Origin: Fidelibacterota bacterium | Lineage (GTDB): Bacteria > Fidelibacterota > Marinisomatia > SCGC-AAA003-L08 > GCA-002704045 | Assembly: GCA_002703375.1 (NCBI GenBank) | Contig: NZTO01000049.1 | Span: 38,901-102,900 of the forward strand | Length of the DNA stretch: 64,000 nt | Reading direction: 5' to 3' | Shown here: one piece after another, positions 1 through 64,000 of the stretch | Layout of the letters: every line of letters starts with the position of its first letter | Numbering within the stretch: the first letter of the stretch is position 1 | Notes under the pieces: model-generated | Databases searched by the model: none | Seen by the model: the letters and a program-made list of their open reading frames with translations, nothing else | What the model was told of the DNA's origin: nothing | Translations under genes and position numbers: made by a program

Positions 1-19
1 TCAAATTACTATATATATA

Positions 20-598
20 ATGCCAATTATCAAGTTAGATGATCTACCAAATACAATGAAAAGGGAAAAATTAGATGTTGCTGTTGTTAGTTTTGGTGGT
101 TCAGGTTCAAATACTTTAGTAGAATTTCTACAGGCCCAGGGATTAAATACAAGAGCCCGTTGCTGGCAAAAGTTAGTTTGCCATTGTCCTGAACCTATTG
201 ATACGGATATCCCCATGATTTACATGTATAATAAAGATGCAAGAGATGCATTCTGTTCTCAGCGGAGACGCATGAGTGTGTGTTGGAAAGACAATCAAAG
301 AAAATTGTCGAATGGAAATTGCCCTAGTTTCTCCGATGAAAATCTCCTGCGATTGATGATAAAACAATTTAAGGCGTGGACCAAACTACCAAGAAAAAAA
401 AATCTTCTTTTTCTAACCTTTCAAGAATTTTTTACAGATGCCGGGAGAGATAAAATAAATAAGTTCTTAAATAAAAATTATACAGGGTGGCCAAATTGGG
501 GTGACCGCGAGAAACATGTATATGATTTTGATAAGGACAAAGAACTATTTGATACATTTAAAGATGACCTTGAATACATCAAAAATTTTGAACCCTAG
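20..598 (+). CDS. hypothetical protein (192 aa)
   Basis: ATG-initiated ORF and the only long ORF at this locus. I cannot assign a motif with confidence. Confidence 0.5.
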   Translation: MPIIKLDDLPNTMKREKLDVAVVSFGGSGSNTLVEFLQAQGLNTRARCWQKLVCHCPEPIDTDIPMIYMYNKDARDAFCSQRRRMSVCWKDNQRKLSNGNCPSFSDENLLRLMIKQFKAWTKLPRKKNLLFLTFQEFFTDAGRDKINKFLNKNYTGWPNWGDREKHVYDFDKDKELFDTFKDDLEYIKNFEP

Positions 599-975
599 TC
601 TGCTAGATATTCTCTTGTGGGGTTTCCATAATCATATAAAGGAACTGAATTATTCAAAAATAGAAGTTTACTTCCAGGGACTCCCGAACGATATGCAGGA
701 TTTTTTTTTTGACAGTTTGCTAAGGATATTCTATTTCTAAATATATTACCCTTTGCGATTCTCGCAAAGTTCGCAACTCTTGTAACAGAATTATCTTTTA
801 CTTTATTTTGATTGTATTTAAGAACTTCTGCTTTTCTACGCATATTGTAATCCTCTAAACTATATGTAACATAATCTCTCTGTGGTATACGTACTCTTCC
901 CCATGTCCTGTTTAAGGTGGTTGTTACAAATCTTCCATTTATACATTCTCTCACGGTATATGTTTCGTTTGACAT
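595..975 (-). CDS. hypothetical basic protein (126 aa after start trimming)
   Basis: ORF track gives 595..1041. The first 22 codons run into the divergent neighbour, so I use the internal ATG at 975 (MSNETYTV...). No assignable domain. Confidence 0.5.
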   Translation of the reverse strand: MSNETYTVRECINGRFVTTTLNRTWGRVRIPQRDYVTYSLEDYNMRRKAEVLKYNQNKVKDNSVTRVANFARIAKGNIFRNRISLANCQKKNPAYRSGVPGSKLLFLNNSVPLYDYGNPTREYLAD

Positions 976-1013
976 TATATTATATTTATATTTTTTTCTA
1001 CAATATAAATATA

Positions 1014-1454
1014 ATGGGACGAACCGGAGGAAGACATCCATCTATAAGTTTTAGAGCCTTTGCGCCAGGAGGAAGTACTGCTTTAAATAAATCAAAACAA
1101 GATATATTTGCTATGAATTTACATGTAGAAGGTAATTCAGATGTTAAAAAAAATAGTTCATCTGCAAGTAAAACTACTACAGACTTAACTGCTAGCGGAA
1201 CAGTGACTTCAAAAAATGTAAAAGTTACTAACCTTTTATCATTGCCCAGTATAGTAGATAAAATAAAATCAGATAATTTAACAGTGGATACTATATATTG
1301 TACTGATGACGTCGAAGAAGGAATGATTGGTTATCTTCCTAGTGGTTCTAATATTTATGGTACCGTACTAGCAGAGGGGGGAACTAGTTTTTTTGTCGCC
1401 AGATATGTTGTGAGTGCTGGAGCTCTTCTTTGGCAAGCCTTCCCTAGTTCATAG
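1014..1454 (+). CDS. hypothetical protein (146 aa)
   Basis: ORF track gives 882..1454. Its first 44 codons are antisense to the 595..975 gene, so I use the ATG verified at 1014 (MGRTGGRH...). Confidence 0.45.
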   Translation: MGRTGGRHPSISFRAFAPGGSTALNKSKQDIFAMNLHVEGNSDVKKNSSSASKTTTDLTASGTVTSKNVKVTNLLSLPSIVDKIKSDNLTVDTIYCTDDVEEGMIGYLPSGSNIYGTVLAEGGTSFFVARYVVSAGALLWQAFPSS

Positions 1455-2018
1455 TTAATCAAATCGCACTACAATTTCAACCTCTTCTTTTTTAATACTT
1501 TTCACAGCAGAAACTGATAATTCTTCTCGTTTTTTTCGTGTTTTACATGTTGTTGTATTTATAGAATTATTACGCTTTGATGTACTGTTTCTTTTATTCA
1601 TGTCAGCCTCAATCACAGCATAATTATCTTCAATATATTGAATAACATCATTTTCTAAGGCCCATTTAAAAAAATTAAGTTGCCCTATAGTTGTCTGTAT
1701 AAAAGTATTATTTTTATAGGGAATATTAATTCTTTCCCAACGACAAAATGGATCAAACCGACGTTTTGAATATGCCTTCAATTTTAATTTATAATCTGTA
1801 TAAACCTTAAATCGCATCTTTTCACTATTTTTTTCAATAATATAAATCGTAAAATTTTTTTTCGCGTAGTTTGTAGCAAACCAATCTACGATTCGCAAAG
1901 ATATTTTTGATTCACCGTTAATTATGTTTAACATTTTTTGTAAGTTATTATCTTTCTTATAAAAGGATAGTAAATTAGACATTAATAATTCATTTTGAGT
2001 ACTATACGTCTTAGACAT
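1455..2018 (-). CDS. conserved hypothetical protein (187 aa)
   Basis: Uninterrupted ORF. Segments RIVDWFATNYAKK, RFDPFCRWERI and TTIGQLNFFKWA resemble a family I recall from other large dsDNA viruses (recall only). Function unknown. Confidence 0.6.
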   Translation of the reverse strand: MSKTYSTQNELLMSNLLSFYKKDNNLQKMLNIINGESKISLRIVDWFATNYAKKNFTIYIIEKNSEKMRFKVYTDYKLKLKAYSKRRFDPFCRWERINIPYKNNTFIQTTIGQLNFFKWALENDVIQYIEDNYAVIEADMNKRNSTSKRNNSINTTTCKTRKKREELSVSAVKSIKKEEVEIVVRFD

Positions 2019-2080
2019 TTAATAATAGTAAAATTGTATTTTTAAAATACTTTTTCATAAATATATTTAATTTATTATAT

Positions 2081-4504
2081 TTATGAAAACAGGCGATTCA
2101 TATTTTTCACCTCGGGTTTATCTTTTTGTTCTGTAAAAATTTTATGAATCATACCCGAATCTCTAAATCTTACGGAATATTCCTGTTGCATTTTATTTCT
2201 ACCGATTCTTCCCAATGCCTGAAGTGTTTTTTCTTGAGTCATACTTGACAAATCTTTGGATATATATCCATGAGTGAATTGATAATTTGTACCATAAATA
2301 TAATCACTAGATGCAATAATCATAAATAATTTTTGCTGACTTGCGAGTTCTTTCATAATTTCTGTATAAGCAATACTCGTGTGCTCGCTAAAAACACCGA
2401 TTCCCATAATTAAAAGGATTTTCCAAGCCGCATCTATATCGGTAAGTTGTGCAATGCGAATTACAACATCTTCGCTAATATCAGCAGTAAATAAGTTTGA
2501 CTTATCTTTATCGGGAATCCATTTTTCAGTATGAGAATGAGTGTTTGGTATATAGGTGTCATCTATTTGAATTACCCGAATTTCTCTAAGCAACTCTTCA
2601 ATTTTAGATTGAATTGCTTTCATTTCAGGATTGACACGAGTACCAGAGTTTTTTCTTTCGGAAGTAACCTTGTTTTCTTTCATATCAAGATCTTCATAGT
2701 CCTTTTCCAATTTTTTTGTTTCATTTGTTAGTTTAGTATTATATTCAATATCCCTCATTAATATTTGTATTGTTTTTTCCGGAATGTTTGATTCCTTTAA
2801 ATAAAATGCTGCCACTTTTTTTATATTTTCCGTTAAAAATATTGTCGGACCGTGAGTTAGTGTATAGGAATCACTTGTTACCGCATGTATATTCGATTCA
2901 TAATATTTTTTACGATTTTCATTGAAATACTTATATATAGTGCTCCATTCTTCATGTTTAATATTTTTCAAAATTAGCAAATAATATTGTTTAATTTCAA
3001 ACATTGTTACCGTATTAAAATTCATGAAATAATTTTCAAGTTTAAGATTTTCTCTTTTCATGTAGTTATTTGTATTAATAAATAATATAAACCTTACAAT
3101 CTCTCCAAGGTCGAGGTACCGAAATAATGTTTTGTTTTCATTTATGTATTTGGCACAAGCCTGTAGTTCTTTATATTCTGCAAAAGATAAATGCGGTAAA
3201 TAAACGGAACAATCTTGATTGATAATTGGAATTGTCTTTTTACAATCATGGCTGATTATGCTATGAACATCGCCGCCAAATTTTATTCTGTAATCTTGAA
3301 TTGTTGAGATGATTTCATCTTCTCTAGGTAGCGTAGCAGAAGAAAGGACAATATTTGGTATAAGATTATCCTTCCAATTGTTGTGAATTATTTCATGAAA
3401 ATCGTGGGATTCATAATCCATAGTAATAGTGGGTTCGTCCCAAAAGGTAATAATTTTTTCTTTTTTATTGAATGCAAGCATATAATACATCGCATATCTA
3501 TAAGATTTTATATCGGATATAATCATTTCAACATTTTCCCCATTACTGTTATCCACTTTTCGAATTACGCCACTTTTTCGATCGCGAATACAATCCTTTG
3601 CTGCATTAAAATGCAATCTAATATCTTCCGCATCACCACAATTAAAAGCCAATGCAATTTTGCGATTTGAAGATATGGCATTTCTTGCAATAGCAAGACC
3701 AACATGCCTAGCCGCACACACAAATATTACACGATATTTTTCACACAATCCAATAGGAGTTAGGGTTTTTCCTGTTGATGTGGGAGCAATATATAATACC
3801 AATTTAGGTTTTATTTCAGGTAATTTAAATAATTGAAATATATCTTTTTGATGTTTGTATAAACAAATGTTTGCATGTTTCCATAAATAAGAATTGTGCT
3901 CAATCACGGTTGATGCATTTTCAATTAAAGTGGGTATTTGAGAAAGTATATCTAATTCCTTCGTAAAATAGTCAAGAATGAATCCTACAAATTCTTTAAA
4001 TAACTCATTAACCATCTTAATAGGATAATTATTCAAATGATGAATAGTATAGTAATAAAATATATATGTTGACATTTTTTTAGACTTGTCTGCTCTTTCC
4101 TTTTTAAAATACTTATTTATCATAATTTCAATCAGGTCCATGACAATAAATTCATAAATGTTTTTTTTCTCTCGTTCAAAGGTTTTTTCAAAATTTTCAA
4201 TTCGAATTATTTCTTTTTTTTTGGGATTTGTTTTTTTTTTAAATGTATATTTATAGTTGATATTGTTTTTTTTTAATAGTTTATCTATTTTAGGTTTAAA
4301 ATACTTTTCGAATAAAAATGAGGTCATTTCTTTTGACTCCTCTATTTTTGTATAAAGATAGAGTGAGTTTGTATTAGAATAGGATACTGAAGTTTCATGG
4401 AACCCCTCTTTGATCATATTTAGAATTTGTTTTTCATCGCTATCTACAGGAATTTCGATACCCTCCCATTCTGCGCGAGTTAGTTTGCGTTGACAAAGAT
4501 CCAT
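2081..4504 (-). CDS. superfamily-2 helicase (DEAD/SNF2-like)
   Basis: Ordered motifs: Walker A APTSTGKT, Walker B-like FWDEPT, motif III SSAT, motif VI QALGRIGR. Start set at MDLCQRK (ATG 4504) because an AAAATTGA box lies 38 nt upstream. ATGs at 4540 and 4594 remain possible. Confidence 0.8.
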   Translation of the reverse strand: MDLCQRKLTRAEWEGIEIPVDSDEKQILNMIKEGFHETSVSYSNTNSLYLYTKIEESKEMTSFLFEKYFKPKIDKLLKKNNINYKYTFKKKTNPKKKEIIRIENFEKTFEREKKNIYEFIVMDLIEIMINKYFKKERADKSKKMSTYIFYYYTIHHLNNYPIKMVNELFKEFVGFILDYFTKELDILSQIPTLIENASTVIEHNSYLWKHANICLYKHQKDIFQLFKLPEIKPKLVLYIAPTSTGKTLTPIGLCEKYRVIFVCAARHVGLAIARNAISSNRKIALAFNCGDAEDIRLHFNAAKDCIRDRKSGVIRKVDNSNGENVEMIISDIKSYRYAMYYMLAFNKKEKIITFWDEPTITMDYESHDFHEIIHNNWKDNLIPNIVLSSATLPREDEIISTIQDYRIKFGGDVHSIISHDCKKTIPIINQDCSVYLPHLSFAEYKELQACAKYINENKTLFRYLDLGEIVRFILFINTNNYMKRENLKLENYFMNFNTVTMFEIKQYYLLILKNIKHEEWSTIYKYFNENRKKYYESNIHAVTSDSYTLTHGPTIFLTENIKKVAAFYLKESNIPEKTIQILMRDIEYNTKLTNETKKLEKDYEDLDMKENKVTSERKNSGTRVNPEMKAIQSKIEELLREIRVIQIDDTYIPNTHSHTEKWIPDKDKSNLFTADISEDVVIRIAQLTDIDAAWKILLIMGIGVFSEHTSIAYTEIMKELASQQKLFMIIASSDYIYGTNYQFTHGYISKDLSSMTQEKTLQALGRIGRNKMQQEYSVRFRDSGMIHKIFTEQKDKPEVKNMNRLFS

Positions 4505-4542
4505 TTCTGTTGTTAATAGTATTTTAATACTTTTAAACATTT

Positions 4543-4550
4543 TCAATTTT
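4543..4550 (-). promoter_or_regulatory. AAAATTGA early-promoter-like box
   Basis: The plus strand reads tcaatttt. It lies 38 nt upstream of ATG 4504 of the helicase gene. Confidence 0.45.
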
Positions 4551-4663
4551 ATACATTGTATTATAATAAATATATTTATGAAATTAACGTGCAAAATAAA
4601 AAAAAAGAAAGTAACGCATTCTGATATTAAAAATATATTTAAAAAATAAATATATTATTATAT

Positions 4664-5293
4664 ATGTCGTTCAATGAGTTTGAACTTTCACCCCAAGGAA
4701 ACTATCAAAAATTGGAAAAAAAAGAAAATTTGCCGAAATATAAAGAATCGAGTGATTCGAGAGATTCGAGAGATTCTATATGTTCAAAGGATGTGTGTAA
4801 TGCAATAAAAAATTCATTTATGTTGATGTTTGGAGTGTACATGTTATTTTTATCTGGTGTATCTGTGGCCGCACTAACAGACACATCATACAAAAAACAA
4901 CATCAAATATGTGGACTAAGCAATCTATGGTTGTATTTGCTGTTCTCATTATTTTCAAATGGTTTGTTTTTAAAGGTCCGGAGAGATTTTAATCAAGAAA
5001 AATTATTTATCATTATTAAACCTAATCTTGAAGTATTAGGTGTTAAAATCTTATTTTTTATCTGGGGATCTGTGGAATTTTACAGTATTTCATGCGTAGA
5101 CGACCTTCGTAAAACAGACCTGTTTTTATGGGCATTAATGCAATATTTATTAGATATTCAAAGTATTGCAAGTATTTTTTGTTATACACTCTGGATTTGG
5201 TATAAGGTTAGAAAAGATAACGAAAGATTAAGATTAGAAGCCATAGATGCTTTGACGCGTTCAGGAGAATATGTTGAATCCGTTCGAGTATAA
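4664..5293 (+). CDS. hypothetical multi-pass membrane protein
   Basis: 209-aa ORF with several long hydrophobic segments after a polar N-terminus containing an SRDSRDS repeat. Confidence 0.55.
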   Translation: MSFNEFELSPQGNYQKLEKKENLPKYKESSDSRDSRDSICSKDVCNAIKNSFMLMFGVYMLFLSGVSVAALTDTSYKKQHQICGLSNLWLYLLFSLFSNGLFLKVRRDFNQEKLFIIIKPNLEVLGVKILFFIWGSVEFYSISCVDDLRKTDLFLWALMQYLLDIQSIASIFCYTLWIWYKVRKDNERLRLEAIDALTRSGEYVESVRV

Positions 5294-5342
5294 ATAAAAG
5301 AAATTTAGTTATAACTGAATAATTAATATTATTAAATAGTAA

Positions 5343-5810
5343 ATGAGAATTACCCCTTATTTACTATTTTCTTTTTGCAAAACCAATGTACAACCTCGAT
5401 TCTATCACAGTATTTTTGGTAGCAACTATATAGAATATAGTTATGGAACACAAAGCCGGAGAGATTTTAAACAACTTAAAAATTATACGGGATATGTTCA
5501 AGACCATCACTGTATTCCAAAACAATTTAGAAATCATAAATTACTAAGAGAAACGGGGTTTAATGTGAATAGTGCTTATAATATTGTTATTATGCCAAAT
5601 CACGAAGGGATTGAAAAACTTAATTTACATCCAGATAGTCGCGTTCATTATAACGGACACATACAATATAACAAATATGTTGGAAAACAACTTGAGTGGA
5701 TATGTTCTTGTTTTTCTACAATGGATGAAAAAAGGTATCAAATATGGCTACTTCTACATTATTTAAAGGATAATATAAAGTACAATGATACAGATATTCC
5801 ATGGAAATAA
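5343..5810 (+). CDS. AHH-type HNH/EndoVII-superfamily nuclease domain protein
   Basis: DHHCIP ... NIVIMP ... VHYNGHIQYNKYVGKQL follows the AHH-domain pattern: (A/x)HH-hydrophobic-P, then N-x-hydrophobic-LP, then H-x-G-H-x2-Y-x3-V-x3-L. Confidence 0.55.
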   Translation: MRITPYLLFSFCKTNVQPRFYHSIFGSNYIEYSYGTQSRRDFKQLKNYTGYVQDHHCIPKQFRNHKLLRETGFNVNSAYNIVIMPNHEGIEKLNLHPDSRVHYNGHIQYNKYVGKQLEWICSCFSTMDEKRYQIWLLLHYLKDNIKYNDTDIPWK

Positions 5811-5840
5811 ACGTAATCTCTCCAAACATCGTTCTTAAGA

Positions 5841-6992
5841 TTAATGTAGAAAACTTTGCTTCTGTGCATTGAAAAGGTTGTAGTTGGAAACAATCGCGTT
5901 TAAAAACCTACTTATAACAACAAAAAGAAGGGCAATAAGTATTTGATTTTTGTACTTATAATTAAATGCTATAGAAATAATACTAGAAAGAATAAGAAGA
6001 AATACTACATATTGGGTAATGGTAAAGACAATTTCTATATTATTCTTGAGTGTCATACCTTTGTCATAATCCTCATGTAAATATTGCAAGAAAACCATTC
6101 CCGTTTTTCCAGAAGGCTCAAAATACCATTCATAAAAATCGAGACAACCATTGTATTTCATGATAAAATCTAACAGATACTGCGGATATAAATAAACAAT
6201 AGGAGAATCCGTATAACATTTAAAACTGTAAAAAGGAACAAACGAGAAATCCTTTGTATTGCTGTAATCCCAAGTTTCATTCTCACATAAATCATTTACC
6301 GCCTTGATAAGTTCATGATTTTTAGTCGTTAAAAGATAGGCGCCTCCTCTAGAAAATCTTAATCCAACCTCGATAATTTTTGTTCCGCGATATTGAACAT
6401 TACAAACCCCGGTGTATCCATTCATATTGGCTTGCACCCATGTAATAATATTCTCCGGTGGTTTATTCTCTGGAGAGATATACTTCCAGTCATCCGCAAT
6501 AACACCGTGCTGGGTATCTGAGTATTTCATTGTCATTTGATACACTATAGTTCCCTTATGAATAAAAAAATCAGTCATCCCCTCCGTATCATCAATAAAC
6601 TGTGACCACATCATATTAGGAATATCTTTATATCTTTTCAATTCTTCAAAAGAATGGATCTTATAACAGTTCTTACTTGAAGCACTCTTGTGTCCATATC
6701 TGGGTTTTATAAAAATAGGGAACTCTTGCAAATCATGGCGATTTTCTAATAAGTTTTCTAAAGTTCCACAGGGAATACTTTGACTTCTAGCAATAAATAA
6801 CTTATCATATACAAATTGATATCCTTTATATTTCTTATGTGCCTGTCCATCAAAATCGGGAATGCATTTTGATATTCTTATTTTCCAAGGATCTCTATAA
6901 GGATTATAAATATTTAAAACACCGCACCAAACTTTTTCAAATTCCACAAAAAATTTCATCACTTTTTTATTTAAATCTATATACATATACAT
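5841..6992 (-). CDS. ATP-grasp-like protein with C-terminal transmembrane anchor
   Basis: FIKPRYGHKSASSKNCYKI and TKIIEVGLRFSRGG resemble ATP-grasp phosphate-binding and Mg-binding strands. The C-terminal about 60 aa are strongly hydrophobic. Start codon uncertain (MYMY... or MKFF...). Confidence 0.4.
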   Translation of the reverse strand: MYMYIDLNKKVMKFFVEFEKVWCGVLNIYNPYRDPWKIRISKCIPDFDGQAHKKYKGYQFVYDKLFIARSQSIPCGTLENLLENRHDLQEFPIFIKPRYGHKSASSKNCYKIHSFEELKRYKDIPNMMWSQFIDDTEGMTDFFIHKGTIVYQMTMKYSDTQHGVIADDWKYISPENKPPENIITWVQANMNGYTGVCNVQYRGTKIIEVGLRFSRGGAYLLTTKNHELIKAVNDLCENETWDYSNTKDFSFVPFYSFKCYTDSPIVYLYPQYLLDFIMKYNGCLDFYEWYFEPSGKTGMVFLQYLHEDYDKGMTLKNNIEIVFTITQYVVFLLILSSIISIAFNYKYKNQILIALLFVVISRFLNAIVSNYNLFNAQKQSFLH

Positions 6993-7048
6993 TATATAGA
7001 TTTAAAATTCAAACTTTAACCTGTTGAAGATTTAAAATATCGTCTATT

Positions 7049-7303
<255 letters not shown>

Positions 7304-7322
7304 CTATACATTTTATTTTAAG

Positions 7323-7934
7323 TTATTTTGAAATATTCTTAATGTTTGCATAGAATTCTAGAGTTTCCAATTCTTCATACAATCTCTCCATATTTTCACC
7401 TATAGAAAGAGTCCCGTGTCTTTCAAGTCCAATAATATCGTAGCCATTTAAACAATTAAAACAGTCTTCAGCCAAATCAAGACTTCCCGCCTCGTGGTAT
7501 TTTGCATTTTTCCCTATTGAACCAACATTTAATTCTGGAAAAAGCTTTTTTATAGTGCTTAGTTCCGTATTTTCATCTATCCCCATATACGCGATTGTTT
7601 GTAATGGGTGAGCATGAATAATACATACATCCTTATCTTTATTACTGGGCTGAGTCTGCAATAGGGCATGTATATGAATCTCTCTAGAAGGTTTGTACAT
7701 ATTATTATTAAAATACAAGTCATAATTAAAAGGAGACTTCTTATTATCAAAAGACTGAAAAAATACTTTTACTATTTGTTCTTCTTCTAAATTATTTTTT
7801 TTGATAGAGCCTGGAGAGATATAAAAATAATTCTCATTTTTTGGTTTATAACTTATATTACCGTCTCTAATAGTTATCATTTTATTGTCATATAATTTTT
7901 TCATATAATAACAAACATGTTTTCTAAATTTCAT
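7323..7934 (-). CDS. class II aldolase/adducin-domain protein
   Basis: REIHIHALLQ, VCIIHAHPLQTIA and GLERHGTLSIGENMERLYEELETLE match the zinc-His and HG motifs of the class II aldolase (FucA/MtnB-like) fold. Confidence 0.7.
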   Translation of the reverse strand: MKFRKHVCYYMKKLYDNKMITIRDGNISYKPKNENYFYISPGSIKKNNLEEEQIVKVFFQSFDNKKSPFNYDLYFNNNMYKPSREIHIHALLQTQPSNKDKDVCIIHAHPLQTIAYMGIDENTELSTIKKLFPELNVGSIGKNAKYHEAGSLDLAEDCFNCLNGYDIIGLERHGTLSIGENMERLYEELETLEFYANIKNISK

Positions 7935-7980
7935 AAATAATAATACATATGATATTTTTTTAAAAAAAAGTATAATTATA

Positions 7981-8014
7981 TTTCTATATATTTCTATATA
8001 TTTCTATATATTTA
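7981..8014. repeat. 10-nt tandem repeat (tttctatata) x3.4
   Basis: Three perfect copies at 7981, 7991 and 8001. It overlaps the stop codon of ORF 8004..8693 and lies upstream of the aldolase gene. Confidence 0.85.
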
Positions 8015-8693
8015 TCATACCTATGTTCAATGCATACATATAGTTTTCCGTTATAATAATGGGAATAATACTAACAAATAATTTATTAAGTATTTTTTTA
8101 ATAATATGATTTATAAAAAAACAACGAATATGTGAGAAAGAATACCCCTTTCGATATAATATTCTCCAATCGGTAAAACAAATTATTTTTGTTTTATTTG
8201 AAACCAAAAAAAAAAGTTCTATAAAATTTTCTAATTCATAAGAATCTTTTATTCTATACACATCTTCGTGTGGTCCTCTGTGATGTATTATCTGCAATGT
8301 TATTAAAGGTATATCTAGTTTCATTTCTTTTCGCACGTTTTTACAATGAATAATAAGAATATCGTCATTTGAATTAAAATATGTGTTGATTATTTCAGAA
8401 GTAAATACTTCATATTTTGTAGAACATTCTTTAATTAGGCAATTTAGTTTTTTCCTGTAGAAATAATCTCTCGGGCCTTTATCTATATGAGGAGTTTCAA
8501 TATCTATATTGTTTATTACATTTGAAATTTCTCCGTATTTGTGATCCCACGTTAACATATTTTTTTGAATATTAATCCAACGCTTGTGAATATTTTTAAA
8601 CTGTATTTCCTGATTAAAGAATAATATCACGCTAAAATAGGTAAATATATTTGTTATAAATTTGTCCTTTAATAAATATTCATATAATTTCAT
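8004..8693 (-). CDS. hypothetical protein (229 aa)
   Basis: Long ATG ORF with no competing ORF. No recognisable motif. Confidence 0.5.
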   Translation of the reverse strand: MKLYEYLLKDKFITNIFTYFSVILFFNQEIQFKNIHKRWINIQKNMLTWDHKYGEISNVINNIDIETPHIDKGPRDYFYRKKLNCLIKECSTKYEVFTSEIINTYFNSNDDILIIHCKNVRKEMKLDIPLITLQIIHHRGPHEDVYRIKDSYELENFIELFFLVSNKTKIICFTDWRILYRKGYSFSHIRCFFINHIIKKILNKLFVSIIPIIITENYMYALNIGMINI

Positions 8694-8767
8694 AAAATTA
8701 CAATGGTAATAAATATGCTATAAATAATATTAATAATACCTAAACTTATTTAAATTTATATATAATT

Positions 8768-9607
8768 TTAAATATTGGTTGTATCTTCGGCCTGTTCAGC
8801 CTGTTCTTCACTCGTAACGATTTCATTAGAAATAATTTTAATTCTATTTAAACACCTTTCAGAGAAATTTTTATTTTGGTCCAAGAATTTTCCTAATCTC
8901 TCGATATATGAATTAAATTCAAGAGTCAACTTTTGTTTTTGACTTTCCAAGTTCATAATTAGATTTCCCACACTAAATCCCCGGGTTTCTCTTTCTGTTG
9001 CTCGAGAGATTTTATCATCAAATGAACCAATATCTTCGGCAAGTTCCCTTAAGTTACTTGTTGTGCAATTAATTAAAGAAAATATTTCATTCATGTCATA
9101 TTTTGCGTAGGGATCTTCTATTTCTGCAGGTTCACCATCAACCGGCGAACCATCTTCTCCAATTGCTGCTGGATTTTTAATCATTGTCGGTGGGTAAGGA
9201 GTCATGTTTCTAAATTTACGCTCCTTTACAGCCTCTTTTGTAGAACCAACGGGAATTTCTTCAATGGCTAGGGCATTTTCTATTATACCATCACAGTATT
9301 TGTATAAATCTCCGTAAAGTTTTTTAATATATACATCTTTCATGTGAACAAAAAAATTCAAATCAATTTCTAAAGAACTTTTTTGAAATCCCAGTGTATC
9401 TAAAGATGTTCCAGTGTCATAACCACGTTCTTTGTCTGCTAGAACTTCTTTTTCAAAGTCTTTTATAGATAAAATATCACTTTCAAGATTACCAATAAAT
9501 TTATCCATTTCCGCATATTTTGCATTGATTACATTTAATGTATCGTTATAACTATCAGAATCAATCTTGTCTCTTAGTGTACTGTCATTAGGTTTAATTG
9601 CTGTCAT
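8768..9607 (-). CDS. hypothetical protein (279 aa)
   Basis: Long ORF with charged, coiled-coil-like composition and an acidic C-terminus. Confidence 0.55.
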   Translation of the reverse strand: MTAIKPNDSTLRDKIDSDSYNDTLNVINAKYAEMDKFIGNLESDILSIKDFEKEVLADKERGYDTGTSLDTLGFQKSSLEIDLNFFVHMKDVYIKKLYGDLYKYCDGIIENALAIEEIPVGSTKEAVKERKFRNMTPYPPTMIKNPAAIGEDGSPVDGEPAEIEDPYAKYDMNEIFSLINCTTSNLRELAEDIGSFDDKISRATERETRGFSVGNLIMNLESQKQKLTLEFNSYIERLGKFLDQNKNFSERCLNRIKIISNEIVTSEEQAEQAEDTTNI

Positions 9608-9766
9608 ATATCATTATAAACGAATTATTTTTTTACAAAAAAAATAATTTGATTTAACATCAAAAGCAACAAAAATAATTGTTATCATCTAATGAAATAT
9701 CCATTCCAAAGAAAAATCTTAGATAATAATAATGGTATATAATATTTAGATTTGTATTGAATTCAG

Positions 9767-10186
9767 TTAAAAGTCGATTTGAGGAGACTGAATTCCCCTT
9801 GATTCTAAAAAATCACGTACATCCTTGCCAATTTTTTTAATACTGCTGAGTCTTTTTTTAACATTATTGCACCGGTCCGTATTTATAATAGATTCACATA
9901 CTTCCATTCTATTTTTTAATTCTTGGTTAAATAAAACAGCATTCTTTATTTCATCGGTAAGTAATGTAATATCTTGTAATTGTCTTTCTATGAGTGTATC
10001 ATATCTTTCTATAAAATTATTAATACAAATAATATTGGCCTCGTCTACTTTAACTTTATTCTCTAACTGTTTATTTAATTCTTTTCTAACATTCATATCC
10101 TTTTTAAGTTCTTGTATTTGTACGTCTATATCATCAGGTTTATACTTCATAAAATCCGCTAAAATATTTCCCATAGTTTGTGACAT
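9767..10186 (-). CDS. hypothetical coiled-coil protein (139 aa)
   Basis: Heptad-like charged sequence. The antisense 121-aa ORF (9825..10190) is low-complexity and less plausible. Confidence 0.5.
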   Translation of the reverse strand: MSQTMGNILADFMKYKPDDIDVQIQELKKDMNVRKELNKQLENKVKVDEANIICINNFIERYDTLIERQLQDITLLTDEIKNAVLFNQELKNRMEVCESIINTDRCNNVKKRLSSIKKIGKDVRDFLESRGIQSPQIDF

Positions 10187-10259
10187 TTAATTTTTATATA
10201 TATTTATTATTTTACAAATATAATAAATACATTTAAAGAAATAGAATTAGAATTAGATA

Positions 10260-11243
10260 ATGCGAGGATTGGTATTTATGGCAATTATTATGTCATCATA
10301 CAGTGATATTGTTGAGAAGCAAGATCTGTACAGCGATTTTATGGATTATTCAGCCAGGTACAACAGAACTTATCAAACGTATAGTCAATACAAAAATGCA
10401 TTTCATAGATTTTCTAAAAATATAGAATATATTAACAACAACAATTTTCCATTTAAATTAGATAGAAATGAGTATATGGATATGTCATTTGACTATTTTC
10501 ATTTGGTCAAGAAAGGATATGTAAAAAAGTTAAGCACTAGCAGTAGCAGCAGCAGTAGTTGTAGTAAATATAAGTATGAAAATAAGGAACTACCCGATTC
10601 TCTGGATTGGAGAGATGTAAATGCGGTAACTCCGGTTAAAAATCAGGGTCAATGTGGAAGTTGTTGGAGTTTTTCCGCAACCGGGGCGATGGAGGGTGCA
10701 TGGGCGATTAAAAACGAGGAGTTAGTGAGTTTGTCAGAGCAACTTTTAATGGATTGTTCTGTAGATTACGGAGACTATTCTTGTAATGGTGGAGAGATGG
10801 AATCGGCGTTTGAATTTGCGATTGATAATGGTATGTGTAGTGAAGAACAAGAGCCTTATCTAGCAAAAGATGAAGATTGTATGTACTGTAATCCGCAGAT
10901 ATATTTTAGTGATTGTGTTAGGGTAACTCCAAAGAATGAAATTCATTTAAAGGAGGCTGTTTCTAGGGGTCCGGTATCTGTAGCGATTCAAGCCGATACT
11001 AAAACATTTCAGTTTTATTCCGGGGGGATAATATCAGGAGATTCATGTGGTACGAATTTGGATCATGGAGTACTAATTGTAGGATACGGGGAAGAAGATG
11101 GGGAGAAATATTGGATAGTTAAAAACAGTTGGGGTGCATCGTGGGGGGAAAATGGTTATGTTAGAATTTCAAGAAGCGATGAAGAAAATACGCATGGTGT
11201 ATGTGGTATTGCGATGCAGCCATCTTATCCGGTGGCTTATTAA
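10260..11243 (+). CDS. papain-family (C1A) cysteine protease, cathepsin-L-like with propeptide
   Basis: Catalytic Cys motif QGQCGSCWSFSATGAMEGAW, His motif LDHGVLIVGYG, Asn/Trp motif WIVKNSWGASWGENGY. An I29-like propeptide lies upstream and a poly-Ser tract sits in the linker. Confidence 0.92.
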   Translation: MRGLVFMAIIMSSYSDIVEKQDLYSDFMDYSARYNRTYQTYSQYKNAFHRFSKNIEYINNNNFPFKLDRNEYMDMSFDYFHLVKKGYVKKLSTSSSSSSSCSKYKYENKELPDSLDWRDVNAVTPVKNQGQCGSCWSFSATGAMEGAWAIKNEELVSLSEQLLMDCSVDYGDYSCNGGEMESAFEFAIDNGMCSEEQEPYLAKDEDCMYCNPQIYFSDCVRVTPKNEIHLKEAVSRGPVSVAIQADTKTFQFYSGGIISGDSCGTNLDHGVLIVGYGEEDGEKYWIVKNSWGASWGENGYVRISRSDEENTHGVCGIAMQPSYPVAY

Positions 11244-11322
11244 GTTTAGTACGTTTTTAAAACCTTCCAATGAAGAGAGATTATATATATAAAGATAATT
11301 AAGATAATTAATGTATTTATAG

Positions 11323-11613
11323 ATGAAGGATGAGGAAATAATAGGAATAATAGGATTATTAGGTTCGTTGGGTGTAGGTGCGAGTTTATTTCCACAGACA
11401 TGTAAAATATGGGAGAGCAATGATGTAGGTTCAATCTCTCCGTCATTTATAATAATAACTACATCATCTTCAGTTTTAATGCTTATATATGCTACTTATT
11501 TTTTGGTATATCCTATGATAATAGCAAATTTATCTGTGTTTGGAAATTGTTGTATTCTTTTATTTTTTTATTGTAGGACAAAAACAGGTTGTAGAACAAT
11601 GATGTGGGCATAA
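11323..11613 (+). CDS. single PQ-loop / SemiSWEET-like 3-TM membrane protein
   Basis: 96 aa with three hydrophobic helices. It has the PQ motif in helix 1 (SLFPQTCKIW), then GSISPSF, LMLIYATY and PMIIANLS, collinear with bacterial SemiSWEETs. Confidence 0.65.
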   Translation: MKDEEIIGIIGLLGSLGVGASLFPQTCKIWESNDVGSISPSFIIITTSSSVLMLIYATYFLVYPMIIANLSVFGNCCILLFFYCRTKTGCRTMMWA

Positions 11614-11617
11614 TATA

Positions 11618-11638
11618 TAATTATTAATTTAATAATTA
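11618..11638. terminator. 10-bp-arm AT palindrome between convergent genes
   Basis: taattattaa-t-ttaataatta lies between the stop of ORF 11323..11613 (+) and the stop of the capsid gene (-). Confidence 0.35.
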
Positions 11639-11679
11639 ATAATTATTTAAAAATTAAAAATATAAATAAGATAATAAAT

Positions 11680-13251
11680 TTAGTTGGAGTAAGCAAGACC
11701 ACCCATACCACTCATGATGCGAAGCACATTGTAGTTGACGGCGTAGATTCTTACCTTGGCGGTCATAGTGCCCTCAACGGTGGCGTTCGAGAGAACGAGT
11801 TGAAGAGTGGCGTTGTCAATGCGCGAGAAATTGCAGGTGCCCGAAGGTTGGTGCTCTTCAGGGCGGAGAGCGAACGAGTAGAGATTGACGCCGGTGTCGG
11901 GGGTGCGGGTGTGGTGTTGGAATGGTTGCACGAGGTCGAAGTAGGTACCTTCACGCTCAGAGAAGCGGTCTTGACCGTTAAGTTGGAGTTTAGCGGTAAC
12001 AACAGGATTTTGGCCCCAGCAGTGCATGTTGAGAGCAGTTTCGGCGAGAACGAAGGTGCCAGCGTCCGATACAAGGGAGCCTTGCGCGGCTCCACCACCG
12101 TCATGAAGACCGGAGGTGGCCCAGCCCTCTGTGGAGCCGGCAGGCGCGTCAGCACCGGCGTTGTCAAAGAGGCCAGAGCCGTGTATCATTGTATCGAGAG
12201 AGTCACTGTTACCGAAGGCGTGGAAAGCATTAGGAAGAGCATCGTAGGCGTCGGTGTAGTTGAATGGTTGGGCGCCTAGAAGTTTGAAAAGAGGAGTTCC
12301 TGCGTCGAGAGACGAGCAGTAGTCAACGTTTTGGTCGGGTTGTACAACCCAGACGAGTTCCTTACAAGGGTGGTTGAAGTTGAGCTTGATCTTGTTCGAG
12401 GAAGAACCAACCGACTCATCACCAGTGAATTGAAGTTGTTCGATGAGGTATTCATGGGGATTTTGAGCCATGCGACGTCTCTCGTCGGTGTCAAGGAAAA
12501 TGTAGTCTACGTATAGCGAAGCGGCGACAAGAGATTGCGAGTAGGCCGCGGTCGCCTTGGGGGTGCCGCTGGTCGAGGCGATGTCAGAGACAGCCCAAAG
12601 GCACTCATCAATAGGGCGGAGGTCAATGTTAATTTTTACCTCGTGGTATTGGAGAGCGATGAGGGGTAGCGCAAGACCAGGGTTTCTGCAGTACCAGAAT
12701 TGAAGGGGAACGTAAAGAGTGGTCTCAGGAAGAGCTTTGCGAGGAGCGCAGGTTTGGCGAGGCGCGTCCGAAGAGCAAGGGGTGTCAACCTCAGCAAAGG
12801 TGGGGTCGGTGATGTAGGTTAGCGAAGTGGTTTGTCCAACCATGTTGTGGTAGCCAACTTCTTGTTCCTTAGATTGAGTTAGAGTGTTCCAGATGTGCAT
12901 CCAGTCACCGTATTGACGGTCAATGCGTTGACCACCAATCTCAATCTCAACTTGCGAAACTAGCTGATGTCCAGGGAAATCAAGCCATCGAGCATAGTAG
13001 GCATGGTCTTGGCCAATTTCTGGTAGAGTTAGTTGCAGGTAAGTTCTGTAGGCAAGATCACCATTTCTTGAGATGGTGCAAGTCACCCGGCGACCGAAAT
13101 CAGCTTGGCCGTTGAAAGTTTGTTCGATTGCTTCCATAGCAAAGTTAGTGTGGCGTCTGTAGGTAACTTTCCAGAATGTAATTTGTGGATTGCTCGTTAG
13201 ATATACGTCTTGAGCTCCGTAAGCGACGAGTTGCATAAGTCCTCCTCCCAT
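11680..13251 (-). CDS. mcp: NCLDV major capsid protein
   Basis: N-terminus MGGGLMQLVAYGAQDVYLTSNPQITFWKVTYRRHTNFAMEAIEQTFNG and later blocks (LPLIALQYHEVKI, EYLIEQLQF, NFSRIDNATL) are typical of Mimiviridae/Phycodnaviridae capsid proteins. The 523 aa are uninterrupted. Confidence 0.95.
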   Translation of the reverse strand: MGGGLMQLVAYGAQDVYLTSNPQITFWKVTYRRHTNFAMEAIEQTFNGQADFGRRVTCTISRNGDLAYRTYLQLTLPEIGQDHAYYARWLDFPGHQLVSQVEIEIGGQRIDRQYGDWMHIWNTLTQSKEQEVGYHNMVGQTTSLTYITDPTFAEVDTPCSSDAPRQTCAPRKALPETTLYVPLQFWYCRNPGLALPLIALQYHEVKINIDLRPIDECLWAVSDIASTSGTPKATAAYSQSLVAASLYVDYIFLDTDERRRMAQNPHEYLIEQLQFTGDESVGSSSNKIKLNFNHPCKELVWVVQPDQNVDYCSSLDAGTPLFKLLGAQPFNYTDAYDALPNAFHAFGNSDSLDTMIHGSGLFDNAGADAPAGSTEGWATSGLHDGGGAAQGSLVSDAGTFVLAETALNMHCWGQNPVVTAKLQLNGQDRFSEREGTYFDLVQPFQHHTRTPDTGVNLYSFALRPEEHQPSGTCNFSRIDNATLQLVLSNATVEGTMTAKVRIYAVNYNVLRIMSGMGGLAYSN

Positions 13252-13306
13252 GATTATAATATTGCTAAAGAAAAAAAAATAAAGTTTTTATTTTAATTAT
13301 TTATAT

Positions 13307-13540
13307 TTAATTTAATATAGAATTAATATCAATATTTTCCTTCATAAACCGTTTCAAATAATCGTCTGCAAGTATCTCTTTTTTACCTTCATGATTTTTC
13401 TTAAAAATATAATTTTTATCTTTTTTCGATATGGACCAACCGTTTTCCAGTGCATTATAGATAAAAATCATTTTTTTAAAATTAACATGATTAATGTTTT
13501 CCATATCTAATTTATTTAAATTTATATTTATCGTATCCAT
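13307..13540 (-). CDS. hypothetical small protein (77 aa)
   Basis: Compact ORF immediately upstream of the capsid gene on the same strand. No motif. Confidence 0.45.
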   Translation of the reverse strand: MDTININLNKLDMENINHVNFKKMIFIYNALENGWSISKKDKNYIFKKNHEGKKEILADDYLKRFMKENIDINSILN

Positions 13541-13626
13541 TAATTGATTATTAGAAAAAGTAAATGAAAATTATTCTTAATTTATTAGAAATATATAAAT
13601 ATAAAAAAAAAAAAGAACTATAACAT

Positions 13627-14760
13627 ATGCCTAGTTTTAAACCAAAGACAAATAAAAAGATAAATGTTAAAGAAAAGGATACAATAACATTGGATACAAA
13701 ACACCAAGAAATCACGGAAAAATTTAAAGTAGAAAATGAAGTAGATATACCTAAACTTAAAAAAAAAATAAGATTTTTAAATAAAAAATATACAGAGAAT
13801 AATTTATCATTAGAACATAAACTTGATATTAAAGATGAAATAATCAGAATTAAAAATCAGATAAAAGATATTAAAAAGAATCAAAAGCAGTATTATTTAA
13901 AGAATTCTACTTACATTTTTAATTATTTTGAAGATAAAAAGGATATTGAAAATGGAAATACAAACACTAAAATCCTTAATTCATTTTTCAAAATAGATGA
14001 TAAAAATTCGAAAAATACAGAAGAGTTAGACCGAAATAGTAATCTATACAATTATTTAAAAAATATAGATGATAGTTTTATTAGTGTAAATAATTTTATT
14101 TTAAATACTGATATATGTAAAAGTTGTAATAAAGGAGAACTTATTCCAGTCGATCATGAGGGAATAATTGTATGTAATAATATAAAATGTGGCAAACAGT
14201 TTCCATATCTTATAGAAAATGAGAAACCATCTTATAAAGAACCTCCTAAAGAAGTATGTTTTTATGCATATAAAAGAATAAATCATTTTAGAGAGATTTT
14301 GGCGCAATTCCAAGCAAAAGAGTCTACACAAATTCCAGAAAATGTAATTCAAGATATTATTCTTCAAATGAAAAAAGAGAGAATAAACCTAGAAGCACTC
14401 AATAATAAAAGGGCTAAAGATATACTTAAAAAACTAGGATATAGCAAATATTACGAACATATTCCTTTTATTAAAGAAAAATTAGGAATTAGACCACCTA
14501 TTATGAGTCCTGAATTGGAAGATAAATTGTGTAATTTATTTATGGAAATCCAAGCACCCTATGCAAAATATTGTCCAGATGGAAGAGTTAATTTTTTAAA
14601 TTACTATTATACTATTTCTAAATTATGTGAGTTATTAGATGAAAGAGATTTTTTACCTTATTTTCCTGTATTAAAAGACCGAGAAAAAAGAATAGAACAA
14701 GATGATATTTGGAAAAAAATTTGTAAAGAACTAAATTGGAAATTTATACCAACGCTTTAA
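13627..14760 (+). CDS. VLTF3-like late transcription factor
   Basis: Zinc-ribbon CKSCNKGELIPVDHEGIIVCNNIKCGKQF followed by YAYKRINHFREILAQFQAKESTQIPENVIQDI, the conserved NCLDV VLTF3 core. Confidence 0.85.
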   Translation: MPSFKPKTNKKINVKEKDTITLDTKHQEITEKFKVENEVDIPKLKKKIRFLNKKYTENNLSLEHKLDIKDEIIRIKNQIKDIKKNQKQYYLKNSTYIFNYFEDKKDIENGNTNTKILNSFFKIDDKNSKNTEELDRNSNLYNYLKNIDDSFISVNNFILNTDICKSCNKGELIPVDHEGIIVCNNIKCGKQFPYLIENEKPSYKEPPKEVCFYAYKRINHFREILAQFQAKESTQIPENVIQDIILQMKKERINLEALNNKRAKDILKKLGYSKYYEHIPFIKEKLGIRPPIMSPELEDKLCNLFMEIQAPYAKYCPDGRVNFLNYYYTISKLCELLDERDFLPYFPVLKDREKRIEQDDIWKKICKELNWKFIPTL

Positions 14761-14805
14761 TGAAATAATAATTAACATATTCTATTAATTATGATTTTTT
14801 AGTTT

Positions 14806-15054
14806 TTATCGCGGAAATCCAACAAGATTGGCACCGATACCAAATCCTGCGCCCGAACGAGCAGAAGCCGCCATAGATGGAACGTAGGTGTCAAGAATAG
14901 AAAATGTGGCCGCAGCAGTAAGAGCAATTAATGCAACCTCTTCGAGTTTAAGTTTTTGTTTGGGTATTACAGAGGCAACTATACCAACCATAACACCTTC
15001 AACAAGGTATTTGATGGCTCTTTTAACTAATTCACCGAGATCCAATTGATTCAT
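14806..15054 (-). CDS. small Ala/Gly-rich membrane protein (82 aa)
   Basis: ORF track gives 14806..15132. I use the ATG at 15054 (MNQLDLGELV...), which avoids overlap with the divergent 15120 gene. One or two hydrophobic helices and locally elevated G+C. Confidence 0.5.
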   Translation of the reverse strand: MNQLDLGELVKRAIKYLVEGVMVGIVASVIPKQKLKLEEVALIALTAAATFSILDTYVPSMAASARSGAGFGIGANLVGFPR

Positions 15055-15119
15055 TATAATATTTGTAAAGATAAAATATTTTTGAAAAGTATTTAAATTT
15101 AATTTAATACATAGTATTA

Positions 15120-16055
15120 ATGGAAAAAACAACTCCTAAATTAGTGGATTTATTAGAAGAAGATAATCCTCTACCCGGACAAAAATTTGTCTGTGTTTCC
15201 TTTGTTTCTCCAGAAAAAATTTTGAAGGATAAATCGTTATATTTTTTTGAAAAGTTCCTAAAGAACTGGGATTTTAGAAAATCACTTGAAAAATATAATC
15301 AGTTTACAAATTTTTTAGCATATAAATATAATTTATCATCGGAAGATGTGCAGAATGATTTAAAAGAATTTGTTAAAGAAGAACAAGAAAATTTATTAAA
15401 TGATACCATAGAAGATGAATACAAGAATTTTATCGACCTTCATGAAGAAAAAATGGAAAACGACTTTAATGCAGAAAATGATTTTAAAACCAATGTTCGC
15501 GGAGTCAAGGTTCGTGGTGTATTTGAAACTCAAAAAGAGGCAGAAATAAGATGTAAACTATTACAACAACTTGACCCTAATCATGATGTTTACGTTGGAC
15601 CTGTAGGATTATGGATGCCCTGGGAGCCAGATGCCTATAAAACTGGTCGTGTGGAACATATTGAGGACGAATTAAATCGTTTAATGCATGAAAAAGACAA
15701 AAATGAAAAAAATGCTAAAATGCATTTCGAGAAACGAGTAAAAAATGCTAAAAAAAATGCTATTGAAGAAAACAAAAAAATTGCTCTAGAAAATAACAAT
15801 AAATTAACTCAAAATATTGACGAGCATGGAAATCTTTTCAGCGTAAATCAAGGAAAAGATAATGAAGTCCCATTACATGATGTCCGGAAAGAATTATTTG
15901 ATGAAAGTAATATAAACCGCGATAGATTATTATGTGACCCTAATCATCCCAGTTTATTAGAAAGATCAAAAAGCATGCCTCTTCCTAGTACCCCCGAAGA
16001 AGAAAATGAAAAATCAAGTTCCATTGATGTAGATGCTAGTAAGAAGGTTGATTAA
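15120..16055 (+). CDS. conserved hypothetical protein (311 aa)
   Basis: Long ORF. The block GVKVRGVFETQKEAEIRCKLLQQLDPNHDVYVGPVGLWMPWEPD looks like a conserved giant-virus domain of unknown function (recall only). Confidence 0.6.
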   Translation: MEKTTPKLVDLLEEDNPLPGQKFVCVSFVSPEKILKDKSLYFFEKFLKNWDFRKSLEKYNQFTNFLAYKYNLSSEDVQNDLKEFVKEEQENLLNDTIEDEYKNFIDLHEEKMENDFNAENDFKTNVRGVKVRGVFETQKEAEIRCKLLQQLDPNHDVYVGPVGLWMPWEPDAYKTGRVEHIEDELNRLMHEKDKNEKNAKMHFEKRVKNAKKNAIEENKKIALENNNKLTQNIDEHGNLFSVNQGKDNEVPLHDVRKELFDESNINRDRLLCDPNHPSLLERSKSMPLPSTPEEENEKSSSIDVDASKKVD

Positions 16056-16102
16056 CTTATTAGTTGATAATTACTTATATATTTTGTTGATATTTATTGA
16101 CA

Positions 16103-16123
16103 ATATATATATATATATATATA
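16103..16123. repeat. (AT)10 microsatellite
   Basis: Read directly. It lies in the largest spacer (16056..16285). Confidence 0.9.
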
Positions 16124-16285
16124 AATATGAAATCATTTGAAATAAATAATGGTATGGATCATAAACTATTTATAAAATATATTTAGATAAATCAAGTGCT
16201 AGAAAAAGAGCCACTAAAAACAGTGGCCGGCATAGACGTTCTAATAAAAAATTATAGTATTAGAATTACACAATTAATAAGTTAT

Positions 16286-17128
16286 TTACCACCTGGATTT
16301 TTTAACATTAATTCTTGGCCCTGCTGATTTTTTTCTATTACTATTTGGATCATACATTTCATCTTCCTCATCCGAGTTGAGATCCTTAGATAGTTCCCAA
16401 AATTCCTTTGACCCTAACTTGAAATCACCATGTGGTTCCGCACGATACCAGAATATTTGGTCTCTTAATGAATTGCTCTTCGCATTATTATGAATAACAA
16501 GACACTCATAATTTTCTGTGCATTGATCCATAACCTGGCAGAAAGACTCAAATGTCGGAAACATTCCCGCATAGTTCTCATAGATTCTTTTACGATTTGC
16601 TATATATGGCTCCCTTAAAATAAACACATAATCAATATTTGTTCTTAAATTTGGAGGGATGCCAAGCGGGTATTGCATCGTGATTATCAACATAACTTTC
16701 CAATGACGACCGTTCATAAACAATAGACGCATCATTTTATCTTTTGTCCAACCCGCATCATATAAACAATCGTCCAAAATAACAAATGTCCGTCCATCTA
16801 TATTTGATTTTTTATATGTTTCAACTTCCCTTTTTATTTGCTTTATTACCTGTTTTTGCCTCTTTAAAATGTTCTCCACAATCGCGCTGTTATATTCATC
16901 GTGAATAAAAAGTTTTGGTACATGTTTTGAATAAAAGCCATTTCCCGCTTCCGTGCCCGATATAACAGTCCCTATAGGAATATCCTGCTGATAATATAAA
17001 ATATCTCTTACCAGATAAGATTTTCCAGTATCGCGACGACCTATTAATACGATAACTGGACCACTACTATCTTTATTCGCTTCAAATTTTATACTTTTCA
17101 TATCAAATTTTTTTAATTCAAGGGTCAT
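16286..17128 (-). CDS. A32-like virion DNA-packaging ATPase
   Basis: Walker A LIGRRDTGKSYLV and Walker B TFVILDDCLYD, with the size and downstream conservation typical of NCLDV A32/FtsK-HerA packaging ATPases. Start trimmed to MTLELKKF (ATG 17128). Confidence 0.85.
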   Translation of the reverse strand: MTLELKKFDMKSIKFEANKDSSGPVIVLIGRRDTGKSYLVRDILYYQQDIPIGTVISGTEAGNGFYSKHVPKLFIHDEYNSAIVENILKRQKQVIKQIKREVETYKKSNIDGRTFVILDDCLYDAGWTKDKMMRLLFMNGRHWKVMLIITMQYPLGIPPNLRTNIDYVFILREPYIANRKRIYENYAGMFPTFESFCQVMDQCTENYECLVIHNNAKSNSLRDQIFWYRAEPHGDFKLGSKEFWELSKDLNSDEEDEMYDPNSNRKKSAGPRINVKKSRW

Positions 17129-17211
17129 AATATAAAGAAAAAATATAAAATACATAATTTAAATACGCATAATTAGTTTAAAAATAGTTAAATTAATATA
17201 TTTAAAAACCA

Positions 17212-18957
17212 ATGACTAAATTGTTAAATTATCAATATACAGAGTCTACTTTAGAGAATATAGAAGCGCTGAACATAAAAAATATGCAAAAATACAATCC
17301 AATCTATAAACAATTTTTTAAATTATGTGAAAATAATTATAATAAAATAACATTAAATCAACACTATACTTTGTCACATATTTTAGAAAAAAAATCATTT
17401 TCAAGATATTTATGTAAAGTTACCAAAAATAATGAATTTCTAGAAAAAGAAACATTTGTAAAATTCGCTCCAATTTTAGACCCTATCAAATACATGGTTG
17501 GGAAATATGATAATAAAGATAAAAACCTATTTATTCTACCAACACTATTAGATGATACTTCTAAATATGAAAAAATGTGTGATTACAATAATTGTGCATA
17601 CACCGATGGATTTTTTTCCTTTCTTGCAAGCAAATTGTTACATGAATATAAGTTTTTAAATGCCGTTGATTTTTATGGTTCATATCTAGCCAATCATAAT
17701 AATATGATGATAAATATTTATGACGATATTGAGTTTTTAAATGATTCAGATGATTTTCATAAAAATAAAAAGATTTACTTTGATGTAGACGATTGTTTTT
17801 ATGATGAAGTTTCAAACTATGATTCGAATCATAACAAAAAAAAAATAAATATTTCATCCGGAAAAAATATGGATGAAATCGAGGACATCAAAGATATCGA
17901 AGACATCAGTGCCATTGAAGCCATCGAATATCCTGTAAATGTTGAAATCGAAAATATAGTAGAAACAAGTGGAAAAGATACTTCTTATATAAATTTATCG
18001 GATCTTAGTGATTTAAGTTACAATTTCCTTGATATATCTTTAAATAATTCTAAGGAAGAAAGTGAGTGTTCTTCTATAACATGTTCATCTAGGTCATCAC
18101 ACACAGAAAATAGCAAGGAAAATGAAGAAGAAGAAGAAAAAGAAAGCGATGATTCTTGTGAAGAAAGTGATTGTGAAAGCGAAGAAGAAAAAGAAATATT
18201 TTCTTACATAAAAAATTTTCCGGTAAACGTTATATTTCTAGAGAAATGTAACCAAACCCTTGACTCCTATATGTTAAAAAATGATATGGAAGAACAGGAA
18301 TGGGAAAGTATACTTCTACAAATTATATTCACGTTAATTACCTACCAAAAAGTATTTGATTTTACACATAATGACTTACATACAAATAACATTATGTATG
18401 CTGAAACCGACAAACAATTTATATACTACACTTATAATTCTAAAACATACAAAATACCTACATATGGAAAATTGTGGAAAATTATAGATTTTGGAAGGGC
18501 AATTTTCAAATTTAATGGAAAATTGCTTGTTAGTGATAGTTTTTCAATAAAAGGTGATGCTGCAACACAATATAACTTTGGACCATATTATAATAGCAAA
18601 AAACAAAAGGTAGAACCCAATAAAAGTTTCGATTTATGTAGATTAGGCTGTTCTTTATTCGATTATTTTATAGACAATATTAAAAATATCAAAGACCGAA
18701 GCGACTGTGACAACTTACAGTGCCTGATATTAGAATGGTGCGAAGATGATAATAATAAAAATGTACTATATAAAAATAACGGAGAAGAGAGATATCCGGA
18801 ATTTAAATTATATAAAATGATATCCAGAACCGTTCATAAACACACACCAGAACGTCAATTAGATCGTATATTGTTTGATGAATATCGCGTATCAAAGAAA
18901 AAACTCAACAAAAAAGTCAAAATCATGAACATTGATGAAATTCCTTGTTTTGTTTAA
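17212..18957 (+). CDS. protein-kinase-like protein with acidic insert
   Basis: Catalytic-loop-like HNDLHTNNIMY and DFG motif IIDFGRA. I saw no clear Gly-rich loop. There is a central Glu/Ser/Asp-rich tract. Confidence 0.55.
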   Translation: MTKLLNYQYTESTLENIEALNIKNMQKYNPIYKQFFKLCENNYNKITLNQHYTLSHILEKKSFSRYLCKVTKNNEFLEKETFVKFAPILDPIKYMVGKYDNKDKNLFILPTLLDDTSKYEKMCDYNNCAYTDGFFSFLASKLLHEYKFLNAVDFYGSYLANHNNMMINIYDDIEFLNDSDDFHKNKKIYFDVDDCFYDEVSNYDSNHNKKKINISSGKNMDEIEDIKDIEDISAIEAIEYPVNVEIENIVETSGKDTSYINLSDLSDLSYNFLDISLNNSKEESECSSITCSSRSSHTENSKENEEEEEKESDDSCEESDCESEEEKEIFSYIKNFPVNVIFLEKCNQTLDSYMLKNDMEEQEWESILLQIIFTLITYQKVFDFTHNDLHTNNIMYAETDKQFIYYTYNSKTYKIPTYGKLWKIIDFGRAIFKFNGKLLVSDSFSIKGDAATQYNFGPYYNSKKQKVEPNKSFDLCRLGCSLFDYFIDNIKNIKDRSDCDNLQCLILEWCEDDNNKNVLYKNNGEERYPEFKLYKMISRTVHKHTPERQLDRILFDEYRVSKKKLNKKVKIMNIDEIPCFV

Positions 18958-18985
18958 ATATATAATAGTACTTGTAATTATATAT

Positions 18986-19276
18986 TTAAAAATCCGGCTC
19001 GTTGGTAAAGGCGTTTGGAATACCACTACCAACCTCTCCAACAGAATCGCCAAACATCGAAGATATTGAAGAAATATCACCCATTTGTGAAAGTACAAAC
19101 TGTGCTCCAGAGGCCGCGAATAAAACATATATACTTTCATTCGCCAAATTTTTGAAATTGATTTCCTCCTTTTTAATTAATTTACTTTCAAATATTTTTA
19201 TCGCTAAAAATACTAAAGAAATCAAAACACTACTCACTAAAAGTTCCTTCATTATTTTATTATCAATATAATACAT
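18986..19276 (-). CDS. small membrane protein (96 aa or shorter)
   Basis: It has an N-terminal TM helix (LLVSSVLISLVFLAI). I prefer it over the overlapping plus-strand ORF 19002..19271 because the whole surrounding block is minus-strand. Confidence 0.4.
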   Translation of the reverse strand: MYYIDNKIMKELLVSSVLISLVFLAIKIFESKLIKKEEINFKNLANESIYVLFAASGAQFVLSQMGDISSISSMFGDSVGEVGSGIPNAFTNEPDF

Positions 19277-19294
19277 TAATTTGTTTTTAACGAA

Positions 19295-20401
19295 TTATGT
19301 AAGTGTTTCTATATCTCCTAATAATGATGGTTCATCGTTCACTTCTTTACTAGATTCATCTATTGAATCTATGGAAATAACATCTCCTAAATCTAAATTA
19401 ACATCCTCTATTTTAAGTTTTTCATCGTCGTCGTTAGAAGTTGATTCTATTTCACTTATATCTAAATCATTTGAAAAACTAACACCCTGTTTTTCCGCAT
19501 CATTCAAATCCGGAACTTCCGTGACTAACACGGGTTCTTTGGGTTCTTCGGATTCTTCGGATTTTTTTGTATTTTCCGTATTTTCTGCATTTAACTCTTT
19601 TATATCCAACATTACTCCATAATTATCATCGCTAATTACAATATTATCTGTATCTTTTAGTTTAATAGAACTTTCATTATCATTCATAACCTCCTCAATC
19701 AAAAGATTGGGATTTGTCTTACTTTCTAATGACTCTTCATTAGATTTAGATTCCATATTTTCTTCAGAACCGTCAACGCTCACCATATCATCCTCTGCCG
19801 GAATAAGTTCCTCTTCAACTTCCATAGTTTCTTCTGTAACCTCGTCAAGATAAGAACGTAATATAGTTTCTATTGGAATTGTATCTCTCACGGAATTCAA
19901 AATGCACTCCTTTATAATAAGTTCAATCTCTCTATTGTGTTTTTGCATTTCTAATGGATTAATATTCTTTTGAAACAGATATATATTCGTATACAATTTT
20001 CTCGCTACTGAAATATAAATCTTATGAATAAAATCTGCTAAATTTGGTATATCTATGTCTACCTTTTTTTGATTTTGACCCACCCTTATACATGTCAATG
20101 CCTTTAATTGAATAATATGCACACATGTAATTAAATCCTCGATATATCCACATTTGCTATTTTCTTTTATACGCGAAACCTCATTTTCAACTAATTCTTT
20201 ATTCCATTTTGGTATTCTTGATAATAAATTTTGAAACGTCATTAAATATTTTTCATCCTCGTTGTTTTCTATACAAAGTTTATAAGCATCTTCATATATG
20301 GATTTAAACCCCTCGATAATAAAAGGACACAAAATAGTAACTAATCTTGCGGTCCATTCATTCCTCGATTCAGTTAAACTACTTATATTGTAATCGTCCA
20401 T
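19295..20401 (-). CDS. conserved hypothetical protein with acidic C-terminal tail
   Basis: The N-terminal 190 aa (WTARLVTILCPFIIEGFKSIYEDAYKLC ... YLMTFQNLLSRIPKWN) look like a conserved NCLDV domain (recall only). The C-terminal half is Glu/Asp/Ser-rich. Confidence 0.6.
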   Translation of the reverse strand: MDDYNISSLTESRNEWTARLVTILCPFIIEGFKSIYEDAYKLCIENNEDEKYLMTFQNLLSRIPKWNKELVENEVSRIKENSKCGYIEDLITCVHIIQLKALTCIRVGQNQKKVDIDIPNLADFIHKIYISVARKLYTNIYLFQKNINPLEMQKHNREIELIIKECILNSVRDTIPIETILRSYLDEVTEETMEVEEELIPAEDDMVSVDGSEENMESKSNEESLESKTNPNLLIEEVMNDNESSIKLKDTDNIVISDDNYGVMLDIKELNAENTENTKKSEESEEPKEPVLVTEVPDLNDAEKQGVSFSNDLDISEIESTSNDDDEKLKIEDVNLDLGDVISIDSIDESSKEVNDEPSLLGDIETLT

Positions 20402-21211
20402 TTACATAAATGATATATTTTCTAAATTATAATCATTACGCAAATACGTAAAATTTAATAGAAAAAACATGGCTAATTTCTCATTTTTTATATCTTTTCT
20501 TACTTTATTGAAAATAATAAATAAACGGTTTCTCTTATTTGTATCTTTAATATTTTTTTTTAAAAAATTTAATATATCAATCCCTGAATATCCTTTATTA
20601 TATAATTTATTTACTCTATCTATTAATTCTATTGATGTTGTTTTATTTGTTATATCTTTCAATAAAGTTTTAATAGAAATAGATCTTTGGTATTCTATTT
20701 TGTTGAAATCAAATGTTTTATTTACTAAATAATTATGCAGATTTACCTCCTCGTTTAAAATGACCGGCGGTGAAACATAAATCTCTGAAAATCTCGATAA
20801 TATTGGTTTCAATAATTTATATTTATTTTCTACAACAATGAAAAATCTAGTAGTATTACTAAATAATTCTATACATCTTCTTAATGCAGATTGAGCATCT
20901 ATTGTTAATTTGTCAGCATTTAACAAGACAATACTTTTGAATAATTTTTGAGAGTTGTGTATATTTGCTCTTGCAAAAAACTTCAGTTCTTCTCTTATAA
21001 ATTTAATACCTTTTCCATGACCACAATCAATGTAAATTACATATAAATTTATCAGTTCTTTATCATTATAATAAATATCGCTTATAAAATTCTGTAGTAT
21101 TGTCCGTTTACCGGTTCCCGACTCTCCATGAAATATAATGTGTGGTATCTTACGTGTTTGAATAAAATAATTTAATTTTTTTTTGATATCTTTATGAATA
21201 TCTAATCCCAT
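20402..21211 (-). CDS. replication factor C small-subunit-like AAA+ clamp loader
   Basis: Walker A FHGESGTGKRT, Walker B-region VLLNADKLT, QSALRRCIE, and an SRC-like box LKPILSRFSEIY. Confidence 0.8.
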   Translation of the reverse strand: MGLDIHKDIKKKLNYFIQTRKIPHIIFHGESGTGKRTILQNFISDIYYNDKELINLYVIYIDCGHGKGIKFIREELKFFARANIHNSQKLFKSIVLLNADKLTIDAQSALRRCIELFSNTTRFFIVVENKYKLLKPILSRFSEIYVSPPVILNEEVNLHNYLVNKTFDFNKIEYQRSISIKTLLKDITNKTTSIELIDRVNKLYNKGYSGIDILNFLKKNIKDTNKRNRLFIIFNKVRKDIKNEKLAMFFLLNFTYLRNDYNLENISFM

Positions 21212-21253
21212 TAATAGTATTTAATACTATAATTTAAATACTATTTATACTTA

Positions 21254-22993
21254 TTAATAACTACTTAAACTTTGTGTAAACGGATTATTTTTAAACGCTT
21301 GTAATAAATCGGGCTCAATTCTATCAGTGTTTGTGTTAGGTAGTTCTTGTTTTCCATGAAGTTGGCCATATGTCTGTATATCCGGAGAATACGATGGGCC
21401 AATTGTAGTGTTTGTTGTACGATAATTCTGGGTATCTCTCTGGGTTACAAGATCAGGATTAATTTGATTATTAAAGGTATCTATATTCCCAGATGGAGTG
21501 AATGAATACGTGTCCCGGTTCACATTGTTTCGTTGCGCGTATTCTGCATCCGATACTCTAACTCCACTATTATTACCACCAGAACCATAGTTCTCTACGT
21601 GAAAATCGCTTCTTTTACTATCCACAGTTCTTTTTTGATCTAATAAATAAGCATTTGAATTTTGCATACCGTTTCGTTGAATGTTCATGTTATACGGCTG
21701 ACTTCCCGTCATCTCTCTAATGGTTGTTTTCGGTTCATTTTTTTGATATACATATTCTCCTCCCGCTCCGGCTCTTTCGACGTTTCCATTGATTCTTATA
21801 TTTCCAATAACGTTATCTTTTTTTGTTGGTCTCAAAAAGTCCATAACTGGAGCCATAATTGCACCAATCGCGCCCCCGGCCGTTCCAAAAGTGTGTGTTT
21901 CGTCTACCGTAGAACGATTATTAGGCAATGTATTATAGGTTCCGCGTCCATTATTTGATTCTGTGGTGGGCGCCGTATTAACTCCTGTAGATATCCCATA
22001 ATTTTCTTTATATGTATGAGGCCGCATTGAACCTTCATAATTTTCTGGTGCCATTCCTTTAATCATGTGCGCACCCCCCGCATTACCACCATAAGCCGAA
22101 AGCGTGCTAATTCTGTTCACATCGGGTAATATTTCAAGAGCACGAGTTGTTTGTCGTTTTTCTAAACCTGTCGTTGTAAGATATCTTTCGGGACCATTCA
22201 TGTAATACGTATCGGGCTTATGTTGTTCCATTTTACCATAAATACCCCGATTTTTAATTTTTGACATTGCTGGACCTTCATGTGTTGCTAGATCATATGT
22301 TCTTTTGGGATTTGTAGATACACGAAGTTCATCTACCGATTTTGGCATCCAATGTTCTCGTGCACCCATCCCCGAATTAAAACCCGTATATCCTTCCCCA
22401 TTCTTTAATCCCGGTGCTTCTCTTTCCTCTTCCCACGGTTTTGTATTGTTTTGTTGTAAACTAGTAGTTTGTCTAGATTGCATAAAATCATTCATATTTG
22501 GAGCACCGTGTGCCCACTGCATTGATTCTTCAGGCTTGAATAAAGGAGCAACCTCCTCTTTATTGTACGATTGAGAACCAGAACCCATTTTATTGTCTAA
22601 AATACTTTCCGCCGTATTATCTTCTAAATTAATACCTTTAATTTTGCTTCCAAAAAAAGGAGCCATATTATTATGTTTAAAATCACTTTGATTTACTACA
22701 TCTCCACTTAAAGAAACAAATTTTGAGCCCATAAATTCCTCTTGTTTTCCATGTAAATCATCATGCGTTATTCTTTCGGAGCTTACCTCTGTAATTGGGT
22801 CTACATTTGAATTGTCCGTTGACCGATATCTTCGACTTTCTACATTATTTGATTCATAATGATTAATTGGTTTTGTATATTTTTGCTCCTTTGTCTCAGG
22901 GTAATTTGTAAATCTCTCTATCGATGGTTTTTTTTCGCTATTCATAATTGTATATACACCTGTGGCACCAGCTAAAGCTATTAGTACTTCCAT
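21254..22993 (-). CDS. hypothetical protein, probable virion component (579 aa)
   Basis: It has an N-terminal hydrophobic helix, then Gly/Asn/Thr-rich sequence. It lies in a co-oriented block of late-looking genes. Confidence 0.55.
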   Translation of the reverse strand: MEVLIALAGATGVYTIMNSEKKPSIERFTNYPETKEQKYTKPINHYESNNVESRRYRSTDNSNVDPITEVSSERITHDDLHGKQEEFMGSKFVSLSGDVVNQSDFKHNNMAPFFGSKIKGINLEDNTAESILDNKMGSGSQSYNKEEVAPLFKPEESMQWAHGAPNMNDFMQSRQTTSLQQNNTKPWEEEREAPGLKNGEGYTGFNSGMGAREHWMPKSVDELRVSTNPKRTYDLATHEGPAMSKIKNRGIYGKMEQHKPDTYYMNGPERYLTTTGLEKRQTTRALEILPDVNRISTLSAYGGNAGGAHMIKGMAPENYEGSMRPHTYKENYGISTGVNTAPTTESNNGRGTYNTLPNNRSTVDETHTFGTAGGAIGAIMAPVMDFLRPTKKDNVIGNIRINGNVERAGAGGEYVYQKNEPKTTIREMTGSQPYNMNIQRNGMQNSNAYLLDQKRTVDSKRSDFHVENYGSGGNNSGVRVSDAEYAQRNNVNRDTYSFTPSGNIDTFNNQINPDLVTQRDTQNYRTTNTTIGPSYSPDIQTYGQLHGKQELPNTNTDRIEPDLLQAFKNNPFTQSLSSY

Positions 22994-23048
22994 TATATAT
23001 ATGTTACTATATTTTTTGATAATTTTAATGTTAAAACTAAAAATAAAA

Positions 23049-23513
23049 TTATCTATTATTTAAATTTTTCTCAAAATTATTTTTTTGTTGAACTCTAGAA
23101 CTTATATTATTTGCAAATGTAATTACAGACTTTGATTGATAATCATGAAGTGGCTCCTCCCATCTCTCTATATTTTTGTCTAGAAAACTCCAAGCAGGGT
23201 GCGTCGCTCTCGATTGGTCCGTCATCATATTCACACTAGAATAAGGCAAATCACCTTGCTTCACCTTTTCATAAGTATATTTTGTTTCGTCCCTATTTAA
23301 AGGACGATCCGCTCGCCTTAACTTATTTTCTAAATCAATCATATTTGGAGTAAAATTTGCCCCCCATTTTTGTAATCTTATGTGTGGATCATTGTGAAAA
23401 GGCATATTAGTTCCTGGACCAGGCATAGTTAATACATATCGACCACTTCCTGTTGATTGTTGTAATTCTTTTTCAACTCTCGCTATATCATTTTTAATAC
23501 TTGTCAAAGCCAT
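23049..23513 (-). CDS. hypothetical protein (154 aa), IDLEnxLR-motif family
   Basis: Contains ...RLQKWGANFTPNMIDLENKLRRADRPLNR. It shares a short motif with ORFs 23524..23892 and 24331..24891. Confidence 0.5.
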   Translation of the reverse strand: MALTSIKNDIARVEKELQQSTGSGRYVLTMPGPGTNMPFHNDPHIRLQKWGANFTPNMIDLENKLRRADRPLNRDETKYTYEKVKQGDLPYSSVNMMTDQSRATHPAWSFLDKNIERWEEPLHDYQSKSVITFANNISSRVQQKNNFEKNLNNR

Positions 23514-23523
23514 ATATTATTAC

Positions 23524-23892
23524 TTAAGAATTTATATTTGGAAATGGTCTTTCTTTTGTACTTATCTCCAAATCCGCCGGAAGAACCATTCCAGGTTTCT
23601 TAAAAAACTCAACCTGCTTTAACGGTGTTAATTTTGGAAATGTTGGAAACTTGGGATTTACTAAATTAGTTGAACCAATTCCTCTTAGTGCAGATTCAAT
23701 ATCCACCGAATTACTACTTAACATTGTTCTGTTTATCTTACTCGGTGGAGCAGAACCACCTGATGGAATTGCTGGTAAATAAGGTTTTCCATAACTATAC
23801 TCTGTATTTAAGTTATAATCCTGAAATCTCCTAAATTCCTCTTGCTCTAATTCATAGTTCCCATAAGTATTTTTATTTCTGGTGGATGTCAT
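23524..23892 (-). CDS. hypothetical protein (122 aa), VDIESALR-motif family
   Basis: Contains SSNSVDIESALRGIGSTNL. It is adjacent to and co-oriented with 23049..23513. Confidence 0.5.
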   Translation of the reverse strand: MTSTRNKNTYGNYELEQEEFRRFQDYNLNTEYSYGKPYLPAIPSGGSAPPSKINRTMLSSNSVDIESALRGIGSTNLVNPKFPTFPKLTPLKQVEFFKKPGMVLPADLEISTKERPFPNINS

Positions 23893-23943
23893 TTATTTAT
23901 ATAAATAAACAATATAAATTATATTAAAAATATAAAACGACAT

Positions 23944-24300
23944 TCAAGCCTTTACAATTTTCTCTATTTCATTTATAGTTAAAACAATACTCTCACAAAT
24001 GTTCTTGTTATTTGAAAAATAAGTTTGTATACACTTATGCAGCAAATGAAATGTATCATATGCAAATAATCTAACAATTCCCCATTCTGTATCTGCATTA
24101 TCAAATAATGAATTACTATCGCAAGAAACTTTAAATAAATCATCAAAAACCTTTTCTTTTTTCAATTCCTCATATAATGCAAATCGTTTATTTGCTATCA
24201 ACTCTTCATCCCAGTTATTTGTTCCAAATACCATAAAAAAAACTTCTTGATAATCACTTAAATTATTATAACTAACGTCTAAATTATAGTTATACATCAA
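23944..24300 (-). CDS. hypothetical protein (118 aa)
   Basis: ATG ORF with no motif. Confidence 0.45.
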   Translation of the reverse strand: MMYNYNLDVSYNNLSDYQEVFFMVFGTNNWDEELIANKRFALYEELKKEKVFDDLFKVSCDSNSLFDNADTEWGIVRLFAYDTFHLLHKCIQTYFSNNKNICESIVLTINEIEKIVKA

Positions 24301-24330
24301 TAATTATAATTTATTTTTTTAAATGAAAAT

Positions 24331-24891
24331 TTAATTAATTTGTTTCTTGGTGTACTCTCTACTCGGTAAACCACCTCTTATCCAACCATCTGAAGCAACA
24401 CCCTCAATAAGATTATTTGGATTTTGTACTTTAGTGGCCACTTCCGGTATCATTGGAGTATGCTTTAAAGGAATATACGATTTCTCTGATAACTGTGTTG
24501 CTGTTTTTCTGTGTGTTTCTTGAACACCATATCTTAGTTTTGTTTCTAGATTTGGATCCACCTTACCTTTACCTAAATATGGAACCGTTAAATATTGTCT
24601 TTCTTGTAATGATATCTTTCCCTTGTCATGTATTAAATTCTTATCAATCAATAATTGCGAATTAGTATCGATATTCGTTCCTTTTAATGCTGTACTATGT
24701 GTCCCACTATAATTAAACATCGGTTGTTTCAACGCTTGAGATATTCCCGACCGCATTTCATAATCGTTCGCATAAAGATTTTCCAATTGGTAATTACCCA
24801 ATTTTGTATTTTGAACATTTTTTTGACTAAGATCCGATACATCATTTCCTATTCTAGATAAACCATTAAACATGAAATCACTTCTTTGCAT
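24331..24891 (-). CDS. hypothetical protein (186 aa), related motif family
   Basis: Contains GTNIDTNSQLL and DPNLETKLRYG segments that echo the neighbours' motif. Confidence 0.5.
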   Translation of the reverse strand: MQRSDFMFNGLSRIGNDVSDLSQKNVQNTKLGNYQLENLYANDYEMRSGISQALKQPMFNYSGTHSTALKGTNIDTNSQLLIDKNLIHDKGKISLQERQYLTVPYLGKGKVDPNLETKLRYGVQETHRKTATQLSEKSYIPLKHTPMIPEVATKVQNPNNLIEGVASDGWIRGGLPSREYTKKQIN

Positions 24892-24931
24892 ATATAATCT
24901 AAAAATATAATATTTTTATAATATTAAATTT

Positions 24932-25585
24932 TTATTTTGGAACTAGAAGTGAACCATCCTTTGTCGATTTTAAATCACCGTAAAGAAAGTTTTTAAAAGA
25001 CTGCTGATCATTTGGTATTTCTGTATTTGCCGTTGAATAAAAGTTTCTCATCGAATAATCAAACATAGTATTATTTCCTAAATCCTGGAATAATTTTTTT
25101 TCTATTTCAACGTTGTTATTATTAATTTCTTTGATCATTTCTTTCGTTTTTATATTTATTTCATTATTCATATCATCGTGATAAGCCGGAGGCGCAGGTT
25201 TTCTTCCGGGATTATCTTGATAATCTGTTAACAAAACATTACCAAGAGGATTATTAGACGTGGGCTTCTTATATTCCTTAACTTCTTCATCCAATAAAAT
25301 ATCTTTTTCGGTTTCTATTTCTTTTGAACCACCACTTGTAAACTCTTCTAAAACATTTGATTTACTATATTTCACTACTATTATTACTATTAGAACAGAA
25401 ATCCCAATAAATAAATGTTTATAGGAGTTGAATATAATAAATCCTAAAATAGATAAAATTATTATTAATCTAGACAGCGAATTCAATTTTTGATTAAAAG
25501 ACATAAATTCCATTGGCCATAATTCACTAATATAATCTGTATCTACTAAAATAGCAGGATCGTTAATCCAAAAATTTATTGTCAT
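24932..25585 (-). CDS. hypothetical membrane protein (217 aa)
   Basis: Two adjacent TM helices (LSRLIIILSILGFIIF, LFIGISVLIVIIVV) after a short N-terminus. Confidence 0.5.
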   Translation of the reverse strand: MTINFWINDPAILVDTDYISELWPMEFMSFNQKLNSLSRLIIILSILGFIIFNSYKHLFIGISVLIVIIVVKYSKSNVLEEFTSGGSKEIETEKDILLDEEVKEYKKPTSNNPLGNVLLTDYQDNPGRKPAPPAYHDDMNNEINIKTKEMIKEINNNNVEIEKKLFQDLGNNTMFDYSMRNFYSTANTEIPNDQQSFKNFLYGDLKSTKDGSLLVPK

Positions 25586-25621
25586 TATATATATGATTTG
25601 TTATTTTTTTGTTATTAAACA

Positions 25622-26806
25622 TTAATTACCTTTCTTCTTCTTCTTCTTCTTCTTTTTCTTATTTTTAGGCTTTGCTTCTTCTACATTATCAGATATATAT
25701 GATTTATCTACCTTTTCTCCCGTAACAAATTTATTATCGACCAGTTTTCCACTATTTTTTCTTTCATCTAATTTTTTTTTTAATCTCTCTTTCAGTTTCG
25801 CGTTTTTTAAATTCGAATTCAAGTTATTTTGCATGGCATTTAAATCTAATTTTCCCTTTCCTTTCGGTACTCCAGGCATACCCATATTCTTAAATAGTTC
25901 ATCCATATTCTTCATACCCGGCATTTTTTTCATTTTTTTTAATATCTCTGAAGCCTCCTCTAACAATTCACTTTCTTTCATCTCTCCACTTTTAAATTTA
26001 TCTTCTAGTTTTGTACTTATAGATTTCACAATCTTCATCAACTTTTGAGGATTCTTTACTAAAGACTTGAACACTCCATCCATATCTTCAACACCTTTCA
26101 TATCCTCTTTTAGATCATTTGCGGTTTCTTCTGCAATTTCTTTTGCTAAAGAACCTATTTTCCCTTCCATTAAATCATTTATATGTTCATGCATATCCTC
26201 TGCCGATGGCATATTTTGAGATACGTCGTTATCAAATATATTACCCATATTTGATATTGTTTCTTCTAATTTTGCTTTGAATTGTTGTTCATCTATTGCT
26301 TTAAACATATCAGCAGAATCCCCAAAAAGTTTTTTAGAGTCCACATCATTTACACAAACAAAAAGAATGATTTGTAAATATTTCCAAATAATGTCCTTCG
26401 TCTTATCGCTTATGTTCGTTTTCCAAATAAACTTAAAATTTATCTTCGGTAGAAAATTTAACTCTTCTGTATCCTCATTAGTAAAAATATCCTCGTTCTT
26501 GTATAAAATATTAAAAAAATGTTTTGGATAAATATTTTTACAATAATCAAATAAATCTTTATATTCCTTTTCGGTTAAATCGGTGCTTAAATTGTACTCA
26601 GGAAACGTTTTTCTCATATCATTAAAAAAATCATTTATTACATCCTTAAATTTATTCATTGGAGATACGTTGGGTTCATTTGTATCCTCCTCCTCTTGTT
26701 CCTCCTCTTGTTCCTCCTCTTGTTCCTCCTCTTGCGGTTCACCCTCCTCTTGCGGATCACCCTCCTCCACTGGTTCTTCGTTATTTACGGGTTGTTTTTC
26801 ATCCAT
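25622..26806 (-). CDS. hypothetical protein with acidic N-terminus and poly-Lys C-terminus
   Basis: 394-aa ORF with an (EEQ)n tract near the N-terminus and KKKKKKKKKKKGN at the C-terminus. Confidence 0.55.
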   Translation of the reverse strand: MDEKQPVNNEEPVEEGDPQEEGEPQEEEQEEEQEEEQEEEDTNEPNVSPMNKFKDVINDFFNDMRKTFPEYNLSTDLTEKEYKDLFDYCKNIYPKHFFNILYKNEDIFTNEDTEELNFLPKINFKFIWKTNISDKTKDIIWKYLQIILFVCVNDVDSKKLFGDSADMFKAIDEQQFKAKLEETISNMGNIFDNDVSQNMPSAEDMHEHINDLMEGKIGSLAKEIAEETANDLKEDMKGVEDMDGVFKSLVKNPQKLMKIVKSISTKLEDKFKSGEMKESELLEEASEILKKMKKMPGMKNMDELFKNMGMPGVPKGKGKLDLNAMQNNLNSNLKNAKLKERLKKKLDERKNSGKLVDNKFVTGEKVDKSYISDNVEEAKPKNKKKKKKKKKKGN

Positions 26807-26808
26807 AT

Positions 26809-26845
26809 AAGTAATTTAATTTATAATGTTTAAATTAAATTACTT
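26809..26845 (-). terminator. perfect 15-bp inverted repeat (hairpin) at a gene 3-prime end
   Basis: Arms aagtaatttaattta (26809..26823) and taaattaaattactt (26831..26845) are exact reverse complements with a 7-nt loop. The hairpin lies just downstream of the stop of ORF 26858..27301. Confidence 0.45.
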
Positions 26846-26857
26846 ATTATTATTAAT

Positions 26858-27301
26858 TTATTCTTTTTGTGCTTTTTTAATAACGTACAAAAGAGATAAT
26901 TTTGATACAGTTTTTACATATTTCATCCATCTCGATTTTACATGATCCGAAAATTTATGTAATTCTTTTCTTATGGTATGTATAGTTTCCAGGGCTTTTT
27001 TTGCATTTACAAGTGCCCCATCTTCTATATCCCACGAATAATCTTTTTCCGCAAAAAAATTAAAATCACCATCGTCAATATATTTTTTATATCTTGCGTA
27101 TATCTGTTTATAATATCCCGTAATAAATAATATAGGATTTAATTTAATAAAATTACAAACCAATTCACAACCACCTCTTATAGTTTTATGTGTTTTATTA
27201 TTTTCCTCTTTGAATAGAGATACTGTCCATTCCATCCACTCTTTATAATTTTTACAAAATGCATTCAATATTGATTTTTCGTCTATAACTAAATTATTCA
27301 T
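26858..27301 (-). CDS. hypothetical protein (147 aa)
   Basis: ATG ORF with no motif. Confidence 0.45.
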   Translation of the reverse strand: MNNLVIDEKSILNAFCKNYKEWMEWTVSLFKEENNKTHKTIRGGCELVCNFIKLNPILFITGYYKQIYARYKKYIDDGDFNFFAEKDYSWDIEDGALVNAKKALETIHTIRKELHKFSDHVKSRWMKYVKTVSKLSLLYVIKKAQKE

Positions 27302-27334
27302 ATTAATACTATTATTAAATATTATTTATATTAT

Positions 27335-27901
27335 TTATATTCTTTTATTTTGTTTTACCTCTAATTCTCTGTCTTGTATTAGTTTTTCCATATCTACTCC
27401 ATTTGTTCCTATCTTGTCTGGAACATAGTTATCAGGTGGCGTTTCTATTGAAGTCTCTGATAATGGTGTACAATAATTATGCATTTGTCTAACTCCCCCA
27501 GAACCCTTTGCCGACAGTTCATCCGAACTCATGTCGTAGTCGCTATAATTGTCAGAGTGAACACCAAAAAGACTATTTTTATATATGGCATAACAATCTG
27601 GCTCGTCGATTTCCGTAGTTTTACCAGAATTTATCTTGCTATTTAAATAATCCATTATATCATCCCCCTCTATTATTTTATTTCCGCGATTTAACAACAA
27701 TAAAGATGGAACCTTCGTTATCTCTTTCGGTAACTCCATTTCCGTTCCATTTTCTAATATAACCACTATTATATCTTCTTTCATTTTCCTCTTATCAATA
27801 CATATATAATGCAAATCATTTCTTAATGGATGTTTCACTATTTTTGCAAGCGTTCTCTCACAATTCTTACAAAAATTACTATAGAAAAATATTGAATTCA
27901 T
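27335..27901 (-). CDS. thioredoxin/glutaredoxin-fold protein
   Basis: N-terminal beta-strand plus CxxC (IFFYSNFCKNCERTL) and a later VPSLLL (cis-Pro loop-like) segment fit a thioredoxin fold. Confidence 0.5.
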   Translation of the reverse strand: MNSIFFYSNFCKNCERTLAKIVKHPLRNDLHYICIDKRKMKEDIIVVILENGTEMELPKEITKVPSLLLLNRGNKIIEGDDIMDYLNSKINSGKTTEIDEPDCYAIYKNSLFGVHSDNYSDYDMSSDELSAKGSGGVRQMHNYCTPLSETSIETPPDNYVPDKIGTNGVDMEKLIQDRELEVKQNKRI

Positions 27902-27949
27902 ATTAATAATAATTTATTTATTCTTTTTAAATTAAACATATTTAATATT

Positions 27950-27958
27950 AAAAATTGA
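27950..27958 (+). promoter_or_regulatory. AAAAATTGA early-promoter-like box
   Basis: 30 nt upstream of the RPB3/11 ATG (27989). Confidence 0.5.
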
Positions 27959-27988
27959 ACATATAAAAATATATATATCAATATATAA

Positions 27989-29092
27989 ATGAATCCAAGA
28001 TTAGATCGTGTTTCTCAAAATGAAAATAAACTTACACTATCATTCACAAATACTAACTATAGTATTATAAATGCTTTACGTAGAACTATAATATCTGATA
28101 TTCCTGTTGTTTCTTTTACTACATTTCCTCACGAAAACAATAGGTGCGAAATCTTTAAAAATACTAGTGGACTTAACAATGAAATAATTAAACATAGACT
28201 AGCATGTATCCCCGTACATTTGGACCCCACTAGTAAAACATATGAAACACTTAAGGTTGTTCTTAAGAAGAAAAATGATACAGACCAAATTATGTTCGCA
28301 ACAACTGGTGATTTTCAAATTTATGACACCAATACGGATAAACCCTTGTCTACCGCCGATAGAAATGAAATTTTCCCACCCAATGAAATTACTAAATATT
28401 TCATCGATTTTGTTCGTCTAAATCCAGAAATATCCAAAGAAATCCCCGGAGAAGAAATACATCTTGAAGCCATGCTTGATATTAATACTGCTGTAAAAAA
28501 TGGGTGTTATAATTGTGTATCTACTTGCAGTTACATTAATACTCCTGATACCATCCGCGCAAATGATATATGGATCACTAAAGAAAAGGAACTAAAAGCC
28601 TTAAAAACACCCAAAGAAAAAATCGAATCTCTCAAAAAAGATTGGTTCCTATTAGATGCAAATCGTATATATATTGAAAATAGTTTTGAATTTACGATTG
28701 AAACTATTGGTATTTATTCTAATGAAAATATATTTAAAATGGCATGCACTGTTCTGCTAAATCAACTTGAGGAATTAAAGGATAATATTACCAGTGGTTC
28801 TGTTATTATCAATCAACCGATGTCTACTACCGAAAATGAATACGAAGTTATATTGGAAAACATCGATTTCACTATCGGAAAAGTTATTGAATATTATATG
28901 TATGAAATATATTACAACCAAAGAAGTGTTCTCACTTTATGTGGTTTTTATAAAAAACACCCTCATGAAAATTATTCCATCCTTCGCCTTGCATTAACAG
29001 AACCTAGTGATAAATCTATTGTGAATGAATATCTTATTACTTGCATCGAAGAAGCAAAGAAAATATTCGCCACCTTCAATTCTAAATTTTAA
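27989..29092 (+). CDS. DNA-directed RNA polymerase subunit RPB3/RPB11 fusion
   Basis: RPB3/alpha-like N-terminal motif NYSIINALRRTIISDIPVVSF. The C-terminal part (EYEVILENIDFTIGKVIEYYMYE ... GFYKKHPHENYSILRL) resembles RPB11. Confidence 0.8.
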   Translation: MNPRLDRVSQNENKLTLSFTNTNYSIINALRRTIISDIPVVSFTTFPHENNRCEIFKNTSGLNNEIIKHRLACIPVHLDPTSKTYETLKVVLKKKNDTDQIMFATTGDFQIYDTNTDKPLSTADRNEIFPPNEITKYFIDFVRLNPEISKEIPGEEIHLEAMLDINTAVKNGCYNCVSTCSYINTPDTIRANDIWITKEKELKALKTPKEKIESLKKDWFLLDANRIYIENSFEFTIETIGIYSNENIFKMACTVLLNQLEELKDNITSGSVIINQPMSTTENEYEVILENIDFTIGKVIEYYMYEIYYNQRSVLTLCGFYKKHPHENYSILRLALTEPSDKSIVNEYLITCIEEAKKIFATFNSKF

Positions 29093-29116
29093 TTAACGCA
29101 AATGAACCGCGGATTT

Positions 29117-29872
29117 CTATATAATCTCGTCGACCAACCCAAACCCTAAACACGTTTCTGCATCTAACCATAAATCTTTCTGCAATAAGTAATTTAAATG
29201 AGCAGATTTTAATTTCGTACGATTTAAATAAATATTTCCTATGATGTTCATCAATACCCCCATATTTGTCATCTGATCCTGGAGTTCATTGTATTTTCCC
29301 GAATCCGTACCAGATAATTGATGTATTAACATTAAAGAATTTTTTGTCATGTACCTCTTCTTACCCACCACACTTATCAATGTTGCCGCACTCGCCGCAA
29401 AACCATCGATATAAGTATATACAGGTGTTTTAAGATTTTGAATTACATCTAATACATATAATGTATGATACAAACTACCTCCCTGACTTTGAATATGCAA
29501 ATGAATTGGTGGTGGTTTTATTTTATACTGTAAATGAAATATTTGCGATTTCACATCTAAGTCATTTAACCTATTTTTTAACTCATAACAACTTCTTTGG
29601 GAAACCGGACCGTAAAAATATATTTCATTATTAATATCGTGGATTATTCCTACCTCTCCACTTACCACATCTTCATTTAAAAATATCTTTTTCTGTATGT
29701 CACTCTCCTTTTTAATATACGGTTCGCGCTTTACAATATCCGCAGATTCATCCTTATTTGTATTGAACGAAGAAGTCATCCCGATAAAACTACCTAAAGC
29801 TTGCCGACGATTTATCGAAAAACTGTCGGACCCCAAAAAAAGCACTGTTAAAAGTACTTGCTTTAAATACAT
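29117..29872 (-). CDS. clpP: ClpP-family (S14) serine protease with N-terminal presequence
   Basis: Collinear with ClpP: IQSQGGSLYHTLYVLDVIQ (INSPGGS-like), catalytic Ser in DGFAASAATLI, catalytic His in LMLIHQLSG, Asp region KDLWLDAETCLGFGLVDEII. About 90 aa precede the core, starting with the hydrophobic MYLKQVLLTVLFLG. Confidence 0.8.
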   Translation of the reverse strand: MYLKQVLLTVLFLGSDSFSINRRQALGSFIGMTSSFNTNKDESADIVKREPYIKKESDIQKKIFLNEDVVSGEVGIIHDINNEIYFYGPVSQRSCYELKNRLNDLDVKSQIFHLQYKIKPPPIHLHIQSQGGSLYHTLYVLDVIQNLKTPVYTYIDGFAASAATLISVVGKKRYMTKNSLMLIHQLSGTDSGKYNELQDQMTNMGVLMNIIGNIYLNRTKLKSAHLNYLLQKDLWLDAETCLGFGLVDEII

Positions 29873-29902
29873 TTATATATATATATATAAAGGTATTTAA
29901 AA

Positions 29903-31489
29903 TTATTCATAGGATTGTAAAATTCGTGCTGATGGATCCTTAATATTGCCACACCATTTAGGTAGCCATAAATAAGGTATTGTTTCTTCAAATCCACCAT
30001 AATTATTCGAGAAAATCTCTCGATAATATAAACTTTCTTTTAAATATGGTACATTGTGAACACATTTTTTAATTCCCTTGTAAAATTCCGCGTCTGATAT
30101 TTGTTTATCAACTTTCCTTTGAATAATCGAATACCAAGATTCACTCTTTGAAGATACTCCATCGGAAAATGCCTCTTTCGTTCTCCAGACAATGCTACTT
30201 GGTAAATCATGTTCAAATGCAACCCGCAAAAGAAACTTTTCTACTCCATTCCATCTCGCCGGTATTTTTAATTCCGGATCTATGGACATGTAATAATCTA
30301 TAAATTCCTTATCTAAAAATGGAACACGACATTCTAATCCCCATGACGCTATTGATTTCTCCCCGCGCAATACATCAAAATAGTTCAAATCCTTCAACAA
30401 TCGAATCGTCTCCTCGTAAAAACTCTCTTCACTTGGTGCATTTCTAAAATATAGATAACTCCCGGATGCTTCATCACTTCCTTCTCCACTAAATAACACC
30501 TTAATATCAAAGTTCTCTTTTATATATTTCGTAAGTAAAAACATCGGGATACTCGCTCTAACCGTTGTTGTATCATACGATTCAATATGGTATATAACAC
30601 TGTCTATCGCATTAAACATATAATCCTCATCTAATATTAATTCATAATGTTCAGTGTTAAGATGCTCGGCAACTATTCTCGCATACTTTAAATCTTCACT
30701 CCCCCTCAACCCTACAGAAAACGTCTTCAATGTATCTCCCTTGTTATATTTTGTTAAAATCGCTGCAATAATACTACTATCTAACCCACCCGAAAGCAAA
30801 CAACCAAACGGTCGTTCCGTTAATAACCTTCTCTGTACTGACGCCTCCAATTTTTCACGGATTTTTATTACTACATCAACATGAACCTCCAATATTGTCT
30901 TATATTCATAATTATAAAATCTCTTTTTTATACCACCTAATTCCATATAGCAACCCGGCTCAAACTGCTCCGCCTCCAAACATAATTTATTTAAACACTT
31001 TAACTCACTACCTATAACTACCTCATCTTTGTCCGTTCTCCCTATATATAACGACCTTACTCCAAAAGGATCCCTCGCAACATACTTTTTATCCTTCTCT
31101 AGATCTATCAATATAAAAGCATAATCCCCATTTAATCTATGTAGCGTCTCCTCTATTCCATATTTTACATAAAGATGAATAATAATCTCACTGTCACTTT
31201 TCGAATACACCGAAAAATTCTCCTCCTTCATTATATCATCATAATTAAATATCTCTCCATTACACAACAAAATAATGTTTGGATACATCTCTAAATTTAT
31301 TGGTTGACTACCTTTATCCGTTAAATCATTTATACAAAGACGATGAAACATTAAATACATAGAATCTATTACTAACTCTTTTGTATTATCCGGCCCTCTA
31401 TGTTGAATCTTATTTCCCTCCGCAAATAATGTATCACGTAATTCTTGTGTAATTGTACCAGAACCAAAAAAACCAAATATACCACACAT
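29903..31489 (-). CDS. asnB: asparagine synthetase (glutamine-hydrolysing)
   Basis: N-terminal nucleophile MCGIFG, the PP-loop LLSGGLDSS, and full-length collinearity with AsnB. Confidence 0.9.
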   Translation of the reverse strand: MCGIFGFFGSGTITQELRDTLFAEGNKIQHRGPDNTKELVIDSMYLMFHRLCINDLTDKGSQPINLEMYPNIILLCNGEIFNYDDIMKEENFSVYSKSDSEIIIHLYVKYGIEETLHRLNGDYAFILIDLEKDKKYVARDPFGVRSLYIGRTDKDEVVIGSELKCLNKLCLEAEQFEPGCYMELGGIKKRFYNYEYKTILEVHVDVVIKIREKLEASVQRRLLTERPFGCLLSGGLDSSIIAAILTKYNKGDTLKTFSVGLRGSEDLKYARIVAEHLNTEHYELILDEDYMFNAIDSVIYHIESYDTTTVRASIPMFLLTKYIKENFDIKVLFSGEGSDEASGSYLYFRNAPSEESFYEETIRLLKDLNYFDVLRGEKSIASWGLECRVPFLDKEFIDYYMSIDPELKIPARWNGVEKFLLRVAFEHDLPSSIVWRTKEAFSDGVSSKSESWYSIIQRKVDKQISDAEFYKGIKKCVHNVPYLKESLYYREIFSNNYGGFEETIPYLWLPKWCGNIKDPSARILQSYE

Positions 31490-31657
31490 TAACTATCTAT
31501 ATTGTTATATTTTTATATGCATAAAACAATATCATTTATAAAAAAGAATGTAACAACGAAGAATTAAAAAATGAATGGAGAATAATTATGACTTCAAAAT
31601 ACCCCTCTGATTGTAATTATATAATAAATGAACCCGAAAACAATTTGGAATTTTAAC

Positions 31658-32119
31658 TTAAATGTTTTCCTTACATTTTTTTATTGTTATTTTCCCATTA
31701 CCTGAAGGATCGCTACTAGATGAATAGATTAATTCTGTAAAAGGAACTTCATTTTTCCATTCCAAATAAAATTTGGACCATATTTTCTCACCAAATATAT
31801 TTATCACGATATATACACGGTAATCTTCATAATATTTATAGTTAAAACGACCGTCATCATCTGGAAAACACTGTCTACTGATTTCAATCATCATTTGTTC
31901 GTTCTCAATTTTAATAACTTTTGGTTTATTATCTATAAAGTACCTACTGATTTCAACCTTCATTCGATCATTATCAACAATTGCGGGTTTAGGTTCAAAT
32001 GACCGTGAATCTTTTAAACCTGGTTCTTTATCAAAATATTTTGAAATGAGTTCTTTTGATATATAAAGTATATGCTCACTGGCTTCCCTTTTAAATTCTG
32101 CGCTCAGTCGTGGTGTCAT
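31658..32119 (-). CDS. hypothetical protein (153 aa after start trimming)
   Basis: ORF track gives 31658..32161. The ATG at 32119 (MTPRLSAEF) lies 38 nt downstream of an AAAATTGA box, and that box sits inside the longer ORF version. Confidence 0.5.
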   Translation of the reverse strand: MTPRLSAEFKREASEHILYISKELISKYFDKEPGLKDSRSFEPKPAIVDNDRMKVEISRYFIDNKPKVIKIENEQMMIEISRQCFPDDDGRFNYKYYEDYRVYIVINIFGEKIWSKFYLEWKNEVPFTELIYSSSSDPSGNGKITIKKCKENI

Positions 32120-32157
32120 AATAGTATGTATACATAAATAATGTGATATATTTAAAT

Positions 32158-32165
32158 TCAATTTT
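32158..32165 (-). promoter_or_regulatory. AAAATTGA early-promoter-like box
   Basis: The plus strand reads tcaatttt. It lies 38 nt upstream of ATG 32119. Confidence 0.45.
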
Positions 32166-32277
32166 TAAATATATAGGTGTGTATCTTTACACGTAAATAG
32201 GTCATAAACTTAATTTTAATTTTTTAATAAAATCTCTCTAACTTTCTTTTACAAACCTAAAAATATAATAAATAAAA

Positions 32278-32285
32278 AAAATTGA
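32278..32285 (+). promoter_or_regulatory. AAAATTGA early-promoter-like box
   Basis: 38 nt upstream of ATG 32324 of the MORN mini-gene. Confidence 0.45.
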
Positions 32286-32323
32286 ATCGATTTGAATACT
32301 TATATGATACGTATTCAAATAAT

Positions 32324-32494
32324 ATGACTTCAAAAGGACCTGAAGAATGTAAACATGACAATCGCAGCATAACATATGAGAGCGGCGCCAAATACGAGGG
32401 TGACTTGAAGGATGATAAGAGGCATGGCAAGGGCACCTGCACTTGGGCGGACGGCGGCAAGTACGAGGGGATAATTTACCAAAGATATACATGA
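32324..32494 (+). CDS. MORN-repeat mini-protein or truncated MORN gene (56 aa from ATG)
   Basis: AKYEGDLKDDKRHGKGTCTWADGGKYEG matches the MORN repeat consensus (YxG..x..HGxG....DG..YxG). The track ORF starts at a TTG (32282); the first ATG is 32324. The 3-prime part is GC-rich. Confidence 0.4.
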   Translation: MTSKGPEECKHDNRSITYESGAKYEGDLKDDKRHGKGTCTWADGGKYEGIIYQRYT

Positions 32495-32793
32495 CTTAAT
32501 ATCTTTGGATTGTAATATCCATCACTCTTTCGCTTTTCCTTGCGAATCGCCGCTGCACGACTCTTTACTCCCGAATGTCTCATGAAATAACGCTGCATCC
32601 TTTTACGTGTTCCGTGATCACGACCTTTGTATAATTTTAACGGAGTTCTATCCTTGTATTGTTGATAATCCTTGTGTCCAAAATGTATCTTTCTAACCGT
32701 TTTATTCTTTTTATCTCGCACATAGGCTGTATACTTTTTTTTCCGTGGACCACGCTCAAATTTTACAATACTTTCCTTCATTAATATATACAC
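32476..32793 (-). CDS. conserved basic hypothetical protein (about 100 aa)
   Basis: KKKYTAYVRDKKNKTVRKIHFGHKDYQQYKDRT...DHGTRKRMQRYFMRH is a Lys/Arg-rich family I recall from algal giant viruses (recall only). Confidence 0.55.
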   Translation of the reverse strand: MYILMKESIVKFERGPRKKKYTAYVRDKKNKTVRKIHFGHKDYQQYKDRTPLKLYKGRDHGTRKRMQRYFMRHSGVKSRAAAIRKEKRKSDGYYNPKILSHVYLW

Positions 32794-32941
32794 ATATTTA
32801 TTTAGTAAAATTAATTTGTTTAATTATACTAAATGAAAAAAAAAATAAATTTAAAATTAAATGAAAAAACCTTTCAAGGTTTATTGGGAGCATTCACTAT
32901 TTTCTTTTTAATAATAGTATTCACTCTATAACATAATAATT

Positions 32942-34207
32942 TTATTCTATATTATCCAAAATTTCCTCGACCACCTCTTTAACTTCCGTTTCCTCTTTTG
33001 GTTCTAATTCTGCTTTCTTTGGACGATTCTTATAATTCAACACAAACATCTGCTGCGATTCATGTAAACTGTTAAAATACTCAAATACTCGCGTTAGTGT
33101 CATCGTTTGTCTATCTTTTAAAAAGATCTTATGCAAACTAAACATATGAATTCGATACTCATTCGGCCAATCCTTTACAGGCTTCTGCTTTTTTACGTAA
33201 CATCCCACATAACTCTTCCACAAATTATGAACATAAGATGTAATCTCGTTCTTATAAGATAAATATTTATCCGCATCTAGCGGAAAATACTTCAAATATT
33301 CCGTGATTTTTTTGTGTTTTCGAAGTGTTAAATACTGATATTTTGGTTTAATTTGATTACCCCTTAAACTTTTTAAATATTCATAATTAGAACAACGAAT
33401 CTTCCAACGACAACCATCATCAGCCTTAATTACAACTCCTGGCATACAAGACATTCTATCAAAATCAAACTGATTATACCTAACCCAAGGATGAAATTCT
33501 TTTTTAAACCACTCTGTGAAAGGTTTTTCTTCATCGTTATTATTAGAATAGTGCTCTGTAAACTTACAACACGAAAGAGCCTTGATATCTAACATTTCAT
33601 CATCCGTAAGAATAGTTATAAGCGTTCCACCCTCCGACAACCGCTCGATATTATAGACTTCGACACAATATAAAGCCGGGGTTTTGTGTTGATTGATGAT
33701 TAAATTTTCAGGATGTTGCATTACAAAACTATAACTATACTTTTTAGGCAAATCATCAAATTCCAAATTACAAGAAAGACACGCCTCCAAAAACATCTCA
33801 CGAAAAGTTTTAACACCGGGTTCTTGAACATACGTCGCTCTACCGCCAATATTACTACGGGTTGCCATTTCCCACTTTTCATTAAATACATCATAAAACA
33901 AATTAATCATTGTTCCCTCTATCATCTCTTCAATTTGAAGACCACCCTCCGGTAATTGAACTCCTTCTAAATCTTTAGTATTAATCTTAGTAGATTTAAA
34001 TGGAGAACATGCAACAATATAATCATTTTTGTCTACTACCAAAGAACGATATCTTCCATACTTTGTAAAATCTGATACTTTTTCCTTTTTGTATCTTAAA
34101 ATAAAATGATTTTCATCCTTTTTATTTCTGTACACTTTCATAGAATCGTCCATTTTAAGACGACTAATATCATCTTTGCTTATAGTTATAAGTGTCATGT
34201 GATACAA
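32942..34207 (-). CDS. hypothetical protein (421 aa)
   Basis: Long ORF with weak, unconfirmed resemblance to nucleotidyltransferase/RNA-ligase motif spacing (see rejected list). Confidence 0.55.
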   Translation of the reverse strand: MYHMTLITISKDDISRLKMDDSMKVYRNKKDENHFILRYKKEKVSDFTKYGRYRSLVVDKNDYIVACSPFKSTKINTKDLEGVQLPEGGLQIEEMIEGTMINLFYDVFNEKWEMATRSNIGGRATYVQEPGVKTFREMFLEACLSCNLEFDDLPKKYSYSFVMQHPENLIINQHKTPALYCVEVYNIERLSEGGTLITILTDDEMLDIKALSCCKFTEHYSNNNDEEKPFTEWFKKEFHPWVRYNQFDFDRMSCMPGVVIKADDGCRWKIRCSNYEYLKSLRGNQIKPKYQYLTLRKHKKITEYLKYFPLDADKYLSYKNEITSYVHNLWKSYVGCYVKKQKPVKDWPNEYRIHMFSLHKIFLKDRQTMTLTRVFEYFNSLHESQQMFVLNYKNRPKKAELEPKEETEVKEVVEEILDNIE

Positions 34208-34284
34208 AAATATAAGTGAATCTCTTTAACTAATTTATAAAATGTTTAATGATAATTTATTTATTTCTACCTTAAATATAAGAT

Positions 34285-37200
34285 ATGTCGGAGAGTTCAA
34301 TACAAATCCAATTAAATGATATAATTCAAATAAATTCACCAGAAAATCCAGTTTTTCATAATAAAATCTTCATTGTTATCTATGCAAGTGAAAGTAAGAT
34401 CAAGATAATAGATTCTCCTGTAAATTTTTTAGAAACGAAGGAAGATTCTTTTCAAGAATTTAATTTACCAATCGAAGATGGTAATTTATTAGATCCAACC
34501 ATAGAAAGTATTGACTTATTAAGTAGAGATGATAATCCTGGATTTGCGATGCAAAATAATTTAACCCCGAACACATGGATTGATATAACTTTTAGCGAAG
34601 AAATACCATCTATCATTACTGGAGAGATTACTAATTTAGAAGAAGATATGATTGAAATAAAAATATATCCTTCCAATAAGGTTATTTACATTGATTTTAA
34701 ATATCAGGGTATACCCGATGATTTACCTATAAAAAGTATTTTAATCCGCGAAAAACCAAAAGAAACAATACTTGATACTACATCAAGGGCTGAATTGGGA
34801 GTATCGCAGCAGGAAGGTGTTAATCTGGATGAGGAAGAGGAAAAGGCCAAAGGAGAAGATGACAAGAGTGAGGAGGGTGACGAGAGTAATGAAATAGAAC
34901 CGGAAGAATCAAAAATAGTATTGGTCGAGTTGGATCAAGTAATATTAGAAGGAGATGCAATACAATTTGGTGAAGAACTTGGAGAGATTTATCAAGAAGT
35001 CACCGTAGACGAGGCAAATAAAAGATATTCAATAGACAGCCAAACAAATGATTTGATGGATGATATGATTTCCAGAATACCTACTAGAGAGAGAACACCA
35101 GAAGTTCTTAACTATTTACATTTGCAAATAAATCGTTTCATAGAACTACGTAAGGAGTTTTCCAAGTTCGATGAAAATGGAAATGCAAATATGCCAAATT
35201 ATAAAGGAGTTAATAATAAACCACTTATCACAGAACTGAAAGATTTCAAAAAGAAGATACCATGGTTAATACCAGTCGCTAAAAATAAGAGAAAGATATA
35301 TCACGGTGAAACAAATGAAACGTCTATTACCGGGGAAAAAATATACGCCCCTCTAACGGATGAAGAATATAATGAAATGGACATACAAAATAAATTAATA
35401 TCAGATGAAAATTTAAATGAAAATAATTATTTAAAACAATACCGTAATGACAAACAAAACACATTTAATTATAATGAACAACGCTATAAAACATTAGTTA
35501 AAAGGGTAACTAGTTTATACACACCATTTAATAAAACCGAAAATAATCATGATATTATATACGAAGCAGAAGTACAATCTTTGTTAAATGTTTTAATAAA
35601 CAATCAGGAAGATTACGATTCATTTGCCGTAAAAGATATGAATATTAAAAAAACTAAATTTCTTATGCAAAATTATGTTCCATCTATAGACCTAATTAGA
35701 ATGGATGCATTGAATAATACATATAAAGTAAGTATATCTAATAAGGATACATTGCAACTATTATCTTTTATGATGTTACCAAAAAATGTAATGAAATACT
35801 CAAAGGCCTTTTTACATGAATCCAATATCCTAGAAAAAATGGAATTAAATTCAAATCCATTTTATTACTATAAATTATTAAATAAACATACCGCACCAAA
35901 TACAATAGATATTAATAGTTTTGAAAATAAAAAAAATTACGATAAAGTAAAATTCTTATCTACCATAACAGAATTTACATTAGATTCATCCATACAAGAT
36001 GAAGATAAATACGATAAATTTTTGAACACTATTGTTCCAAAAATAAAAGACCTATTTTTATACACAAAAAATTTTATCGATGGATATTCCGTAAGAGCAA
36101 TTATAAAAGAAATGGAACCATTCCACGTTTATGGTGAAGACATAACATATCGACAATACGAAGAGTTTAGAACATTTTTAAAACTACAAATCATTGAATA
36201 TAAAAAAAATTTTGTGCAAAAATCCAAGGATTTCAAAAAAATACACCCTCGAAACGATAAACAAGAAGTACATCCTTTACCATTAGCCGTTAGTAACATA
36301 AAACACCCGCTTAATGATAAACTAATGGATTCATATGTATACGAAGAATTATATAATGTCACTACAAATAAAGATTCGACCGCTGAAATCATAAAAAAAT
36401 TAATGATAGATAGTTTTCAAATGGCCAGTAATTCAAATACTTATGGAAACTTGGAATTATTTGGTATAATAGATATCGAAACCGAAATTAAATCTCTCGA
36501 GAATCAATTCTTGGAAGAAAAAAAAGAAGAGGAAGCAAAGGATGATTGCGGTGTGTTCGTTCTTGGGAAAAAGTACGAAGATTATGATGAATTACTGGAA
36601 GATAATGATCGAGATATATATTTCGATAAAAGTTATGATACAACAATATACGACATAATAGATAATTACAAAGAACAACAACAAACTATGGATAAAGATC
36701 AATTTAACATATTCTTAATTGAAGAATTGAAAAAAAATATCGGTCTTTCGGCAGAAAAAGCGAGAGATGATGCCGAGGCTATGATATTAGGTAAACGCCC
36801 GGTAAAAGAAGGGAATTATGCAATGTTAATAAATAGGGGCGATTCAGAGGATGAAAACGATCAATCCTTTTTCCGCCGAGTAAATAATAAATGGGAAAGA
36901 GACGAAGCAATGAAAGGAATATATGCAGATAATCAAAAAATATTCTGTAATATGAAATCCACCTGCTTCCAAATAAATAATGTTTGTAGTTCTAATGAAA
37001 CCGCAGAAAATGAACTAAAGCAAAATGCAATTAAGTACATATTAAATGAATTTGATAAAAGACTAGAATTGGGTATTGATGAAATAACAGATAAAATTAA
37101 AAGAAACATACAAGAAAATGAAAGAATGCTAAAAGCCAAAATACAAATAGAAAAATTTCATTTGCTTAAACATAATAATTTCAAATTTATGCTCGGTGGT

Positions 37201-40200
37201 AATGTAGAAGACATACAAATAAAACAATCCCCATATGAAAAACTTAAAAACTTAATACTGGGTCATAATAATTTCTCCGAAAAACAAAACTATATTTTGA
37301 TATTCTGCAATAAATTTACAAGAGAAAACATTCATGGTGAAAACAATTACTGGTTATACTGTAAGGATTCAAATATAAAATTACTGCCTATATTTTTACA
37401 TAAATTAGCAGTGGCTTATTTTGATGGTACTTATGATTCAAAAATAGAAGAGATATGTAAAAATCAAGGAGAAATAAGTGACGATGAATCTTATTGGGTT
37501 GACCGTCATAGTGGATATTACATAAAAAATATAAGTTACAGCACAGATATGGGTTATGATGAAAGTGGATACGCAATAAAAACTAGCGATATTTTAGAGG
37601 ATGAAAAAGAAATTCTCTTAGACAGCCCAAAACAGGATATAGACCCCATAAATATCAGTATTGACAACATAATAAATGCAATATCAAGTAATACAAGAAT
37701 ATTTATAGAAGGATATCGCGATTTTATAAAAAAGCATGTTAGTGCTTTACTTCCTAAAATAATAAATGAAACCATCTATGAAAAACTAAAGGTCCTCGCA
37801 GAAAAAAAGAATAAAAAAATTCAATCCTATGAGTTATCTGTCAATAAATCACTTATGATTCTAACCTTATCATTTATACACATATCTATCCAGATTTCAA
37901 TTCCACCGGTTTTGACCAGAAATTCTTTTCCAGGATGTGTCAAATCCTTTTCCGGATATCCTTTAGATGGAGACAGCGATTACGGAGGTATAGAATATAT
38001 AGCATGCGTTGCATCTAAAATGAAAAGTTCCAGTTCCCCATGGAATGGTATAAATAAAATGAAAGAAGTTGTTATTACTAGAGAAATTAAAAATTCTATT
38101 GAGAAATACATTATTAATTTACCAACTGTAATATCAAAATTAGAAGAAAAAACAGAATACCTATCAAAACCAGAGAATCAAGAAATACCCGTAAGTGTGA
38201 ATTTTAAAAAATGGATAAATTTCCTCCCACCTCTACAATCGGTACAAATACCCCGAGTAGATAATATAAGTAATGCATTTATACAATCATTCAAAGAAAA
38301 TATGAGAAAGGGCTCAGAAAAACAACACGAACAATATTTAACCTTATACTCAAAAGCAAAAATGCTTACCATGGAAATTATCAAATTTATACAAAATATT
38401 ATCAATTCAAAATCACCCGTACTTACCAATAATTTACTAGAACCCTTTTTAGAAAATGCTTGTTGTAATGATGGATTAGTTCAAGCCTATAATTATTTTA
38501 TAAACGAAAATAAATCTATTCATGACAATAATACACAGATTCTATTCATAGAAAATATACTATACGATTATAATAATTTTTACACGGCACCAATGATGTT
38601 AGATTTAACGAACACAAAAATGTCAATAGTTAATACAAGTGAATATACGGAAGAATTGATATACAAAACATTTATACACTACGGTAATTTAAATAACGAA
38701 GACCCAATCCCTAAAGAATTGGAAATATTCTTCAGTGAAAAACCCGAAGAAATGAAGGACTATAAAAATTTAAAAGAACAAATAGAATTTTTGAAAGAAA
38801 ATGGTAAAAATTTTACGTATGAGAGTTTTATGGACCTACTTAAACTACTATCAAATAATATTCCTCCGGAATATTCTATTAAAACCACACATTATCAAAG
38901 ACTAGATGACCTTCTAAACTTTATTATAGATAATGAACAAAACATCCCCCCCCCCTTCACCAATGGCCTATTGAATTTATTGAAAAATCCGGAAAATAAA
39001 ATGACGGAAAATGACAATGAACTGCAAATGTTTAAAGAATATCTATATAAAAGTAGCACTGAATTAATGGAATCAATTCGATTGTTCCTAACTAGATATT
39101 CATCAACTACTAAAAAGAAAGTAAATGAAACCGTTGATTTTTTAATGAATTTAAATATTTGGAAACCGTTAAACGAAACGATTCCAAATAATGACCATGA
39201 TTACAGCAGAATATTTAGTTTCATGCATGATTTTGTAGATAAATTTTTTATCGTTTTCCCACAAATGATCAAAACAAATAATAAAAACACTAATATATCA
39301 ATACCAAACCATTGGAATATGACCTATTCCGGAAAGAAAAGCATAGAATCTTTGATAGAAATGTATTATTCAAAATTAAATAAGTACATGAATAATGAAA
39401 CTATCATATCACTCTTTCAATCTTTTCCAGATGAGATTGAACTCTACATAAAAATACTTGGAGAGATTCAATTCAAATTAGGAAATTTCATTGAAACTGG
39501 TTCCGATGTCATCTACGAATTTAAAACTTTTGACAAAAATCTTTGTGTATTGATTCATAAGTACGTTATTACTAGTTTAATATATGAGATGACTAATATA
39601 CCAGATGTTGAAAAATTTGAATTTAAACTAGGTAGAAAAGAGTTAGTAGAAACGACGACATCTGTTTCTTTAGAATCGGATTCGCTAAAATTAGAAGAAA
39701 TGGATTTCGAAGAAGATGTGCCAAATACAAATAAAGAGTTAATTGCAAATTATATTATAGATTCATGCTCTATATTTTCAATCACTAAAAAAAAAGTACT
39801 AAACTTTAGCCTGCAAGATATCAAAAAGAAAGTTAACGTCGAAAAAGAAAAGGAAAAACGTTACGAATTCACGGACAAATTAGCAAACATGGATAATGAA
39901 GAACGAGAATTAAATAACTTATTTAAAACTAGTAATCTGGGTGATTGGGGAAAAGGTAAGGAGAAGGGAATAACACAATATCAAAAAGATTTTTTTGATG
40001 CAGAAGTAAAAGATCGTGAGAAAAGAATAATGATTGAACGTAATTTAGCAAATAATCCAAATGTTACCGAAATGAATATAAATATTTTTGCCTTAGAATA
40101 CGAAGAAGAACAAGCCGCTGAGGAACAAATAGAACATGATGCATTTAATATGGAAGATATTCCAGATGATGGTGATGCCGGAGAAAATGACTATTTTGAA

Positions 40201-40218
40201 TATGATGGCGGAAAGTAA
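34285..40218 (+). CDS. very large hypothetical protein (1977 aa)
   Basis: Single uninterrupted 5.9-kb ORF. I saw no P-loop or polymerase motifs. It has acidic tracts near both ends and Cys-containing blocks (FPGCVKSFSGYPLDGDSDYGGIEYIACVASK, LENACCNDG). Confidence 0.7.
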   Translation: MSESSIQIQLNDIIQINSPENPVFHNKIFIVIYASESKIKIIDSPVNFLETKEDSFQEFNLPIEDGNLLDPTIESIDLLSRDDNPGFAMQNNLTPNTWIDITFSEEIPSIITGEITNLEEDMIEIKIYPSNKVIYIDFKYQGIPDDLPIKSILIREKPKETILDTTSRAELGVSQQEGVNLDEEEEKAKGEDDKSEEGDESNEIEPEESKIVLVELDQVILEGDAIQFGEELGEIYQEVTVDEANKRYSIDSQTNDLMDDMISRIPTRERTPEVLNYLHLQINRFIELRKEFSKFDENGNANMPNYKGVNNKPLITELKDFKKKIPWLIPVAKNKRKIYHGETNETSITGEKIYAPLTDEEYNEMDIQNKLISDENLNENNYLKQYRNDKQNTFNYNEQRYKTLVKRVTSLYTPFNKTENNHDIIYEAEVQSLLNVLINNQEDYDSFAVKDMNIKKTKFLMQNYVPSIDLIRMDALNNTYKVSISNKDTLQLLSFMMLPKNVMKYSKAFLHESNILEKMELNSNPFYYYKLLNKHTAPNTIDINSFENKKNYDKVKFLSTITEFTLDSSIQDEDKYDKFLNTIVPKIKDLFLYTKNFIDGYSVRAIIKEMEPFHVYGEDITYRQYEEFRTFLKLQIIEYKKNFVQKSKDFKKIHPRNDKQEVHPLPLAVSNIKHPLNDKLMDSYVYEELYNVTTNKDSTAEIIKKLMIDSFQMASNSNTYGNLELFGIIDIETEIKSLENQFLEEKKEEEAKDDCGVFVLGKKYEDYDELLEDNDRDIYFDKSYDTTIYDIIDNYKEQQQTMDKDQFNIFLIEELKKNIGLSAEKARDDAEAMILGKRPVKEGNYAMLINRGDSEDENDQSFFRRVNNKWERDEAMKGIYADNQKIFCNMKSTCFQINNVCSSNETAENELKQNAIKYILNEFDKRLELGIDEITDKIKRNIQENERMLKAKIQIEKFHLLKHNNFKFMLGGNVEDIQIKQSPYEKLKNLILGHNNFSEKQNYILIFCNKFTRENIHGENNYWLYCKDSNIKLLPIFLHKLAVAYFDGTYDSKIEEICKNQGEISDDESYWVDRHSGYYIKNISYSTDMGYDESGYAIKTSDILEDEKEILLDSPKQDIDPINISIDNIINAISSNTRIFIEGYRDFIKKHVSALLPKIINETIYEKLKVLAEKKNKKIQSYELSVNKSLMILTLSFIHISIQISIPPVLTRNSFPGCVKSFSGYPLDGDSDYGGIEYIACVASKMKSSSSPWNGINKMKEVVITREIKNSIEKYIINLPTVISKLEEKTEYLSKPENQEIPVSVNFKKWINFLPPLQSVQIPRVDNISNAFIQSFKENMRKGSEKQHEQYLTLYSKAKMLTMEIIKFIQNIINSKSPVLTNNLLEPFLENACCNDGLVQAYNYFINENKSIHDNNTQILFIENILYDYNNFYTAPMMLDLTNTKMSIVNTSEYTEELIYKTFIHYGNLNNEDPIPKELEIFFSEKPEEMKDYKNLKEQIEFLKENGKNFTYESFMDLLKLLSNNIPPEYSIKTTHYQRLDDLLNFIIDNEQNIPPPFTNGLLNLLKNPENKMTENDNELQMFKEYLYKSSTELMESIRLFLTRYSSTTKKKVNETVDFLMNLNIWKPLNETIPNNDHDYSRIFSFMHDFVDKFFIVFPQMIKTNNKNTNISIPNHWNMTYSGKKSIESLIEMYYSKLNKYMNNETIISLFQSFPDEIELYIKILGEIQFKLGNFIETGSDVIYEFKTFDKNLCVLIHKYVITSLIYEMTNIPDVEKFEFKLGRKELVETTTSVSLESDSLKLEEMDFEEDVPNTNKELIANYIIDSCSIFSITKKKVLNFSLQDIKKKVNVEKEKEKRYEFTDKLANMDNEERELNNLFKTSNLGDWGKGKEKGITQYQKDFFDAEVKDREKRIMIERNLANNPNVTEMNINIFALEYEEEQAAEEQIEHDAFNMEDIPDDGDAGENDYFEYDGGK

Positions 40219-40252
40219 TTATATATAAATTATATTTGATATATATATAATT

Positions 40253-40501
40253 ATGTTTACAAGAACATATGTAAGAAACAATGTATTAACAGTATCTCTA
40301 CTTTTGTTTATTGTTATATATTTTTCCATAAATATTTTAAAACCTAACTTTTTATACGATAAAGACAGTATTCTTAGAGATTTTGGTATTGGATATAGAA
40401 AAAAAACCGTACTACCATTATCTATTATTTCTATGATTTTAGCTATTTTATCTTATTTCATTGTTTTATATTACATTACCGTACCAAGAATTAGATATTG
40501 A
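40253..40501 (+). CDS. small 2-TM membrane protein (82 aa)
   Basis: Two hydrophobic helices. Confidence 0.45.
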   Translation: MFTRTYVRNNVLTVSLLLFIVIYFSINILKPNFLYDKDSILRDFGIGYRKKTVLPLSIISMILAILSYFIVLYYITVPRIRY

Positions 40502-42407
40502 ATTGTTGGGTTAAAAATGGAACACCCTGTGTTCTCATGCGTTTTTTAATATCTTTTGCTTCTTTTTTCGCTGTATATTTACTATATTCACCTAATTCTA
40601 AAGACGAAGGATCTTTTGTCGCTTTCCAAAAACTGTTATCTTGTATTTTTTTATTAAATTTTCTAGTATTATTAAAATTACTATCTTCTTTTAACAATGC
40701 AAAATTTTCCGGATTATTTTCTGTAAATCTGTTATCAATCTCATTAAATTGTTTTGTACCAGATTGATTTTGTGTTTCTATTTCACTCATGGCCGCATTA
40801 TATGCATCGGCTTGCATTTCTGCCTGACTTTTCGTATTATCATACTCACCCATGGGAATGCCAATTGATGTAAATATTTTATTTATAGGTCCAAATACAG
40901 AGTCACCCTTTACAGAACATTTCTCTTCAAGAACCTTTGTATAGGTAATAAGTATTGTCAAGAGACCGGCCAATGATATCCACATAAATTCTCCAAATAA
41001 GTCTTTTAATAAAATTACCTTATATAGTTTTGTGATTAAATTATATAATTCACTCTCTTCGCTTAATATATCTTGATTCAGTTCGTCTTCGAATTCTTGT
41101 TCATCAGACAATATATCTTCGTTGGATTCTTCTAGTTGTAAAGCTGCCTTTTTATTATCTTCATCTAGTTTCTGTAATCTTTCTATTCTTGTACGTAGTT
41201 CATTTATATCACCCTCAAAAGAATCATTATCATTTTGTAATTTTAATAATTCTGTGGTTTTATCTGTTCTTAATGATTCTATACGATTTATATTTTCAGT
41301 GATTTCATTAATTTTTTTAATTAATTCTGGCGACAAAGGCTCGCCTGTTTTTTCCTCTATTTCTTTTAATTCCATACTGATATCTGGTATACTTAAGTTA
41401 TTTAATTCATTATTGGCACCACCTTTAATATCCTCTTTATTGGTAGAAGGAGTGTTTGCTGCTGCTTCGGCCGCCGGGGCGGCGGCTGCTGCTTCTTCGG
41501 CCGCCGGGGCGGCGGCTGCTGCTTCTTCGGCCGCCGGGGCGGTGGGTGCTGCTTCTTCGGCCGCCGGGGCGGTGGGTGCACCTGTTTTGTCGTCATCCAT
41601 TTTAATAGGCTCTGCATCATCTCCTAATGCATTTATCATGGAGTTCGCAACCTTGATGTCTTGTCCTTTCCTAATAATCCTTTTACTTTTATCATCAAGT
41701 TCATCCTCATTTTCCTTAGGAATTTTTGCCTTTTCAATTATATCATCCGGAATATCCCTTATTATTTTTTCATAAATTGAAATATTAATAAATTGAGTAA
41801 ATTTATCTACGTTCATCCCATTTACAAAGTGTTTTATATTTTTGTATCTTTTATCTAATAAAGTATTTAGAAGGTCCACCAAAGATTTTGATAGTTTTCC
41901 ATCCTTTTTTTTTAATGCGGGATCATTTGGGTCATTCAATATTTTTTGAAAGAATGTTTCATATTTTTCAATACCATATAATCTAGAAGATATTTCATAG
42001 CCTATAGTATTTCCAAAAACACTTTTCCAATCCAAAGGCAAAAAATTTATTGTGAAAAATGTAGTTGAAAAAATTAACCCCCAACTTGTAACCGAAGAAA
42101 TTAAAATGGATATAATATTTTTATTAGATACATAGCCACCACAATGTTTTTGTAAATTATCAAATAAAAGTACTAATATTTGAACAGTAATTAAAATTAC
42201 TACATAGGAAATAGATGTATATGTTGCATAGGATGGCGTATGCTTCCATTTACTTTTTTTATTGCTATATGTAATCCCAAATTTTTGCAACACTGCAAAT
42301 TTAGTCATTAAATATCCAAATGTTATTATAAAAAATGTTATATATAGAGTAGTAGGTGGGTTATCTGCACCTAAATCACTTATAGTTTTCATATCGAATC
42401 TATCCAT
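40491..42407 (-). CDS. multi-pass membrane protein with Ala/Pro/Glu decapeptide repeat and coiled-coil region
   Basis: N-terminal TM helices, a central APAAEEAA repeat encoded by the 30-nt GC-rich tandem repeat, then charged coiled-coil-like sequence and a further TM segment. Confidence 0.65.
   Translation of the reverse strand: MDRFDMKTISDLGADNPPTTLYITFFIITFGYLMTKFAVLQKFGITYSNKKSKWKHTPSYATYTSISYVVILITVQILVLLFDNLQKHCGGYVSNKNIISILISSVTSWGLIFSTTFFTINFLPLDWKSVFGNTIGYEISSRLYGIEKYETFFQKILNDPNDPALKKKDGKLSKSLVDLLNTLLDKRYKNIKHFVNGMNVDKFTQFINISIYEKIIRDIPDDIIEKAKIPKENEDELDDKSKRIIRKGQDIKVANSMINALGDDAEPIKMDDDKTGAPTAPAAEEAAPTAPAAEEAAAAAPAAEEAAAAAPAAEAAANTPSTNKEDIKGGANNELNNLSIPDISMELKEIEEKTGEPLSPELIKKINEITENINRIESLRTDKTTELLKLQNDNDSFEGDINELRTRIERLQKLDEDNKKAALQLEESNEDILSDEQEFEDELNQDILSEESELYNLITKLYKVILLKDLFGEFMWISLAGLLTILITYTKVLEEKCSVKGDSVFGPINKIFTSIGIPMGEYDNTKSQAEMQADAYNAAMSEIETQNQSGTKQFNEIDNRFTENNPENFALLKEDSNFNNTRKFNKKIQDNSFWKATKDPSSLELGEYSKYTAKKEAKDIKKRMRTQGVPFLTQQFNI
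41458..41577. repeat. 30-nt GC-rich tandem repeat, 4 copies (coding)
   Basis: Units start at 41458, 41488, 41518 and 41548 (gctgcttcttcggccgccggggcgg[c/t]gg[c/g]t). On the minus strand they encode the A/P/E decapeptide repeat of ORF 40491..42407. Confidence 0.9.
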
Positions 42408-42452
42408 TATATAATATGTATAAATAAATTAATTAATTTAGACTATTAAAGT

Positions 42453-42791
42453 ATGGATAAACCAAATTTATTAGAAAATGAAACCAAATTTTTTTTATCT
42501 CAAAGTTTGAAAAAATGTAATAAATTTAAAGAAGAATATTACAATTATGTATTTAATATTGGTGCATTTATCTTTATGGTATTGGTATTTGGTATATTTT
42601 TACTCGTAAAATATCGCGGAAAAATGTCACCTACAGAAAAAAATGAAAAAGATAAAAAAAAGAAGGAATATATACTATCAAAAATAAGAATTATGCAAGA
42701 CATAAAAAGACAAAATTCCCAGGATTTAATAACTAATTTACCGGCTTGGGAATCAAATGACGATATATTAAACAGAAAAATATATAGATAA
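42453..42791 (+). CDS. small single-TM protein (112 aa)
   Basis: One TM helix (IGAFIFMVLVFGIFLLV) and a Lys-rich tail. Confidence 0.45.
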   Translation: MDKPNLLENETKFFLSQSLKKCNKFKEEYYNYVFNIGAFIFMVLVFGIFLLVKYRGKMSPTEKNEKDKKKKEYILSKIRIMQDIKRQNSQDLITNLPAWESNDDILNRKIYR

Positions 42792-42798
42792 ATTATAT

Positions 42799-43662
42799 AT
42801 GAAAGAAGATGAAATTGTCAACCAGAAAGTTTATGATGCGATTAATGATTATTATAGATTGAAATCCGCATATGAGAATAGAATAGAAGACATGAAAAAA
42901 AAAATAAAAGCTCCTAAAGAAATAACAAATAAAATTACAGGCAAAACCACAAAGATAGAGAAAAGTATAGAAGAAAAAAGAAACGAAATAAAATTAATGA
43001 AACCTAAATGTATTTACTGTAATAAACCCGTAGGAACAGATTTTAAAATTACCGATAAATTGCTTATTGCAAAATGTGGAGCTGTAGAAAAAAAAGAAGG
43101 TTTTGAACCATGCAATCTTAATATTGAAATTAAAAAAGGAAGTATTGCAAATACTAGGACAGAATATTATAGATTTTTAAATGAAAAAAAAACAACAGAA
43201 AAAAATATAATTAATCTTAAATTAGATTTACTATTTAAATATTCTACAGAAGAAGAAACTTTAGAAAAATTCGAAAAGGAATTAGAAGATTATGAATACT
43301 ATGTAAATAGTATTCAGTTTTCTATTGGAGAAATAGAGAAACACACGAATAAAACGGAACACAAGGCCAAAATGACAGAACTAGATGGACAAATTAAAAA
43401 TTCCATTGAATTCATAAAAGATACTATTGTACAATATAAACAACAAAATGATACACAACTATTAGTAGAAGTAATTAACAAATATACCGATAATTTAATT
43501 CCAAACGTAGAACAACTTAGAGATATAAAAAATGATTATTACGATATTGAAAAAAATGAGATAACGGGTGAATATACTCTAGTGAAAACAGAGGTTAGTG
43601 TATCAAATATTGAAATAATTCTAGACAACGAAGACCCGGAGATAATTTATTTTGTTCAGTGA
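42799..43662 (+). CDS. hypothetical protein with Cys-cluster (287 aa)
   Basis: CIYCNKPVG ... AKCGA ... CNL suggests a zinc-ribbon. The rest is charged and helical. Confidence 0.5.
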   Translation: MKEDEIVNQKVYDAINDYYRLKSAYENRIEDMKKKIKAPKEITNKITGKTTKIEKSIEEKRNEIKLMKPKCIYCNKPVGTDFKITDKLLIAKCGAVEKKEGFEPCNLNIEIKKGSIANTRTEYYRFLNEKKTTEKNIINLKLDLLFKYSTEEETLEKFEKELEDYEYYVNSIQFSIGEIEKHTNKTEHKAKMTELDGQIKNSIEFIKDTIVQYKQQNDTQLLVEVINKYTDNLIPNVEQLRDIKNDYYDIEKNEITGEYTLVKTEVSVSNIEIILDNEDPEIIYFVQ

Positions 43663-43671
43663 TATATATAT

Positions 43672-43905
43672 ATGAACGTATTAAGTTATATAAATTGGTA
43701 TGCATTTGTATTTTCATTTATCATTGGTATTATTTTTATGTACTTTTATAGCGAAGAGCCGGTAAAAATATACGTATATCCTACTGCTAAAAATTTTAAA
43801 AACGTACAAGTATTAGATAAAAGTGGAACTTGTTTTTCTATCGAAACAAAAGAAACGGCTTGTCCTGAGAATGATAGTAATATAAAAAAAGTACCAATAC
43901 AATAA
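43672..43905 (+). CDS. small single-TM protein (77 aa)
   Basis: N-terminal TM helix. It is part of a run of small plus-strand membrane ORFs. Confidence 0.45.
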   Translation: MNVLSYINWYAFVFSFIIGIIFMYFYSEEPVKIYVYPTAKNFKNVQVLDKSGTCFSIETKETACPENDSNIKKVPIQ

Positions 43906-43926
43906 TATTATATTGGTATATAATAT

Positions 43927-44169
43927 ATGTTTATAAAACGGATCCTTTATTCAAAATATAGTTCTTTAATACTATCAGTTATACTTGGATTTGGACTAGC
44001 AACATTATTTAGAATGGGATGTAAAGGTAATAATTGTAATATATTTAAAGCCCCAGAAGATTTAAAGGATGAAAATAAAATTTATAAAATTAACGATAAG
44101 TGTTATAAGGCTGTAGCGACACCCATAGATTGTGATAATAATAAAAAAACATTAGAATTTTTTGCGTAA
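43927..44169 (+). CDS. small single-TM Cys-containing protein (80 aa)
   Basis: N-terminal TM helix followed by a Cys-containing ectodomain. Confidence 0.45.
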   Translation: MFIKRILYSKYSSLILSVILGFGLATLFRMGCKGNNCNIFKAPEDLKDENKIYKINDKCYKAVATPIDCDNNKKTLEFFA

Positions 44170-44201
44170 ATAATTAAAAAATGTGTTTCTAATTATTTAT
44201 A

Positions 44202-44717
44202 ATGACCACGTCTATAAACGATCTTCCTATTGACCCGGGTATTTCAAGCGAAAATATTAAATTAGAATCCAGAGAAAAAAAACCTTTCTCTGATGAAATA
44301 CTTGAGGCAAAGCGCGCCGGTTTGACGGACCTTCCTACAAGAGATATTCCAAATTCATCTGTTGAACACACCACAGATGCTAGTGTTACAGCAAATTATG
44401 TCCCCCCGGCCGACTCTGTAGGTGATTACATTGAAAATTATAAAAATGAAATAGGATATAGAAATGAAGTAAATAAAGCAAATATTCATAAAAGCACATT
44501 TGATATTGTTTTCGATGAGTTTAGAACTGCCTTATTAGTAGGGTTACTTTTCTTTTTATTTCAATTGCCTATTTTTAAAGCAACTTTACACAAAAATATG
44601 GATTTCCTATTCAAAAAAGATGCAAACTATAATTTTTATGGGGTTTTATTTGTGAGTTTCGTTTTCGGTATGGGATACTATGGAATAGAACGGACAATTG
44701 AACACTTTTCTATTTAG
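44202..44717 (+). CDS. hypothetical membrane protein (171 aa)
   Basis: Polar N-terminal half and two C-terminal TM helices. Confidence 0.5.
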   Translation: MTTSINDLPIDPGISSENIKLESREKKPFSDEILEAKRAGLTDLPTRDIPNSSVEHTTDASVTANYVPPADSVGDYIENYKNEIGYRNEVNKANIHKSTFDIVFDEFRTALLVGLLFFLFQLPIFKATLHKNMDFLFKKDANYNFYGVLFVSFVFGMGYYGIERTIEHFSI

Positions 44718-45264
44718 TATCACATAAAATATTCACCCATTTTTTAATATAATTATCACCATCGAAATACCATTTTTCATTACTAGATAAATTTATATCT
44801 TTTCCGGTCTTTATTTGTATCAATGCGAATGTTTTAAACATTAAATTTCGCGCCATTTTTCTCCGTATCAATTCTATTTCGTCTTTTCTGGTTCCCATAC
44901 ATTTTATATGATAATTGCGTATATTTTCCGTTGGTTGATTGTAATCCCATCTTCCATATCTATTTCTATGATTTATTTGTTCATCTATCGAAATGAAATT
45001 TAGACTTTGTATGTATTCTTCTGAATATTCACCATAAATATTTATTCCTTTGGAGTACCTAACTCCATCATGTAAACATCCGGAATACATGCAATTTTCA
45101 CGATGATTTACATTGCCTACGCTTCCTCCACTACCACCACATTCTATACAAACGTTTATGAAATCCTTTTTTGTATTAAATAAAAATACATGGTCATTTT
45201 CAACAAAAGAACTATGTAAATTTCTAGGAGAAATATGACATAAGCAATTGTAAATACTATACAT
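44710..45264 (-). CDS. hypothetical protein (184 aa)
   Basis: ATG ORF containing a Cys/His-rich segment CIECGGSGGSVGNVNHRENCMYSGCLH. A decayed partial copy lies immediately upstream of it (45309..45400). Confidence 0.5.
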   Translation of the reverse strand: MYSIYNCLCHISPRNLHSSFVENDHVFLFNTKKDFINVCIECGGSGGSVGNVNHRENCMYSGCLHDGVRYSKGINIYGEYSEEYIQSLNFISIDEQINHRNRYGRWDYNQPTENIRNYHIKCMGTRKDEIELIRRKMARNLMFKTFALIQIKTGKDINLSSNEKWYFDGDNYIKKWVNILCDTK

Positions 45265-45308
45265 ATATTATTTTACATATAAAATAATATATCATATAAT
45301 AAACCTTC

Positions 45309-45400
45309 CTACTTAATATTAAGTAAAATATTTACCCAATTTTTAATATATTCATCATTAGATAAATTTATACCTATTCCTGTCTTTATTTCAATTCTTT
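45309..45400 (-). pseudogene. decayed C-terminal fragment of a paralog of ORF 44710..45264
   Basis: The minus strand translates to IEIKTGIGINLSNDEYIKNWVNILLNIK-stop. The intact gene has IQIKTGKDINLSSNEKWYFDGDNYIKKWVNILCDTK-stop. The nucleotide alignment is clear, with an internal deletion of about 21 nt, and an in-frame TAA lies two codons upstream. Confidence 0.7.
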
Positions 45401-45413
45401 ATTCAAATGTGTT

Positions 45414-45421
45414 AAAATTGA
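45414..45421 (+). promoter_or_regulatory. AAAATTGA early-promoter-like box
   Basis: 34 nt upstream of ATG 45456. Confidence 0.5.
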
Positions 45422-45455
45422 GATAAAAATAAGTTTTTAAATTTTAAAAACAAAG

Positions 45456-45761
45456 ATGACCGATCTTCTAAGAGACTATGAATTTAAATGTCTTATTGAT
45501 TTGATACCACATATGAATTTCAAAAAAGAGTGGCTTCCACTATATAAAAATTGGAATAAATTAGAATATTATCAACATATTAATCAAAATATAATTAGTA
45601 ATTGGGTTAAATATGTATATTACAAAAAAAACAACAAATCTTTAAAAAAAAATTTTGTAGATTATCAAAAATCAATGAAAGGATATCCACTAGATATTAA
45701 AAAAAAAATAAAGATAACATTAGAAAGATGTGGTATAAAGAATGTGAAAATAAAATATTAA
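45456..45761 (+). CDS. hypothetical protein (101 aa)
   Basis: ATG ORF preceded by an AAAATTGA box 34 nt upstream. Confidence 0.5.
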   Translation: MTDLLRDYEFKCLIDLIPHMNFKKEWLPLYKNWNKLEYYQHINQNIISNWVKYVYYKKNNKSLKKNFVDYQKSMKGYPLDIKKKIKITLERCGIKNVKIKY

Positions 45762-45776
45762 AAGATTAAAAGATTA

Positions 45777-45784
45777 AAAATTGA
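45777..45784 (+). promoter_or_regulatory. AAAATTGA early-promoter-like box
   Basis: 38 nt upstream of ATG 45823. Confidence 0.5.
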
Positions 45785-45822
45785 AACTATTTACAAGTAA
45801 ATAATAGTATTTTAACTAAAGA

Positions 45823-46230
45823 ATGTCATTCTATTTTATACCCGAATTACTGAATGAAGTTAATGATTATATAGAGCCGACCCTTGAACTTCGTTGTGTA
45901 AGTCGAAAATATTATAAATTGTACACACCAGAAATAAGAGAAAAATATCCGTTACACTTTCATGCAATTGATTACTTGAATGCATTACGAATATGTCCAA
46001 CATACAATGCTCTTTCTATATATTTTCCTTATAATTATTGGTTGTCTTATGACCCACAAAAAGACGAAATGATATATCACACCAATAAATTACAATGCAA
46101 AGGATATACGAAAAAAGGACTTCGTTGCAAGCGATATTCATGTGATGCGTTTTGTTATAATCATAGAAATACACTTAAAACATATCAAAACAGTAAAATG
46201 TTTCATTATTTAACAGATGGTATTTTCTAA
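45823..46230 (+). CDS. hypothetical protein (135 aa)
   Basis: ATG ORF preceded by an AAAATTGA box 38 nt upstream. It has a C-terminal Cys/His cluster (CKGYTKKGLRCKRYSCDAFCYNH). Confidence 0.5.
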   Translation: MSFYFIPELLNEVNDYIEPTLELRCVSRKYYKLYTPEIREKYPLHFHAIDYLNALRICPTYNALSIYFPYNYWLSYDPQKDEMIYHTNKLQCKGYTKKGLRCKRYSCDAFCYNHRNTLKTYQNSKMFHYLTDGIF

Positions 46231-46272
46231 ACATATATAATTAAATCAAATATTACAAAGAAAATATTTTTA

Positions 46273-46686
46273 TTAAATCTTTTCAATTATAATCCCCGCC
46301 ATTTCCATGATTTCCGGTATCAATTCATCGTTCTTATAATCTTCTATGTAGTAAATATTTTTTATTCCGGAAGCACACAATATCTTTGTGCAGTTAATGC
46401 AAGGATAATGCGTTATGTAAGCCTCTGCTTTGTCGCAACTAACACCGCGTTTGGCACAGTCTGTTATCGCATTTTGCTCGGCATGAATCGTGGCTTGTTC
46501 ATGATTGTTTCTAACAAAAGATTTATGGGGACATCCGGGAAGAAATCCATTATATCCCTGAGATATAATGCGGTTATCTTTTACAATAACACAACCCACT
46601 TTTAATCTCTCACACGGCGAACGTTTTGAAGTTACTAATACTATTTCCTTAAAATAATCTCTCCAACTTGGTCGTTTATTTTCCAT
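46273..46686 (-). CDS. dCMP (deoxycytidylate) deaminase
   Basis: N-terminal WRDYF, zinc motifs HAEQNAI and PCINCTKIL, and a size typical of ComEB/dCMP deaminases. Confidence 0.85.
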   Translation of the reverse strand: MENKRPSWRDYFKEIVLVTSKRSPCERLKVGCVIVKDNRIISQGYNGFLPGCPHKSFVRNNHEQATIHAEQNAITDCAKRGVSCDKAEAYITHYPCINCTKILCASGIKNIYYIEDYKNDELIPEIMEMAGIIIEKI

Positions 46687-47207
46687 TGTACATTAATCCT
46701 ACGTATTTTTTTAATTATTTTCTTACACTTAATTGTAATCGTATTTCTACAACAGCCGTATTCTGTTGCTATCTTATTTACCGGTATTTTATAAATATAA
46801 CGCTTCAAAATCAAATTCTTTTCAAATTCGGTTAATCCGCTTAAAAGATAATCATAGTTTTCAAAATCTTCTGTTATAATTAAATTTTCTTCTTTTAGTG
46901 GCAATGGTTTATTATACAGGGTTCTTATGTAGTCTCCCATATATTTTTTTATCCATCTACTACTATAAGTAGAAAATGCAAATCCCTTTGTTTCGTTATA
47001 TTTACGGGCCGCGTACAAAAGACCGATAGAACCCTCCTGAATCAACTCCTTTTTTTCATCGAGATTTAACCTATTTTTTATCATGTACGACCTAGCAAAG
47101 TAAGGAACCAATCGATAATTGTTTCTCGCATAACTCCTTATCATTTCCGGGGAATTATAACTTGATACAGAATATAATATACTTGATAAAATAATAAAAC
47201 GGTACAT
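46641..47207 (-). CDS. sigma-70 family RNA polymerase sigma factor (regions 2 and 4 only)
   Basis: NYRLVPYFARSY...ELIQEGSIGLLYAARKYNETKGFAFSTYSSRWIKKYM aligns residue-by-residue with RpoD region 2 (NLRLVISIAKKY...[37 protein letters not shown]). The C-terminal LTEFEKNLILKRYIYKIPVNKIATEYGCCRNTITIKCKKIIKKIRR matches the region 4 HTH layout. The first about 15 aa are hydrophobic. Confidence 0.85.
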   Translation of the reverse strand: MYRFIILSSILYSVSSYNSPEMIRSYARNNYRLVPYFARSYMIKNRLNLDEKKELIQEGSIGLLYAARKYNETKGFAFSTYSSRWIKKYMGDYIRTLYNKPLPLKEENLIITEDFENYDYLLSGLTEFEKNLILKRYIYKIPVNKIATEYGCCRNTITIKCKKIIKKIRRINVQWKINDQVGEIILRK

Positions 47208-47245
47208 AGTATGTATATAAATTATTTAACATGTATTTAAATAAT

Positions 47246-47518
47246 TTATGAACTGTATGTAAAGAATTGCTTCGGTATAAATCGATCCTTAAGTTCTTTA
47301 TTACAATTTACACAAGAATCGGGAGGGGTTCTTAAACAAAAGTCATTGTTATATCCCTGGTTAACACATGATTTATAAGAACTAAAGGGCTCTTTTTTTC
47401 TTTTTTGAATTAAAAAAATAATATACATAAAATAAAACAGCACAAAAATAATATAAAATGTGAAACTATTAGATGCTTTTTCAATAGTGGGAGTTACATC
47501 TATTTCTTGACTTTCCAT
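47246..47518 (-). CDS. small single-TM protein (90 aa)
   Basis: Central TM helix and a Cys-containing C-terminus. Confidence 0.45.
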   Translation of the reverse strand: MESQEIDVTPTIEKASNSFTFYIIFVLFYFMYIIFLIQKRKKEPFSSYKSCVNQGYNNDFCLRTPPDSCVNCNKELKDRFIPKQFFTYSS

Positions 47519-47535
47519 ATATTATATTGTACATT

Positions 47536-48933
47536 TTATTTCCACGAAAAGAGACGATTTGTTTTTTTGCGTTTTTTCTTTCTACGCTTTTTTGTATTTG
47601 CATTATCGGGGTTAATTTCCTTTTTATCCTTTTTCACATCGGGAATATACTTTAAAAACCACTCTTCATATTCTCTTGTTCCCTTCTTATCCTTTAGTTT
47701 TTCAAACATATCCGATTTTTCCTGACGCATAGATTCTAAGGTGGGTTGTTCCCCATAGCAACTAATACTAAATCTTCTTAGTAATCCTTTTTGTTTTAAT
47801 CTATTTTTTTGTTGAACCTTAAATAAATATTGAGACATACAAAGTAATCTATCTGTGTCGTAGTATGGTCTATCCGCATAAATGAATGCCAAATAAAAAC
47901 TTAACATTGTATCTATAGTAGCAATTTTTAAAATCTGCCCTTGTATATTAATTATATTGTAACTGTGGCATCCTAATGGTTCATATACAAAAGCAACTGT
48001 ATCCTTACCAACTAAAATTTCGTAGTGAGGAGCAATAATCTCTCCAACTCCTTCATGTTTTACTATTTTAGTATTCATTATACCTCTATCATTTAATCTT
48101 TCTACTACAATAGTACATACTGTTAACGGTTCTAATGATAAAACATCAAAATCTGGGGAGTTTTGCAATTTTTTTCTTAGTTTTGATGGCATATATTTGG
48201 AATAAATGGTGTTTGCAAATCCCCCAAAAAATATAACCTCTTGATTAATAAATGTATCTTTTGTAATATTATATATGTCTACTTCTTTATTACTTTCTAA
48301 AGAAACGGTGGATTCCATGGAACGCTGAAAATTAACTTCATCGCATTTTTTATTTCTTATTGGATAATTTTTATTTAATAATAATAGACGTTTAAGAACC
48401 TTTTCCCATCTACTTACATCACCTTTTGGTCTTGATAATTCTAAATACATAGCCATTCTTAGAAAATTCGGGGGCGCATATAAAATACCATTCACGCTGA
48501 TAGAATCTTGTTTCACCTTTTTAAACAAATTTGGATCTAATGAAGTTATATCCGCAACGGGGATATAATTTACATATACTTTATAAGTTCCATGATGTAC
48601 ACCACTTTTTGCTTCCACGTCTGTAAAGCCTCTTTCATTATAAATGTTCGCGAGTTCTTTTGCATGATCTAAAGCCGTCGGGGAATAAAAATCATAATCG
48701 GGTATTTCAAGTGATTTATCATAGAATTGATCGGATTGTGGCAATATATTATTAATGGCTGTTCCGCCATAACAAACTAATTTCTTTTTTCTTAAAAATT
48801 CTTCAACCACGGCTATAATCTTTTTTACAATTGGTGCATTTGCTGACTTTCTATCACTTCTTTTTTCCGCTTTATCTACAGCACTTCTTAATATTTCTAA
48901 TTCTTTATCTTCATAATGTTTATCCTTATTCAT
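47536..48933 (-). CDS. nucleotidyltransferase, probable Mimiviridae-type poly(A) polymerase
   Basis: Pol-beta-like signature CYGGTAIN ... IPDYDFYS (hGG ... DxD). The size and basic tail match proteins annotated as poly(A) polymerase catalytic subunit in related viruses (recall only). Confidence 0.55.
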   Translation of the reverse strand: MNKDKHYEDKELEILRSAVDKAEKRSDRKSANAPIVKKIIAVVEEFLRKKKLVCYGGTAINNILPQSDQFYDKSLEIPDYDFYSPTALDHAKELANIYNERGFTDVEAKSGVHHGTYKVYVNYIPVADITSLDPNLFKKVKQDSISVNGILYAPPNFLRMAMYLELSRPKGDVSRWEKVLKRLLLLNKNYPIRNKKCDEVNFQRSMESTVSLESNKEVDIYNITKDTFINQEVIFFGGFANTIYSKYMPSKLRKKLQNSPDFDVLSLEPLTVCTIVVERLNDRGIMNTKIVKHEGVGEIIAPHYEILVGKDTVAFVYEPLGCHSYNIINIQGQILKIATIDTMLSFYLAFIYADRPYYDTDRLLCMSQYLFKVQQKNRLKQKGLLRRFSISCYGEQPTLESMRQEKSDMFEKLKDKKGTREYEEWFLKYIPDVKKDKKEINPDNANTKKRRKKKRKKTNRLFSWK

Positions 48934-48951
48934 TATATTATTATATTATTA

Positions 48952-49602
48952 TTAGAAATTAATTATACCATCTACAATAATTTTACTCCCCAAAAAAGAT
49001 GGCTCAATATTATTTATAAATTGATTTTTTTCAATTAAAAGATTACTTACTTTATATAACTTGAAATTATTCTCATTGCAAAACGAATAAAGTTTATTAT
49101 TCCATGTATTTATTAGTAAATAATATTTCTTATAGTCCTCACCACGTATAAAATATAAATCGGTCAATACTATTGTACAATTTGTTTTTTGATAAAGTCT
49201 TAAAACGACATCCTTATAAGATTCAAAGATTTTATCCAATACATCATAATTTTCTATTTCTACACCATTGTATTCATAAGAATTTAATAAATCATTTCCA
49301 CCAATAGATATAAATAAATAAGTATTTGAATTATTCAATTCTTTTGGCATTTTATCGTATTGTTCCATTAAATCTTCAATCATTGAATTATCTTTGGCTA
49401 AAACAATTGATTTCTTTACTTTTTTTTTAATGATGTATTCTACACTTTCTTCTCTTTTTACATATTTTTTATTTTGATACATGCTGTCACCTAACAAAAC
49501 AACCGCGTTATTGTTTTCAAGATTTTCTATTGAAGTCGAATTTTGAAATAGACAACAAAAAATGATAATGATTAATAAAAACGATATGGTATTCACATTC
49601 AT
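48952..49602 (-). CDS. SGNH/GDSL-like hydrolase with signal peptide
   Basis: N-terminal signal-like helix, block I VVLLGDSMY, block III ISIGGNDL. The expected block V DxxH reads NNIEPS, so the catalytic His may be replaced. Confidence 0.55.
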   Translation of the reverse strand: MNVNTISFLLIIIIFCCLFQNSTSIENLENNNAVVLLGDSMYQNKKYVKREESVEYIIKKKVKKSIVLAKDNSMIEDLMEQYDKMPKELNNSNTYLFISIGGNDLLNSYEYNGVEIENYDVLDKIFESYKDVVLRLYQKTNCTIVLTDLYFIRGEDYKKYYLLINTWNNKLYSFCNENNFKLYKVSNLLIEKNQFINNIEPSFLGSKIIVDGIINF

Positions 49603-49687
49603 AATTTATATAAAAACATATATTTTTAATAATAAAATTCAAAATAAAAAATTTGTATATTTTCTATTCTAAATTAAATTTAAGAAT

Positions 49688-50164
49688 ATGAACCACTGTG
49701 AAACTTGCACGATTTGTTTTGAAGAAACCAACTCCTTTCATGCTCTAAATTGTTGTGACGCGGAAAAAAAAATATGTTTGAATTGCATCAATTGTTTACG
49801 TTCTCCACAATGTCCTTATTGTAGAGAACAATTATGTGAAGAATTGTTTATAAATAATTCATACGTAAGGTCTGCTCCACAGCAAAGTGATTGGTCTTTA
49901 TTTGTAGAAGAAGAATTTCTAATTAATCCATATGATCCAGAATTTATAGATTCAAGAATTTTACGGAGACAAATGAGACGTGTTAGAAGACGGTTTCTAT
50001 CGGAACAAAATAGAATCATAAGAAATAGAAATACAAATCAAAATTCAAATCGTGCATCCGCAAGAACTAGAAGACAACAAAGAAAACAAGCTCGACAGCA
50101 ACTTAGAAACAGTTTAAGATTAAATAATAACACATTTGATATTCAATTTGAATTAGAATTATAA
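49688..50164 (+). CDS. RING-finger protein with Arg/Gln-rich tail
   Basis: CTICFEE...H.LNCC......CLNC......CPYC has RING-type Cys/His spacing. The C-terminal half is highly basic. Confidence 0.7.
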   Translation: MNHCETCTICFEETNSFHALNCCDAEKKICLNCINCLRSPQCPYCREQLCEELFINNSYVRSAPQQSDWSLFVEEEFLINPYDPEFIDSRILRRQMRRVRRRFLSEQNRIIRNRNTNQNSNRASARTRRQQRKQARQQLRNSLRLNNNTFDIQFELEL

Positions 50165-50206
50165 TATTTATTAAATATTTAAAGATAAAAAACTTATAAT
50201 AATAAA

Positions 50207-52501
50207 ATGGCTGAACAGGAAGTTATGACCGTATTACACGAAGACCCGCAGGTTCTCGTAAAAGACGAATTTATTACAAAAAAAGAATGTGAACATATTA
50301 TTGATATTTGTAAGGATAAACTAAAAGATGCTTTGGTAAGTAACAATCAAAAAGGATTTGTTTCTGCTGGAAGAAGTGGTAAAAATTGCTGGCTTCAGCA
50401 CGATCACGATAATATTACGAAAAAAATCGCCGAAAGAATCGCAAAAATTGTTAATATTCCATTGTCTCATGCAGAAATTTATCAAGTTATTTATTATGAT
50501 GAAACCCAGGAGTATCGTTCGCATTATGATGGTTGGTTGCATAATAACTCTGAAAAAAGTAATCGCTGTATGAAATACGGCGGACAACGTGTTGCTACTG
50601 CATTATGTTATCTCAATGATGTCGAAGAAGGAGGATGTACCGGATTCCCGCGATTAAAAATAGAGGTTCCGCCAAAACAGGGCAAATTACTTATTTTCGA
50701 AAATATAATCAAAAATTCTGGAAAAGAAACAGGTAGAAGTGAAAGGCATCCTTTATCAGAACACGCCGGAAGACCGGTTATCAAGGGGAAAAAGTGGGCT
50801 TTTAATTTGTGGTTTCGTGAAAATCCCAAGACGGTTTTGTATGTTCCTCCAGAACTGCCTTCTAATGATGTTTCAAGTACAAAGGATACTAAAAATATAC
50901 AAGATGTAAATACCAAGAACGAATCTGGAAAAACTGAAAAGATTATACATCAAGAAGTAGTAACTACTTGCTCTGGATTAAATAAAGAGACTCTCAATCA
51001 AGAACACAAGATTTATACTCACAATGGAATTATGAACGATGGTGATATAGAAAAAGTTAAAAAACTTGCCAAACTAGAAAAAACTGAAAAACGTAATAGT
51101 TCATGGATTAAATTAACAGAAATTCCGGAGATTCTTTTGAAGATTGTAAATAGTACTGGGTATAATTATTCTTTTTATGAAAACGCAAATGTTGTACAGT
51201 ATGCTTCTTCTAATACACACAATCGATTTTTAGATGCATATGATTTTAATAGTGAAAACGGAAAGCGAAATACACAAAAGGTGGGTCAGCGATTGTATTC
51301 CATCGTATGTTTTCTAGATGATAAAATGACCTACAAATTTAATAAATTAGATATTATATATCAACCACAAAAGGGTAGTATTCTAAGTTATTGTAATACA
51401 TTAAACAATAGCAATGAGCGTTCCCTTGATATGTATCATGAAATTTCAAATGAAAATGAAAATGGGGCAATGTTATTTAATATCTACGTAAGAGAAAAGA
51501 ATACAAATGGAGAGATTTTTCCAAATCACTTTGAGAATGAAAATATTAAACTAATGATTGATGATAAGGCAACTACCGGTGAAGATATTATTGTAAAAGA
51601 TGTCATCCCTACTCCACCTCCCGTACCTTCATCTGCTCCTCCACCTACCTGTAAAAATATGGAAGATAAAAAAGAGGTTTGTGAAGAGCCCAAGAAACTT
51701 GTGGAATCCAAAGAATCCGCGGAACCTACCGAGCCCAAGGAACGACCAGAATATATGAAGGAACTTCTTGAAGTTTATGATAAGTTTAAAGATGGAACTA
51801 TAACCATGCGAGGACACAAAAGCATTAAATTTATCAACAAAATACCCTTTTCGATAGTTACGGAAAATGCAAACAAACTATTCGCTACCAGAGATGAAAA
51901 ATATGGAGCACTGAATCCAAAGGTTTTCGATAAAGAATACTATATTGACGAATTTACACCTCTTGTTATTGATAATGTTTACAATGAAGCCGCGCATTCA
52001 ATTATTAAAAATTATTTCCATTCTAACATTGATGCGGGTAACTTTGCTCTTGGTGATCGTCAAGCACACAGATACAAATCGAATAACGAATCCTTTTCTC
52101 GTCTTGTTCAGTATGAACTGTTACCATTGATTGAACATGTTGTTAAAAAACCCATGAACCCTACCTATATTTATGTATCTTGTTATACAAAAGATGAGGA
52201 GAAACCTACTGAATTACCACCACATACGGATAGACCAGATTGTGAATATACTATATCCTATATTATTGATAAACCAGAAGGTTCTAATTGGCCTATTTAT
52301 GTTGATAAGACGAAACAACCTGTAAAAAATAAAGGAAGATATTGGTTTTACCCACCAAAAGAAGGTTGTGTTGCAGTAGACGCAAATGCAAATAGTTTAA
52401 TGATGTTCAATGGGACAGACCATATTCACTATAGAGAAAAAATGGAATGTGATTATTATTATATCGTTCTTTTACATTTTAGAAGCGACGGATATGAATA
52501 A
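50207..52501 (+). CDS. multi-domain 2OG-Fe(II) oxygenase (N-terminal prolyl 4-hydroxylase domain plus two further 2OG-like domains)
   Basis: Domain 1: YRSHYDGW (HxD), SEHAG (second His), KGKKWAFNLWFRE (P4H alpha-like). Domain 2: similar layout, but NRFLDAYDF stands where HxD is expected. Domain 3: PPHTDRPD (HxD) and GTDHIHYRE. The Pro-rich linker is PTPPPVPSSAPPPT. Confidence 0.75.
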   Translation: MAEQEVMTVLHEDPQVLVKDEFITKKECEHIIDICKDKLKDALVSNNQKGFVSAGRSGKNCWLQHDHDNITKKIAERIAKIVNIPLSHAEIYQVIYYDETQEYRSHYDGWLHNNSEKSNRCMKYGGQRVATALCYLNDVEEGGCTGFPRLKIEVPPKQGKLLIFENIIKNSGKETGRSERHPLSEHAGRPVIKGKKWAFNLWFRENPKTVLYVPPELPSNDVSSTKDTKNIQDVNTKNESGKTEKIIHQEVVTTCSGLNKETLNQEHKIYTHNGIMNDGDIEKVKKLAKLEKTEKRNSSWIKLTEIPEILLKIVNSTGYNYSFYENANVVQYASSNTHNRFLDAYDFNSENGKRNTQKVGQRLYSIVCFLDDKMTYKFNKLDIIYQPQKGSILSYCNTLNNSNERSLDMYHEISNENENGAMLFNIYVREKNTNGEIFPNHFENENIKLMIDDKATTGEDIIVKDVIPTPPPVPSSAPPPTCKNMEDKKEVCEEPKKLVESKESAEPTEPKERPEYMKELLEVYDKFKDGTITMRGHKSIKFINKIPFSIVTENANKLFATRDEKYGALNPKVFDKEYYIDEFTPLVIDNVYNEAAHSIIKNYFHSNIDAGNFALGDRQAHRYKSNNESFSRLVQYELLPLIEHVVKKPMNPTYIYVSCYTKDEEKPTELPPHTDRPDCEYTISYIIDKPEGSNWPIYVDKTKQPVKNKGRYWFYPPKEGCVAVDANANSLMMFNGTDHIHYREKMECDYYYIVLLHFRSDGYE

Positions 52502-52552
52502 TTTAGTAAATTCGTTAAATCATTTAAAAAAAATGTATTATTAATTATTATA

Positions 52553-53500
52553 ATGTCCAATTTTACAATGAGTGACGGTTTTCTTCTAAAAGTTTTCAGC
52601 AATAAAAATTCTCGACTTTTCGAGGAAGCTGGAAACCACGTATTAAAAGAATTTTCTGGAAGCAAGGATCAAGTTGGTATCATCTATAACGATTTCAACG
52701 CTGATGCTAAGATGGTAGATTCATGGCAAAAAGAAACAAAGGGTATGAATGTTTATCATGTCGCCCCACGTTCAAAGACCCTTCGCATGGATGCCAAGGT
52801 TCTTTTTGCGAAAAAAATGAAAGATTCGCACTATGTACCCAAGACCTATTTCAGTTATGATGAAATCCCCAGCGACACTCCCGAAAACGCCCTTTTCTTT
52901 GTTAAGAAAAATGGCTCCACTGGTTCACGCGGAGTCGATATTCATCCCTACAGTGCAATGAAAGACCTTGACTACACGGAACGCGTGGTCCAAGAAAACA
53001 TGCCGACCCCAGATTTATATGACGACAAGAGATATAAGATTCGTGCGTATGTTGTTCTTCATGACAAGAATGTTTTCCTTTTCAACAAGTCATTCGCCAC
53101 TGTTGCTAGTGAGGATTTCAAGGATGCGATTGGTGATATGGATCAAGATGTTCTCCGCAAGATGCATGTTATTTTTCAAACTAGCGGAACCAAGTTCATT
53201 CTATCGGAGGAACTTGACAAATTTGAACAAATTCAACAAAATATGCTTGTGGCCTGCAAGGATTTCAAGAATGTATACAAGGATGAAATTAAGCGCATTG
53301 AGCCCAATGAGTTCGTAATACTTGGTTTTGATTTCGTTGTTGATGCGGATGGTAATGTTCAAATCATTGAAATTAACCACCGTTCTAACTACGCTCACCC
53401 TAAGCTTATGGAGAACAAGGTAGACGTTCCTTTGTTAAAGAATCTTTACAAGCTCCTTATTCAAGGTTCCAGTCTAGACACCGATTTCCGCAAGGTTTAG
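52553..53500 (+). CDS. tubulin-tyrosine-ligase-like (TTL) ATP-grasp enzyme
   Basis: FFVKKNGSTGSRGVDIH, RYKIRAYVVLHDKNVFLF and FVILGFDFVVDADGNVQIIEINHRSN follow the TTL/ATP-grasp motif order. The gene is visibly less AT-rich than its neighbours. Confidence 0.65.
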   Translation: MSNFTMSDGFLLKVFSNKNSRLFEEAGNHVLKEFSGSKDQVGIIYNDFNADAKMVDSWQKETKGMNVYHVAPRSKTLRMDAKVLFAKKMKDSHYVPKTYFSYDEIPSDTPENALFFVKKNGSTGSRGVDIHPYSAMKDLDYTERVVQENMPTPDLYDDKRYKIRAYVVLHDKNVFLFNKSFATVASEDFKDAIGDMDQDVLRKMHVIFQTSGTKFILSEELDKFEQIQQNMLVACKDFKNVYKDEIKRIEPNEFVILGFDFVVDADGNVQIIEINHRSNYAHPKLMENKVDVPLLKNLYKLLIQGSSLDTDFRKV

Positions 53501-53539
53501 ACATTCGATTAATATATTTTATAACTATAATATATATTA

Positions 53540-53908
53540 ATGCCATCAAAAAGTAAAAGCAAAGCTAAAAGAACTGCAAGAGAACAAAGGCGAAAACAAG
53601 GAGCTACTAATAAAAAAACCAGAGAGGAACAAAGAACAAAAAGAACCCAAAATAATAAAATAAATGAGCAACAAATGGTCGATTTAGAAGAGATAAGACA
53701 AGAAAAAGAATCATATTTGAATACTCTCAATTCAAATACATGGAAAGATCATCGCACAGTTACTGATATGTATGAACATCTACAAAATCTCATTGATACA
53801 TATAATATAAAATATGCGAAACCAACTTCTAGAGGTTCAAAAAAAAAACGAAACCTTCGAAAAAAAAGAGGGACAAGAAAAAGGAAAAGGAGAAGAAACG
53901 AAGAATAG
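53540..53908 (+). CDS. highly basic Lys/Arg-rich protein (122 aa to the TAG)
   Basis: ATG ORF with Lys/Arg-rich ends. It terminates at TAG 53906..53908, but the frame stays open for 67 more codons (see findings). Confidence 0.55.
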   Translation: MPSKSKSKAKRTAREQRRKQGATNKKTREEQRTKRTQNNKINEQQMVDLEEIRQEKESYLNTLNSNTWKDHRTVTDMYEHLQNLIDTYNIKYAKPTSRGSKKKRNLRKKRGTRKRKRRRNEE

Positions 53909-54194
53909 GAAGAAGAGAAAGGGGGTGAGAATCCCTTTGCTAAGATATCACATTTTATCGAAAATCAAAGGTCAAGGCTAAAAGCCTGGCGCGAGAGACG
54001 AGCGGAAGCGCGTGCAAGAAAAGAGAAGGAGCTGGAGACAGAGAAAGAGCGGGATAAGTTTCTTGAGGAATACGAGAACAGCCTGAATTACACAGCGCCT
54101 CGTTGGGGTTAATTAAACTAAGAGTAGTAAGAAGAGAAAATACGATGTTAATATACTATTAAATACAATTAAAAATATATTTACTGATATATAC

Positions 54195-54785
54195 ATGGCA
54201 GAAATTTCATTATTAGATATATCTCAAGACAATAAACCTATAAAACTCAATCTATCTCGCATTATTTCTTCGGGAACAATCATTTTATATATCTGGTCTT
54301 TGCCTTACTTGGCAAAGATTGGTTTCGCGGAAAAGGGCTCAACTAGCATATCCGAGTTTGTTTCAAACGCACATGCTACCGGAGCCATGGCTGTTTTATC
54401 CTTTACACCACTAACACTAATGTGGGAATATCAAGACATTCGAGTCGTGACTGTTTGCACTGAGAAAGGCAAAAGGGTGTTGTATTATACATTGGTTGCG
54501 TATCAATGGTTTTACGGGGGATTTTTAGTTTGCACCGTAAATTATGTCCCCTTATGGCTCCATATGCTAATGGTCGTTTCGTTTTGTATTTCATTTGTCA
54601 TTCATTCGATTATGACCATGAATTATACAAAACCAAGTAAATGTGGACAATATCAACTTATTGTTGGTATTTTATCCTGTGTCTGTATGCCCTTTTCCAA
54701 AGGACTATGGTTTTGGGTGTGCGAATGTGTGGGATTGTCTATGATTATGTTATTTACACCAACAGAAATATTACTAAACTATTAA
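54195..54785 (+). CDS. multi-pass membrane protein (196 aa)
   Basis: Five to six hydrophobic helices. No other motif. Confidence 0.55.
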   Translation: MAEISLLDISQDNKPIKLNLSRIISSGTIILYIWSLPYLAKIGFAEKGSTSISEFVSNAHATGAMAVLSFTPLTLMWEYQDIRVVTVCTEKGKRVLYYTLVAYQWFYGGFLVCTVNYVPLWLHMLMVVSFCISFVIHSIMTMNYTKPSKCGQYQLIVGILSCVCMPFSKGLWFWVCECVGLSMIMLFTPTEILLNY

Positions 54786-54824
54786 TTCGTATTATAATTT
54801 TTAGAATATTCATTACCTAGTTAT

Positions 54825-55658
54825 ATGGTTAAATTTGTGGATTGTTTTATATTTAATGATGAATTAGATTTGCTGGAATTTCGTTTTGAAGAACACGATT
54901 CTTTTACCGATCTTTTTATTTTGATAGAAAGTAAAAAAACCTTTAGCGGAAAACCCAAACCATTGTATGCGTCAGATAATATAGAAAGATTTGAACGATG
55001 GTCCCATAAACTAATCGTTTTGATAATAGATGAAAAACTTATTGAAAAAAAACATGGCTTTGGATTAGAGGAATTTAGTAGACATGTCGGTATTCAAAAA
55101 ATAAAACATCTTCTAGAAGAAAAAAAAATAGAACCAGACGATATTGTATCGGTTGTTAGTGACGTAGATGAAATATATGACGAAGATGAAATTATAAAAC
55201 TTAAAAAACCATCCGGAGAAGAAGGTGCTTTAAGTAATCCCATACGACCTCTTCTAAGATTTCACTATTATAGTTTAAAAATAGGGAGGCCATCAAATAT
55301 GAACTGGTGTCCACAAAAAAGACTAAAAATTATACGGGTTAAAGATCTAAAAGAATTTACTATAGAAGAAATACAACATAAAACTGGACCTCTTTTAGAC
55401 AAAGAAAAAATGGGGTGGCATCTTTCTTATTTTGGAGGTGTCGATATGGTAAGAAAGAAATTAAGTGAATTTTCACATTCGAGTATGAAAAGTGTACGCG
55501 AATGTATCGATAATCCAGAATTAATTCGTCAAAGAATTGAAAATAATGAAGATATATTGGGAAGAAATTGGGAGAAACTAGTTGTTATGGAACCCGAAAA
55601 AGTACCAAAAAGAATGGATCTGATTATTCTTTATCAACTTGATGCAATTTATATTTAA
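54825..55658 (+). CDS. glycosyltransferase family 17-like (bisecting GlcNAc-transferase-like)
   Basis: N-terminal CFIFNDELDLLEFRFEEHDSFTDLFILIESKKTFSGKPKPLY and later GWHLSYFGG are the hallmark GT17 blocks. Confidence 0.75.
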   Translation: MVKFVDCFIFNDELDLLEFRFEEHDSFTDLFILIESKKTFSGKPKPLYASDNIERFERWSHKLIVLIIDEKLIEKKHGFGLEEFSRHVGIQKIKHLLEEKKIEPDDIVSVVSDVDEIYDEDEIIKLKKPSGEEGALSNPIRPLLRFHYYSLKIGRPSNMNWCPQKRLKIIRVKDLKEFTIEEIQHKTGPLLDKEKMGWHLSYFGGVDMVRKKLSEFSHSSMKSVRECIDNPELIRQRIENNEDILGRNWEKLVVMEPEKVPKRMDLIILYQLDAIYI

Positions 55659-55664
55659 AATTGA
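55657..55664 (+). promoter_or_regulatory. AAAATTGA early-promoter-like box
   Basis: 31 nt upstream of ATG 55696. It overlaps the stop codon of the GT17 gene. Confidence 0.5.
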
Positions 55665-55695
55665 ACAAATAATTTTAAATATAAATTATATTTAA

Positions 55696-56109
55696 ATGGA
55701 AATACATCCAACTGCTAGACTTATTAAGCAATTAAACTTTAGAAGTTATCAACATATTACTTTCAAGAAAACCGATCAAGAAGATAAAAAACACATACAT
55801 TATGATAAATATGATAAATACGTTGAAAATTACGATAAGAGTAATCTACCGTACTTTATAGGTTATAGTTTTATCATATTTAAAAATGAATTCAATATGA
55901 AAACAGAAACCGCCGATACTATATTCATTGTAAAACTGAAAGCGGAAAAAATGCATCGATTTCCAAATACACAAAAAATCAAATTAAAAACCTTTAAAAA
56001 AAGCCCCGGTATTAATTTATATGAACCAAACTTTTTGTATTCTAAAAAAAATTATGAAAAACAAGACATCTTTGATATGTATTGTAATGGAGATTATTAT
56101 AAAATGTAA
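55696..56109 (+). CDS. hypothetical protein (137 aa)
   Basis: ATG ORF preceded by an AAAATTGA box 31 nt upstream. Confidence 0.5.
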   Translation: MEIHPTARLIKQLNFRSYQHITFKKTDQEDKKHIHYDKYDKYVENYDKSNLPYFIGYSFIIFKNEFNMKTETADTIFIVKLKAEKMHRFPNTQKIKLKTFKKSPGINLYEPNFLYSKKNYEKQDIFDMYCNGDYYKM

Positions 56110-56116
56110 TATATAT

Positions 56117-56617
56117 ATGAAAAAATTTATATTTGATTTAGATGATACACTATATTCCCCAATAGAACATGAAAGCAGAGATAAAGATTTCTATAAAAAT
56201 TTAAAAAAAGATAAGCGACTAACAGATTTACTTAAAAAAACAAAAGAAAATTACATATTTACAAATGGAAACAAATATCATATGGAGGAATGTATAAAAA
56301 GAATGAAATTGAAATCATTGTTTAAGGGATATAGTTATAGTGATCTTTTTAGAGGAAAATACAAACCCCATATTCTTCCATATATCATAACCTTAGAACG
56401 ATTTAAACTTAATAAAAACGATTTTATTTTTTATTTTGAAGACCTAGCCGACAATTTAAAAACAGGAAAAAAATTGGGGTGGATTACTATTTTCATAGAT
56501 CACGAAAATAAAATGCGCCAAAAACCTAAATATATAGACATGGTATTTAATAATATATATGATGCAATCGAAACATGTTTATCCCTAAAAATAAGTATAA
56601 CTAAGAATAGTAATTGA
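56117..56617 (+). CDS. HAD-superfamily hydrolase (pyrimidine 5-prime-nucleotidase/SDT1-like)
   Basis: Motif [11 protein letters not shown] at the N-terminus when started at ATG 56117 (the track ORF begins at 56021 and overlaps the previous gene). Also FTNGN (motif II), KP (motif III Lys) and FFEDLADN (motif IV). Confidence 0.7.
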
Positions 56618-57650
56618 AGTTAACATCACAATCACTTTCAACCATTTCTTTTATTAACATATTAAAATCGTATTTCGGTTTCCAGTTCAACAATGTTCTT
56701 GCCTTTGTAGAGTCCCCTAGTAATTCATCTACCTCAGCAGGCCTAAAATATTTATCAGATACGTATATTAATACTCTACCACTATTTTTATCAATACCTA
56801 CTTCGTTTAAACCTTCTCCATTCCATTCTATATCAATACCCTTCATTTTGAATGATTTTTCTATAAACTCACGAACCGAATGAAATTCATTTGTTGATAG
56901 TACAAAATCATCAGGAGTATCATGTTGTAGTATTTTCCACATTCCCTCCACATAATCTTTTGCGTGACCCCAATCCCGTTTTGCATCTAGATTTCCTACT
57001 ATTAAACGATCGCGCTCTCCTGTTAATATCATTCTTAAACCTCTAGTAATCTTTCTAGTAATAAATGTTGGACCTCTTCGAGAACTTTCATGATTAAATA
57101 GAATACCATTCGAGGCAAACATACCATATGCTTCGCGGTAATTTTTTGTTATCCAATATCCATACAGTTTAGCCACTCCATAAGGAGAACGCGGATGAAA
57201 TGGTGTGGTTTCCGTTTGTGGAACTTCTTGAACCATACCATACAACTCTGATGAAGATGCCTGATAAAATTTACACTTATCCGTTAAACCCGAACTTCTT
57301 ATTGCATCTAATAATCTTAATACTCCAACTCCGGTAGTATCTGCTGTATATTCTGGCATCTCAAAAGAAACCTTCACATGACTCATTGCTGCTAGATTAT
57401 ACACCTCTAGTAATTCAAATGATTCCTTCTGTTTTATCTCACACATAATATGTAATAAATTTGTACTATCCGATAAATCCCCGTATTTTAAAATTAAATT
57501 ATTATTTTCATATAAGTGCTCAATTCTTCTCGTATTGATATTTGATGTCCTTCTTATCAACCCCCAGACCTGATAATCTTTTTCTAATAAGAATTCTGTC
57601 AAATAAGAACCATCTTGACCGGTTATTCCTGTTATAAACGCTACTTTCAT
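56601..57650 (-). CDS. gmd: GDP-mannose 4,6-dehydratase
   Basis: [47 protein letters not shown], the catalytic region SSSELYG ... SPYGVAKLY, and NHESSRRG give full-length collinearity with GMD. Confidence 0.92.
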
Positions 57651-57690
57651 TTATATATAGATTATAATACTCGAAATATTTTTATATTAA

Positions 57691-57754
57691 ATATTAATTT
57701 ATCATATTAATTTATCATATTAATTTATCATATTAATTTATCATATTAATTTTA
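57691..57754. repeat. 13-nt AT-rich tandem repeat (atattaatttatc), about 4.9 copies
   Basis: Perfect copies start at 57691, 57704, 57717 and 57730, with a partial copy at 57743. The repeat spans the stop codon of the AAA ATPase gene and lies upstream of gmd. Confidence 0.9.
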
Positions 57755-58718
57755 TTTTTGAATTTAATTCAAATGTTACATGTAATCTTCCCTTTCTTAA
57801 ATAAGAGACATCAAGATTGTCTAATTCTCTTTTTGTTCTATTGCTACATAAAATAACAATCAAATTTGGATAAAGCCCCATATCTATTTTATCAAAAAAA
57901 AGATTCCAACTGGGTTTATCAGATATTTGAATAGGATACTTTTTATGTTTTAATATACGATTTTCATACACATTTTGAATAATGTTGTCTACCTCATCCA
58001 GCAAAATAATTAAAGGCTCATCATTTGTAGGTGCGATTTTCGAATATAAATTCGCAAGAGATTCACCAGGTTCCGTAGGATTAAACGAATCACAAAAACA
58101 AGCAGATAACGATTTCGCAAGTAAATAAGATAACATTGTCTTACCAGAGCCAGGCTTTCCATAAATAAAACACGTCAAAAATCCCTTTCTCTTGAAGTTC
58201 TCCGTAATTGAATTAGAAATCACTCTCTGTTCTTGTGTATACTCTTTATCTATAATAACTTTCCTTGACGTGTAAAAAAAATATTCATAATTACCACCTC
58301 GTGTATAATATTTGATTTCGTTATTTATTTTTTTTTCTTCAACGCTATGTGGTATATTTTTTTGTATTTTTACTGAATTAGATGCTGAAATCAACCTTTC
58401 TTTCACACTTTCTGTGCAAAATATAGACATTGTTCTTTCATAATCATCTCCATATACCCATATAATATATCTAGGAATCCACGCCTTATTGATAATTAAT
58501 CCAATTGGATTACCTTGTTCTGTATAACTAGAACAAAAATCACTTTTTATATTATTTGAGATATAATTCGCATTCTCTTCACTTTTCATGCGATACATAT
58601 TTATTTTTAATAAAATGGAAACTAAAAACATAACATATGGACCTGTTATATTAATAAAATTTTGTGACATAGATAAAACTCCCAAAATTATAGCAAATCC
58701 ATAGTTATTATCTAGCAT
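57741..58718 (-). CDS. AAA-family ATPase with N-terminal membrane anchor
   Basis: Walker A IYGKPGSGKTML, Walker B PLIILLDEVD, sensor-1 ILCSNR, and LRKGRLHV (Arg-finger region). Two N-terminal hydrophobic helices give a BCS1-like layout. Confidence 0.75.
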   Translation of the reverse strand: MLDNNYGFAIILGVLSMSQNFINITGPYVMFLVSILLKINMYRMKSEENANYISNNIKSDFCSSYTEQGNPIGLIINKAWIPRYIIWVYGDDYERTMSIFCTESVKERLISASNSVKIQKNIPHSVEEKKINNEIKYYTRGGNYEYFFYTSRKVIIDKEYTQEQRVISNSITENFKRKGFLTCFIYGKPGSGKTMLSYLLAKSLSACFCDSFNPTEPGESLANLYSKIAPTNDEPLIILLDEVDNIIQNVYENRILKHKKYPIQISDKPSWNLFFDKIDMGLYPNLIVILCSNRTKRELDNLDVSYLRKGRLHVTFELNSKIKLI

Positions 58719-58820
58719 AATGTAATATTATTCTAATACAATTATTTAAATAGATTTTAAATAATAAATAATGAAACTTTTGTTCTTTCCAGATTTTTGC
58801 CACTTCATAAATTGGTATCA

Positions 58821-59453
58821 TCAAGTATTACAGCCAAATACATATTTTCCCCAACTCATACCTCGTCCCTTATCAAAATCTTCTCTTCCTTCTTCGATTA
58901 CCTCATTTTTCTCCAAAGCATCACTCCAAACCTTCGTTGGATACTCATTCCAATACCTTTTAAGGCTATCCGAATAACACGTATCATCAAATAAAACAAT
59001 CGTATTCTCGTGTGCTAATTTTTTACAATTTTCCAAATCTAATTTTGGAATTGGTTCCCAATGTGCACCATCTATAAATATTAAATCAAATTTTTTATCA
59101 GGATTTCGCTTAATATAATTTGGAATACTCCACTCACTTTCCCCAATTACTATATTTAATCTATCGGGATAATTGTAATCCAAATATCTTTTACCAAATC
59201 GTAAATTATTTCTTATAATTGAAAAACTATGCACATTATTTTCAGGCTTTGCTTTTAAAAATACCTCTGCAGAATGACCACAATTAAACCCAATCTCCAT
59301 TATATTTGTAATCTCAGGCTGTGATGCATAGTGCTTCAATATTTCAACCTGTCTTCCCATCTGTTGACAAAATCCCTCTATCGGCTTTATATCATAATGG
59401 TCTAAAAATTCATCCAATGTGGGAAAATCGTACCTATTCATAACTATATTCAT
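58821..59453 (-). CDS. class I SAM-dependent methyltransferase
   Basis: Motif I-like IMEIGFNCGHSAEVF and FDLIFIDGAHW, typical of the O-methyltransferase / Methyltransf_24-like group. Confidence 0.6.
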   Translation of the reverse strand: MNIVMNRYDFPTLDEFLDHYDIKPIEGFCQQMGRQVEILKHYASQPEITNIMEIGFNCGHSAEVFLKAKPENNVHSFSIIRNNLRFGKRYLDYNYPDRLNIVIGESEWSIPNYIKRNPDKKFDLIFIDGAHWEPIPKLDLENCKKLAHENTIVLFDDTCYSDSLKRYWNEYPTKVWSDALEKNEVIEEGREDFDKGRGMSWGKYVFGCNT

Positions 59454-59511
59454 TTATACATTACTATTCACCCTTTTTTAAAATACTTTTTACAAGATAG
59501 TTTAGAATGTA

Positions 59512-60438
59512 TTAAGAACGATAATTGATTAAAAGATCTTTATTTTCGCGCTTACAATACTGATACATTCCCGTCCTATATTCTCCATATTTATCGTAAT
59601 CATATATATGAAACTGTATATCATTTATCATAAGGTCCTGTTTCTTCTTAAATAAAGTCTTTGTCCACCAGTTCATGGTTGCATTTAATCGATTAAAAAA
59701 ATAAGAAGGAACATAAACGTTCTTTATAGTATCGCTTAGTTGTATTACAAAAGGACAGAGAGATGACTGACATGGAACATAATGCTTTGCTCCAATTAAA
59801 TAATCAAAATCCTTCTTGAAATTGTAACCATTTTTCTTTGTTCTACCATCATTCAACCACTGAATTGCATTGTATTTCTCTACTAAAATTGGAAATAAAG
59901 GATTCATTGGATCCCTTTCTGTTATTACATAAATATCATTCCATGAACCGGATTCAATTACTTTTTCATAAAATTCTAAGGGTGGTTGTATCATTTCAGG
60001 GTTGCCACCAACCATAATATCACCGCTTCTTAAATGGATCAATAAATCTTTATCTCCAAGAATTTTAGGCGATATTTTCATGATGGGCTTTATATATTTT
60101 TGAACATATGTAATACGTTCCTTAAAATCCAAACCTATTTGTCTATATAATCTATCCAAAGATAATTGAATTATTTCCTTATTTTCATTTTCATTTTCAT
60201 TTTCATTTTCATTTTTATTTTTATTTTCATTTTTATGTTGTTCATTTATTTTTATTACAAATTCCTTGAAAAAATCATTGAGTAAAGTTTTATTTATTTC
60301 TGGAGAAGAAGACCAATGAATACAAGAAAAATCTAATTGTTCCATTTTACGTTTCTCTGCCAATAAAATACCATTTAATAAACAAATAATAAAATTACCA
60401 GTTCGACCACAACCTTTAATTAGTTTTAATTCTTTCAT
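59512..60438 (-). CDS. putative fucosyltransferase-superfamily glycosyltransferase
   Basis: N-terminal GCGRTGNFIICLLNGILLA (GRxGN box) and LIHLRSGD (HxRxGD box) are the two motifs shared by the GT11/23/65/68 fucosyltransferases. It also contains an (NE)n low-complexity insert. Confidence 0.45.
   Translation of the reverse strand: MKELKLIKGCGRTGNFIICLLNGILLAEKRKMEQLDFSCIHWSSSPEINKTLLNDFFKEFVIKINEQHKNENKNKNENENENENENKEIIQLSLDRLYRQIGLDFKERITYVQKYIKPIMKISPKILGDKDLLIHLRSGDIMVGGNPEMIQPPLEFYEKVIESGSWNDIYVITERDPMNPLFPILVEKYNAIQWLNDGRTKKNGYNFKKDFDYLIGAKHYVPCQSSLCPFVIQLSDTIKNVYVPSYFFNRLNATMNWWTKTLFKKKQDLMINDIQFHIYDYDKYGEYRTGMYQYCKRENKDLLINYRS
60181..60246. repeat. hexanucleotide repeat (attttc/attttt)n, coding
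   Basis: attttc x5, then attttt/attttc variants. On the minus strand it encodes NENKNKNENENENENENK in ORF 59512..60438. Confidence 0.85.
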
Positions 60439-60460
60439 TTATATATTATTCCTTATATAA

Positions 60461-61750
60461 ATGGAACATACTAACGATTTATCTTGTTGTGATACAAAAT
60501 CAGAAGTTGAGAACAAAAAAGAAGCCCTAGATATTGTAAAATCAATCTCTGAAAATATGGGTGAAACCGTGATAACCAACTTATCTAAAACTAAAGATAC
60601 CACAGTAACAGAAGAAGATGACAAAATGAAAACAGATGCTGAAATAAAAGAACTGTCCTCTCTTTTTAATAAAGAACCAACAACAAAATCACAATCTCAT
60701 AGAAAACAGGTTTTATCTAAAAAAATAAATCCAAAGGTTAATACTTTACTTGCTAAAAAACCAAAGCCGGTACCTCAACATAAACCATTGCCAATTCATA
60801 GATCAAATACTGATTCATCTAAAAATTTACCACCTCCTCCACCTAAAGGTGACGCCCCTAAACTTGAATTCGACCCAAATAAAAAAACTTCCAAACCAGT
60901 TCTAAAAAAGTTACCCACAACTACTATACAAAAACCCCAGGGAAAAAAAGAATTAGTCTTTGTTCTTAGAGGTCACATTCGTGACGCCTTTGATGATAAC
61001 TCTAAAATTAAAGATTTTGTAAAATTATTAAGCCAAAAATATAATATTGTCATCTATGTTCACACGTGGAACAAAAAAGAATGCAAAAAAACGTGGAGAC
61101 ATGAAGCCTCTATGTACAGTTGGAAAAAAACACCTGAAGAATTAAAGGTTACTAAGGATACTGTAATGGAATATTTTAGTGATTTTAAACATCTCATCAA
61201 AAAAATCTCTCTGGAAGATGAAGAACTTGTTAAACTAAATGGTCGCACTGAAGGACAACTTACTAAAATATGCACCATGCCAACAAAAAGTTGGAAATAC
61301 TTTGTTCATAACTTATATACCAGTCTAACCGAAATATTACCTGAAGACCGTCACAAAACTATATTCTCTTTGCGACTAGATATGATTCAAACCCGACTCT
61401 TCAGCACCTGGCATGGATTTAATCACGATAATATGCTTGATTCATTCTTTAAAATATGCTGCAGTTATATAGACCGTTCCAATCTAAAATACAAATGGTG
61501 CAAAATGCAATCTATCGGTGGAAGCAGTTCCGGGTATGATAATGCCCTCTTAGGAGAATTTGACTACCTCGAAAGAATATTCCATCTTCTTGAAATGAAA
61601 TTGGATGATGTTCTTGTAAAATGCGCAGAACAATGCGACAGCAGAAACCAAGAAATTTTTGTGGAGAGATTGAGAGATAAACTTATTCATAATATCAACT
61701 ATTTTAACTTCATTTTTACCGGGGAACAGCCCCCAAAATTAAAATCATAG
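60461..61750 (+). CDS. hypothetical protein with Lys/Pro-rich N-terminal region (429 aa)
   Basis: Long ORF diverging from the putative glycosyltransferase. The C-terminal 260 aa look globular (VFVLRGHIRDAFDD...IYVHTWNKKE) but I cannot assign them. Confidence 0.55.
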   Translation: MEHTNDLSCCDTKSEVENKKEALDIVKSISENMGETVITNLSKTKDTTVTEEDDKMKTDAEIKELSSLFNKEPTTKSQSHRKQVLSKKINPKVNTLLAKKPKPVPQHKPLPIHRSNTDSSKNLPPPPPKGDAPKLEFDPNKKTSKPVLKKLPTTTIQKPQGKKELVFVLRGHIRDAFDDNSKIKDFVKLLSQKYNIVIYVHTWNKKECKKTWRHEASMYSWKKTPEELKVTKDTVMEYFSDFKHLIKKISLEDEELVKLNGRTEGQLTKICTMPTKSWKYFVHNLYTSLTEILPEDRHKTIFSLRLDMIQTRLFSTWHGFNHDNMLDSFFKICCSYIDRSNLKYKWCKMQSIGGSSSGYDNALLGEFDYLERIFHLLEMKLDDVLVKCAEQCDSRNQEIFVERLRDKLIHNINYFNFIFTGEQPPKLKS

Positions 61751-61846
61751 CATGTTGTAATATCACGATATACATAATGTTAGTAATATACTTATATTTA
61801 GCATAGTCAAACTTTTATTACCGGATTAAAATATATTGATATATAT

Positions 61847-63940
61847 ATGCGTTTTGAAGAAGGAGGAGGAAGAAAAAAAGAATGGGAGTGTACATTAAAA
61901 AATAATAAACCTATGTATGTAAATGCTAAAAAAGGTATAGAACATCCTATATTTTTAAATAAAAAATTACGACCAACCTATAGAAACAAAAATGGTATCG
62001 TAATGGAAGCAAAAGATTGCCCACAAGAATATAATGCATTATTAAAGAGTGAATCAAAAAAGACTCTGAAAACAAATCAATTGACCCTAAAAAGTAATCG
62101 ATTGGAAAATATGGTTAAAAAAACATTGGAAAAAAAAATAGTATTAAATAAAAAATCGCCATCACTGACACTATCTCAAAAGAAAACATCTCTGCCTAAA
62201 CCTAATAAACTTATTATTGGCGAGTATATTGATAAACTCAAAAAGGGTGAACCATTACCCAGAAATAAAACGGTAAAAAAACTTACAAAATTTTGCAAAC
62301 TTGCAAGTAAAAAAAACGCATTTGTATATACCACAAAAGAAGTTATAAAGCCAACCAAAAAACCCAAGACTCCTACACCTACTAAGACAAAGAGCCCTAC
62401 AATGAATCCAAATGCAAAGACATTTATACCACAAGTGAAAATTCCCACGCCTAAATCCAAGAATCCTACTCCCAAAGCAAAAACCTCCAAGCTTCGCAAT
62501 TCTTTCTTTGGTAGTCCTCCTAAAGCAAAAATACCCGCGCCTAAACCTAAAACACAATCACCAGTCTCACAAGTTAAACAACCTTGTGGAAACGGTAAAC
62601 GATGTAAAAAAGGTACAAAATGTAATAAAAAAACAGGTTTCTGCATACCTATGGGTTCAAATAAAACTGCAAAGAAAACGCAACCAGTAACAAAGCGTGT
62701 AAGTGACAGCTTGCAAATCATGCAATATCAAGAAGAAGAGTTAAAAGAACTTGGATTAAAAAAAAACGACTTCTATGAGGATGTCTGCCTTGTATTAAAA
62801 AATATACGCAAAAAACTGCATACCCCAGGAGAAAAACAAAAAGAGGAAGAATGGTCGAGTAATAAATTAGTAAAAATGCATGACTTAGTGCCTCATACAC
62901 GAGATAAAAAAGGAAAATTAATTAAAGGAAATAACGTTCATCGAGAACAATATTTAGGTGATAAAGAAATTAAATTTACACATATTTTAGGGAAGGGTGG
63001 ATATGGTAGAATTCATGGAGGAACCTACGGTGGTAGACCATGTGCTATCAAAGAATCTCTCGATTCTATGGATAGTCGTATAGATATAGAGGATTATTAT
63101 GGTGAAATTATAAAACAAAATGAATTATTTTGTCAAGCCCATCGTGCTAAATTAAATCAACCTAAATATGCTAAGATACCTAAACCCTTATTCATTGCAA
63201 ATATGGATAAAACTCCACTACTTGGCATGGAACCCTTAGACGATTCCTTATATAATTTTATTAAAAAATCAAAAGCTCCTTCTACAATAAAAGAGGATAT
63301 CATTACACATAAGCGAAAGATGACAAAGGTCATTACTGATATGTTTGAATGTATATGTAATACCCTTATTTATCTTCAAGAAAAATATGATTTTTATCAT
63401 AGAGATATGCACTGCGGAAACATTATGTATCGCAAAAGCGGTGAGACTTACCAATGGTTTTTAATTGATTTTGGAATGTCGACATTTAAATTGCACGATT
63501 ATAGATTCAGTAATGATGGAGCTGGGCCTTATGGTAAATTCAATAGTGAATTAATAAAAACTGGTTATGGGAAAGGTCGAAAAGGACATGACTTGCGATT
63601 AACCCTTTTATTTATGTTTGAATTGATAGAAGACAACCTTGATAAAATGATACTACCAGAAGCGTTCAATATTTTAAATGCTATATATATTAAAATAAAA
63701 AATGATATTCGAAAGAATTCTATAGGTAACAGTCCTGTATTCTGGCATCGTGGTTATAAAGATGCATTTAATAATCTTATTACCAGAGAAACCGAGCCAA
63801 AGGTATTTCTAGCAGAAACAATACCACAACTTCGGCAGATCATTTTGAACAACCGTAATCCCGCTATTTCTTTAAAATCAAAAAACAAACCGAAAAAAGA
63901 ATTTATATTTGTTGAAAGAAAAGAAGGTAAAAAAAAATAG
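61847..63940 (+). CDS. serine/threonine protein kinase with Lys/Pro-rich repeat N-terminus
   Basis: Gly-loop LGKGGYGRIHGG, AIKES (VAIK Lys), HRDMHCGNIMY (HRD/N), LIDFGMS (DFG). N-terminal PTPK/PKxK repeats and the small Cys knot CGNGKRCKKGTKCNKKTGFC. Confidence 0.85.
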   Translation: MRFEEGGGRKKEWECTLKNNKPMYVNAKKGIEHPIFLNKKLRPTYRNKNGIVMEAKDCPQEYNALLKSESKKTLKTNQLTLKSNRLENMVKKTLEKKIVLNKKSPSLTLSQKKTSLPKPNKLIIGEYIDKLKKGEPLPRNKTVKKLTKFCKLASKKNAFVYTTKEVIKPTKKPKTPTPTKTKSPTMNPNAKTFIPQVKIPTPKSKNPTPKAKTSKLRNSFFGSPPKAKIPAPKPKTQSPVSQVKQPCGNGKRCKKGTKCNKKTGFCIPMGSNKTAKKTQPVTKRVSDSLQIMQYQEEELKELGLKKNDFYEDVCLVLKNIRKKLHTPGEKQKEEEWSSNKLVKMHDLVPHTRDKKGKLIKGNNVHREQYLGDKEIKFTHILGKGGYGRIHGGTYGGRPCAIKESLDSMDSRIDIEDYYGEIIKQNELFCQAHRAKLNQPKYAKIPKPLFIANMDKTPLLGMEPLDDSLYNFIKKSKAPSTIKEDIITHKRKMTKVITDMFECICNTLIYLQEKYDFYHRDMHCGNIMYRKSGETYQWFLIDFGMSTFKLHDYRFSNDGAGPYGKFNSELIKTGYGKGRKGHDLRLTLLFMFELIEDNLDKMILPEAFNILNAIYIKIKNDIRKNSIGNSPVFWHRGYKDAFNNLITRETEPKVFLAETIPQLRQIILNNRNPAISLKSKNKPKKEFIFVERKEGKKK

Positions 63941-64000
63941 ATAAATATTTAAATAAGTATAAACTTAAATACTTATTTAAATGAATATATATGTCAAAAA

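Follow-up and report, generated by a model that had tools for sequence, protein, structure and literature searches.

The ClpP-like gene on this contig raises the question of what kind of protease it encodes, whether such an enzyme would depend on a Clp ATPase, and where in the host cell it would work. The window, by which we mean the whole 64-kb stretch of DNA that was analysed, encodes an NCLDV major capsid protein, a mimivirus-type poly(A) polymerase, an Rpb3/11 subunit, VLTF3, A32 and the P9 minor capsid protein, and belongs to an Imitervirales-like giant virus. These capsid, transcription and packaging-type genes confirm the preliminary description of this DNA, which had called the protease virus-encoded. 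The gene is the following:

29117 to 29872, minus strand: complete open reading frame from the ORF listing, coding for a 251-residue ClpP-like (S14) serine protease, with an ATG start and the stop codon at 29117-29119.

A protein 99% identical to this 251-residue product is found in public data, and MAP67430.1 is a member of the 90%-identity cluster of that public protein. The gene is flanked by Rpb3/11 and asparagine synthase, without an adjoining capsid, portal or scaffold gene, and its synteny with Rpb3/11 is conserved across the related loci. The P9 minor capsid protein gene lies 4 kb away, the major capsid protein gene 16 kb and a sigma-70-like ORF 17 kb. The 30-bp spacer upstream of the gene contains a (TA)n run. 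The mimivirus-type early-promoter octamer AAAATTGA is absent upstream of the gene, and it is not enriched in the window, where it occurs 11 times as compared to 20 expected.

The product is a serine peptidase of the ClpP fold, and its Ser-His-Asp triad is complete. The Pfam model CLP_protease (PF00574) matched with 97.5 bits (E 1.1e-27, cut-off 20.2), residues 107-251 corresponding to positions 33-179 of the 182 in the profile, so the search for an S14 domain was positive. The AlphaFold2 single-chain model has a pLDDT of about 90 over residues 75-251, and Foldseek superposed it on solved PDB structures of ClpP with an rmsd of 1.4-1.8 Å over about 173 columns and a target-normalised TM-score of up to 0.85. 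The core and its catalytic residues are placed as follows:

29120 to 29650, minus strand: ClpP-fold catalytic core, residues 75-251, with a full-length handle region (AlphaFold2, Foldseek and alignment with ClpP sequences).
29390 to 29392, minus strand: codon of the catalytic Ser161 in the motif DGFAASAAT, aligned to human ClpP and to E. coli Ser97.
29321 to 29323, minus strand: codon of the catalytic His184 in the motif LMLIHQLSG, aligned to human ClpP and to E. coli His122, invariant in the family.
29174 to 29176, minus strand: codon of the catalytic Asp233 in the motif QKDLW, aligned to human ClpP and to E. coli Asp171, invariant in the family.

All 27 aligned family members have Ser161, and in 150 distant representatives its conservation is 90% or higher. 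The SxGG oxyanion-hole motif is also present, and the last residue of the protease core is the C-terminus of the protein, which has no C-terminal extension. It was claimed earlier that the core is collinear with ClpP and the triad intact; this holds residue for residue against E. coli S97, H122 and D171, and the viral protease is apparently active, judging from these residues. SppA (S49) and NfeD, a best match to which would have overturned the preliminary description by its own account, were tried as other identities for the protein and rejected, since their scores are far weaker than that of CLP_protease: 12.6 bits for Peptidase_S49, 20.2 for NfeD1b_N (cut-off 40) and 21 for SppA_dom (cut-off 155).

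A ClpP fold does not make the protein a canonical ClpP. The protein fell short of all canonical ClpP equivalog and subfamily models by a wide margin, with 26-80 bits against curated cut-offs of 228-361 (TIGR00493 50.2 against 308.6, PRK00277 74.6 against 249, PRK12553 80.4 against 228). Compared to canonical ClpP (E. coli P0A6G7, human CLPP, plastid ClpP; TIGR00493, MEROPS S14.001), the viral protein has the same fold, triad positions, handle length and IHQ motif, but it is only 22-28% identical and lacks the gating loops and helix A, its docking pocket is largely polar, and no gene for a ClpX or ClpA partner is present in the window. The profile and PDB alignments begin only at ClpP position 33-49, and the approximately 45 N-terminal ClpP residues, which hold the axial gating loops and helix A, are matched by nothing in the viral protein when the two are aligned. 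In the AlphaFold2 model the stretch before the aligned core is a short β-hairpin or β-strand preceded by a disordered linker. The residues listed for the IGF/LGF docking pocket in the ClpP-ADEP structure of N. meningitidis (PMC6853987) were transferred by sequence alignment, by which they would correspond to K99, N103, H126, N146, Y154, D156, Y174 and T176, six of the eight being polar or charged. H126, Y154 and D156 are invariant in the family alignment, and K99 nearly so. Lys232 sits at the position of the conserved Arg beside the catalytic Asp, and together with the handle length it is compatible with stacking of rings, as far as an alignment can indicate this. Among the PDB hits, human ClpP scored 53.5 bits, chloroplast ClpP 7eko 42.8, 2f6i 37.8 and 4gm2 37.2; these hits give no sign of a kinship with chloroplast or apicoplast ClpP/ClpR.

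The earlier observation that no Clp ATPase is visible in the window was correct, and none was found in the flanks of 22 related loci either. The P-loop ORFs of the window are of four kinds, none of them Clp-type: A32-like, clamp-loader-like, a classical PF00004 AAA protein with a membrane anchor, and an 837-residue ORF without a Pfam match. The AAA protein, at 57741-58718, was considered as a Clp-type ATPase and rejected on account of its PF00004 type and membrane anchor. From the sequence features of the core, we infer that no Clp ATPase has to dock for the viral enzyme to work.

The best profile matches are instead phage ClpP-related proteases, namely phrog_94 with 137.9 bits, from the PHROGs models, which carry no cut-off, and NF045542 with 103.7 bits; the latter match spans the whole profile (2-165 of 165), but is below the curated cut-off of 120. 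In a simple neighbour-joining tree with a vectorised NJ bootstrap, which includes bacterial ClpP and phage proteins and leaves out plastid and mitochondrial ClpP/ClpR, the viral protein groups with proteins of uncultured marine phages (43-49% identity), phage head-maturation proteases join next, and bacterial ClpP stands outside; this does not support the organelle-type ClpP proposed at the outset. The support is moderate, 77.5% for the split that unites giant viruses and marine phages, and 75.5% for the one that separates canonical ClpP, including a protein of Bacillus phage Thrax5 annotated as ClpP, from the rest. By sequence, the nearest kin outside the giant-virus clade are ClpP-like proteins of uncultured marine phages, then phage head-maturation proteases, and cellular ClpP is more distant.

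The marine phage proteins (IMG/VR contigs L023-L080) are 41-49% identical to the viral protein by tblastn and form its sister group in the tree. They share the core, the DGFAASAA and LIHQLS motifs and an extended helix B insert, and end in ...GLVDEII, but they have neither a signal peptide nor a presequence, and their N-terminus is about 35 residues with a K-Y-W-G-E motif. In several cases their genes directly follow those for DNA polymerase, sliding clamp and clamp loader. No close homologue was found in cultured phages, the best being about 30% identical. The head-maturation proteases (NF045542, PHROG 94; for instance QVW29416.1 of Staphylococcus phage PHB21) are 24-32% identical, and have in common with the viral protein an acidic residue before Gly-x-Ala-Ala-Ser, a two-residue deletion after the helix of the catalytic Ser and the absence of the ClpP N-terminal loop. 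They differ in having a C-terminal extension, IHN or IHK instead of IHQ and a Glu at the third triad position, and in the location of their gene between the portal and major capsid genes.

Within the giant viruses, the marine clade of this protease comprises 231 clusters (50% identity) at E<=1e-30; contigs named GVMAG are among its sources, in line with a viral origin. The genomes of CeV-01B, HeV RF02, PkV RF02, Bodo saltans virus, Fadolivirus and Klosneuvirus already carry annotated ClpP-like genes, and giant-virus ClpP-like genes are in this sense known; the finding of one is not new in itself. The Clp-like proteins in BFVD (Fadolivirus, CeV-01B A0A0N9R1J6, Bodo saltans virus, Klosneuvirus, Faunusvirus) show the ClpP fold in Imitervirales genomes, but are only 16-30% identical to the viral protein and represent different sub-lineages. 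Closer in kind are HeV RF02 ORF295 and PkV RF02 ORF205 (PMC11953307), from Imitervirales of marine algae, which have a similar length, an S14 assignment and SignalP6 signal peptides; their orthology is taken from annotation, length and signal peptide, not from sequence. The authors of that study give them a generic role in 'protein quality control' and do not discuss presequence, phage affinity or ATPase-docking features. We found no functional study of a giant-virus ClpP in the literature, which yielded the annotation tables of PMC11953307; PMC5784728 concerns inteins of chloroplast ClpP and has no bearing on the giant-virus proteins.

The part of the protein in front of the core was not mentioned in the preliminary description. 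It consists of two segments:

29822 to 29872, minus strand: signal-peptide-like N-terminus, residues 1-17 (MYLKQVLLTVLFLGSDS), with a predicted cut between Ser17 and Phe18.
29657 to 29821, minus strand: presequence or linker, residues 18-72, which starts F-S-I-N-R-R-Q-A-L-G-S-F-I-G-M, with a conserved Phe and a twin-arginine, and continues as a variable, acidic, disordered stretch.

The hydrophobic core of the leader has a Kyte-Doolittle mean of 2.45 over 10 residues, and the cleavage site was placed by hand with the -3/-1 rule, these two positions being small residues throughout the family. All of the 22 giant-virus loci have such a signal-peptide-like N-terminus, and for the likely homologues SignalP6 signal peptides have been published, residues 1-21 of HeV RF02 ORF295 and 1-23 of PkV RF02 ORF205 (PMC11953307). 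The AlphaFold2 pLDDT is below 50 for residues 15-21 and 26-72. From this leader we infer that the nascent protease enters the host ER via a cleavable signal peptide, which would be cut just before the conserved Phe.

The residues past the predicted cut are the more telling when the hosts of cultured relatives are considered. Related viruses in culture, such as HeV RF02 and PkV RF02, infect haptophytes, whose plastids sit within the ER lumen, and in such hosts a signal peptide followed by a Phe at +1 and then by a net-positive, hydroxyl-rich presequence constitutes a bipartite plastid import signal. Among 82 unique N-termini bearing Arg-Arg, the residue four positions before the pair is Phe in 65, Leu in 5, Tyr in 3 and Pro in 9, and in divergent loci the Phe again comes after a small residue (L014, L017, L018, L019) or after Pro (L021). 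Over the family, the first 22 residues past the predicted cut hold a mean of 2.5 basic residues, 1.0 acidic residue and 4.0 Ser/Thr. Judged by hand, the signal-peptide-like segment and the Phe match the published criteria for bipartite targeting to complex plastids of the red lineage ('ASAFAP' type; PMC4329603). The basic, Ser/Thr-containing stretch resembles a transit peptide in a qualitative way, with an RR motif that is unusually conserved for one. Our literature search gave nothing relevant on viral plastid-targeted proteins and no localisation data for giant-virus ClpP-like proteases.

The motif RRxxLxGxxxGM, which is conserved more strongly than is usual in transit peptides, may have another role, as a Tat-like signal, a dibasic processing site or a propeptide. 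The sequence S-x-N-R-R-x-x-L-x-G resembles the Tat motif, and some members have RRDILKG or RRDVLKG; the hydrophobic stretch is only about 8-12 residues long and no A-x-A site is evident. It was also possible to observe a subclade (for instance P0107-P0116, L011, L012 and L015) that has kept the signal peptide and has neither the Phe nor the presequence, and the family may therefore originally, or in general, be bound for no more than the ER or secretory lumen.

The protease is not the only leader-bearing protein of the window. The sigma-70-like ORF and its homologues have a signal-peptide-like N-terminal segment followed by Tyr or His, and a papain-type C1 protease also has a signal-peptide-like N-terminus. 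The stretch after the leader is acidic in the C1 protease and in a GDSL-like ORF, whereas it is net positive in the ClpP-like family.

Taken together, our tentative explanation, to which we give a probability of roughly 0.45, is that the protease enters the ER, goes on to the complex plastid and works there as an ATPase-independent peptidase. Once inside the ER, the protein would be carried onward into the complex plastid by its bipartite signal. The plastid route appears the most likely next step because related cultured viruses infect haptophytes and because the leader fits a bipartite plastid signal. After removal of the presequence the core would assemble into a self-compartmentalised peptidase, acting without Clp ATPase docking, and its targets for degradation or processing during infection would be proteins of the plastid or the periplastid space. 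The virus-encoded sigma-70-like factor, with the same kind of leader, may act alongside it. An effect on plastid proteostasis is indirectly supported, by the signal peptide, Phe and basic presequence of the protease and by the leader of the sigma-70-like ORF. It is conceivable, as a wider and more tentative claim, that a marine giant-virus lineage sends a phage-derived, bacterial-type, ATPase-independent ClpP-like protease and, in this genome, a sigma-70-like factor into the complex plastid via the import code of the host, and thereby rewires both proteolysis and transcription of the plastid. On the same reading, the strictly conserved Arg-Arg-x-x-Leu-x-Gly might also serve to take the folded protease through the thylakoid membrane via Tat.

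The protein may also stay in the secretory system and never reach a plastid, trimming host or viral secretory proteins in the ER lumen, the vacuole, at the cell surface or at virus-factory membranes. The signal-peptide-like N-terminus is indeed the sole feature common to all giant-virus members, including the subclade without the Phe and Arg-Arg presequence, the C1 protease of the same window has one too, and a help of viral proteases in relieving ER stress has been proposed (PMC11953307). This explanation is somewhat less likely in our opinion, as Phe, Leu or Tyr stands exactly at the predicted +1 in 73 of the 82 Arg-Arg-bearing N-termini and persists in divergent members with an altered leader, and as the stretch that follows is net positive, unlike the acidic one of the C1 protease and the GDSL-like ORF. 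Furthermore, a sigma factor with a signal-peptide-like leader would make little sense in the ER lumen proper.

The model in the preliminary description, an organelle-type ClpP that is driven by host organellar ClpX/ClpC or co-assembled into host ClpP/ClpR rings, can draw on the ClpP-like fold, triad and handle length, on the canonical IHQ motif, on Lys232 at the place of the conserved Arg, and on the fact that haptophytes have Clp ATPases, one of which is found in the proteome file of PMC11953307. Nevertheless, it seems quite unlikely that the viral protein docks to host ClpX/ClpC or joins the ClpP rings of the host, because of the sub-cut-off ClpP scores, the grouping with phage proteins, the gating region that could not be aligned, the largely polar pocket and the absence of any Clp ATPase gene from the window; chloroplast ClpP 7eko also scores below human or bacterial ClpP. 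More improbable still is a phage-style role in virion morphogenesis, in which the enzyme would process capsid, scaffold or core proteins during assembly of the particle, although head-maturation proteases are the best profile matches and the P9 and major capsid genes are only 4 and 16 kb away. The NF045542 score is below its cut-off, the gene is not beside a capsid, portal or scaffold gene, and the protein has no C-terminal scaffold extension of the kind found in the phage enzymes. NCLDV capsids are built from double-jelly-roll proteins and are not HK97-fold proheads, and some of the closest phage relatives (for instance L035, L041 and L047) have the gene in a replication module instead of a head module. 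The virion proteome file contains a control protein but not the likely PkV RF02 homologue, and a signal peptide would separate the enzyme from capsid assembly in the cytoplasm.

ClpP-like genes are widespread in marine giant viruses and are routinely labelled 'ATP-dependent Clp protease', but the partnership with a Clp ATPase that this label implies is unsupported by the sequence. The protease described here is a further member of these known genes, and it is its possible targeting to the plastid that makes it interesting. Should the leader indeed serve for import into the plastid, there would be evidence at the level of sequence that giant viruses place a protease of their own, and perhaps a sigma factor, inside the plastids of algae with complex plastids. 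The hypothesis of viral control over the photosynthetic organelles of ocean phytoplankton is directly testable, as cultured relatives, HeV RF02, PkV RF02 and CeV, exist.

The ClpP-like protease is encoded by an intact reading frame:
29117..29872, minus strand: ClpP-like protease, ATG start, 251 aa
Residues 107-251 match Pfam CLP_protease at 97.5 bits (E 1.1e-27, gathering score 20.2). SppA and NfeD identities were considered and rejected, with NfeD1b_N reaching 20.2 bits and Peptidase_S49 12.6, as compared to 97.5 for CLP_protease. The top match among PDB sequences is human mitochondrial ClpP (53.5 bits, phmmer), and the phmmer alignments place the three motifs that the preliminary description had assigned to the triad on the catalytic Ser, His and Asp. 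When real ClpP sequences (E. coli K-12, Bacillus, Paracoccus, Parabacteroides, Nonomuraea and Arcobacter) were aligned with MAFFT, Ser161, His184 and Asp233 corresponded to E. coli S97, H122 and D171. An AlphaFold2 model made from 27 family members has a pLDDT of ~90 for aa 75-251, and superposes on solved ClpP subunits at 1.4-1.8 Å over ~173 columns, with a target-normalised TM-score of up to 0.85. The match, the alignments and the superposition confirm the ClpP-collinear core with its triad. The protein belongs to a phage-related S14 lineage, has a conserved leader at its N-terminus and is apparently active as a ClpP-fold serine peptidase, its activity being predicted from the sequence.

The window is AT-rich (G+C ~30%) and belongs to an Imitervirales-type giant virus, since several giant-virus proteins are encoded there. 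VLTF3, an A32-like ATPase and a P9 minor capsid protein are found in addition to the following:
11680-13251: NCLDV major capsid protein
47536-48933: mimivirus-type poly(A) polymerase
27989-29092: Rpb3/11 subunit, directly adjoining the ClpP-like gene
29903-31489: asparagine synthase
A public protein 99% identical to the protease belongs to a 90%-identity cluster with MAP67430.1 as a member. MAP67430.1 and P0301, a protein identical to the sigma-like protein of the window, were both submitted under the name 'Candidatus Marinimicrobia bacterium', as proteins of a MAG (locus tags CMF80_07020 and CMF80_07110). The contig clearly comes from a giant virus and was mis-binned with a bacterial genome. 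Related loci share the flanking gene order Rpb3/11, ClpP-like, 421-aa, 1977-aa; the 1977-aa ORF is both conserved and in synteny among the giant-virus relatives. It is one of five long ORFs, of 579-1977 aa, that gave no Pfam match at E<=0.001:
34285-40218, plus strand
2081-4594, minus strand
17212-18957, plus strand
21254-22993, minus strand
40491-42407, minus strand
The ClpP-like ATG is preceded by a 30-bp spacer (29873-29902), in which a (TA)7-like run abuts the start codon (tttatatatatatatataaATG). In this spacer the mimivirus early-promoter octamer AAAATTGA was not found, and over the whole window it occurs less often than expected (11 times as compared to 20).

The protease had been regarded as organelle-type, a view that the comparisons do not support; judged by its sequence, it is of the phage type. 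The best NCBIfam model is NF045542, 'head maturation protease, ClpP-related' (103.7 bits over profile positions 2-165 of 165, below its cut-off of 120), and the best PHROGs family is phrog_94, head maturation protease (137.9 bits), whereas the canonical ClpP models of NCBIfam scored 26-80 bits and did not reach their cut-offs of 228-361. A simple neighbour-joining tree of giant-virus, phage and bacterial sequences (169 core columns, 200 bootstraps) unites the giant-virus proteins in one group (75%) and joins them to marine phage proteins (77.5%), with phage head-maturation proteases next; bacterial ClpPs and one Bacillus phage 'ClpP' are split from all others (75.5%). An organellar origin was also considered and nothing pointed to it, the chloroplast (7eko, 42.8 bits) and apicoplast (2f6i and 4gm2, ~37) ClpP/ClpR proteins scoring below human and bacterial ClpP in the PDB search.

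The cultured phage head-maturation proteases are nevertheless just 24-30% identical to the protein (tblastn), they have a C-terminal extension that it lacks, and their genes are situated between the portal and capsid genes. No close homologue was found in cultured phages with tblastn. A word-index search returned 2219 proteins, and the 120 matches listed were 52-99% identical to the query, mostly 200-255 aa and mainly from marine metagenomes. Exhaustive phmmer searching of 1.84 billion representatives gave 231 clusters at E<=1e-30 and 2462 at E<=1e-10. The IMG/VR search returned 22 loci with 54-74% identity, of which 14 lie on contigs with GVMAG names, and a second group at 41-49% (tblastn) on AT-rich contigs of uncultured marine phages (L023-L080). 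Phage identity was confirmed for two of these contigs, L035 by a phage-type DNA polymerase and clamp loader, and L051 by a major head protein. On several contigs, L035, L041 and L047 among them, the ClpP-like gene directly follows the polymerase, sliding clamp and clamp-loader genes, outside the head module. Two examples are:
L035, 6034-6636: marine phage ClpP-like gene, ~200 aa
L047, 5965-6576: marine phage ClpP-like gene, ~200 aa
These phage proteins differ in having a conserved K-Y-W-G-E N-terminal motif.

The preliminary description proposed that the protease uses host organellar Clp ATPases or enters host ClpP rings, which we consider improbable. The canonical alignments in the profile and PDB searches start at ClpP profile positions 33-49, and no counterpart to the first ~45 ClpP residues (axial gating loops and helix A) was found in the alignments; the AlphaFold2 model has a short beta-hairpin (aa 76-87) after a disordered linker. 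The pocket for ADEPs and IGF/LGF loops described in N. meningitidis ClpP consists of Y67, L95, L97 and L119 of one subunit, V49, L53, T84 and F87 of the neighbouring subunit, and also F117 and L196 (PMC6853987). With these numbers shifted by five to E. coli and read off the MAFFT alignment, six of the eight mapped positions in the protease are polar or charged.

Mapped pocket positions (E. coli residue, protease residue)
V44, K99
L48, N103
Y62, H126
F82, N146
I90, Y154
M92, D156
F112, Y174
L114, T176

H126, Y154 and D156 are invariant in the 27-member alignment and K99 nearly so. As had been noted before, profile and P-loop inspection revealed no Clp-type ATPase in the window; the P-loop ORFs are the A32-like ATPase, a clamp-loader-like protein, an 837-aa ORF without a Pfam match, and the following:
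57741-58718, minus strand: classical AAA ATPase, 325 aa, PF00004 at aa 184-318, hydrophobic membrane-anchor-like N-terminus
The latter is not Clp-type; it possibly resembles chaperones that have been annotated as BCS1 in viruses related to this one. No ATPase gene was found in the flanks of the related loci either. On the sequence evidence, docking of ClpX, ClpA or ClpC, or co-assembly with host ClpP, thus appears unlikely, because the gating region has no counterpart, the pocket is largely polar and no Clp-type ATPase is encoded in the window.

The preliminary description was silent on aa 1-72. A hydrophobic signal-peptide-like start is present in the 27-member alignment, in 142 full-length homologues and in all 22 giant-virus loci. 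Of 97 unique N-termini, 82 continue after it with a fixed pattern. Within these 82, the -1 residue is small (Ser, Gly, Ala, Cys or Thr) in 74 and the -3 residue small or aliphatic in 81; then comes Phe (65), Leu (5) or Tyr (3), and x-x-x-Arg-Arg-x-x-Leu/Ile/Met-x-Gly. Over the 22 residues that follow, the charge is net positive (mean 2.5 basic, 1.0 acidic, 4.0 Ser/Thr); from there to the core the sequence varies, is acidic and is predicted to be disordered. Divergent members in which the Arg-Arg pair is displaced or degraded still have the Phe; the residue before it is small in L014, L017, L018 and L019, and Pro in L021. Signal peptides predicted by SignalP6 are also reported for the likely homologues in two haptophyte viruses, at 1-21 in HeV RF02 ORF295 (255 aa) and 1-23 in PkV RF02 ORF205 (269 aa) (PMC11953307, Supplementary Data 1). 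Phe at +1 is common in complex-plastid transit peptides and crucial for import (PMC4329603), and the leader of the family qualitatively fits such a bipartite import signal.

The sigma factor previously noted in the window was found again, and two other ORFs have comparable N-termini:
46641-47207, minus strand: sigma-70-like ORF, 188 aa, Sigma70_r2 at 44 bits (cut-off 24), weak region 4
10260-11243, plus strand: papain-family C1 cysteine protease, 252.7 bits, signal-peptide-like N-terminus MRGLVFMAIIMSSYSD
48952-49602: GDSL-like ORF, signal-peptide-like N-terminus
The sigma-like protein begins with the signal-peptide-like MYRFIILSSILYSVSS, followed by Tyr (YNSPEM), and its three close homologues (P0302-P0304) have the same layout, with Tyr or His and then a basic stretch; more distant matches are ordinary bacterial sigma factors of 234-290 aa. 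A sigma factor can work only with an RNA polymerase of the bacterial type, and in algae this is the plastid enzyme. To reach it by way of a signal peptide would make sense only where the plastid is a complex one. The C1 enzyme is a second secretory-pathway protease in the window, and acidic residues follow the leader in both it and the GDSL-like ORF.

We tentatively propose, with a probability of about 0.45, that the nascent protease would enter the ER co-translationally, that its leader would be cut just before Phe18, and that it would then be imported into the complex plastid of the host, where the presequence would be removed and the core would assemble as a self-compartmentalised peptidase without need of a Clp ATPase. 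The main rival, that it is a protease of the ER or secretory lumen and never reaches the plastid, is less likely, and is backed by a minority subclade (P0107-P0116, L011, L012 and L015) in which the signal peptide is followed directly by the core. A generic transit peptide would not explain the motif S-x-[N/Q/D]-R-R-x-x-[L/I/M]-x-G-x-x-x-G-M (alignment columns aa 18-32; P0001-P0150), in which Arg-Arg-x-x-Leu-x-Gly-x-x-x-Gly-Met is strict and which is far more conserved than its surroundings. The Arg-Arg motif resembles a Tat (twin-arginine) signal, with RRDILKG or RRDVLKG in some members; the hydrophobic stretch is short, and no A-x-A site follows the motif in the family alignment and homologues. 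A role in virion maturation, as in phages, is very improbable. The likely PkV RF02 homologue (gene_205) is missing from the virion proteome file, where the control protein gene_134 is present, and this counts against a packaged or structural role.

The gene is of an already known, uncharacterised kind, since ClpP-like genes are annotated in CeV-01B, Bodo saltans virus, Fadolivirus, Klosneuvirus and others, as well as in HeV RF02 and PkV RF02 (PMC11953307), a nearly identical protein is public, and literature searches found no functional study of a giant-virus ClpP. Our analysis adds that the protease is of the phage and not the organelle type, that features for ATPase docking are missing, and that its leader resembles a complex-plastid import signal. 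This last point, still a prediction, is the only one that would surprise a specialist.

Follow-up and report, generated by a model that had tools for sequence, protein, structure and literature searches.

The window, meaning the whole 64,000-nucleotide stretch of DNA that was analysed, is a Tara Oceans metagenome contig. The contig is that of a giant virus (NCLDV), with a GC content of ∼30%. Its minus strand encodes a ClpP-like serine protease that begins with a presequence and, further along, a sigma-70-family factor that also starts with a hydrophobic leader. The features referred to below are:

29117..29872, minus strand: ClpP-like serine protease gene (an ORF of 251 aa including the presequence)
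29822..29872, minus strand: predicted ER-type signal peptide, residues 1-17, MYLKQVLLTVLFLGSDS (translation, orthologue columns)
29819..29821, minus strand: Phe18, at +1 of the predicted signal-peptidase site (orthologue N-termini)
29753..29821, minus strand: transit-peptide-like domain, residues 18-40, FSINRRQALGSFIGMTSSFNTNK (acid-free, +3 charge, Ser/Thr-rich)
29804..29809, minus strand: twin arginine Arg22-Arg23 (RR-anchored orthologue tally)
29648..29752, minus strand: acidic/polar linker of variable length, residues 41-75 (alignment, pLDDT)
29117..29647, minus strand: ClpP-fold catalytic core, residues 76-251 and stop codon (pLDDT, Foldseek, triad)
29390-29392, 29321-29323 and 29174-29176, minus strand: catalytic triad residues Ser161, His184 and Asp233, respectively
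46641..47207, minus strand: sigma-70-family factor gene (region 2 and region 4), 188 aa (Pfam, PHROG)
47160..47207, minus strand: sigma-factor leader, residues 1-16, MYRFIILSSILYSVSS, followed by Tyr17 (translation)

Translation bears out the ClpP coordinates, the N-terminal peptide and the sigma-factor start as quoted in the initial annotation: 29693..29872 comprises the first 60 codons of the minus-strand ORF, whose product reads MYLKQVLLTVLFLGSDS, then FSINRRQALGSFIGMTSSFNTNK, then DES. The ClpP gene model is identical in five independent assemblies.

The viral ORF encodes a serine protease of the ClpP fold, and its Ser161/His184/Asp233 triad is intact. The Pfam CLP_protease profile matches residues 107-251 (E=1.1e-27, 97.5 bits, gathering cut-off 20.2), with an alignment that starts only at profile position 33. 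The AF2 model is well defined over residues 76-251 (pLDDT >90) and low over residues 1-75, and its best Foldseek match is E. faecium ClpP (6cfd, E=2.8e-14, 1.2 Å rmsd, 173 columns). S161, H184 and D233 are invariant across 86 aligned ClpP sequences and align with the AAS, IHQ and RD motifs of human ClpP (phmmer). Homologues are numerous: a word-indexed search of 5.8 billion proteins returned 2219, and an exhaustive search of 1.84 billion cluster representatives gave 16649 matches at E<=0.001. Residues 1-75 lie outside the ClpP fold as modelled; within them, the linker (residues 41-75) reaches a pLDDT of ∼45-65, and its alignment columns contain 36% gaps and show high entropy.

The protein thus shares with ClpP (family S14) the fold, the Ser-His-Asp triad and an above-threshold CLP_protease match, and differs from it by a 75-residue N-terminal extension made up of the putative targeting region and the linker. 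Where canonical ClpP has an N-terminal loop and first helix, elements that gate the pore and dock Clp ATPases, residues 76-87 of the viral protein are modelled as two β-strands forming a β-hairpin. The N-terminal part of canonical ClpP has no recognisable counterpart in the core, which may therefore work alone, as a peptidase degrading plastid proteins in the course of infection. No Clp ATPase gene was found within the 64-kb window, where the sole AAA gene (57741..58718) is not Clp-type. The best PHROG match is to the phage ClpP-like head-maturation proteases (PHROG 94 ‘head maturation protease’, 1.6e-39, residues 81-251), although the alignment covers only positions 80-250 of a profile 622 positions long and the scaffold, which usually adjoins or is fused to such phage proteases, is absent as a domain from the viral protein. 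The predicted signal peptide also argues against a capsid-interior role.

A cleavable ER signal peptide is predicted for residues 1-17; both the peptide and its cleavage site were called with crude rules of our own. The parts of such a peptide are present, namely Lys4 in the n-region, an h-region of 8-10 L/F/I/V residues and the c-region S-D-S, and AF2 places a low-confidence helix at residues 3-13. Orthologues have a leader of similar size (median 17 aa in 89 distinct N-termini) with an L/F/I-rich h-region, and small residues flank the cleavage site, with S/T/A/C/V at -3 in 70/82 N-termini and S/G/A at -1 in 71/82. The +1 residue is F in 68, L in 18 and Y in 3 of the 89 distinct orthologue N-termini (F/L/Y in 89/89).

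Beyond the predicted cleavage site, residues 18-40 hold an N-R-R-x-Φ-L motif followed by a weakly hydrophobic Gly/Ser/Thr-rich segment. In the orthologues this acid-free stretch has a median length of 20 aa, a mean charge of +2.4 and an S+T content of 19%, and D and E make up 2% of its residues versus 18.6% of the next 35. The RR-anchored tally finds RR in 80 of 82 distinct N-termini and RK in the other 2. The preceding residue is N/S/Q in 67/82, and RR is followed by a polar residue, then Φ, then Leu (58/82); the conserved series after RR can be written Φ-Leu-Gly-Gly-Φ-Φ-small-Met, its last columns being Φ, Φ, G/T/S and M. RR starts 4 residues past +1 in 71/89 orthologues and 6 past in 15/89, and only 3 residues separate Phe18 from RR in the window protein. 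The uncharged run behind RR has a median of 14 residues, reaches at least 13 in 58/87 orthologues and is 16 residues long in the window protein. Within it, the second hydrophobic stretch (h2) has a hydropathy of 1.37 versus 2.06 for the signal-peptide core (h1).

Conservation of this leader is detailed. Phe, RR and the flanking positions are kept in some 90 distinct N-termini of orthologues that diverge to ∼55% identity, far beyond what chance would give. Comparison of codons 17-27 with those of a 74%-identical orthologue (L010) reveals 6 synonymous and 0 non-synonymous differences. The RR codons read CGT CGG in the window, CGC CGC in L010 and L011, and AGA CGA in L012; the Phe18 codon TTT is the same in L010 and L011. 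As the codon changes are synonymous only, selection is acting on the ClpP leader at the peptide level, to judge from these alignments. The hydrophobic signal-peptide core, the small-residue site with its aromatic residue, and the RR with its mildly hydrophobic stretch, all read from a single sequence in the initial annotation, are real in orthologue columns and codons alike, and under selection. Across 81 giant-virus loci, an aromatic +1 residue combined with a transit-peptide-like stretch occurs in 20/39 signal-peptide-like ClpP ORFs versus 9/161 other signal-peptide-like ORFs (Fisher p=1.6e-10), and by this count the pattern is specific to ClpP among such ORFs.

The extension does not follow the protease everywhere. 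The possibility that orthologues in related viruses lack it, raised at the outset, holds at one depth only: more than 100 ClpP orthologues of the close clade keep the leader, whereas distant subclades have a signal peptide alone or none. In the sister subclades (P0107-P0116, L020/L021), the signal peptide is followed directly by acidic residues or the core, and 30/61 IMG/VR relatives have no leader at all. Given these signal-peptide-only and leaderless forms, the protease evidently works in other compartments too. The IMG/VR relatives are uncultured giant-virus MAGs (GVMAGs).

What the analysis shows is the fold, the features of the sequence and how these are conserved; every transport step, the type of host and the role of the protease are inferred. 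On balance, and at a modest level of confidence, the ClpP leader probably directs import into a complex red-lineage plastid, as a bipartite or tripartite signal in compressed form. The first ∼40 residues would act as a topogenic signal, directing co-translational entry into the ER and then into the complex red-lineage plastid of the host. Residues 1-17 would serve as the cleavable ER signal peptide, and signal peptidase would cut behind Ser17, exposing Phe18; an aromatic residue at the new N-terminus is the hallmark by which proteins are sent on from the ER or chloroplast-ER lumen through the inner plastid membranes. The next 14-23 residues, acid-free and Ser/Thr/Gly-rich, would form an unusually short transit peptide in which Arg-Arg supplies the only positive charges and which may end at a candidate stromal-processing site, I-G↓M31, of the Φ-small↓Met type. 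As cargo, the ClpP core (residues 76-251) would be delivered together with the acidic linker. An onward move to the thylakoid lumen would make the signal a ‘compressed tripartite’ one; the proposal allows both stroma and lumen. A host with a complex red plastid is read from the signal itself, which makes this part of the argument partly circular.

Transit peptides of diatoms offer the closest numerical comparison. N-terminomics gives them a length of 12-42 aa (mean 20), a net charge of +2.6, <1% D/E and 32% S+T, with basic residues mid-stretch, a hydrophobic residue at -2, a small one at -1 and Met/Ala/Ser at P1' (PMC3774753). The post-Phe domain of ClpP matches them in length, charge and acid depletion, although its S+T content is lower (19% vs 32%). 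Plastid routing, originally suggested for both viral proteins, is supported for ClpP by this likeness; the sigma factor shares only the leader and the Tyr.

The same correspondence extends to the bipartite signals of diatoms, haptophytes and cryptophytes (ASAFAP, F/W/Y/L at +1). The viral ClpP resembles them in having Phe directly behind a small-x-small site, a hydroxylated, net positive transit part of about 14-23 aa that is poor in acidic residues, and a candidate Φ-small↓Met site ahead of an acidic mature N-terminus. There are also differences. The bipartite signals belong to host, nucleus-encoded proteins and the present one is virus-encoded; the motif is A-x-A↓F-A-P in hosts versus S-x-S↓F-S-L-N in the viral ClpP; and host transit peptides are conserved in composition only, whereas the viral transit part is unusually well conserved in sequence, with a nearly invariant arginine pair.

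The main rival, which was also the null reading of the initial annotation, is a plain secretory or endomembrane fate. The protease would end up in the ER lumen, in the secretory pathway or at virus-factory membranes, and the conserved FSxNRRxΦL segment would serve as a pro-peptide, for membrane association or as a dibasic (Kex2-like) site of processing. Taken alone, the leader is generic as signal peptides go, an RR pair is a classical site of dibasic processing, and the sister clades named above pass from a signal peptide straight into the core. Other signal-peptide-bearing hydrolases are encoded by the same virus, for example a papain-like protease (10260..11243). Such a fate nevertheless leaves unexplained the F/L/Y at +1 in every one of the 89 N-termini, the 20 acid-free residues set against a continuation that is 18.6% acidic, and the conserved Φ-Leu-Gly-Gly-Φ-Φ-small-Met series; no secretory role is conceivable, moreover, for the co-resident sigma factor, whose leader is of a similar kind. 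A secretory destination is rated as rather unlikely, while deserving to be kept in view.

Nested within the plastid-import proposal is a more specific version, in which the RR module is a true Tat signal and the folded protease is exported from the stroma into the thylakoid lumen. Five membranes would then be crossed, and lumenal targets such as photosystem II proteins would be attacked. The stretch is built like a Tat lumen-targeting domain, so ClpP may indeed continue into the lumen. With bacterial and thylakoid Tat signals it shares a Z-R-R-x-Φ-L core, a polar residue before RR and an uncharged h-region of ∼14 residues, agreeing with 5/7 positions of the S/T-R-R-x-F-L-K consensus; the near-invariance of RR, the Φ-Leu two residues on, the length of the uncharged run and an h2 less hydrophobic than the signal-peptide core, as is typical of Tat, all favour this version. 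Red-lineage plastid genomes encode tatC.

A precedent exists in the tripartite presequences of cryptophyte phycoerythrin alpha subunits, which consist of a signal peptide, AXA↓F/Y, a transit peptide and an RR lumen-targeting domain (Gould et al. 2007, as described in PMC5784005). The viral ClpP has in common with these an ER signal peptide, an aromatic +1 residue and an RR followed by a hydrophobic core, and their AxA end is matched by divergent viral homologues and not by the window clade. The cryptophyte presequence carries a distinct transit peptide before RR, whereas the viral ClpP mostly has a 3-residue spacer, and the cargo is phycoerythrin alpha in the one case and a ClpP-fold protease in the other.

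Among the divergent homologues, 7-24 residues lie between the signal-peptide site and RR, and some (for example P0295, P0171, P0194 and P0187) contain a second signal-peptide-like unit ending in AxA, as in P0295, where it reads ...SADA, then LLIPRRTLLAGGIATPALAGRIARPAFA, then ETE. In the window clade, by contrast, no separate transit peptide was found between the signal-peptide site and RR, and the AxA thylakoid-processing site is absent, the corresponding ends being ...GMTSSF, GMNAL or SMTAL, with Met at -3. With only 3 residues from Phe to RR, shorter than in described tripartite signals, the same residues would have to double as transit peptide and Tat signal. Unlike the polar n-region of Tat signals, a strongly hydrophobic ER-type leader precedes RR, and the consensus Lys is replaced by Gly. 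In distant homologues (P0171, P0177, P0194), KK or a K-rich stretch takes the place of RR, which points to a need for charge more than for arginine as such. The Φ-small-Met end can equally well be read as a stromal-processing site, so that a plain short stromal transit peptide would explain the same residues as the Tat reading. We know of no lumenal ClpP. Of the Tat-like layout originally proposed, the RR-x-Φ-L core and the uncharged stretch fit, and the 3-residue Phe-to-RR spacing and missing AxA do not; export to the lumen is judged unlikely.

Tat-signal profiles (Pfam PF10518, NCBIfam) produced no match at E<=10 for 10 N-termini. Among the controls, TorA and plant OE23 were also without a match and SufI reached only E=0.018. 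PEXEL/RxLR-type and D-box readings of RRxΦL were rejected for a mismatch of spacing (RxLxE/Q/D) or of compartment. A cellular origin of the leader was likewise considered, through a search for a host gene beginning in the same way, and rejected. P0295, a GC-rich homologue with a textbook RR...AFA unit, and P0324, a relative of it, sit on virus-like contigs that are gene-dense and intron-less and encode DUF5871, D12/N6_N4 methyltransferases and a papain-like protease. No algal homologue was identified.

A membrane anchor or stop-transfer segment, as in a type I membrane protein or in the vesicle-borne ‘class I’ plastid presequences of dinoflagellates and euglenids, is very improbable. Two consecutive hydrophobic segments would suit it, as would infection of a dinoflagellate, reported for one relative of this virus family in the title of PMC12338748. 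However, when the highest-scoring 19-residue hydropathy window behind RR is taken for each of 87 orthologues, the median is 0.12 and no value exceeds 0.82, well short of the ∼1.6 usual for a transmembrane helix, and the stretch is ∼11-14 residues long and Gly/Ser/Thr-rich; with values of at most 0.82, a transmembrane helix is ruled out for the second hydrophobic stretch. An artefact, whether a wrong start codon or untranslated sequence, has nothing in its favour and is extremely improbable, given that the leader is conserved at the protein level in over 100 orthologues with synonymous-only changes in the motif, that five assemblies agree on the gene model, and that the ORF begins at the first ATG after a stop (the ORF list begins at the first start codon after a stop, so there is no further upstream in-frame ATG).

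The second candidate for the proposed plastid import is the sigma factor, whose assignment is supported by Pfam (Sigma70_r2, 2e-11; r4, 0.0046) and PHROG (PHROG 351, 2.5e-22). The hydrophobic leader is present in 5/5 sigma-factor orthologues, located on the same contigs as ClpP, and the next residue is Tyr in 4 and His in 1. The similarity to ClpP noted in the initial annotation holds for this leader and the following Tyr and goes no further, since Glu occupies +5 and the RR module is missing. Region 2 begins ∼11 residues after Tyr, which leaves almost no space for a transit peptide. A bacterial-type sigma factor could act only on a bacterial-type (plastid) RNA polymerase. It is a tentative possibility, short of probable, that in a clade of marine giant viruses ClpP and the sigma factor are both imported across four (or five) plastid membranes by means of host-style topogenic signals, with the virus directly controlling plastid proteolysis and the transcription carried out by the plastid-encoded RNA polymerase. 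Both processes would then be direct viral targets, and the sigma factor would be a eukaryotic-virus counterpart, inside an organelle, of phage-encoded sigma factors.

Algal giant viruses are known to encode proteins expected to function in the chloroplast, and their route of delivery has mostly gone unaddressed. Such plastid genes (LHC, Psb/Psa; prasinovirus haem oxygenase, PcyA and RPE) resemble the ClpP case in being virus-encoded and presumed to act in the host plastid, and the published viral homologues examined are reported without an N-terminal targeting extension or with no transit peptide detected. Their cargo is photosynthetic or metabolic, whereas here a protease and a sigma factor are involved, with an explicit, long signal that is conserved in hundreds of environmental viruses and resembles in build the multi-membrane import signals of hosts. 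Literature searches returned nothing on how giant viruses might target ClpP or a sigma factor and nothing joining ASAFind with giant viruses, and one giant-virus review was likewise silent. If the proposed import route holds, complex plastids are among the organelles for which viruses have evolved or captured import signals, and the combination of signal peptide, Phe and basic acid-free stretch would be a sequence-only marker for predicting infection of red-plastid algae by uncultured giant viruses.

In L014 and L016, a 182-aa membrane protein with a signal peptide and Tyr seemed carotenoid-oxygenase-like and was set aside, having no Pfam match. The window and its 20 kb flanks contain one further leader-bearing ORF only (80 aa, 43927..44169), rejected as a targeted protein because its 21-residue hydrophobic leader would suit a membrane anchor better than a signal peptide.

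The viral ORF encodes a genuine ClpP-fold protease. It matches Pfam CLP_protease with 97.5 bits (residues 107-251 against profile positions 33-179), and among PHROG families it fits ClpP-like head-maturation proteases best. Across 86 aligned sequences, Ser161, His184 and Asp233 never vary, and they line up with the catalytic AAS, IHQ and RD motifs of human ClpP. In an AlphaFold model built from that alignment, pLDDT exceeds 90 across residues 76-251, and the modelled core overlays E. faecium ClpP with a deviation of 1.2 Å across 173 columns. Residues 1-75 are modelled with low confidence, with short helices only (3-13 and 22-27), and thus form an appendage outside the ClpP fold. The features concerned are:

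29117..29872, (-) strand, ClpP gene, ORF of 251 aa, flanked by asparagine synthase and Rpb3/11
29693..29872, (-) strand, 5' end of the ClpP ORF, the interval flagged by the initial annotation
46641..47207, (-) strand, sigma factor, 188 aa; sigma-70 region 2 (2e-11), region 4 weak, phage sigma-factor PHROG

At residues 76-87 the model predicts a β-hairpin, where canonical ClpP has gating loops and its first helix. Because of this altered N-terminus, and since the window holds no Clp-type unfoldase gene, the viral ClpP may work without an ATPase partner. A 325-aa ATPase of the AAA family, encoded at 57741..58718 (-), has a pair of hydrophobic segments at its N-terminus; Pfam does not place it among the Clp-type unfoldases.

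The window is a giant-virus (NCLDV) genome fragment of ~30% GC, encoding a major capsid protein, VLTF3, an A32-type packaging ATPase, the poly(A) polymerase catalytic subunit and RNA polymerase Rpb3/11, together with asparagine synthase, ubiquitin and GDP-mannose dehydratase. It is part of a 138-kb Tara Oceans contig, and several independent marine assemblies hold near-identical copies of its sequence. Upstream of the ClpP gene lies a 30-nt AT-rich spacer, which contains a perfect (TA)8 repeat (29874..29889) between the asparagine synthase stop and the ClpP start codon. A 1977-aa ORF without a Pfam match (34285..40218, (+)) is conserved over its full length across related assemblies. Further genes of this virus, located beyond the window, code for a bacterial-type aconitase with AcnB domains and for a glutamine-fructose-6-phosphate amidotransferase (contigs L090, 21145..22094, and L092, 12046..13869), as well as for ribonucleotide reductase and deoxynucleoside kinase. 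A protein 100% identical to the window sigma factor (P0160) is filed at NCBI as 'MAG: hypothetical protein CMF80_07110 [Candidatus Marinimicrobia bacterium]', so this giant-virus contig was apparently mis-binned into a bacterial MAG.

Translation agrees exactly with the N-terminal peptide first reported, MYLKQVLLTVLFLGSDS-FSINRRQALGSFIGMTSSFNTNK-DES. Among 5.8 billion proteins searched, 2219 homologues were identified; the 120 top-ranking ones, all ~210-250 aa and from marine metagenomes, share the same N-terminal design in nearly all cases.

Table. Column tally of 82 distinct N-termini, anchored on the arginine pair (Φ, hydrophobic; RR, twin arginine)
h-region: L/F/I-rich
-3 of the predicted cleavage site: S/T/A/C/V in 70/82
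-1 of the predicted cleavage site: S/G/A in 71/82
+1: Phe in 63/82, plus Leu and Tyr
+2: Ser
+3: hydrophobic
+4: N/S/Q
the two positions after +4: Arg-Arg 80/82, RK 2/82
positions after RR: polar, hydrophobic, Leu in 58/82, G/N, G/S, Φ, Φ, G/T/S, Met in 43/82
further downstream of the Met column: polar and acidic residues

In a separate set of 89 distinct N-termini, with the cleavage site set by a simple rule, the leader has a median length of 17 aa, the +1 residue is F in 68, L in 18 and Y in 3, and RR begins four residues past +1 in 71. Codons 17-27 (S-F-S-I-N-R-R-Q-A-L-G) differ by six synonymous and no non-synonymous changes from those of the orthologue on IMG/VR contig L010, which is 74% identical; this directly demonstrates selection on the peptide rather than the DNA, and use of the upstream start. 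Unlike this conserved leader, the linker (residues 41-75) varies in both length (36% gaps) and sequence.

The stretch after Phe compares closely with the transit peptides of diatoms, as mapped by N-terminomics (PMC3774753). These are 12-42 aa long (mean 20), against a median of 20 aa for the viral acid-free stretch, and carry a net charge of +2.6, against +2.4 in the viral orthologues. Acidic residues make up <1% in diatoms and 2% of the first 20 viral residues after Phe, rising to 18.6% in the next 35, in keeping with the acidic mature start of the diatom proteins. Basic residues lie mid-peptide in diatoms, as RR lies mid-stretch here, and the diatom processing site (aliphatic -2, small or amidated -1, Met/Ala/Ser P1') is mirrored by the conserved Φ-Φ-(G/T/S)-Met columns. 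The one mismatch among the compared features is S+T content (32% in diatoms, 19% in the viral orthologues). By these columns, a candidate stromal-processing site of the window protein would fall between I-G and M31, giving a 13-residue transit peptide. In diatoms, haptophytes and cryptophytes, proteins imported past the periplastidial compartment are recognised by F/W/Y/L at +1, an accepted hallmark (PMC3774753, introduction). A host with a red complex plastid is suggested by this same signal, so that step of the reasoning is in part circular.

The sigma factor is rare, with nine matches in 5.8 billion proteins, four of them virus-like; its nearest cellular matches are bacterial sigma factors at ~40% identity. 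Reading true ORFs on two IMG/VR contigs yielded five orthologues, which share contigs with the closest ClpP orthologues (L008 with L010, L009 with L011). All five begin with a hydrophobic leader of 16-18 residues and a small-residue site, followed by Tyr in four and His in one; for example, MYRFIILSSILYSVSS precedes YNSPEMIR, MTLLHIMISIILPFFTHC precedes YNSPEMTR and MMKYGFVMFMYFISSTYS precedes YNSPQQIQ. The proposed echo of the ClpP N-terminus is thus real for the leader and aromatic residue, but the RR module is missing and Glu occupies +5, with region 2 starting ~11 residues past Tyr. As evidence, the sigma factor weighs through its function more than through its motif. Such a factor acts only on a bacterial-type polymerase, which in an alga means, as far as is known, the plastid-encoded polymerase; a secreted or ER-resident sigma factor makes no sense.

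Plain secretion of the viral ClpP, which we consider less likely than plastid import, is favoured by its sister subclades (P0107-P0116, contigs L020/L021), where only a signal peptide precedes an acidic segment and the core. In a large group of still more remote relatives a hydrophobic leader is absent altogether (97/150 cluster representatives, 30/61 IMG/VR ORFs), so the suggested comparison with orthologues held among the closest relatives and failed farther out. Viruses evidently differ in the compartment where they put the protease module to use. Leaderless sister proteins (P0198, P0205 and others; loci L048-L061) are ~200-220 aa long with a charged N-terminus, e.g. MTRYYWCDDKTKEKIEEE, and their genes lie on 30-190 kb IMG/VR contigs.

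Specificity was assessed in 80 IMG/VR giant-virus loci encoding ClpP relatives, fetched out of 352 such contigs, by scanning 1470 non-overlapping ORFs (these loci plus the window) with one crude rule set. An aromatic +1 with a basic, acid-poor stretch occurs in 20/39 signal-peptide-like ClpP ORFs and 9/161 other signal-peptide-like ORFs (odds ratio 17.8, p=1.6e-10, a value that overstates independence because the sequences are phylogenetically related). Within the window and 20 kb flanks, just one ORF besides ClpP and the sigma factor, the two conspicuous cases, passes the rule (43927..44169, 80 aa); it has a long anchor-like hydrophobic segment. The ClpP-type design is absent from this virus's other proteins with signal peptides: in the papain-family cysteine protease (10260..11243, (+); Peptidase_C1, 5.4e-75), which has a signal peptide, Tyr after the predicted site is followed at once by acidic residues. 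A Peptidase_C1 gene also lies ≤1 kb from a ClpP-like gene on 59%-GC virus-like contigs (L005, 4819..5775; L006, 1679..2635), so the two proteases may travel together. At a distance of 4 kb from ClpP, two GVMAG contigs (L014, 5362..5910; L016, 5248..5796) encode a multi-pass membrane protein of 182 aa without a Pfam match, in which the signal peptide MKLKGLVCLTLITSVVS precedes Tyr and a basic stretch (YQRPMLQQYYK...); it is possibly a further plastid-directed viral protein.

The likeness to a Tat signal survives in part: the RR core and a mildly hydrophobic stretch are present, but the window clade has neither an AxA site nor more than three residues between Phe and RR. The N-R-R-x-Φ-L core agrees with S/T-R-R-x-F-L-K at 5/7 positions. 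Past RR, uncharged residues continue for a median of 14 positions (≥13 in 58/87), with a hydropathy of 1.37, against 2.06 for the ER leader. A transmembrane helix after RR is rejected, the stretch being much too polar and short (best 19-residue window ≤0.82). The cryptophyte phycoerythrin alpha signal, as described in PMC5784005, combines a signal peptide, AXA before F/Y, a transit peptide and an RR domain with hydrophobic core and AXA, a precedent for the signal peptide, aromatic and RR layout of the viral ClpP. Divergent family members, found by searching 1.84 billion cluster representatives exhaustively, display this two-unit design more plainly than the window clade: 7-24 residues separate the aromatic from RR (or a KK/K-rich stretch), and a second hydrophobic unit follows, often ending in AxA (P0295: MRHAATAILWSVVVLSADA, then LLIPRRTLLAGGIATPALAGRIARPAFA, then ETE). 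A dedicated Tat role in the window clade is made less likely by the absent AxA, the short gap, the replacement of RR by Lys-rich stretches in distant relatives and the failure of curated Tat profiles to match the viral N-termini; the profile test is without weight, since positive controls failed too. Predicted plastid import is therefore the main claim, and onward transport to the lumen a sub-question beneath it.

No cellular homologue with this leader design was found among the relatives examined; GC-rich relatives were rejected as cellular, being carried on gene-dense, virus-like contigs. By profile score the core is nearer phage ClpP-like proteases than organellar ClpP, and the likeliest origin is a bacterial or phage protease that gained a host-type leader inside the virus lineage. 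This type of plastid signal is known on host nuclear genes. A search of 8 million full texts found no report of a giant-virus protein with one, and viral homologues of plastid enzymes, in the published cases considered, are described as without targeting extensions. Judged from sequence, the protease would carry a compressed bipartite or tripartite plastid signal, alongside a leader-bearing sigma factor. Such a signal on a viral protein would surprise specialists and is directly testable, and the sigma factor is worth its own study. Its gene overlaps the downstream dCMP deaminase gene (46273..46686, (-)) by 46 nt; the same order is kept in L008 and L009, where the two genes adjoin without overlap and the encoded sigma factor is shorter by 13 residues.

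Follow-up and report, generated by a model that had tools for sequence, protein, structure and literature searches.

A minimal sigma-70-family factor encoded by marine giant viruses, with a leader suggestive of import into complex plastids

Introduction

Giant viruses carry metabolic and photosynthesis-related genes, but whether infection also brings the semi-autonomous plastid genome under viral control, and by what means, is an open question. The locus described here raises this question in a specific form. The window (the whole stretch of 64,000 nucleotides that was analysed) harbors an open reading frame that was recognized in a first-pass annotation as a sigma-70 factor and was tentatively assigned a role in reprogramming transcription in the host plastid. 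We ask whether the gene is viral, whether it encodes a functional sigma factor, and where such a protein might act in a virus of eukaryotes.

Genomic context of the sigma gene

The window belongs to a giant virus (Nucleocytoviricota), not to the 'Marinimicrobia' of the GenBank record, as is evident from three hallmark genes:

11680..13251, NCLDV major capsid protein (Capsid_NCLDV plus Capsid_N, E about 1e-60)
47536..48933, mimivirus-type poly(A) polymerase (Poly_A_pol_cat, 2.5e-47)
16286..17155, A32-like ATPase (Pox_A32, 5e-6)

The best 120 matches of the capsid protein are all metagenomic, with 78% identity or more. The composition of the window is uniform (about 30% GC), the gene order at the sigma locus is repeated on 12 independently assembled contigs, and relatives of the sigma gene as well as of a ClpP gene of the same window sit on GVMAG contigs. 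GenBank files the identical sigma protein under 'Candidatus Marinimicrobia bacterium'; bacterial contamination, as implied by this label, was rejected by the hallmark genes together with the conserved synteny, and the placement of the ORF among viral genes is thereby confirmed. The gene and its immediate surroundings consist of:

46641..47207, minus strand, complete sigma gene (ATG start, 188 aa plus stop, from the ORF list)
46641..46688, minus strand, strain-specific read-through tail QWKINDQVGEIILRK, residues 174-188 plus stop (TAA to CAA change in a DNA comparison with L008)
47208..47245, minus strand, AT-rich intergenic upstream region of 38 nt, with TTTAAATAC at 47233..47239 as candidate viral promoter

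In the first-pass annotation the flanking viral genes and the overlap of the sigma gene with the dCMP deaminase gene had together been taken to show that the gene is not a contaminant. The overlap itself is real: the tail covers the first 46 nt of the deaminase gene (46273..46686). It results, however, from a strain-level loss of the stop codon (TAA to CAA). A near-identical variant of 173 aa (P0227) lacks the tail; it ends at RRINV/L, as do the orthologs P0002 and P0003, and there the stop codon adjoins the start of the deaminase gene in a TAATG. As a strain polymorphism the overlap is therefore weak evidence against contamination; the real evidence is the conserved synteny.

No Shine-Dalgarno sequence was found in the 38-nt upstream region. 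The motif TAAATAC is weakly enriched (7 of 69 upstream regions, versus 1.3 expected), with the ClpP and papain protease genes among those that carry it. Two divergent sigma genes (L013, L015) are preceded at a distance of about 40-45 nt by AAAATTGA, the mimivirid early-promoter motif. A gene encoding a small Cys-rich membrane protein (47246..47518) lies upstream of the sigma gene, conserved in close relatives only; its product was considered as an anti-sigma factor and rejected, since the gene is not conserved beside divergent family members.

Domain architecture and conserved residues

The encoded protein was described in the first-pass annotation as ECF-sized, without regions 1.1 or 3, with a region 2 similar to that of group 1-3 factors and a region-4-like helix-turn-helix at its end. 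This description is borne out in all parts. The exact peptides quoted there are present in the ORF, and Pfam Sigma70_r2 (PF04542) matches residues 28-96 (E=2e-11, 44 bits versus a gathering score of 24). The match of Sigma70_r4 (PF04545) to residues 121-169 remains, on its own, below threshold (16.9 bits versus a gathering score of 24.1), although precomputed PF04545 matches exist in several other members of the family. The NCBIfam model of the sigma-70 family (TIGR02937, 60.2 bits versus a cut-off of 42.9) is matched over its whole length by residues 27-170, and covers both domains. The best-scoring specific NCBIfam models for region 2 are RpoD, RpoS, RpoH and FliA, and among PDB sequences the protein best matches SigA, RpoS and RpoD, in their region 2. 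AlphaFold2 (AF2), run with a 50-sequence alignment, predicts a sigma2-linker-sigma4 arrangement from which sigma1.1 and sigma3 are absent (mean pLDDT 87.8; a model from 4 sequences only, with pLDDT 60.6, was discarded). The best 50 Foldseek matches of this model in the PDB are all sigma70-family factors. Following the leader (see below), the protein consists of three segments:

46914..47159, minus strand, sigma2 domain (regions 2.1-2.4), residues 17-98 (Pfam r2, alignment to cyanobacterial SigA, AF2)
46830..46913, minus strand, linker, residues 99-126 (28 residues), short and poorly conserved, in place of sigma3 and region 3.2
46689..46829, minus strand, sigma4 helix-turn-helix (regions 4.1/4.2), residues 127-173, ending ...KKIRRINV (TIGR02937, AF2)

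The sigma2 domain, in which ELIQEGSIGLLYAARKY is the core-binding helix and FSTYSSRWIKKYM the melting motif, is modelled as four helices spanning residues 20-98 (20-29, 33-45, 49-69 and 78-98, pLDDT >95). The linker is predicted to be disordered (pLDDT <50 for residues 102-111) and is variable and gapped in the family alignment, followed by a sigma4 domain of three helices (127-173+, pLDDT 93-98).

In an alignment of 27 divergent family members six residues are invariant (Q57, G59, G62, A66, Y81, W85) and a seventh, E58, is nearly so. They lie in region 2.2, which binds the core, and in region 2.3, which melts DNA. By alignment the seven residues correspond to Q406, E407, G408, G411, A415, Y430 and W434 of sigma70, of which, in Escherichia coli, Q406, E407 and G408 bind the beta-prime clamp helices and Y430 and W434 melt the -10 element. 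The specificity positions, mapped via the SigA alignment, are unlike those of primary sigmas (W433 is replaced by R, Q437 by K and T440 by G, as well as R588 by T in region 4.2). Judged by sequence profiles and predicted fold, the ORF 46641..47207 is a real and probably functional, virus-encoded minimal sigma-70-family factor that consists of sigma2, a short linker and sigma4.

Distribution and ancestry of the family

A profile search among 1.84 billion representatives identified about 35 full-length cluster representatives (50% identity) of 160-200 aa with both sigma2 and sigma4; 18 matches of the same search have E<=1e-30. The family was found only on giant-virus and virus-like contigs: orthologs are present in many giant-virus MAGs, and further members on virus-like contigs together with RNB, SWIB, RING and orphan genes. 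A search of GTDB, with its 185,579 species genomes of bacteria and archaea, gave no member, nor was the gene found in any cultured virus. The gene is under purifying selection (dN/dS of 0.07-0.21 versus orthologs).

Several comparisons bear on the ancestry of the family. A family profile scores highest against cyanobacterial SigA in the PDB (91-94 bits versus 67-77), a difference that is mostly due to one weak second-domain match. The closest non-family database relatives are unlabelled group 1/2-like sigmas, and NCBIfam typing of the ten nearest non-family matches is undiscriminating. A neighbor-joining tree, constructed without labelled algal SIG sequences, gave no supported sister group. 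A recent phage origin was rejected, as tblastn of 50,697 phage records gave matches to region 2 only, with 35-43% identity. Fold matches in BFVD are generic phage sigmas.

Leader sequences of the sigma factor and of a companion protease

The first-pass annotation also noted that the protein begins with a putative signal peptide followed by an aromatic residue. The respective segment, and a similar one on a second protein of the window, likewise of organelle type, are:

47160..47207, minus strand, sigma leader MYRFIILSSILYSVSS, residues 1-16, signal-peptide-like (V at -3, S at -1), then Y17-N-S-P
29117..29872, minus strand, ClpP protease of 251 aa (Pfam CLP_protease E=1.1e-27), with leader MYLKQVLLTVLFLGSDS then FSINRRQALGSFIGMTSS

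The sigma leader has a Kyte-Doolittle 8-residue maximum of 2.79, and AF2 models residues 2-17 as a helix. The noted pattern is conserved across the divergent family. Nearly all full-length members have a signal-peptide-like leader of 15-22 residues whose hydrophobicity is kept while its sequence is not. In 35 of 52 members these 15-22 residues end in small residues and are followed by a [YL]N[STNA]P junction. Of the 35, 32 comply with the small-residue rule for -3/-1, 29 have Y and 6 have L at +1, and all but one (34/35) carry a net charge of +1 to +4 in the next 22 residues. The remaining 17 of the 52 have a different junction. Short sigmas of the same size from phages and bacteria are devoid of a leader. 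One GC-rich, family-like protein (P0119) has a hydrophobic leader and then about 60 residues rich in S/T/P/A/R and poor in acidic residues before sigma2.

For its high-confidence plastid class ASAFind accepts only four residues at +1, namely F, Y, W and L (PMC12136025), and a transit peptide must be net positive and acid-poor, with length being less critical (PMC4329603). Assessed by such rules, the family has the elements of a putative plastid presequence, namely a leader, small residues at -3/-1, Y or L at +1, and positive charge downstream. We note that the +1 residue is Tyr or Leu, versus the canonical Phe. Only about 10 residues separate the putative cleavage site from the start of sigma2, leaving no separate transit peptide, and YNSP, strongly conserved as it is, may serve the structure of sigma2 instead of sorting. 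Hydrophobic N-termini are also frequent in the AT-rich window (13 of 69 ORFs).

The leader of the ClpP protease is like that of the sigma factor, yet more classical, with Phe at +1. The leader, the Phe(+1) and the subsequent NRRxxLG are kept in L017-L021, from five related giant-virus contigs on which the sigma gene is present as well. The ClpP leader with Phe(+1) provides independent support for plastid traffic in the same virus, and the presence of the same kind of leader on both proteins suggests a wider viral toolkit for plastid remodelling.

Proposed function and alternative explanations

The interpretation proposed in the first-pass annotation is supported; its two functional elements, import into the plastid and action on the plastid-encoded polymerase (PEP), we infer from sequence. 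We consider it rather probable that the viral sigma is imported into a complex plastid of the red lineage and acts there on the PEP. The gene would be expressed by the viral transcription machinery and the protein translated by ER-bound ribosomes. In an alga whose plastid is of the red lineage and has four membranes (haptophyte, stramenopile or cryptophyte type), the leader would direct the protein to the ER lumen. Its aromatic residue at +1, together with an N-terminus that is positively charged and poor in acidic residues, would take it onward to the stroma. The sigma would then bind the bacterial-type PEP, replacing the nuclear-encoded sigma factors of the host, and the bound sigma would redirect or sustain plastid transcription during infection, similar to phage sigma factors in bacteria. 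A more far-reaching version, to which we assign an even chance, holds that a widespread marine giant-virus lineage possesses a 'plastid takeover kit', comprising at least the minimal sigma and ClpP with leaders of bipartite type, that reprograms both PEP transcription and proteolysis in the four-membrane plastid.

A different outcome inside the plastid is conceivable, although we regard it as unlikely: the sigma might occupy the PEP core without productive initiation and thereby shut plastid transcription down. Such a decoy or inhibitor agrees with the core-binding residues being the most conserved part of the family, whereas positions for promoter specificity vary or differ from primary sigmas. 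The lack of sigma3 and region 3.2 points in the same direction, and a co-targeted ClpP fits a dismantling of the plastid. A pure decoy, however, needs neither Y81 and W85 nor the recognition helix of sigma4 (S-R-N-T in most members), all of which are conserved, and ECF sigmas initiate without sigma3.

Less probable still is that the N-terminus constitutes an ER signal or a membrane anchor, and that the sigma-like protein works outside organelles, for example as a DNA-binding protein at a membrane-bound viral factory or in the virion. The frequency of hydrophobic N-termini among the ORFs of the window, the lack of a separate transit peptide, the 17 of 52 members without the Y/L-N-S-P junction and the helical prediction for residues 2-17 are all compatible with such a role. 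Leaders of 15-22 residues with small -3/-1 positions, however, resemble cleavable signal peptides and not anchors of 20+ residues. In addition, the invariant residues are those contacting a bacterial-type beta-prime subunit, whereas NCLDV polymerases are eukaryote-like, and the Phe(+1) leader of ClpP speaks for transport of viral proteins to the plastid.

We deem it very unlikely that the target is the polymerase of host-associated bacteria, either prey in food vacuoles or endosymbionts, with delivery via the secretory pathway. A signal peptide would indeed route the protein to the endomembrane system, and mixotrophy is common among haptophyte-like hosts; however, we know of no route for a soluble protein into the bacterial cytoplasm, the Y/L at +1 indicates the plastid, as does the leader of the companion ClpP, and the broad conservation of the family argues for a constant target. 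Finally, the gene could stem from a bacterium or phage through mis-assembly or mis-binning of the contig, or be a decaying, functionless relic of a horizontal transfer. This reading has in its favor the GenBank label on the identical protein, but is effectively refuted by the same gene order between NCLDV genes on 12 independent assemblies, the capsid, poly(A) polymerase and A32 genes, the uniform composition, the low dN/dS, and the absence of the family from GTDB genomes.

Implications

If plastid import and action on the PEP hold true, this would be the first virus of eukaryotes that directly controls organelle gene expression with a sigma factor of its own. Delivery to the plastid would extend the classic sigma-replacement strategy of phages to a eukaryotic organelle, and would imply that viruses have acquired bipartite targeting signals of the host type. 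A protein of 170 aa for which both a leader and a partner enzyme are defined also offers an experimental handle, such that plastid manipulation in bloom-forming algae becomes testable. As a sequence marker, the gene could be used to predict which uncultured giant viruses have hosts among the algae with complex plastids.

Comparison with known systems

The first-pass annotation was not aware of sigma factors as a recognised giant-virus gene class. This stands as far as the family is concerned, of which no description was found in the full-text literature searched, but does not hold without exception: the prasinovirus OtV-2 (Ostreococcus tauri virus) has an annotated putative RNA polymerase sigma factor (PMC5371798, PMC4468942). 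It is the only published sigma annotation in a giant algal virus found in the literature, and is set beside the viral family by description only. The OtV-2 factor differs in being a single gene that was reportedly acquired from the host, and its virus, a phycodnavirus, infects a green alga, whose plastid is primary. Neither a family nor a targeting signal nor a function has been described for it.

In architecture the viral sigma is most readily compared with ECF (group 4) sigmas, which share the sigma2-linker-sigma4 arrangement, a length of about 170-200 aa, the lack of regions 1.1 and 3, and the full-length match to TIGR02937. In contrast to these, region 2 of the viral protein is of the group 1-3 type (DLIQEG..GL..A..K(F/Y)....G.(K)FSTY...WI), there is no conserved anti-sigma partner, and the protein, the product of a eukaryotic virus, begins with a signal-peptide-like leader.

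Sigmas of phages (Bacillus phage SigF/G-like, cyanophage, T4 gp55 and SPO1 gp28 type) are likewise supplied by a virus to redirect a bacterial-type polymerase, and include sigma2 plus sigma4 proteins of the same size, for example a 195-aa protein of L010 whose region 2 is 42% identical. They act, however, in the bacterial cytoplasm and without a targeting leader, and none is closer to the viral sigma than 35-43% identity, over region 2 only.

With respect to the proposed action, the viral sigma is comparable to the sigma factors of plastids themselves (plant SIG1-6 and algal SIGs). These nuclear-encoded proteins of 400-600 aa, with regions 1.2, 2, 3 and 4, are products of host genes, whereas the viral sigma is encoded by a viral gene, lacks sigma3 and has a disordered linker of 28 residues. 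In the proposed mode of action the viral protein would, like them, be a sigma70-family protein made in the cytosol, imported by means of an N-terminal presequence, and conferring promoter recognition on the PEP.

Domain architecture and predicted fold

46641..47207 (-), sigma-70-family factor, ATG start, 188 codons

All peptide strings cited in the first-pass annotation are present in the translation of this gene. Sigma70_r2 of Pfam matches residues 28-96 (E=2e-11, 44 bits vs a gathering score of 24), whereas Sigma70_r4 taken alone, at residues 121-169, stays below its gathering score (16.9 vs 24.1 bits). TIGR02937, the general sigma-70 family model of NCBIfam, is covered in full by residues 27-170 (60.2 bits vs a cut-off of 42.9), and the NCBIfam models for RpoD, RpoS, RpoH, FliA and cyanobacterial RpoD match region 2 only. 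The top matches of a PDB sequence search are region 2 of SigA, RpoS and RpoD, with NNYRLVPYFARSYM...ELIQEGSIGLLYAARKYNETKGFAFSTYSSRWIKKYM of the viral protein aligned to SNLRLVVSIAKKYM of SigA.

AlphaFold2 with an alignment of 50 sequences yields a model of pLDDT 87.8 (a run with four sequences only is poor, pLDDT 60.6), comprising predicted sigma2 helices at residues 20-29, 33-45, 49-69 and 78-98, a disordered linker (pLDDT <50 at residues 102-111), and predicted sigma4 helices at 127-138, 143-150 and from 154 onwards. All of the best 50 Foldseek matches of this model in the PDB are sigma70-family proteins (sigma32, SigA, sigmaS, WhiG, SigH, sigma28). Profiles, PDB alignment and model together bear out the earlier description of an ECF-sized protein with a region 2 of the group 1-3 type and neither region 1.1 nor region 3.

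Genomic context

The viral setting proposed for the gene is confirmed by the following features of the window, which also encodes an asparagine synthase:

11680..13251, NCLDV major capsid protein (Capsid_NCLDV 2.8e-61, Capsid_N 2.9e-57)
16286..17155, Pox_A32-like ATPase
47536..48933, mimivirus-type poly(A) polymerase catalytic subunit (2.5e-47), directly upstream of the sigma gene

Because capsid, poly(A) polymerase and A32 genes on the contig are of NCLDV type, the label 'Candidatus Marinimicrobia bacterium' is a binning error, a giant-virus contig having been mis-binned into a bacterial MAG; GenBank MAP67448.1, which is identical to the window protein, is filed under 'Candidatus Marinimicrobia' as a hypothetical protein of the MAG. 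The window has a uniform GC content of ~30%; the GC-richest part lies at 10-14 kb (0.35-0.39 vs ~0.29). Next to the capsid gene, a papain-family cysteine protease (10260..11243 (+), 5.4e-75) has an ordinary signal peptide with Asp at +1. An ORF of 1977 aa (34285..40218 (+)) has no Pfam match at E<=0.001 and is kept beside the sigma region in other assemblies (L001 and L002).

The exact sigma protein is encoded by 12 contigs from independent assemblies, the longest of 138 kb; the ones listed stem from Tara Oceans as well as other metagenome assemblies and share the gene order poly(A) polymerase, 90-aa membrane protein, sigma, dCMP deaminase. The same order surrounds an ortholog of 65-68% identity on IMG/VR UViG_3300028197_001205. 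This conserved synteny carries the earlier claim that the gene is not a contaminant. The 46-nt overlap with the deaminase, which had been offered as part of the argument, is real but is a strain polymorphism and therefore says little on contamination: in an ortholog the gene ends ...AGA ATA AAT CTA TAA TGG, its stop overlapping the deaminase ATG (10511..10515 of the sister virus L008), while in the window TAA has become CAA (46686..46688 (-)) and the frame gains 15 codons over the deaminase start. A near-identical 173-aa variant (P0227) keeps the stop and ends at RRINV.

The membrane protein immediately upstream of the sigma gene (47246..47518 (-); L008 9520..9954) is small and single-pass with a Cys-rich C-terminus (CVNQGYNNDFCLRTPPDSCVNC); the close relative also has it, with an N-terminus enlarged by a PDMP-repeat. 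No copy was found beside divergent sigma members, and the protein hence probably has no anti-sigma role.

Upstream of the sigma gene lies an AT-rich spacer of 38 nt that lacks a Shine-Dalgarno sequence and contains TTTAAATAC (47233..47239 (-)) at a distance of 32 nt from the ATG. Of the 69 upstream regions in the window, 7 contain TAAATAC (1.3 expected), and the longer T[TA]TAAATAC precedes seven genes at 12-52 nt, namely sigma, ClpP, the secreted papain-like protease and four others. AAAATTG is likewise enriched (7 vs 1.5 expected), and the two motifs may represent promoter classes. Divergent sigma genes on two contigs (L013, L015) are preceded at 40-45 nt by AAAATTGA, which we take to be the mimivirid early-promoter motif. 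The upstream motifs hint, if weakly, at transcription of the sigma genes by the viral machinery.

A conserved family on giant-virus contigs

A profile built from the four closest sequences and searched against 1.84 billion cluster representatives gave 18 matches at E<=1e-30 and ~35 full-length representatives of 160-200 aa; the next-ranking matches are ordinary group 1-3 sigmas, in region 2 only. Members are found on IMG/VR giant-virus MAG contigs (GVMAG-S-ERX555967-67, -3300012919-62, -ERX555965-56, -1016704-108 and -ERX555967-113; further GVMAG-M-3300025830-31 and GVMAG-S-ERX556101-77) and on a 323-kb UViG, which answers the suggested search for orthologs. Where the context is readable, neighbours are RNB, SWIB, RING, IMPDH and orphan genes. 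No cultured-virus name is attached to any family cluster or to the best 120 capsid relatives (at least 78% identity).

A pattern and tblastn search of 185,579 bacterial and archaeal species, one genome each, detected no family member, the top matches having 28-49% identity over parts of the protein, mainly region 2. The best phage matches reach 35-43% over region 2. Short group-1-3-like sigmas do occur in phages: a tailed-phage contig (L010, with tape measure and lysozyme) encodes a 195-aa sigma2+sigma4 factor (9878..10465 (+), ...FWIKKYM...) with 42% identity in region 2 and no leader.

In an alignment of 27 members (28-76% identity to the window protein), Q57, G59, G62, A66, Y81 and W85 are invariant and E58, K69, I86 and L125 nearly so. 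By alignment, we take the region 2.2 residues to correspond to E. coli sigma70 Q406/E407/G408/G411/A415, on the helix that binds the beta-prime clamp helices, and Y81 and W85 to Y430/W434 of the -10 melting motif. The most conserved residues are thus those by which a sigma docks onto a beta-prime subunit of the bacterial type and opens the -10 element. Pairwise comparison of the window gene with its two orthologs gives dN/dS values of 0.07-0.21; synonymous sites are close to saturation.

The specificity positions, presumably W433, Q437, T440, R584, E585 and R588 in E. coli numbering (mapped by alignment), differ from primary sigmas: W433 is R (Y, F or W in other members), Q437 is K and T440 is G, and the conserved S-R-N-T-(I/M) of region 4.2 keeps R584 but not E585 and R588. 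The promoters read can therefore not be predicted.

As to origin, cyanobacterial SigA ranks first when the family profile is searched against the PDB (91-94 bits vs 67-77), mainly via a weak match of the second domain. Among database relatives, the nearest are group 1/2-like sigmas without labels. A neighbour-joining tree, with no labelled algal SIG sequences in the comparison, groups 26 of 27 members with the sigma protein P0119, without bootstrap support.

N-terminal leader

Almost all full-length members begin with Met, often Lys/Arg, and then a hydrophobic run, with Kyte-Doolittle 9-residue maxima mostly of 2-3.9. Of 52 non-redundant members, 35 carry [Y/L]-N-[S/T/N/A]-P after a leader of 15-22 residues; 32 of these 35 have small residues at -3 and -1, the +1 residue is Tyr (n=29) or Leu (n=6), and in 34 the next 22 residues have a net charge of +1 to +4. 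The remaining 17 have N-termini that are hydrophobic too, with a different junction. It is thus the character of the leader, not its sequence, that is conserved, and the suggested signal peptide plus aromatic residue recurs as a rule-based pattern across the family. An ortholog seemingly without leader (P0002) reflects a start-codon miscall, the upstream ORF reading MMKYGFVMFMYFISSTYS before YNSP. Equally short sigmas of phages or bacteria (the 195-aa phage factor, P0051, P0065) instead start with a hydrophilic region-1.2-like segment.

Hydrophobic N-termini are found in 13 of 69 ORFs of this AT-rich window, and hydrophobicity alone is therefore cheap evidence; the weight of the prediction lies in the family-wide conservation of cleavage-site geometry and +1 residue. 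For import into red-lineage complex plastids, the +1 residue has to be aromatic and the transit peptide acid-poor with a net positive charge, its length being less critical (PMC4329603). The high-confidence plastid class of ASAFind takes F, Y, W or L at +1 (PMC12136025). The first sigma2 helix follows the junction after only ~10 residues, which leaves no separate transit peptide, and YNSP could be partly structural.

The 259-aa family-like P0119 (L083 1587..2366 (+)) has a hydrophobic N-terminus and then ~60 S/T/P/A/R-rich, acid-poor residues before sigma2, a composition as would be expected of a full transit peptide free of codon-bias constraint. Its contig is 50% GC, intron-less and densely packed, and also encodes GRF zinc-finger and DUF5754/DUF5824 proteins.

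A similar leader precedes a second protein of the window:

29117..29872 (-), ClpP protease (CLP_protease 1.1e-27, residues 107-251)

Judging by the sequence, its Ser, His and Asp motifs look intact. The leader, MYLKQVLLTVLFLGSDS before FSINRRQALGSFIGMTSSFNTNK... (junction also given as MYLKQVLLTVLFLGSDS before FSINRRQALGSFIGMTSS), consists of a hydrophobic segment, small residues at -3/-1, Phe at +1 and a positively charged, hydroxyl-rich stretch; its NRRxxLG element resembles a twin-arginine motif. This design is kept on five related giant-virus contigs, L017-L021 (GTNS/FSINRRQALG, KSDS/FSLNRRSVLG, KSSC/FTWNRRSVLG), and more distant orthologs (L022-L024) have a leader with a non-aromatic +1. 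The sigma gene, too, is present on four of these contigs or MAGs, so this virus lineage combines two bacterial/organelle-type proteins with leaders of the same kind, which gives the reading of the sigma leader independent support. The sister virus encodes another signal-peptide-plus-Tyr candidate, a Rossmann-like protein of 215 aa (L008 11822..12469 (-), GASSGLGKE, no Pfam match) with leader MRFYSLVLLSFANLPIHA before Tyr; it is missing at the equivalent window position.

Proposed function

The window sigma is a conserved, selected, virus-encoded sigma2+sigma4 protein with a cleavable-looking leader and Tyr/Leu at +1. NCLDV polymerases resemble those of eukaryotes and are not known to use sigma factors. 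The bacterial-type core in a eukaryotic cell is the plastid-encoded polymerase (PEP), whose sigmas are normally nuclear-encoded and imported; proteins enter four-membrane red-lineage plastids via the ER, by means of a signal peptide and a transit peptide that starts with an aromatic residue. The viral sigma would be imported into such a plastid and compete with host sigmas for PEP, whose transcription might be redirected to a subset of promoters, sustained after collapse of host nuclear expression, or blocked. Judged from sequence, we consider action on PEP in the plastid somewhat better than an even bet. The rest of the probability is divided among a decoy variant, a membrane or ER role outside the plastid, a bacterial target and an artefact.

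Relation to known systems

The one precedent found in the open-access literature comes from prasinovirus OtV-2, for which a 'putative RNA polymerase sigma factor' is listed among horizontally acquired genes (PMC5371798; PMC4468942). The earlier remark that sigma factors are not a recognised giant-virus class therefore holds for the present family, of which no description was found in open-access full texts, but not for this annotated case. In its proposed function the protein resembles phage sigma factors and nuclear-encoded plastid SIG proteins, although the latter have the region 3 that it lacks; in architecture it resembles ECF sigmas, from which its sequence and anti-sigma context set it apart. 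Among virus-encoded sigma factors it is set apart by belonging to a virus of eukaryotes and by its predicted organelle-import leader.
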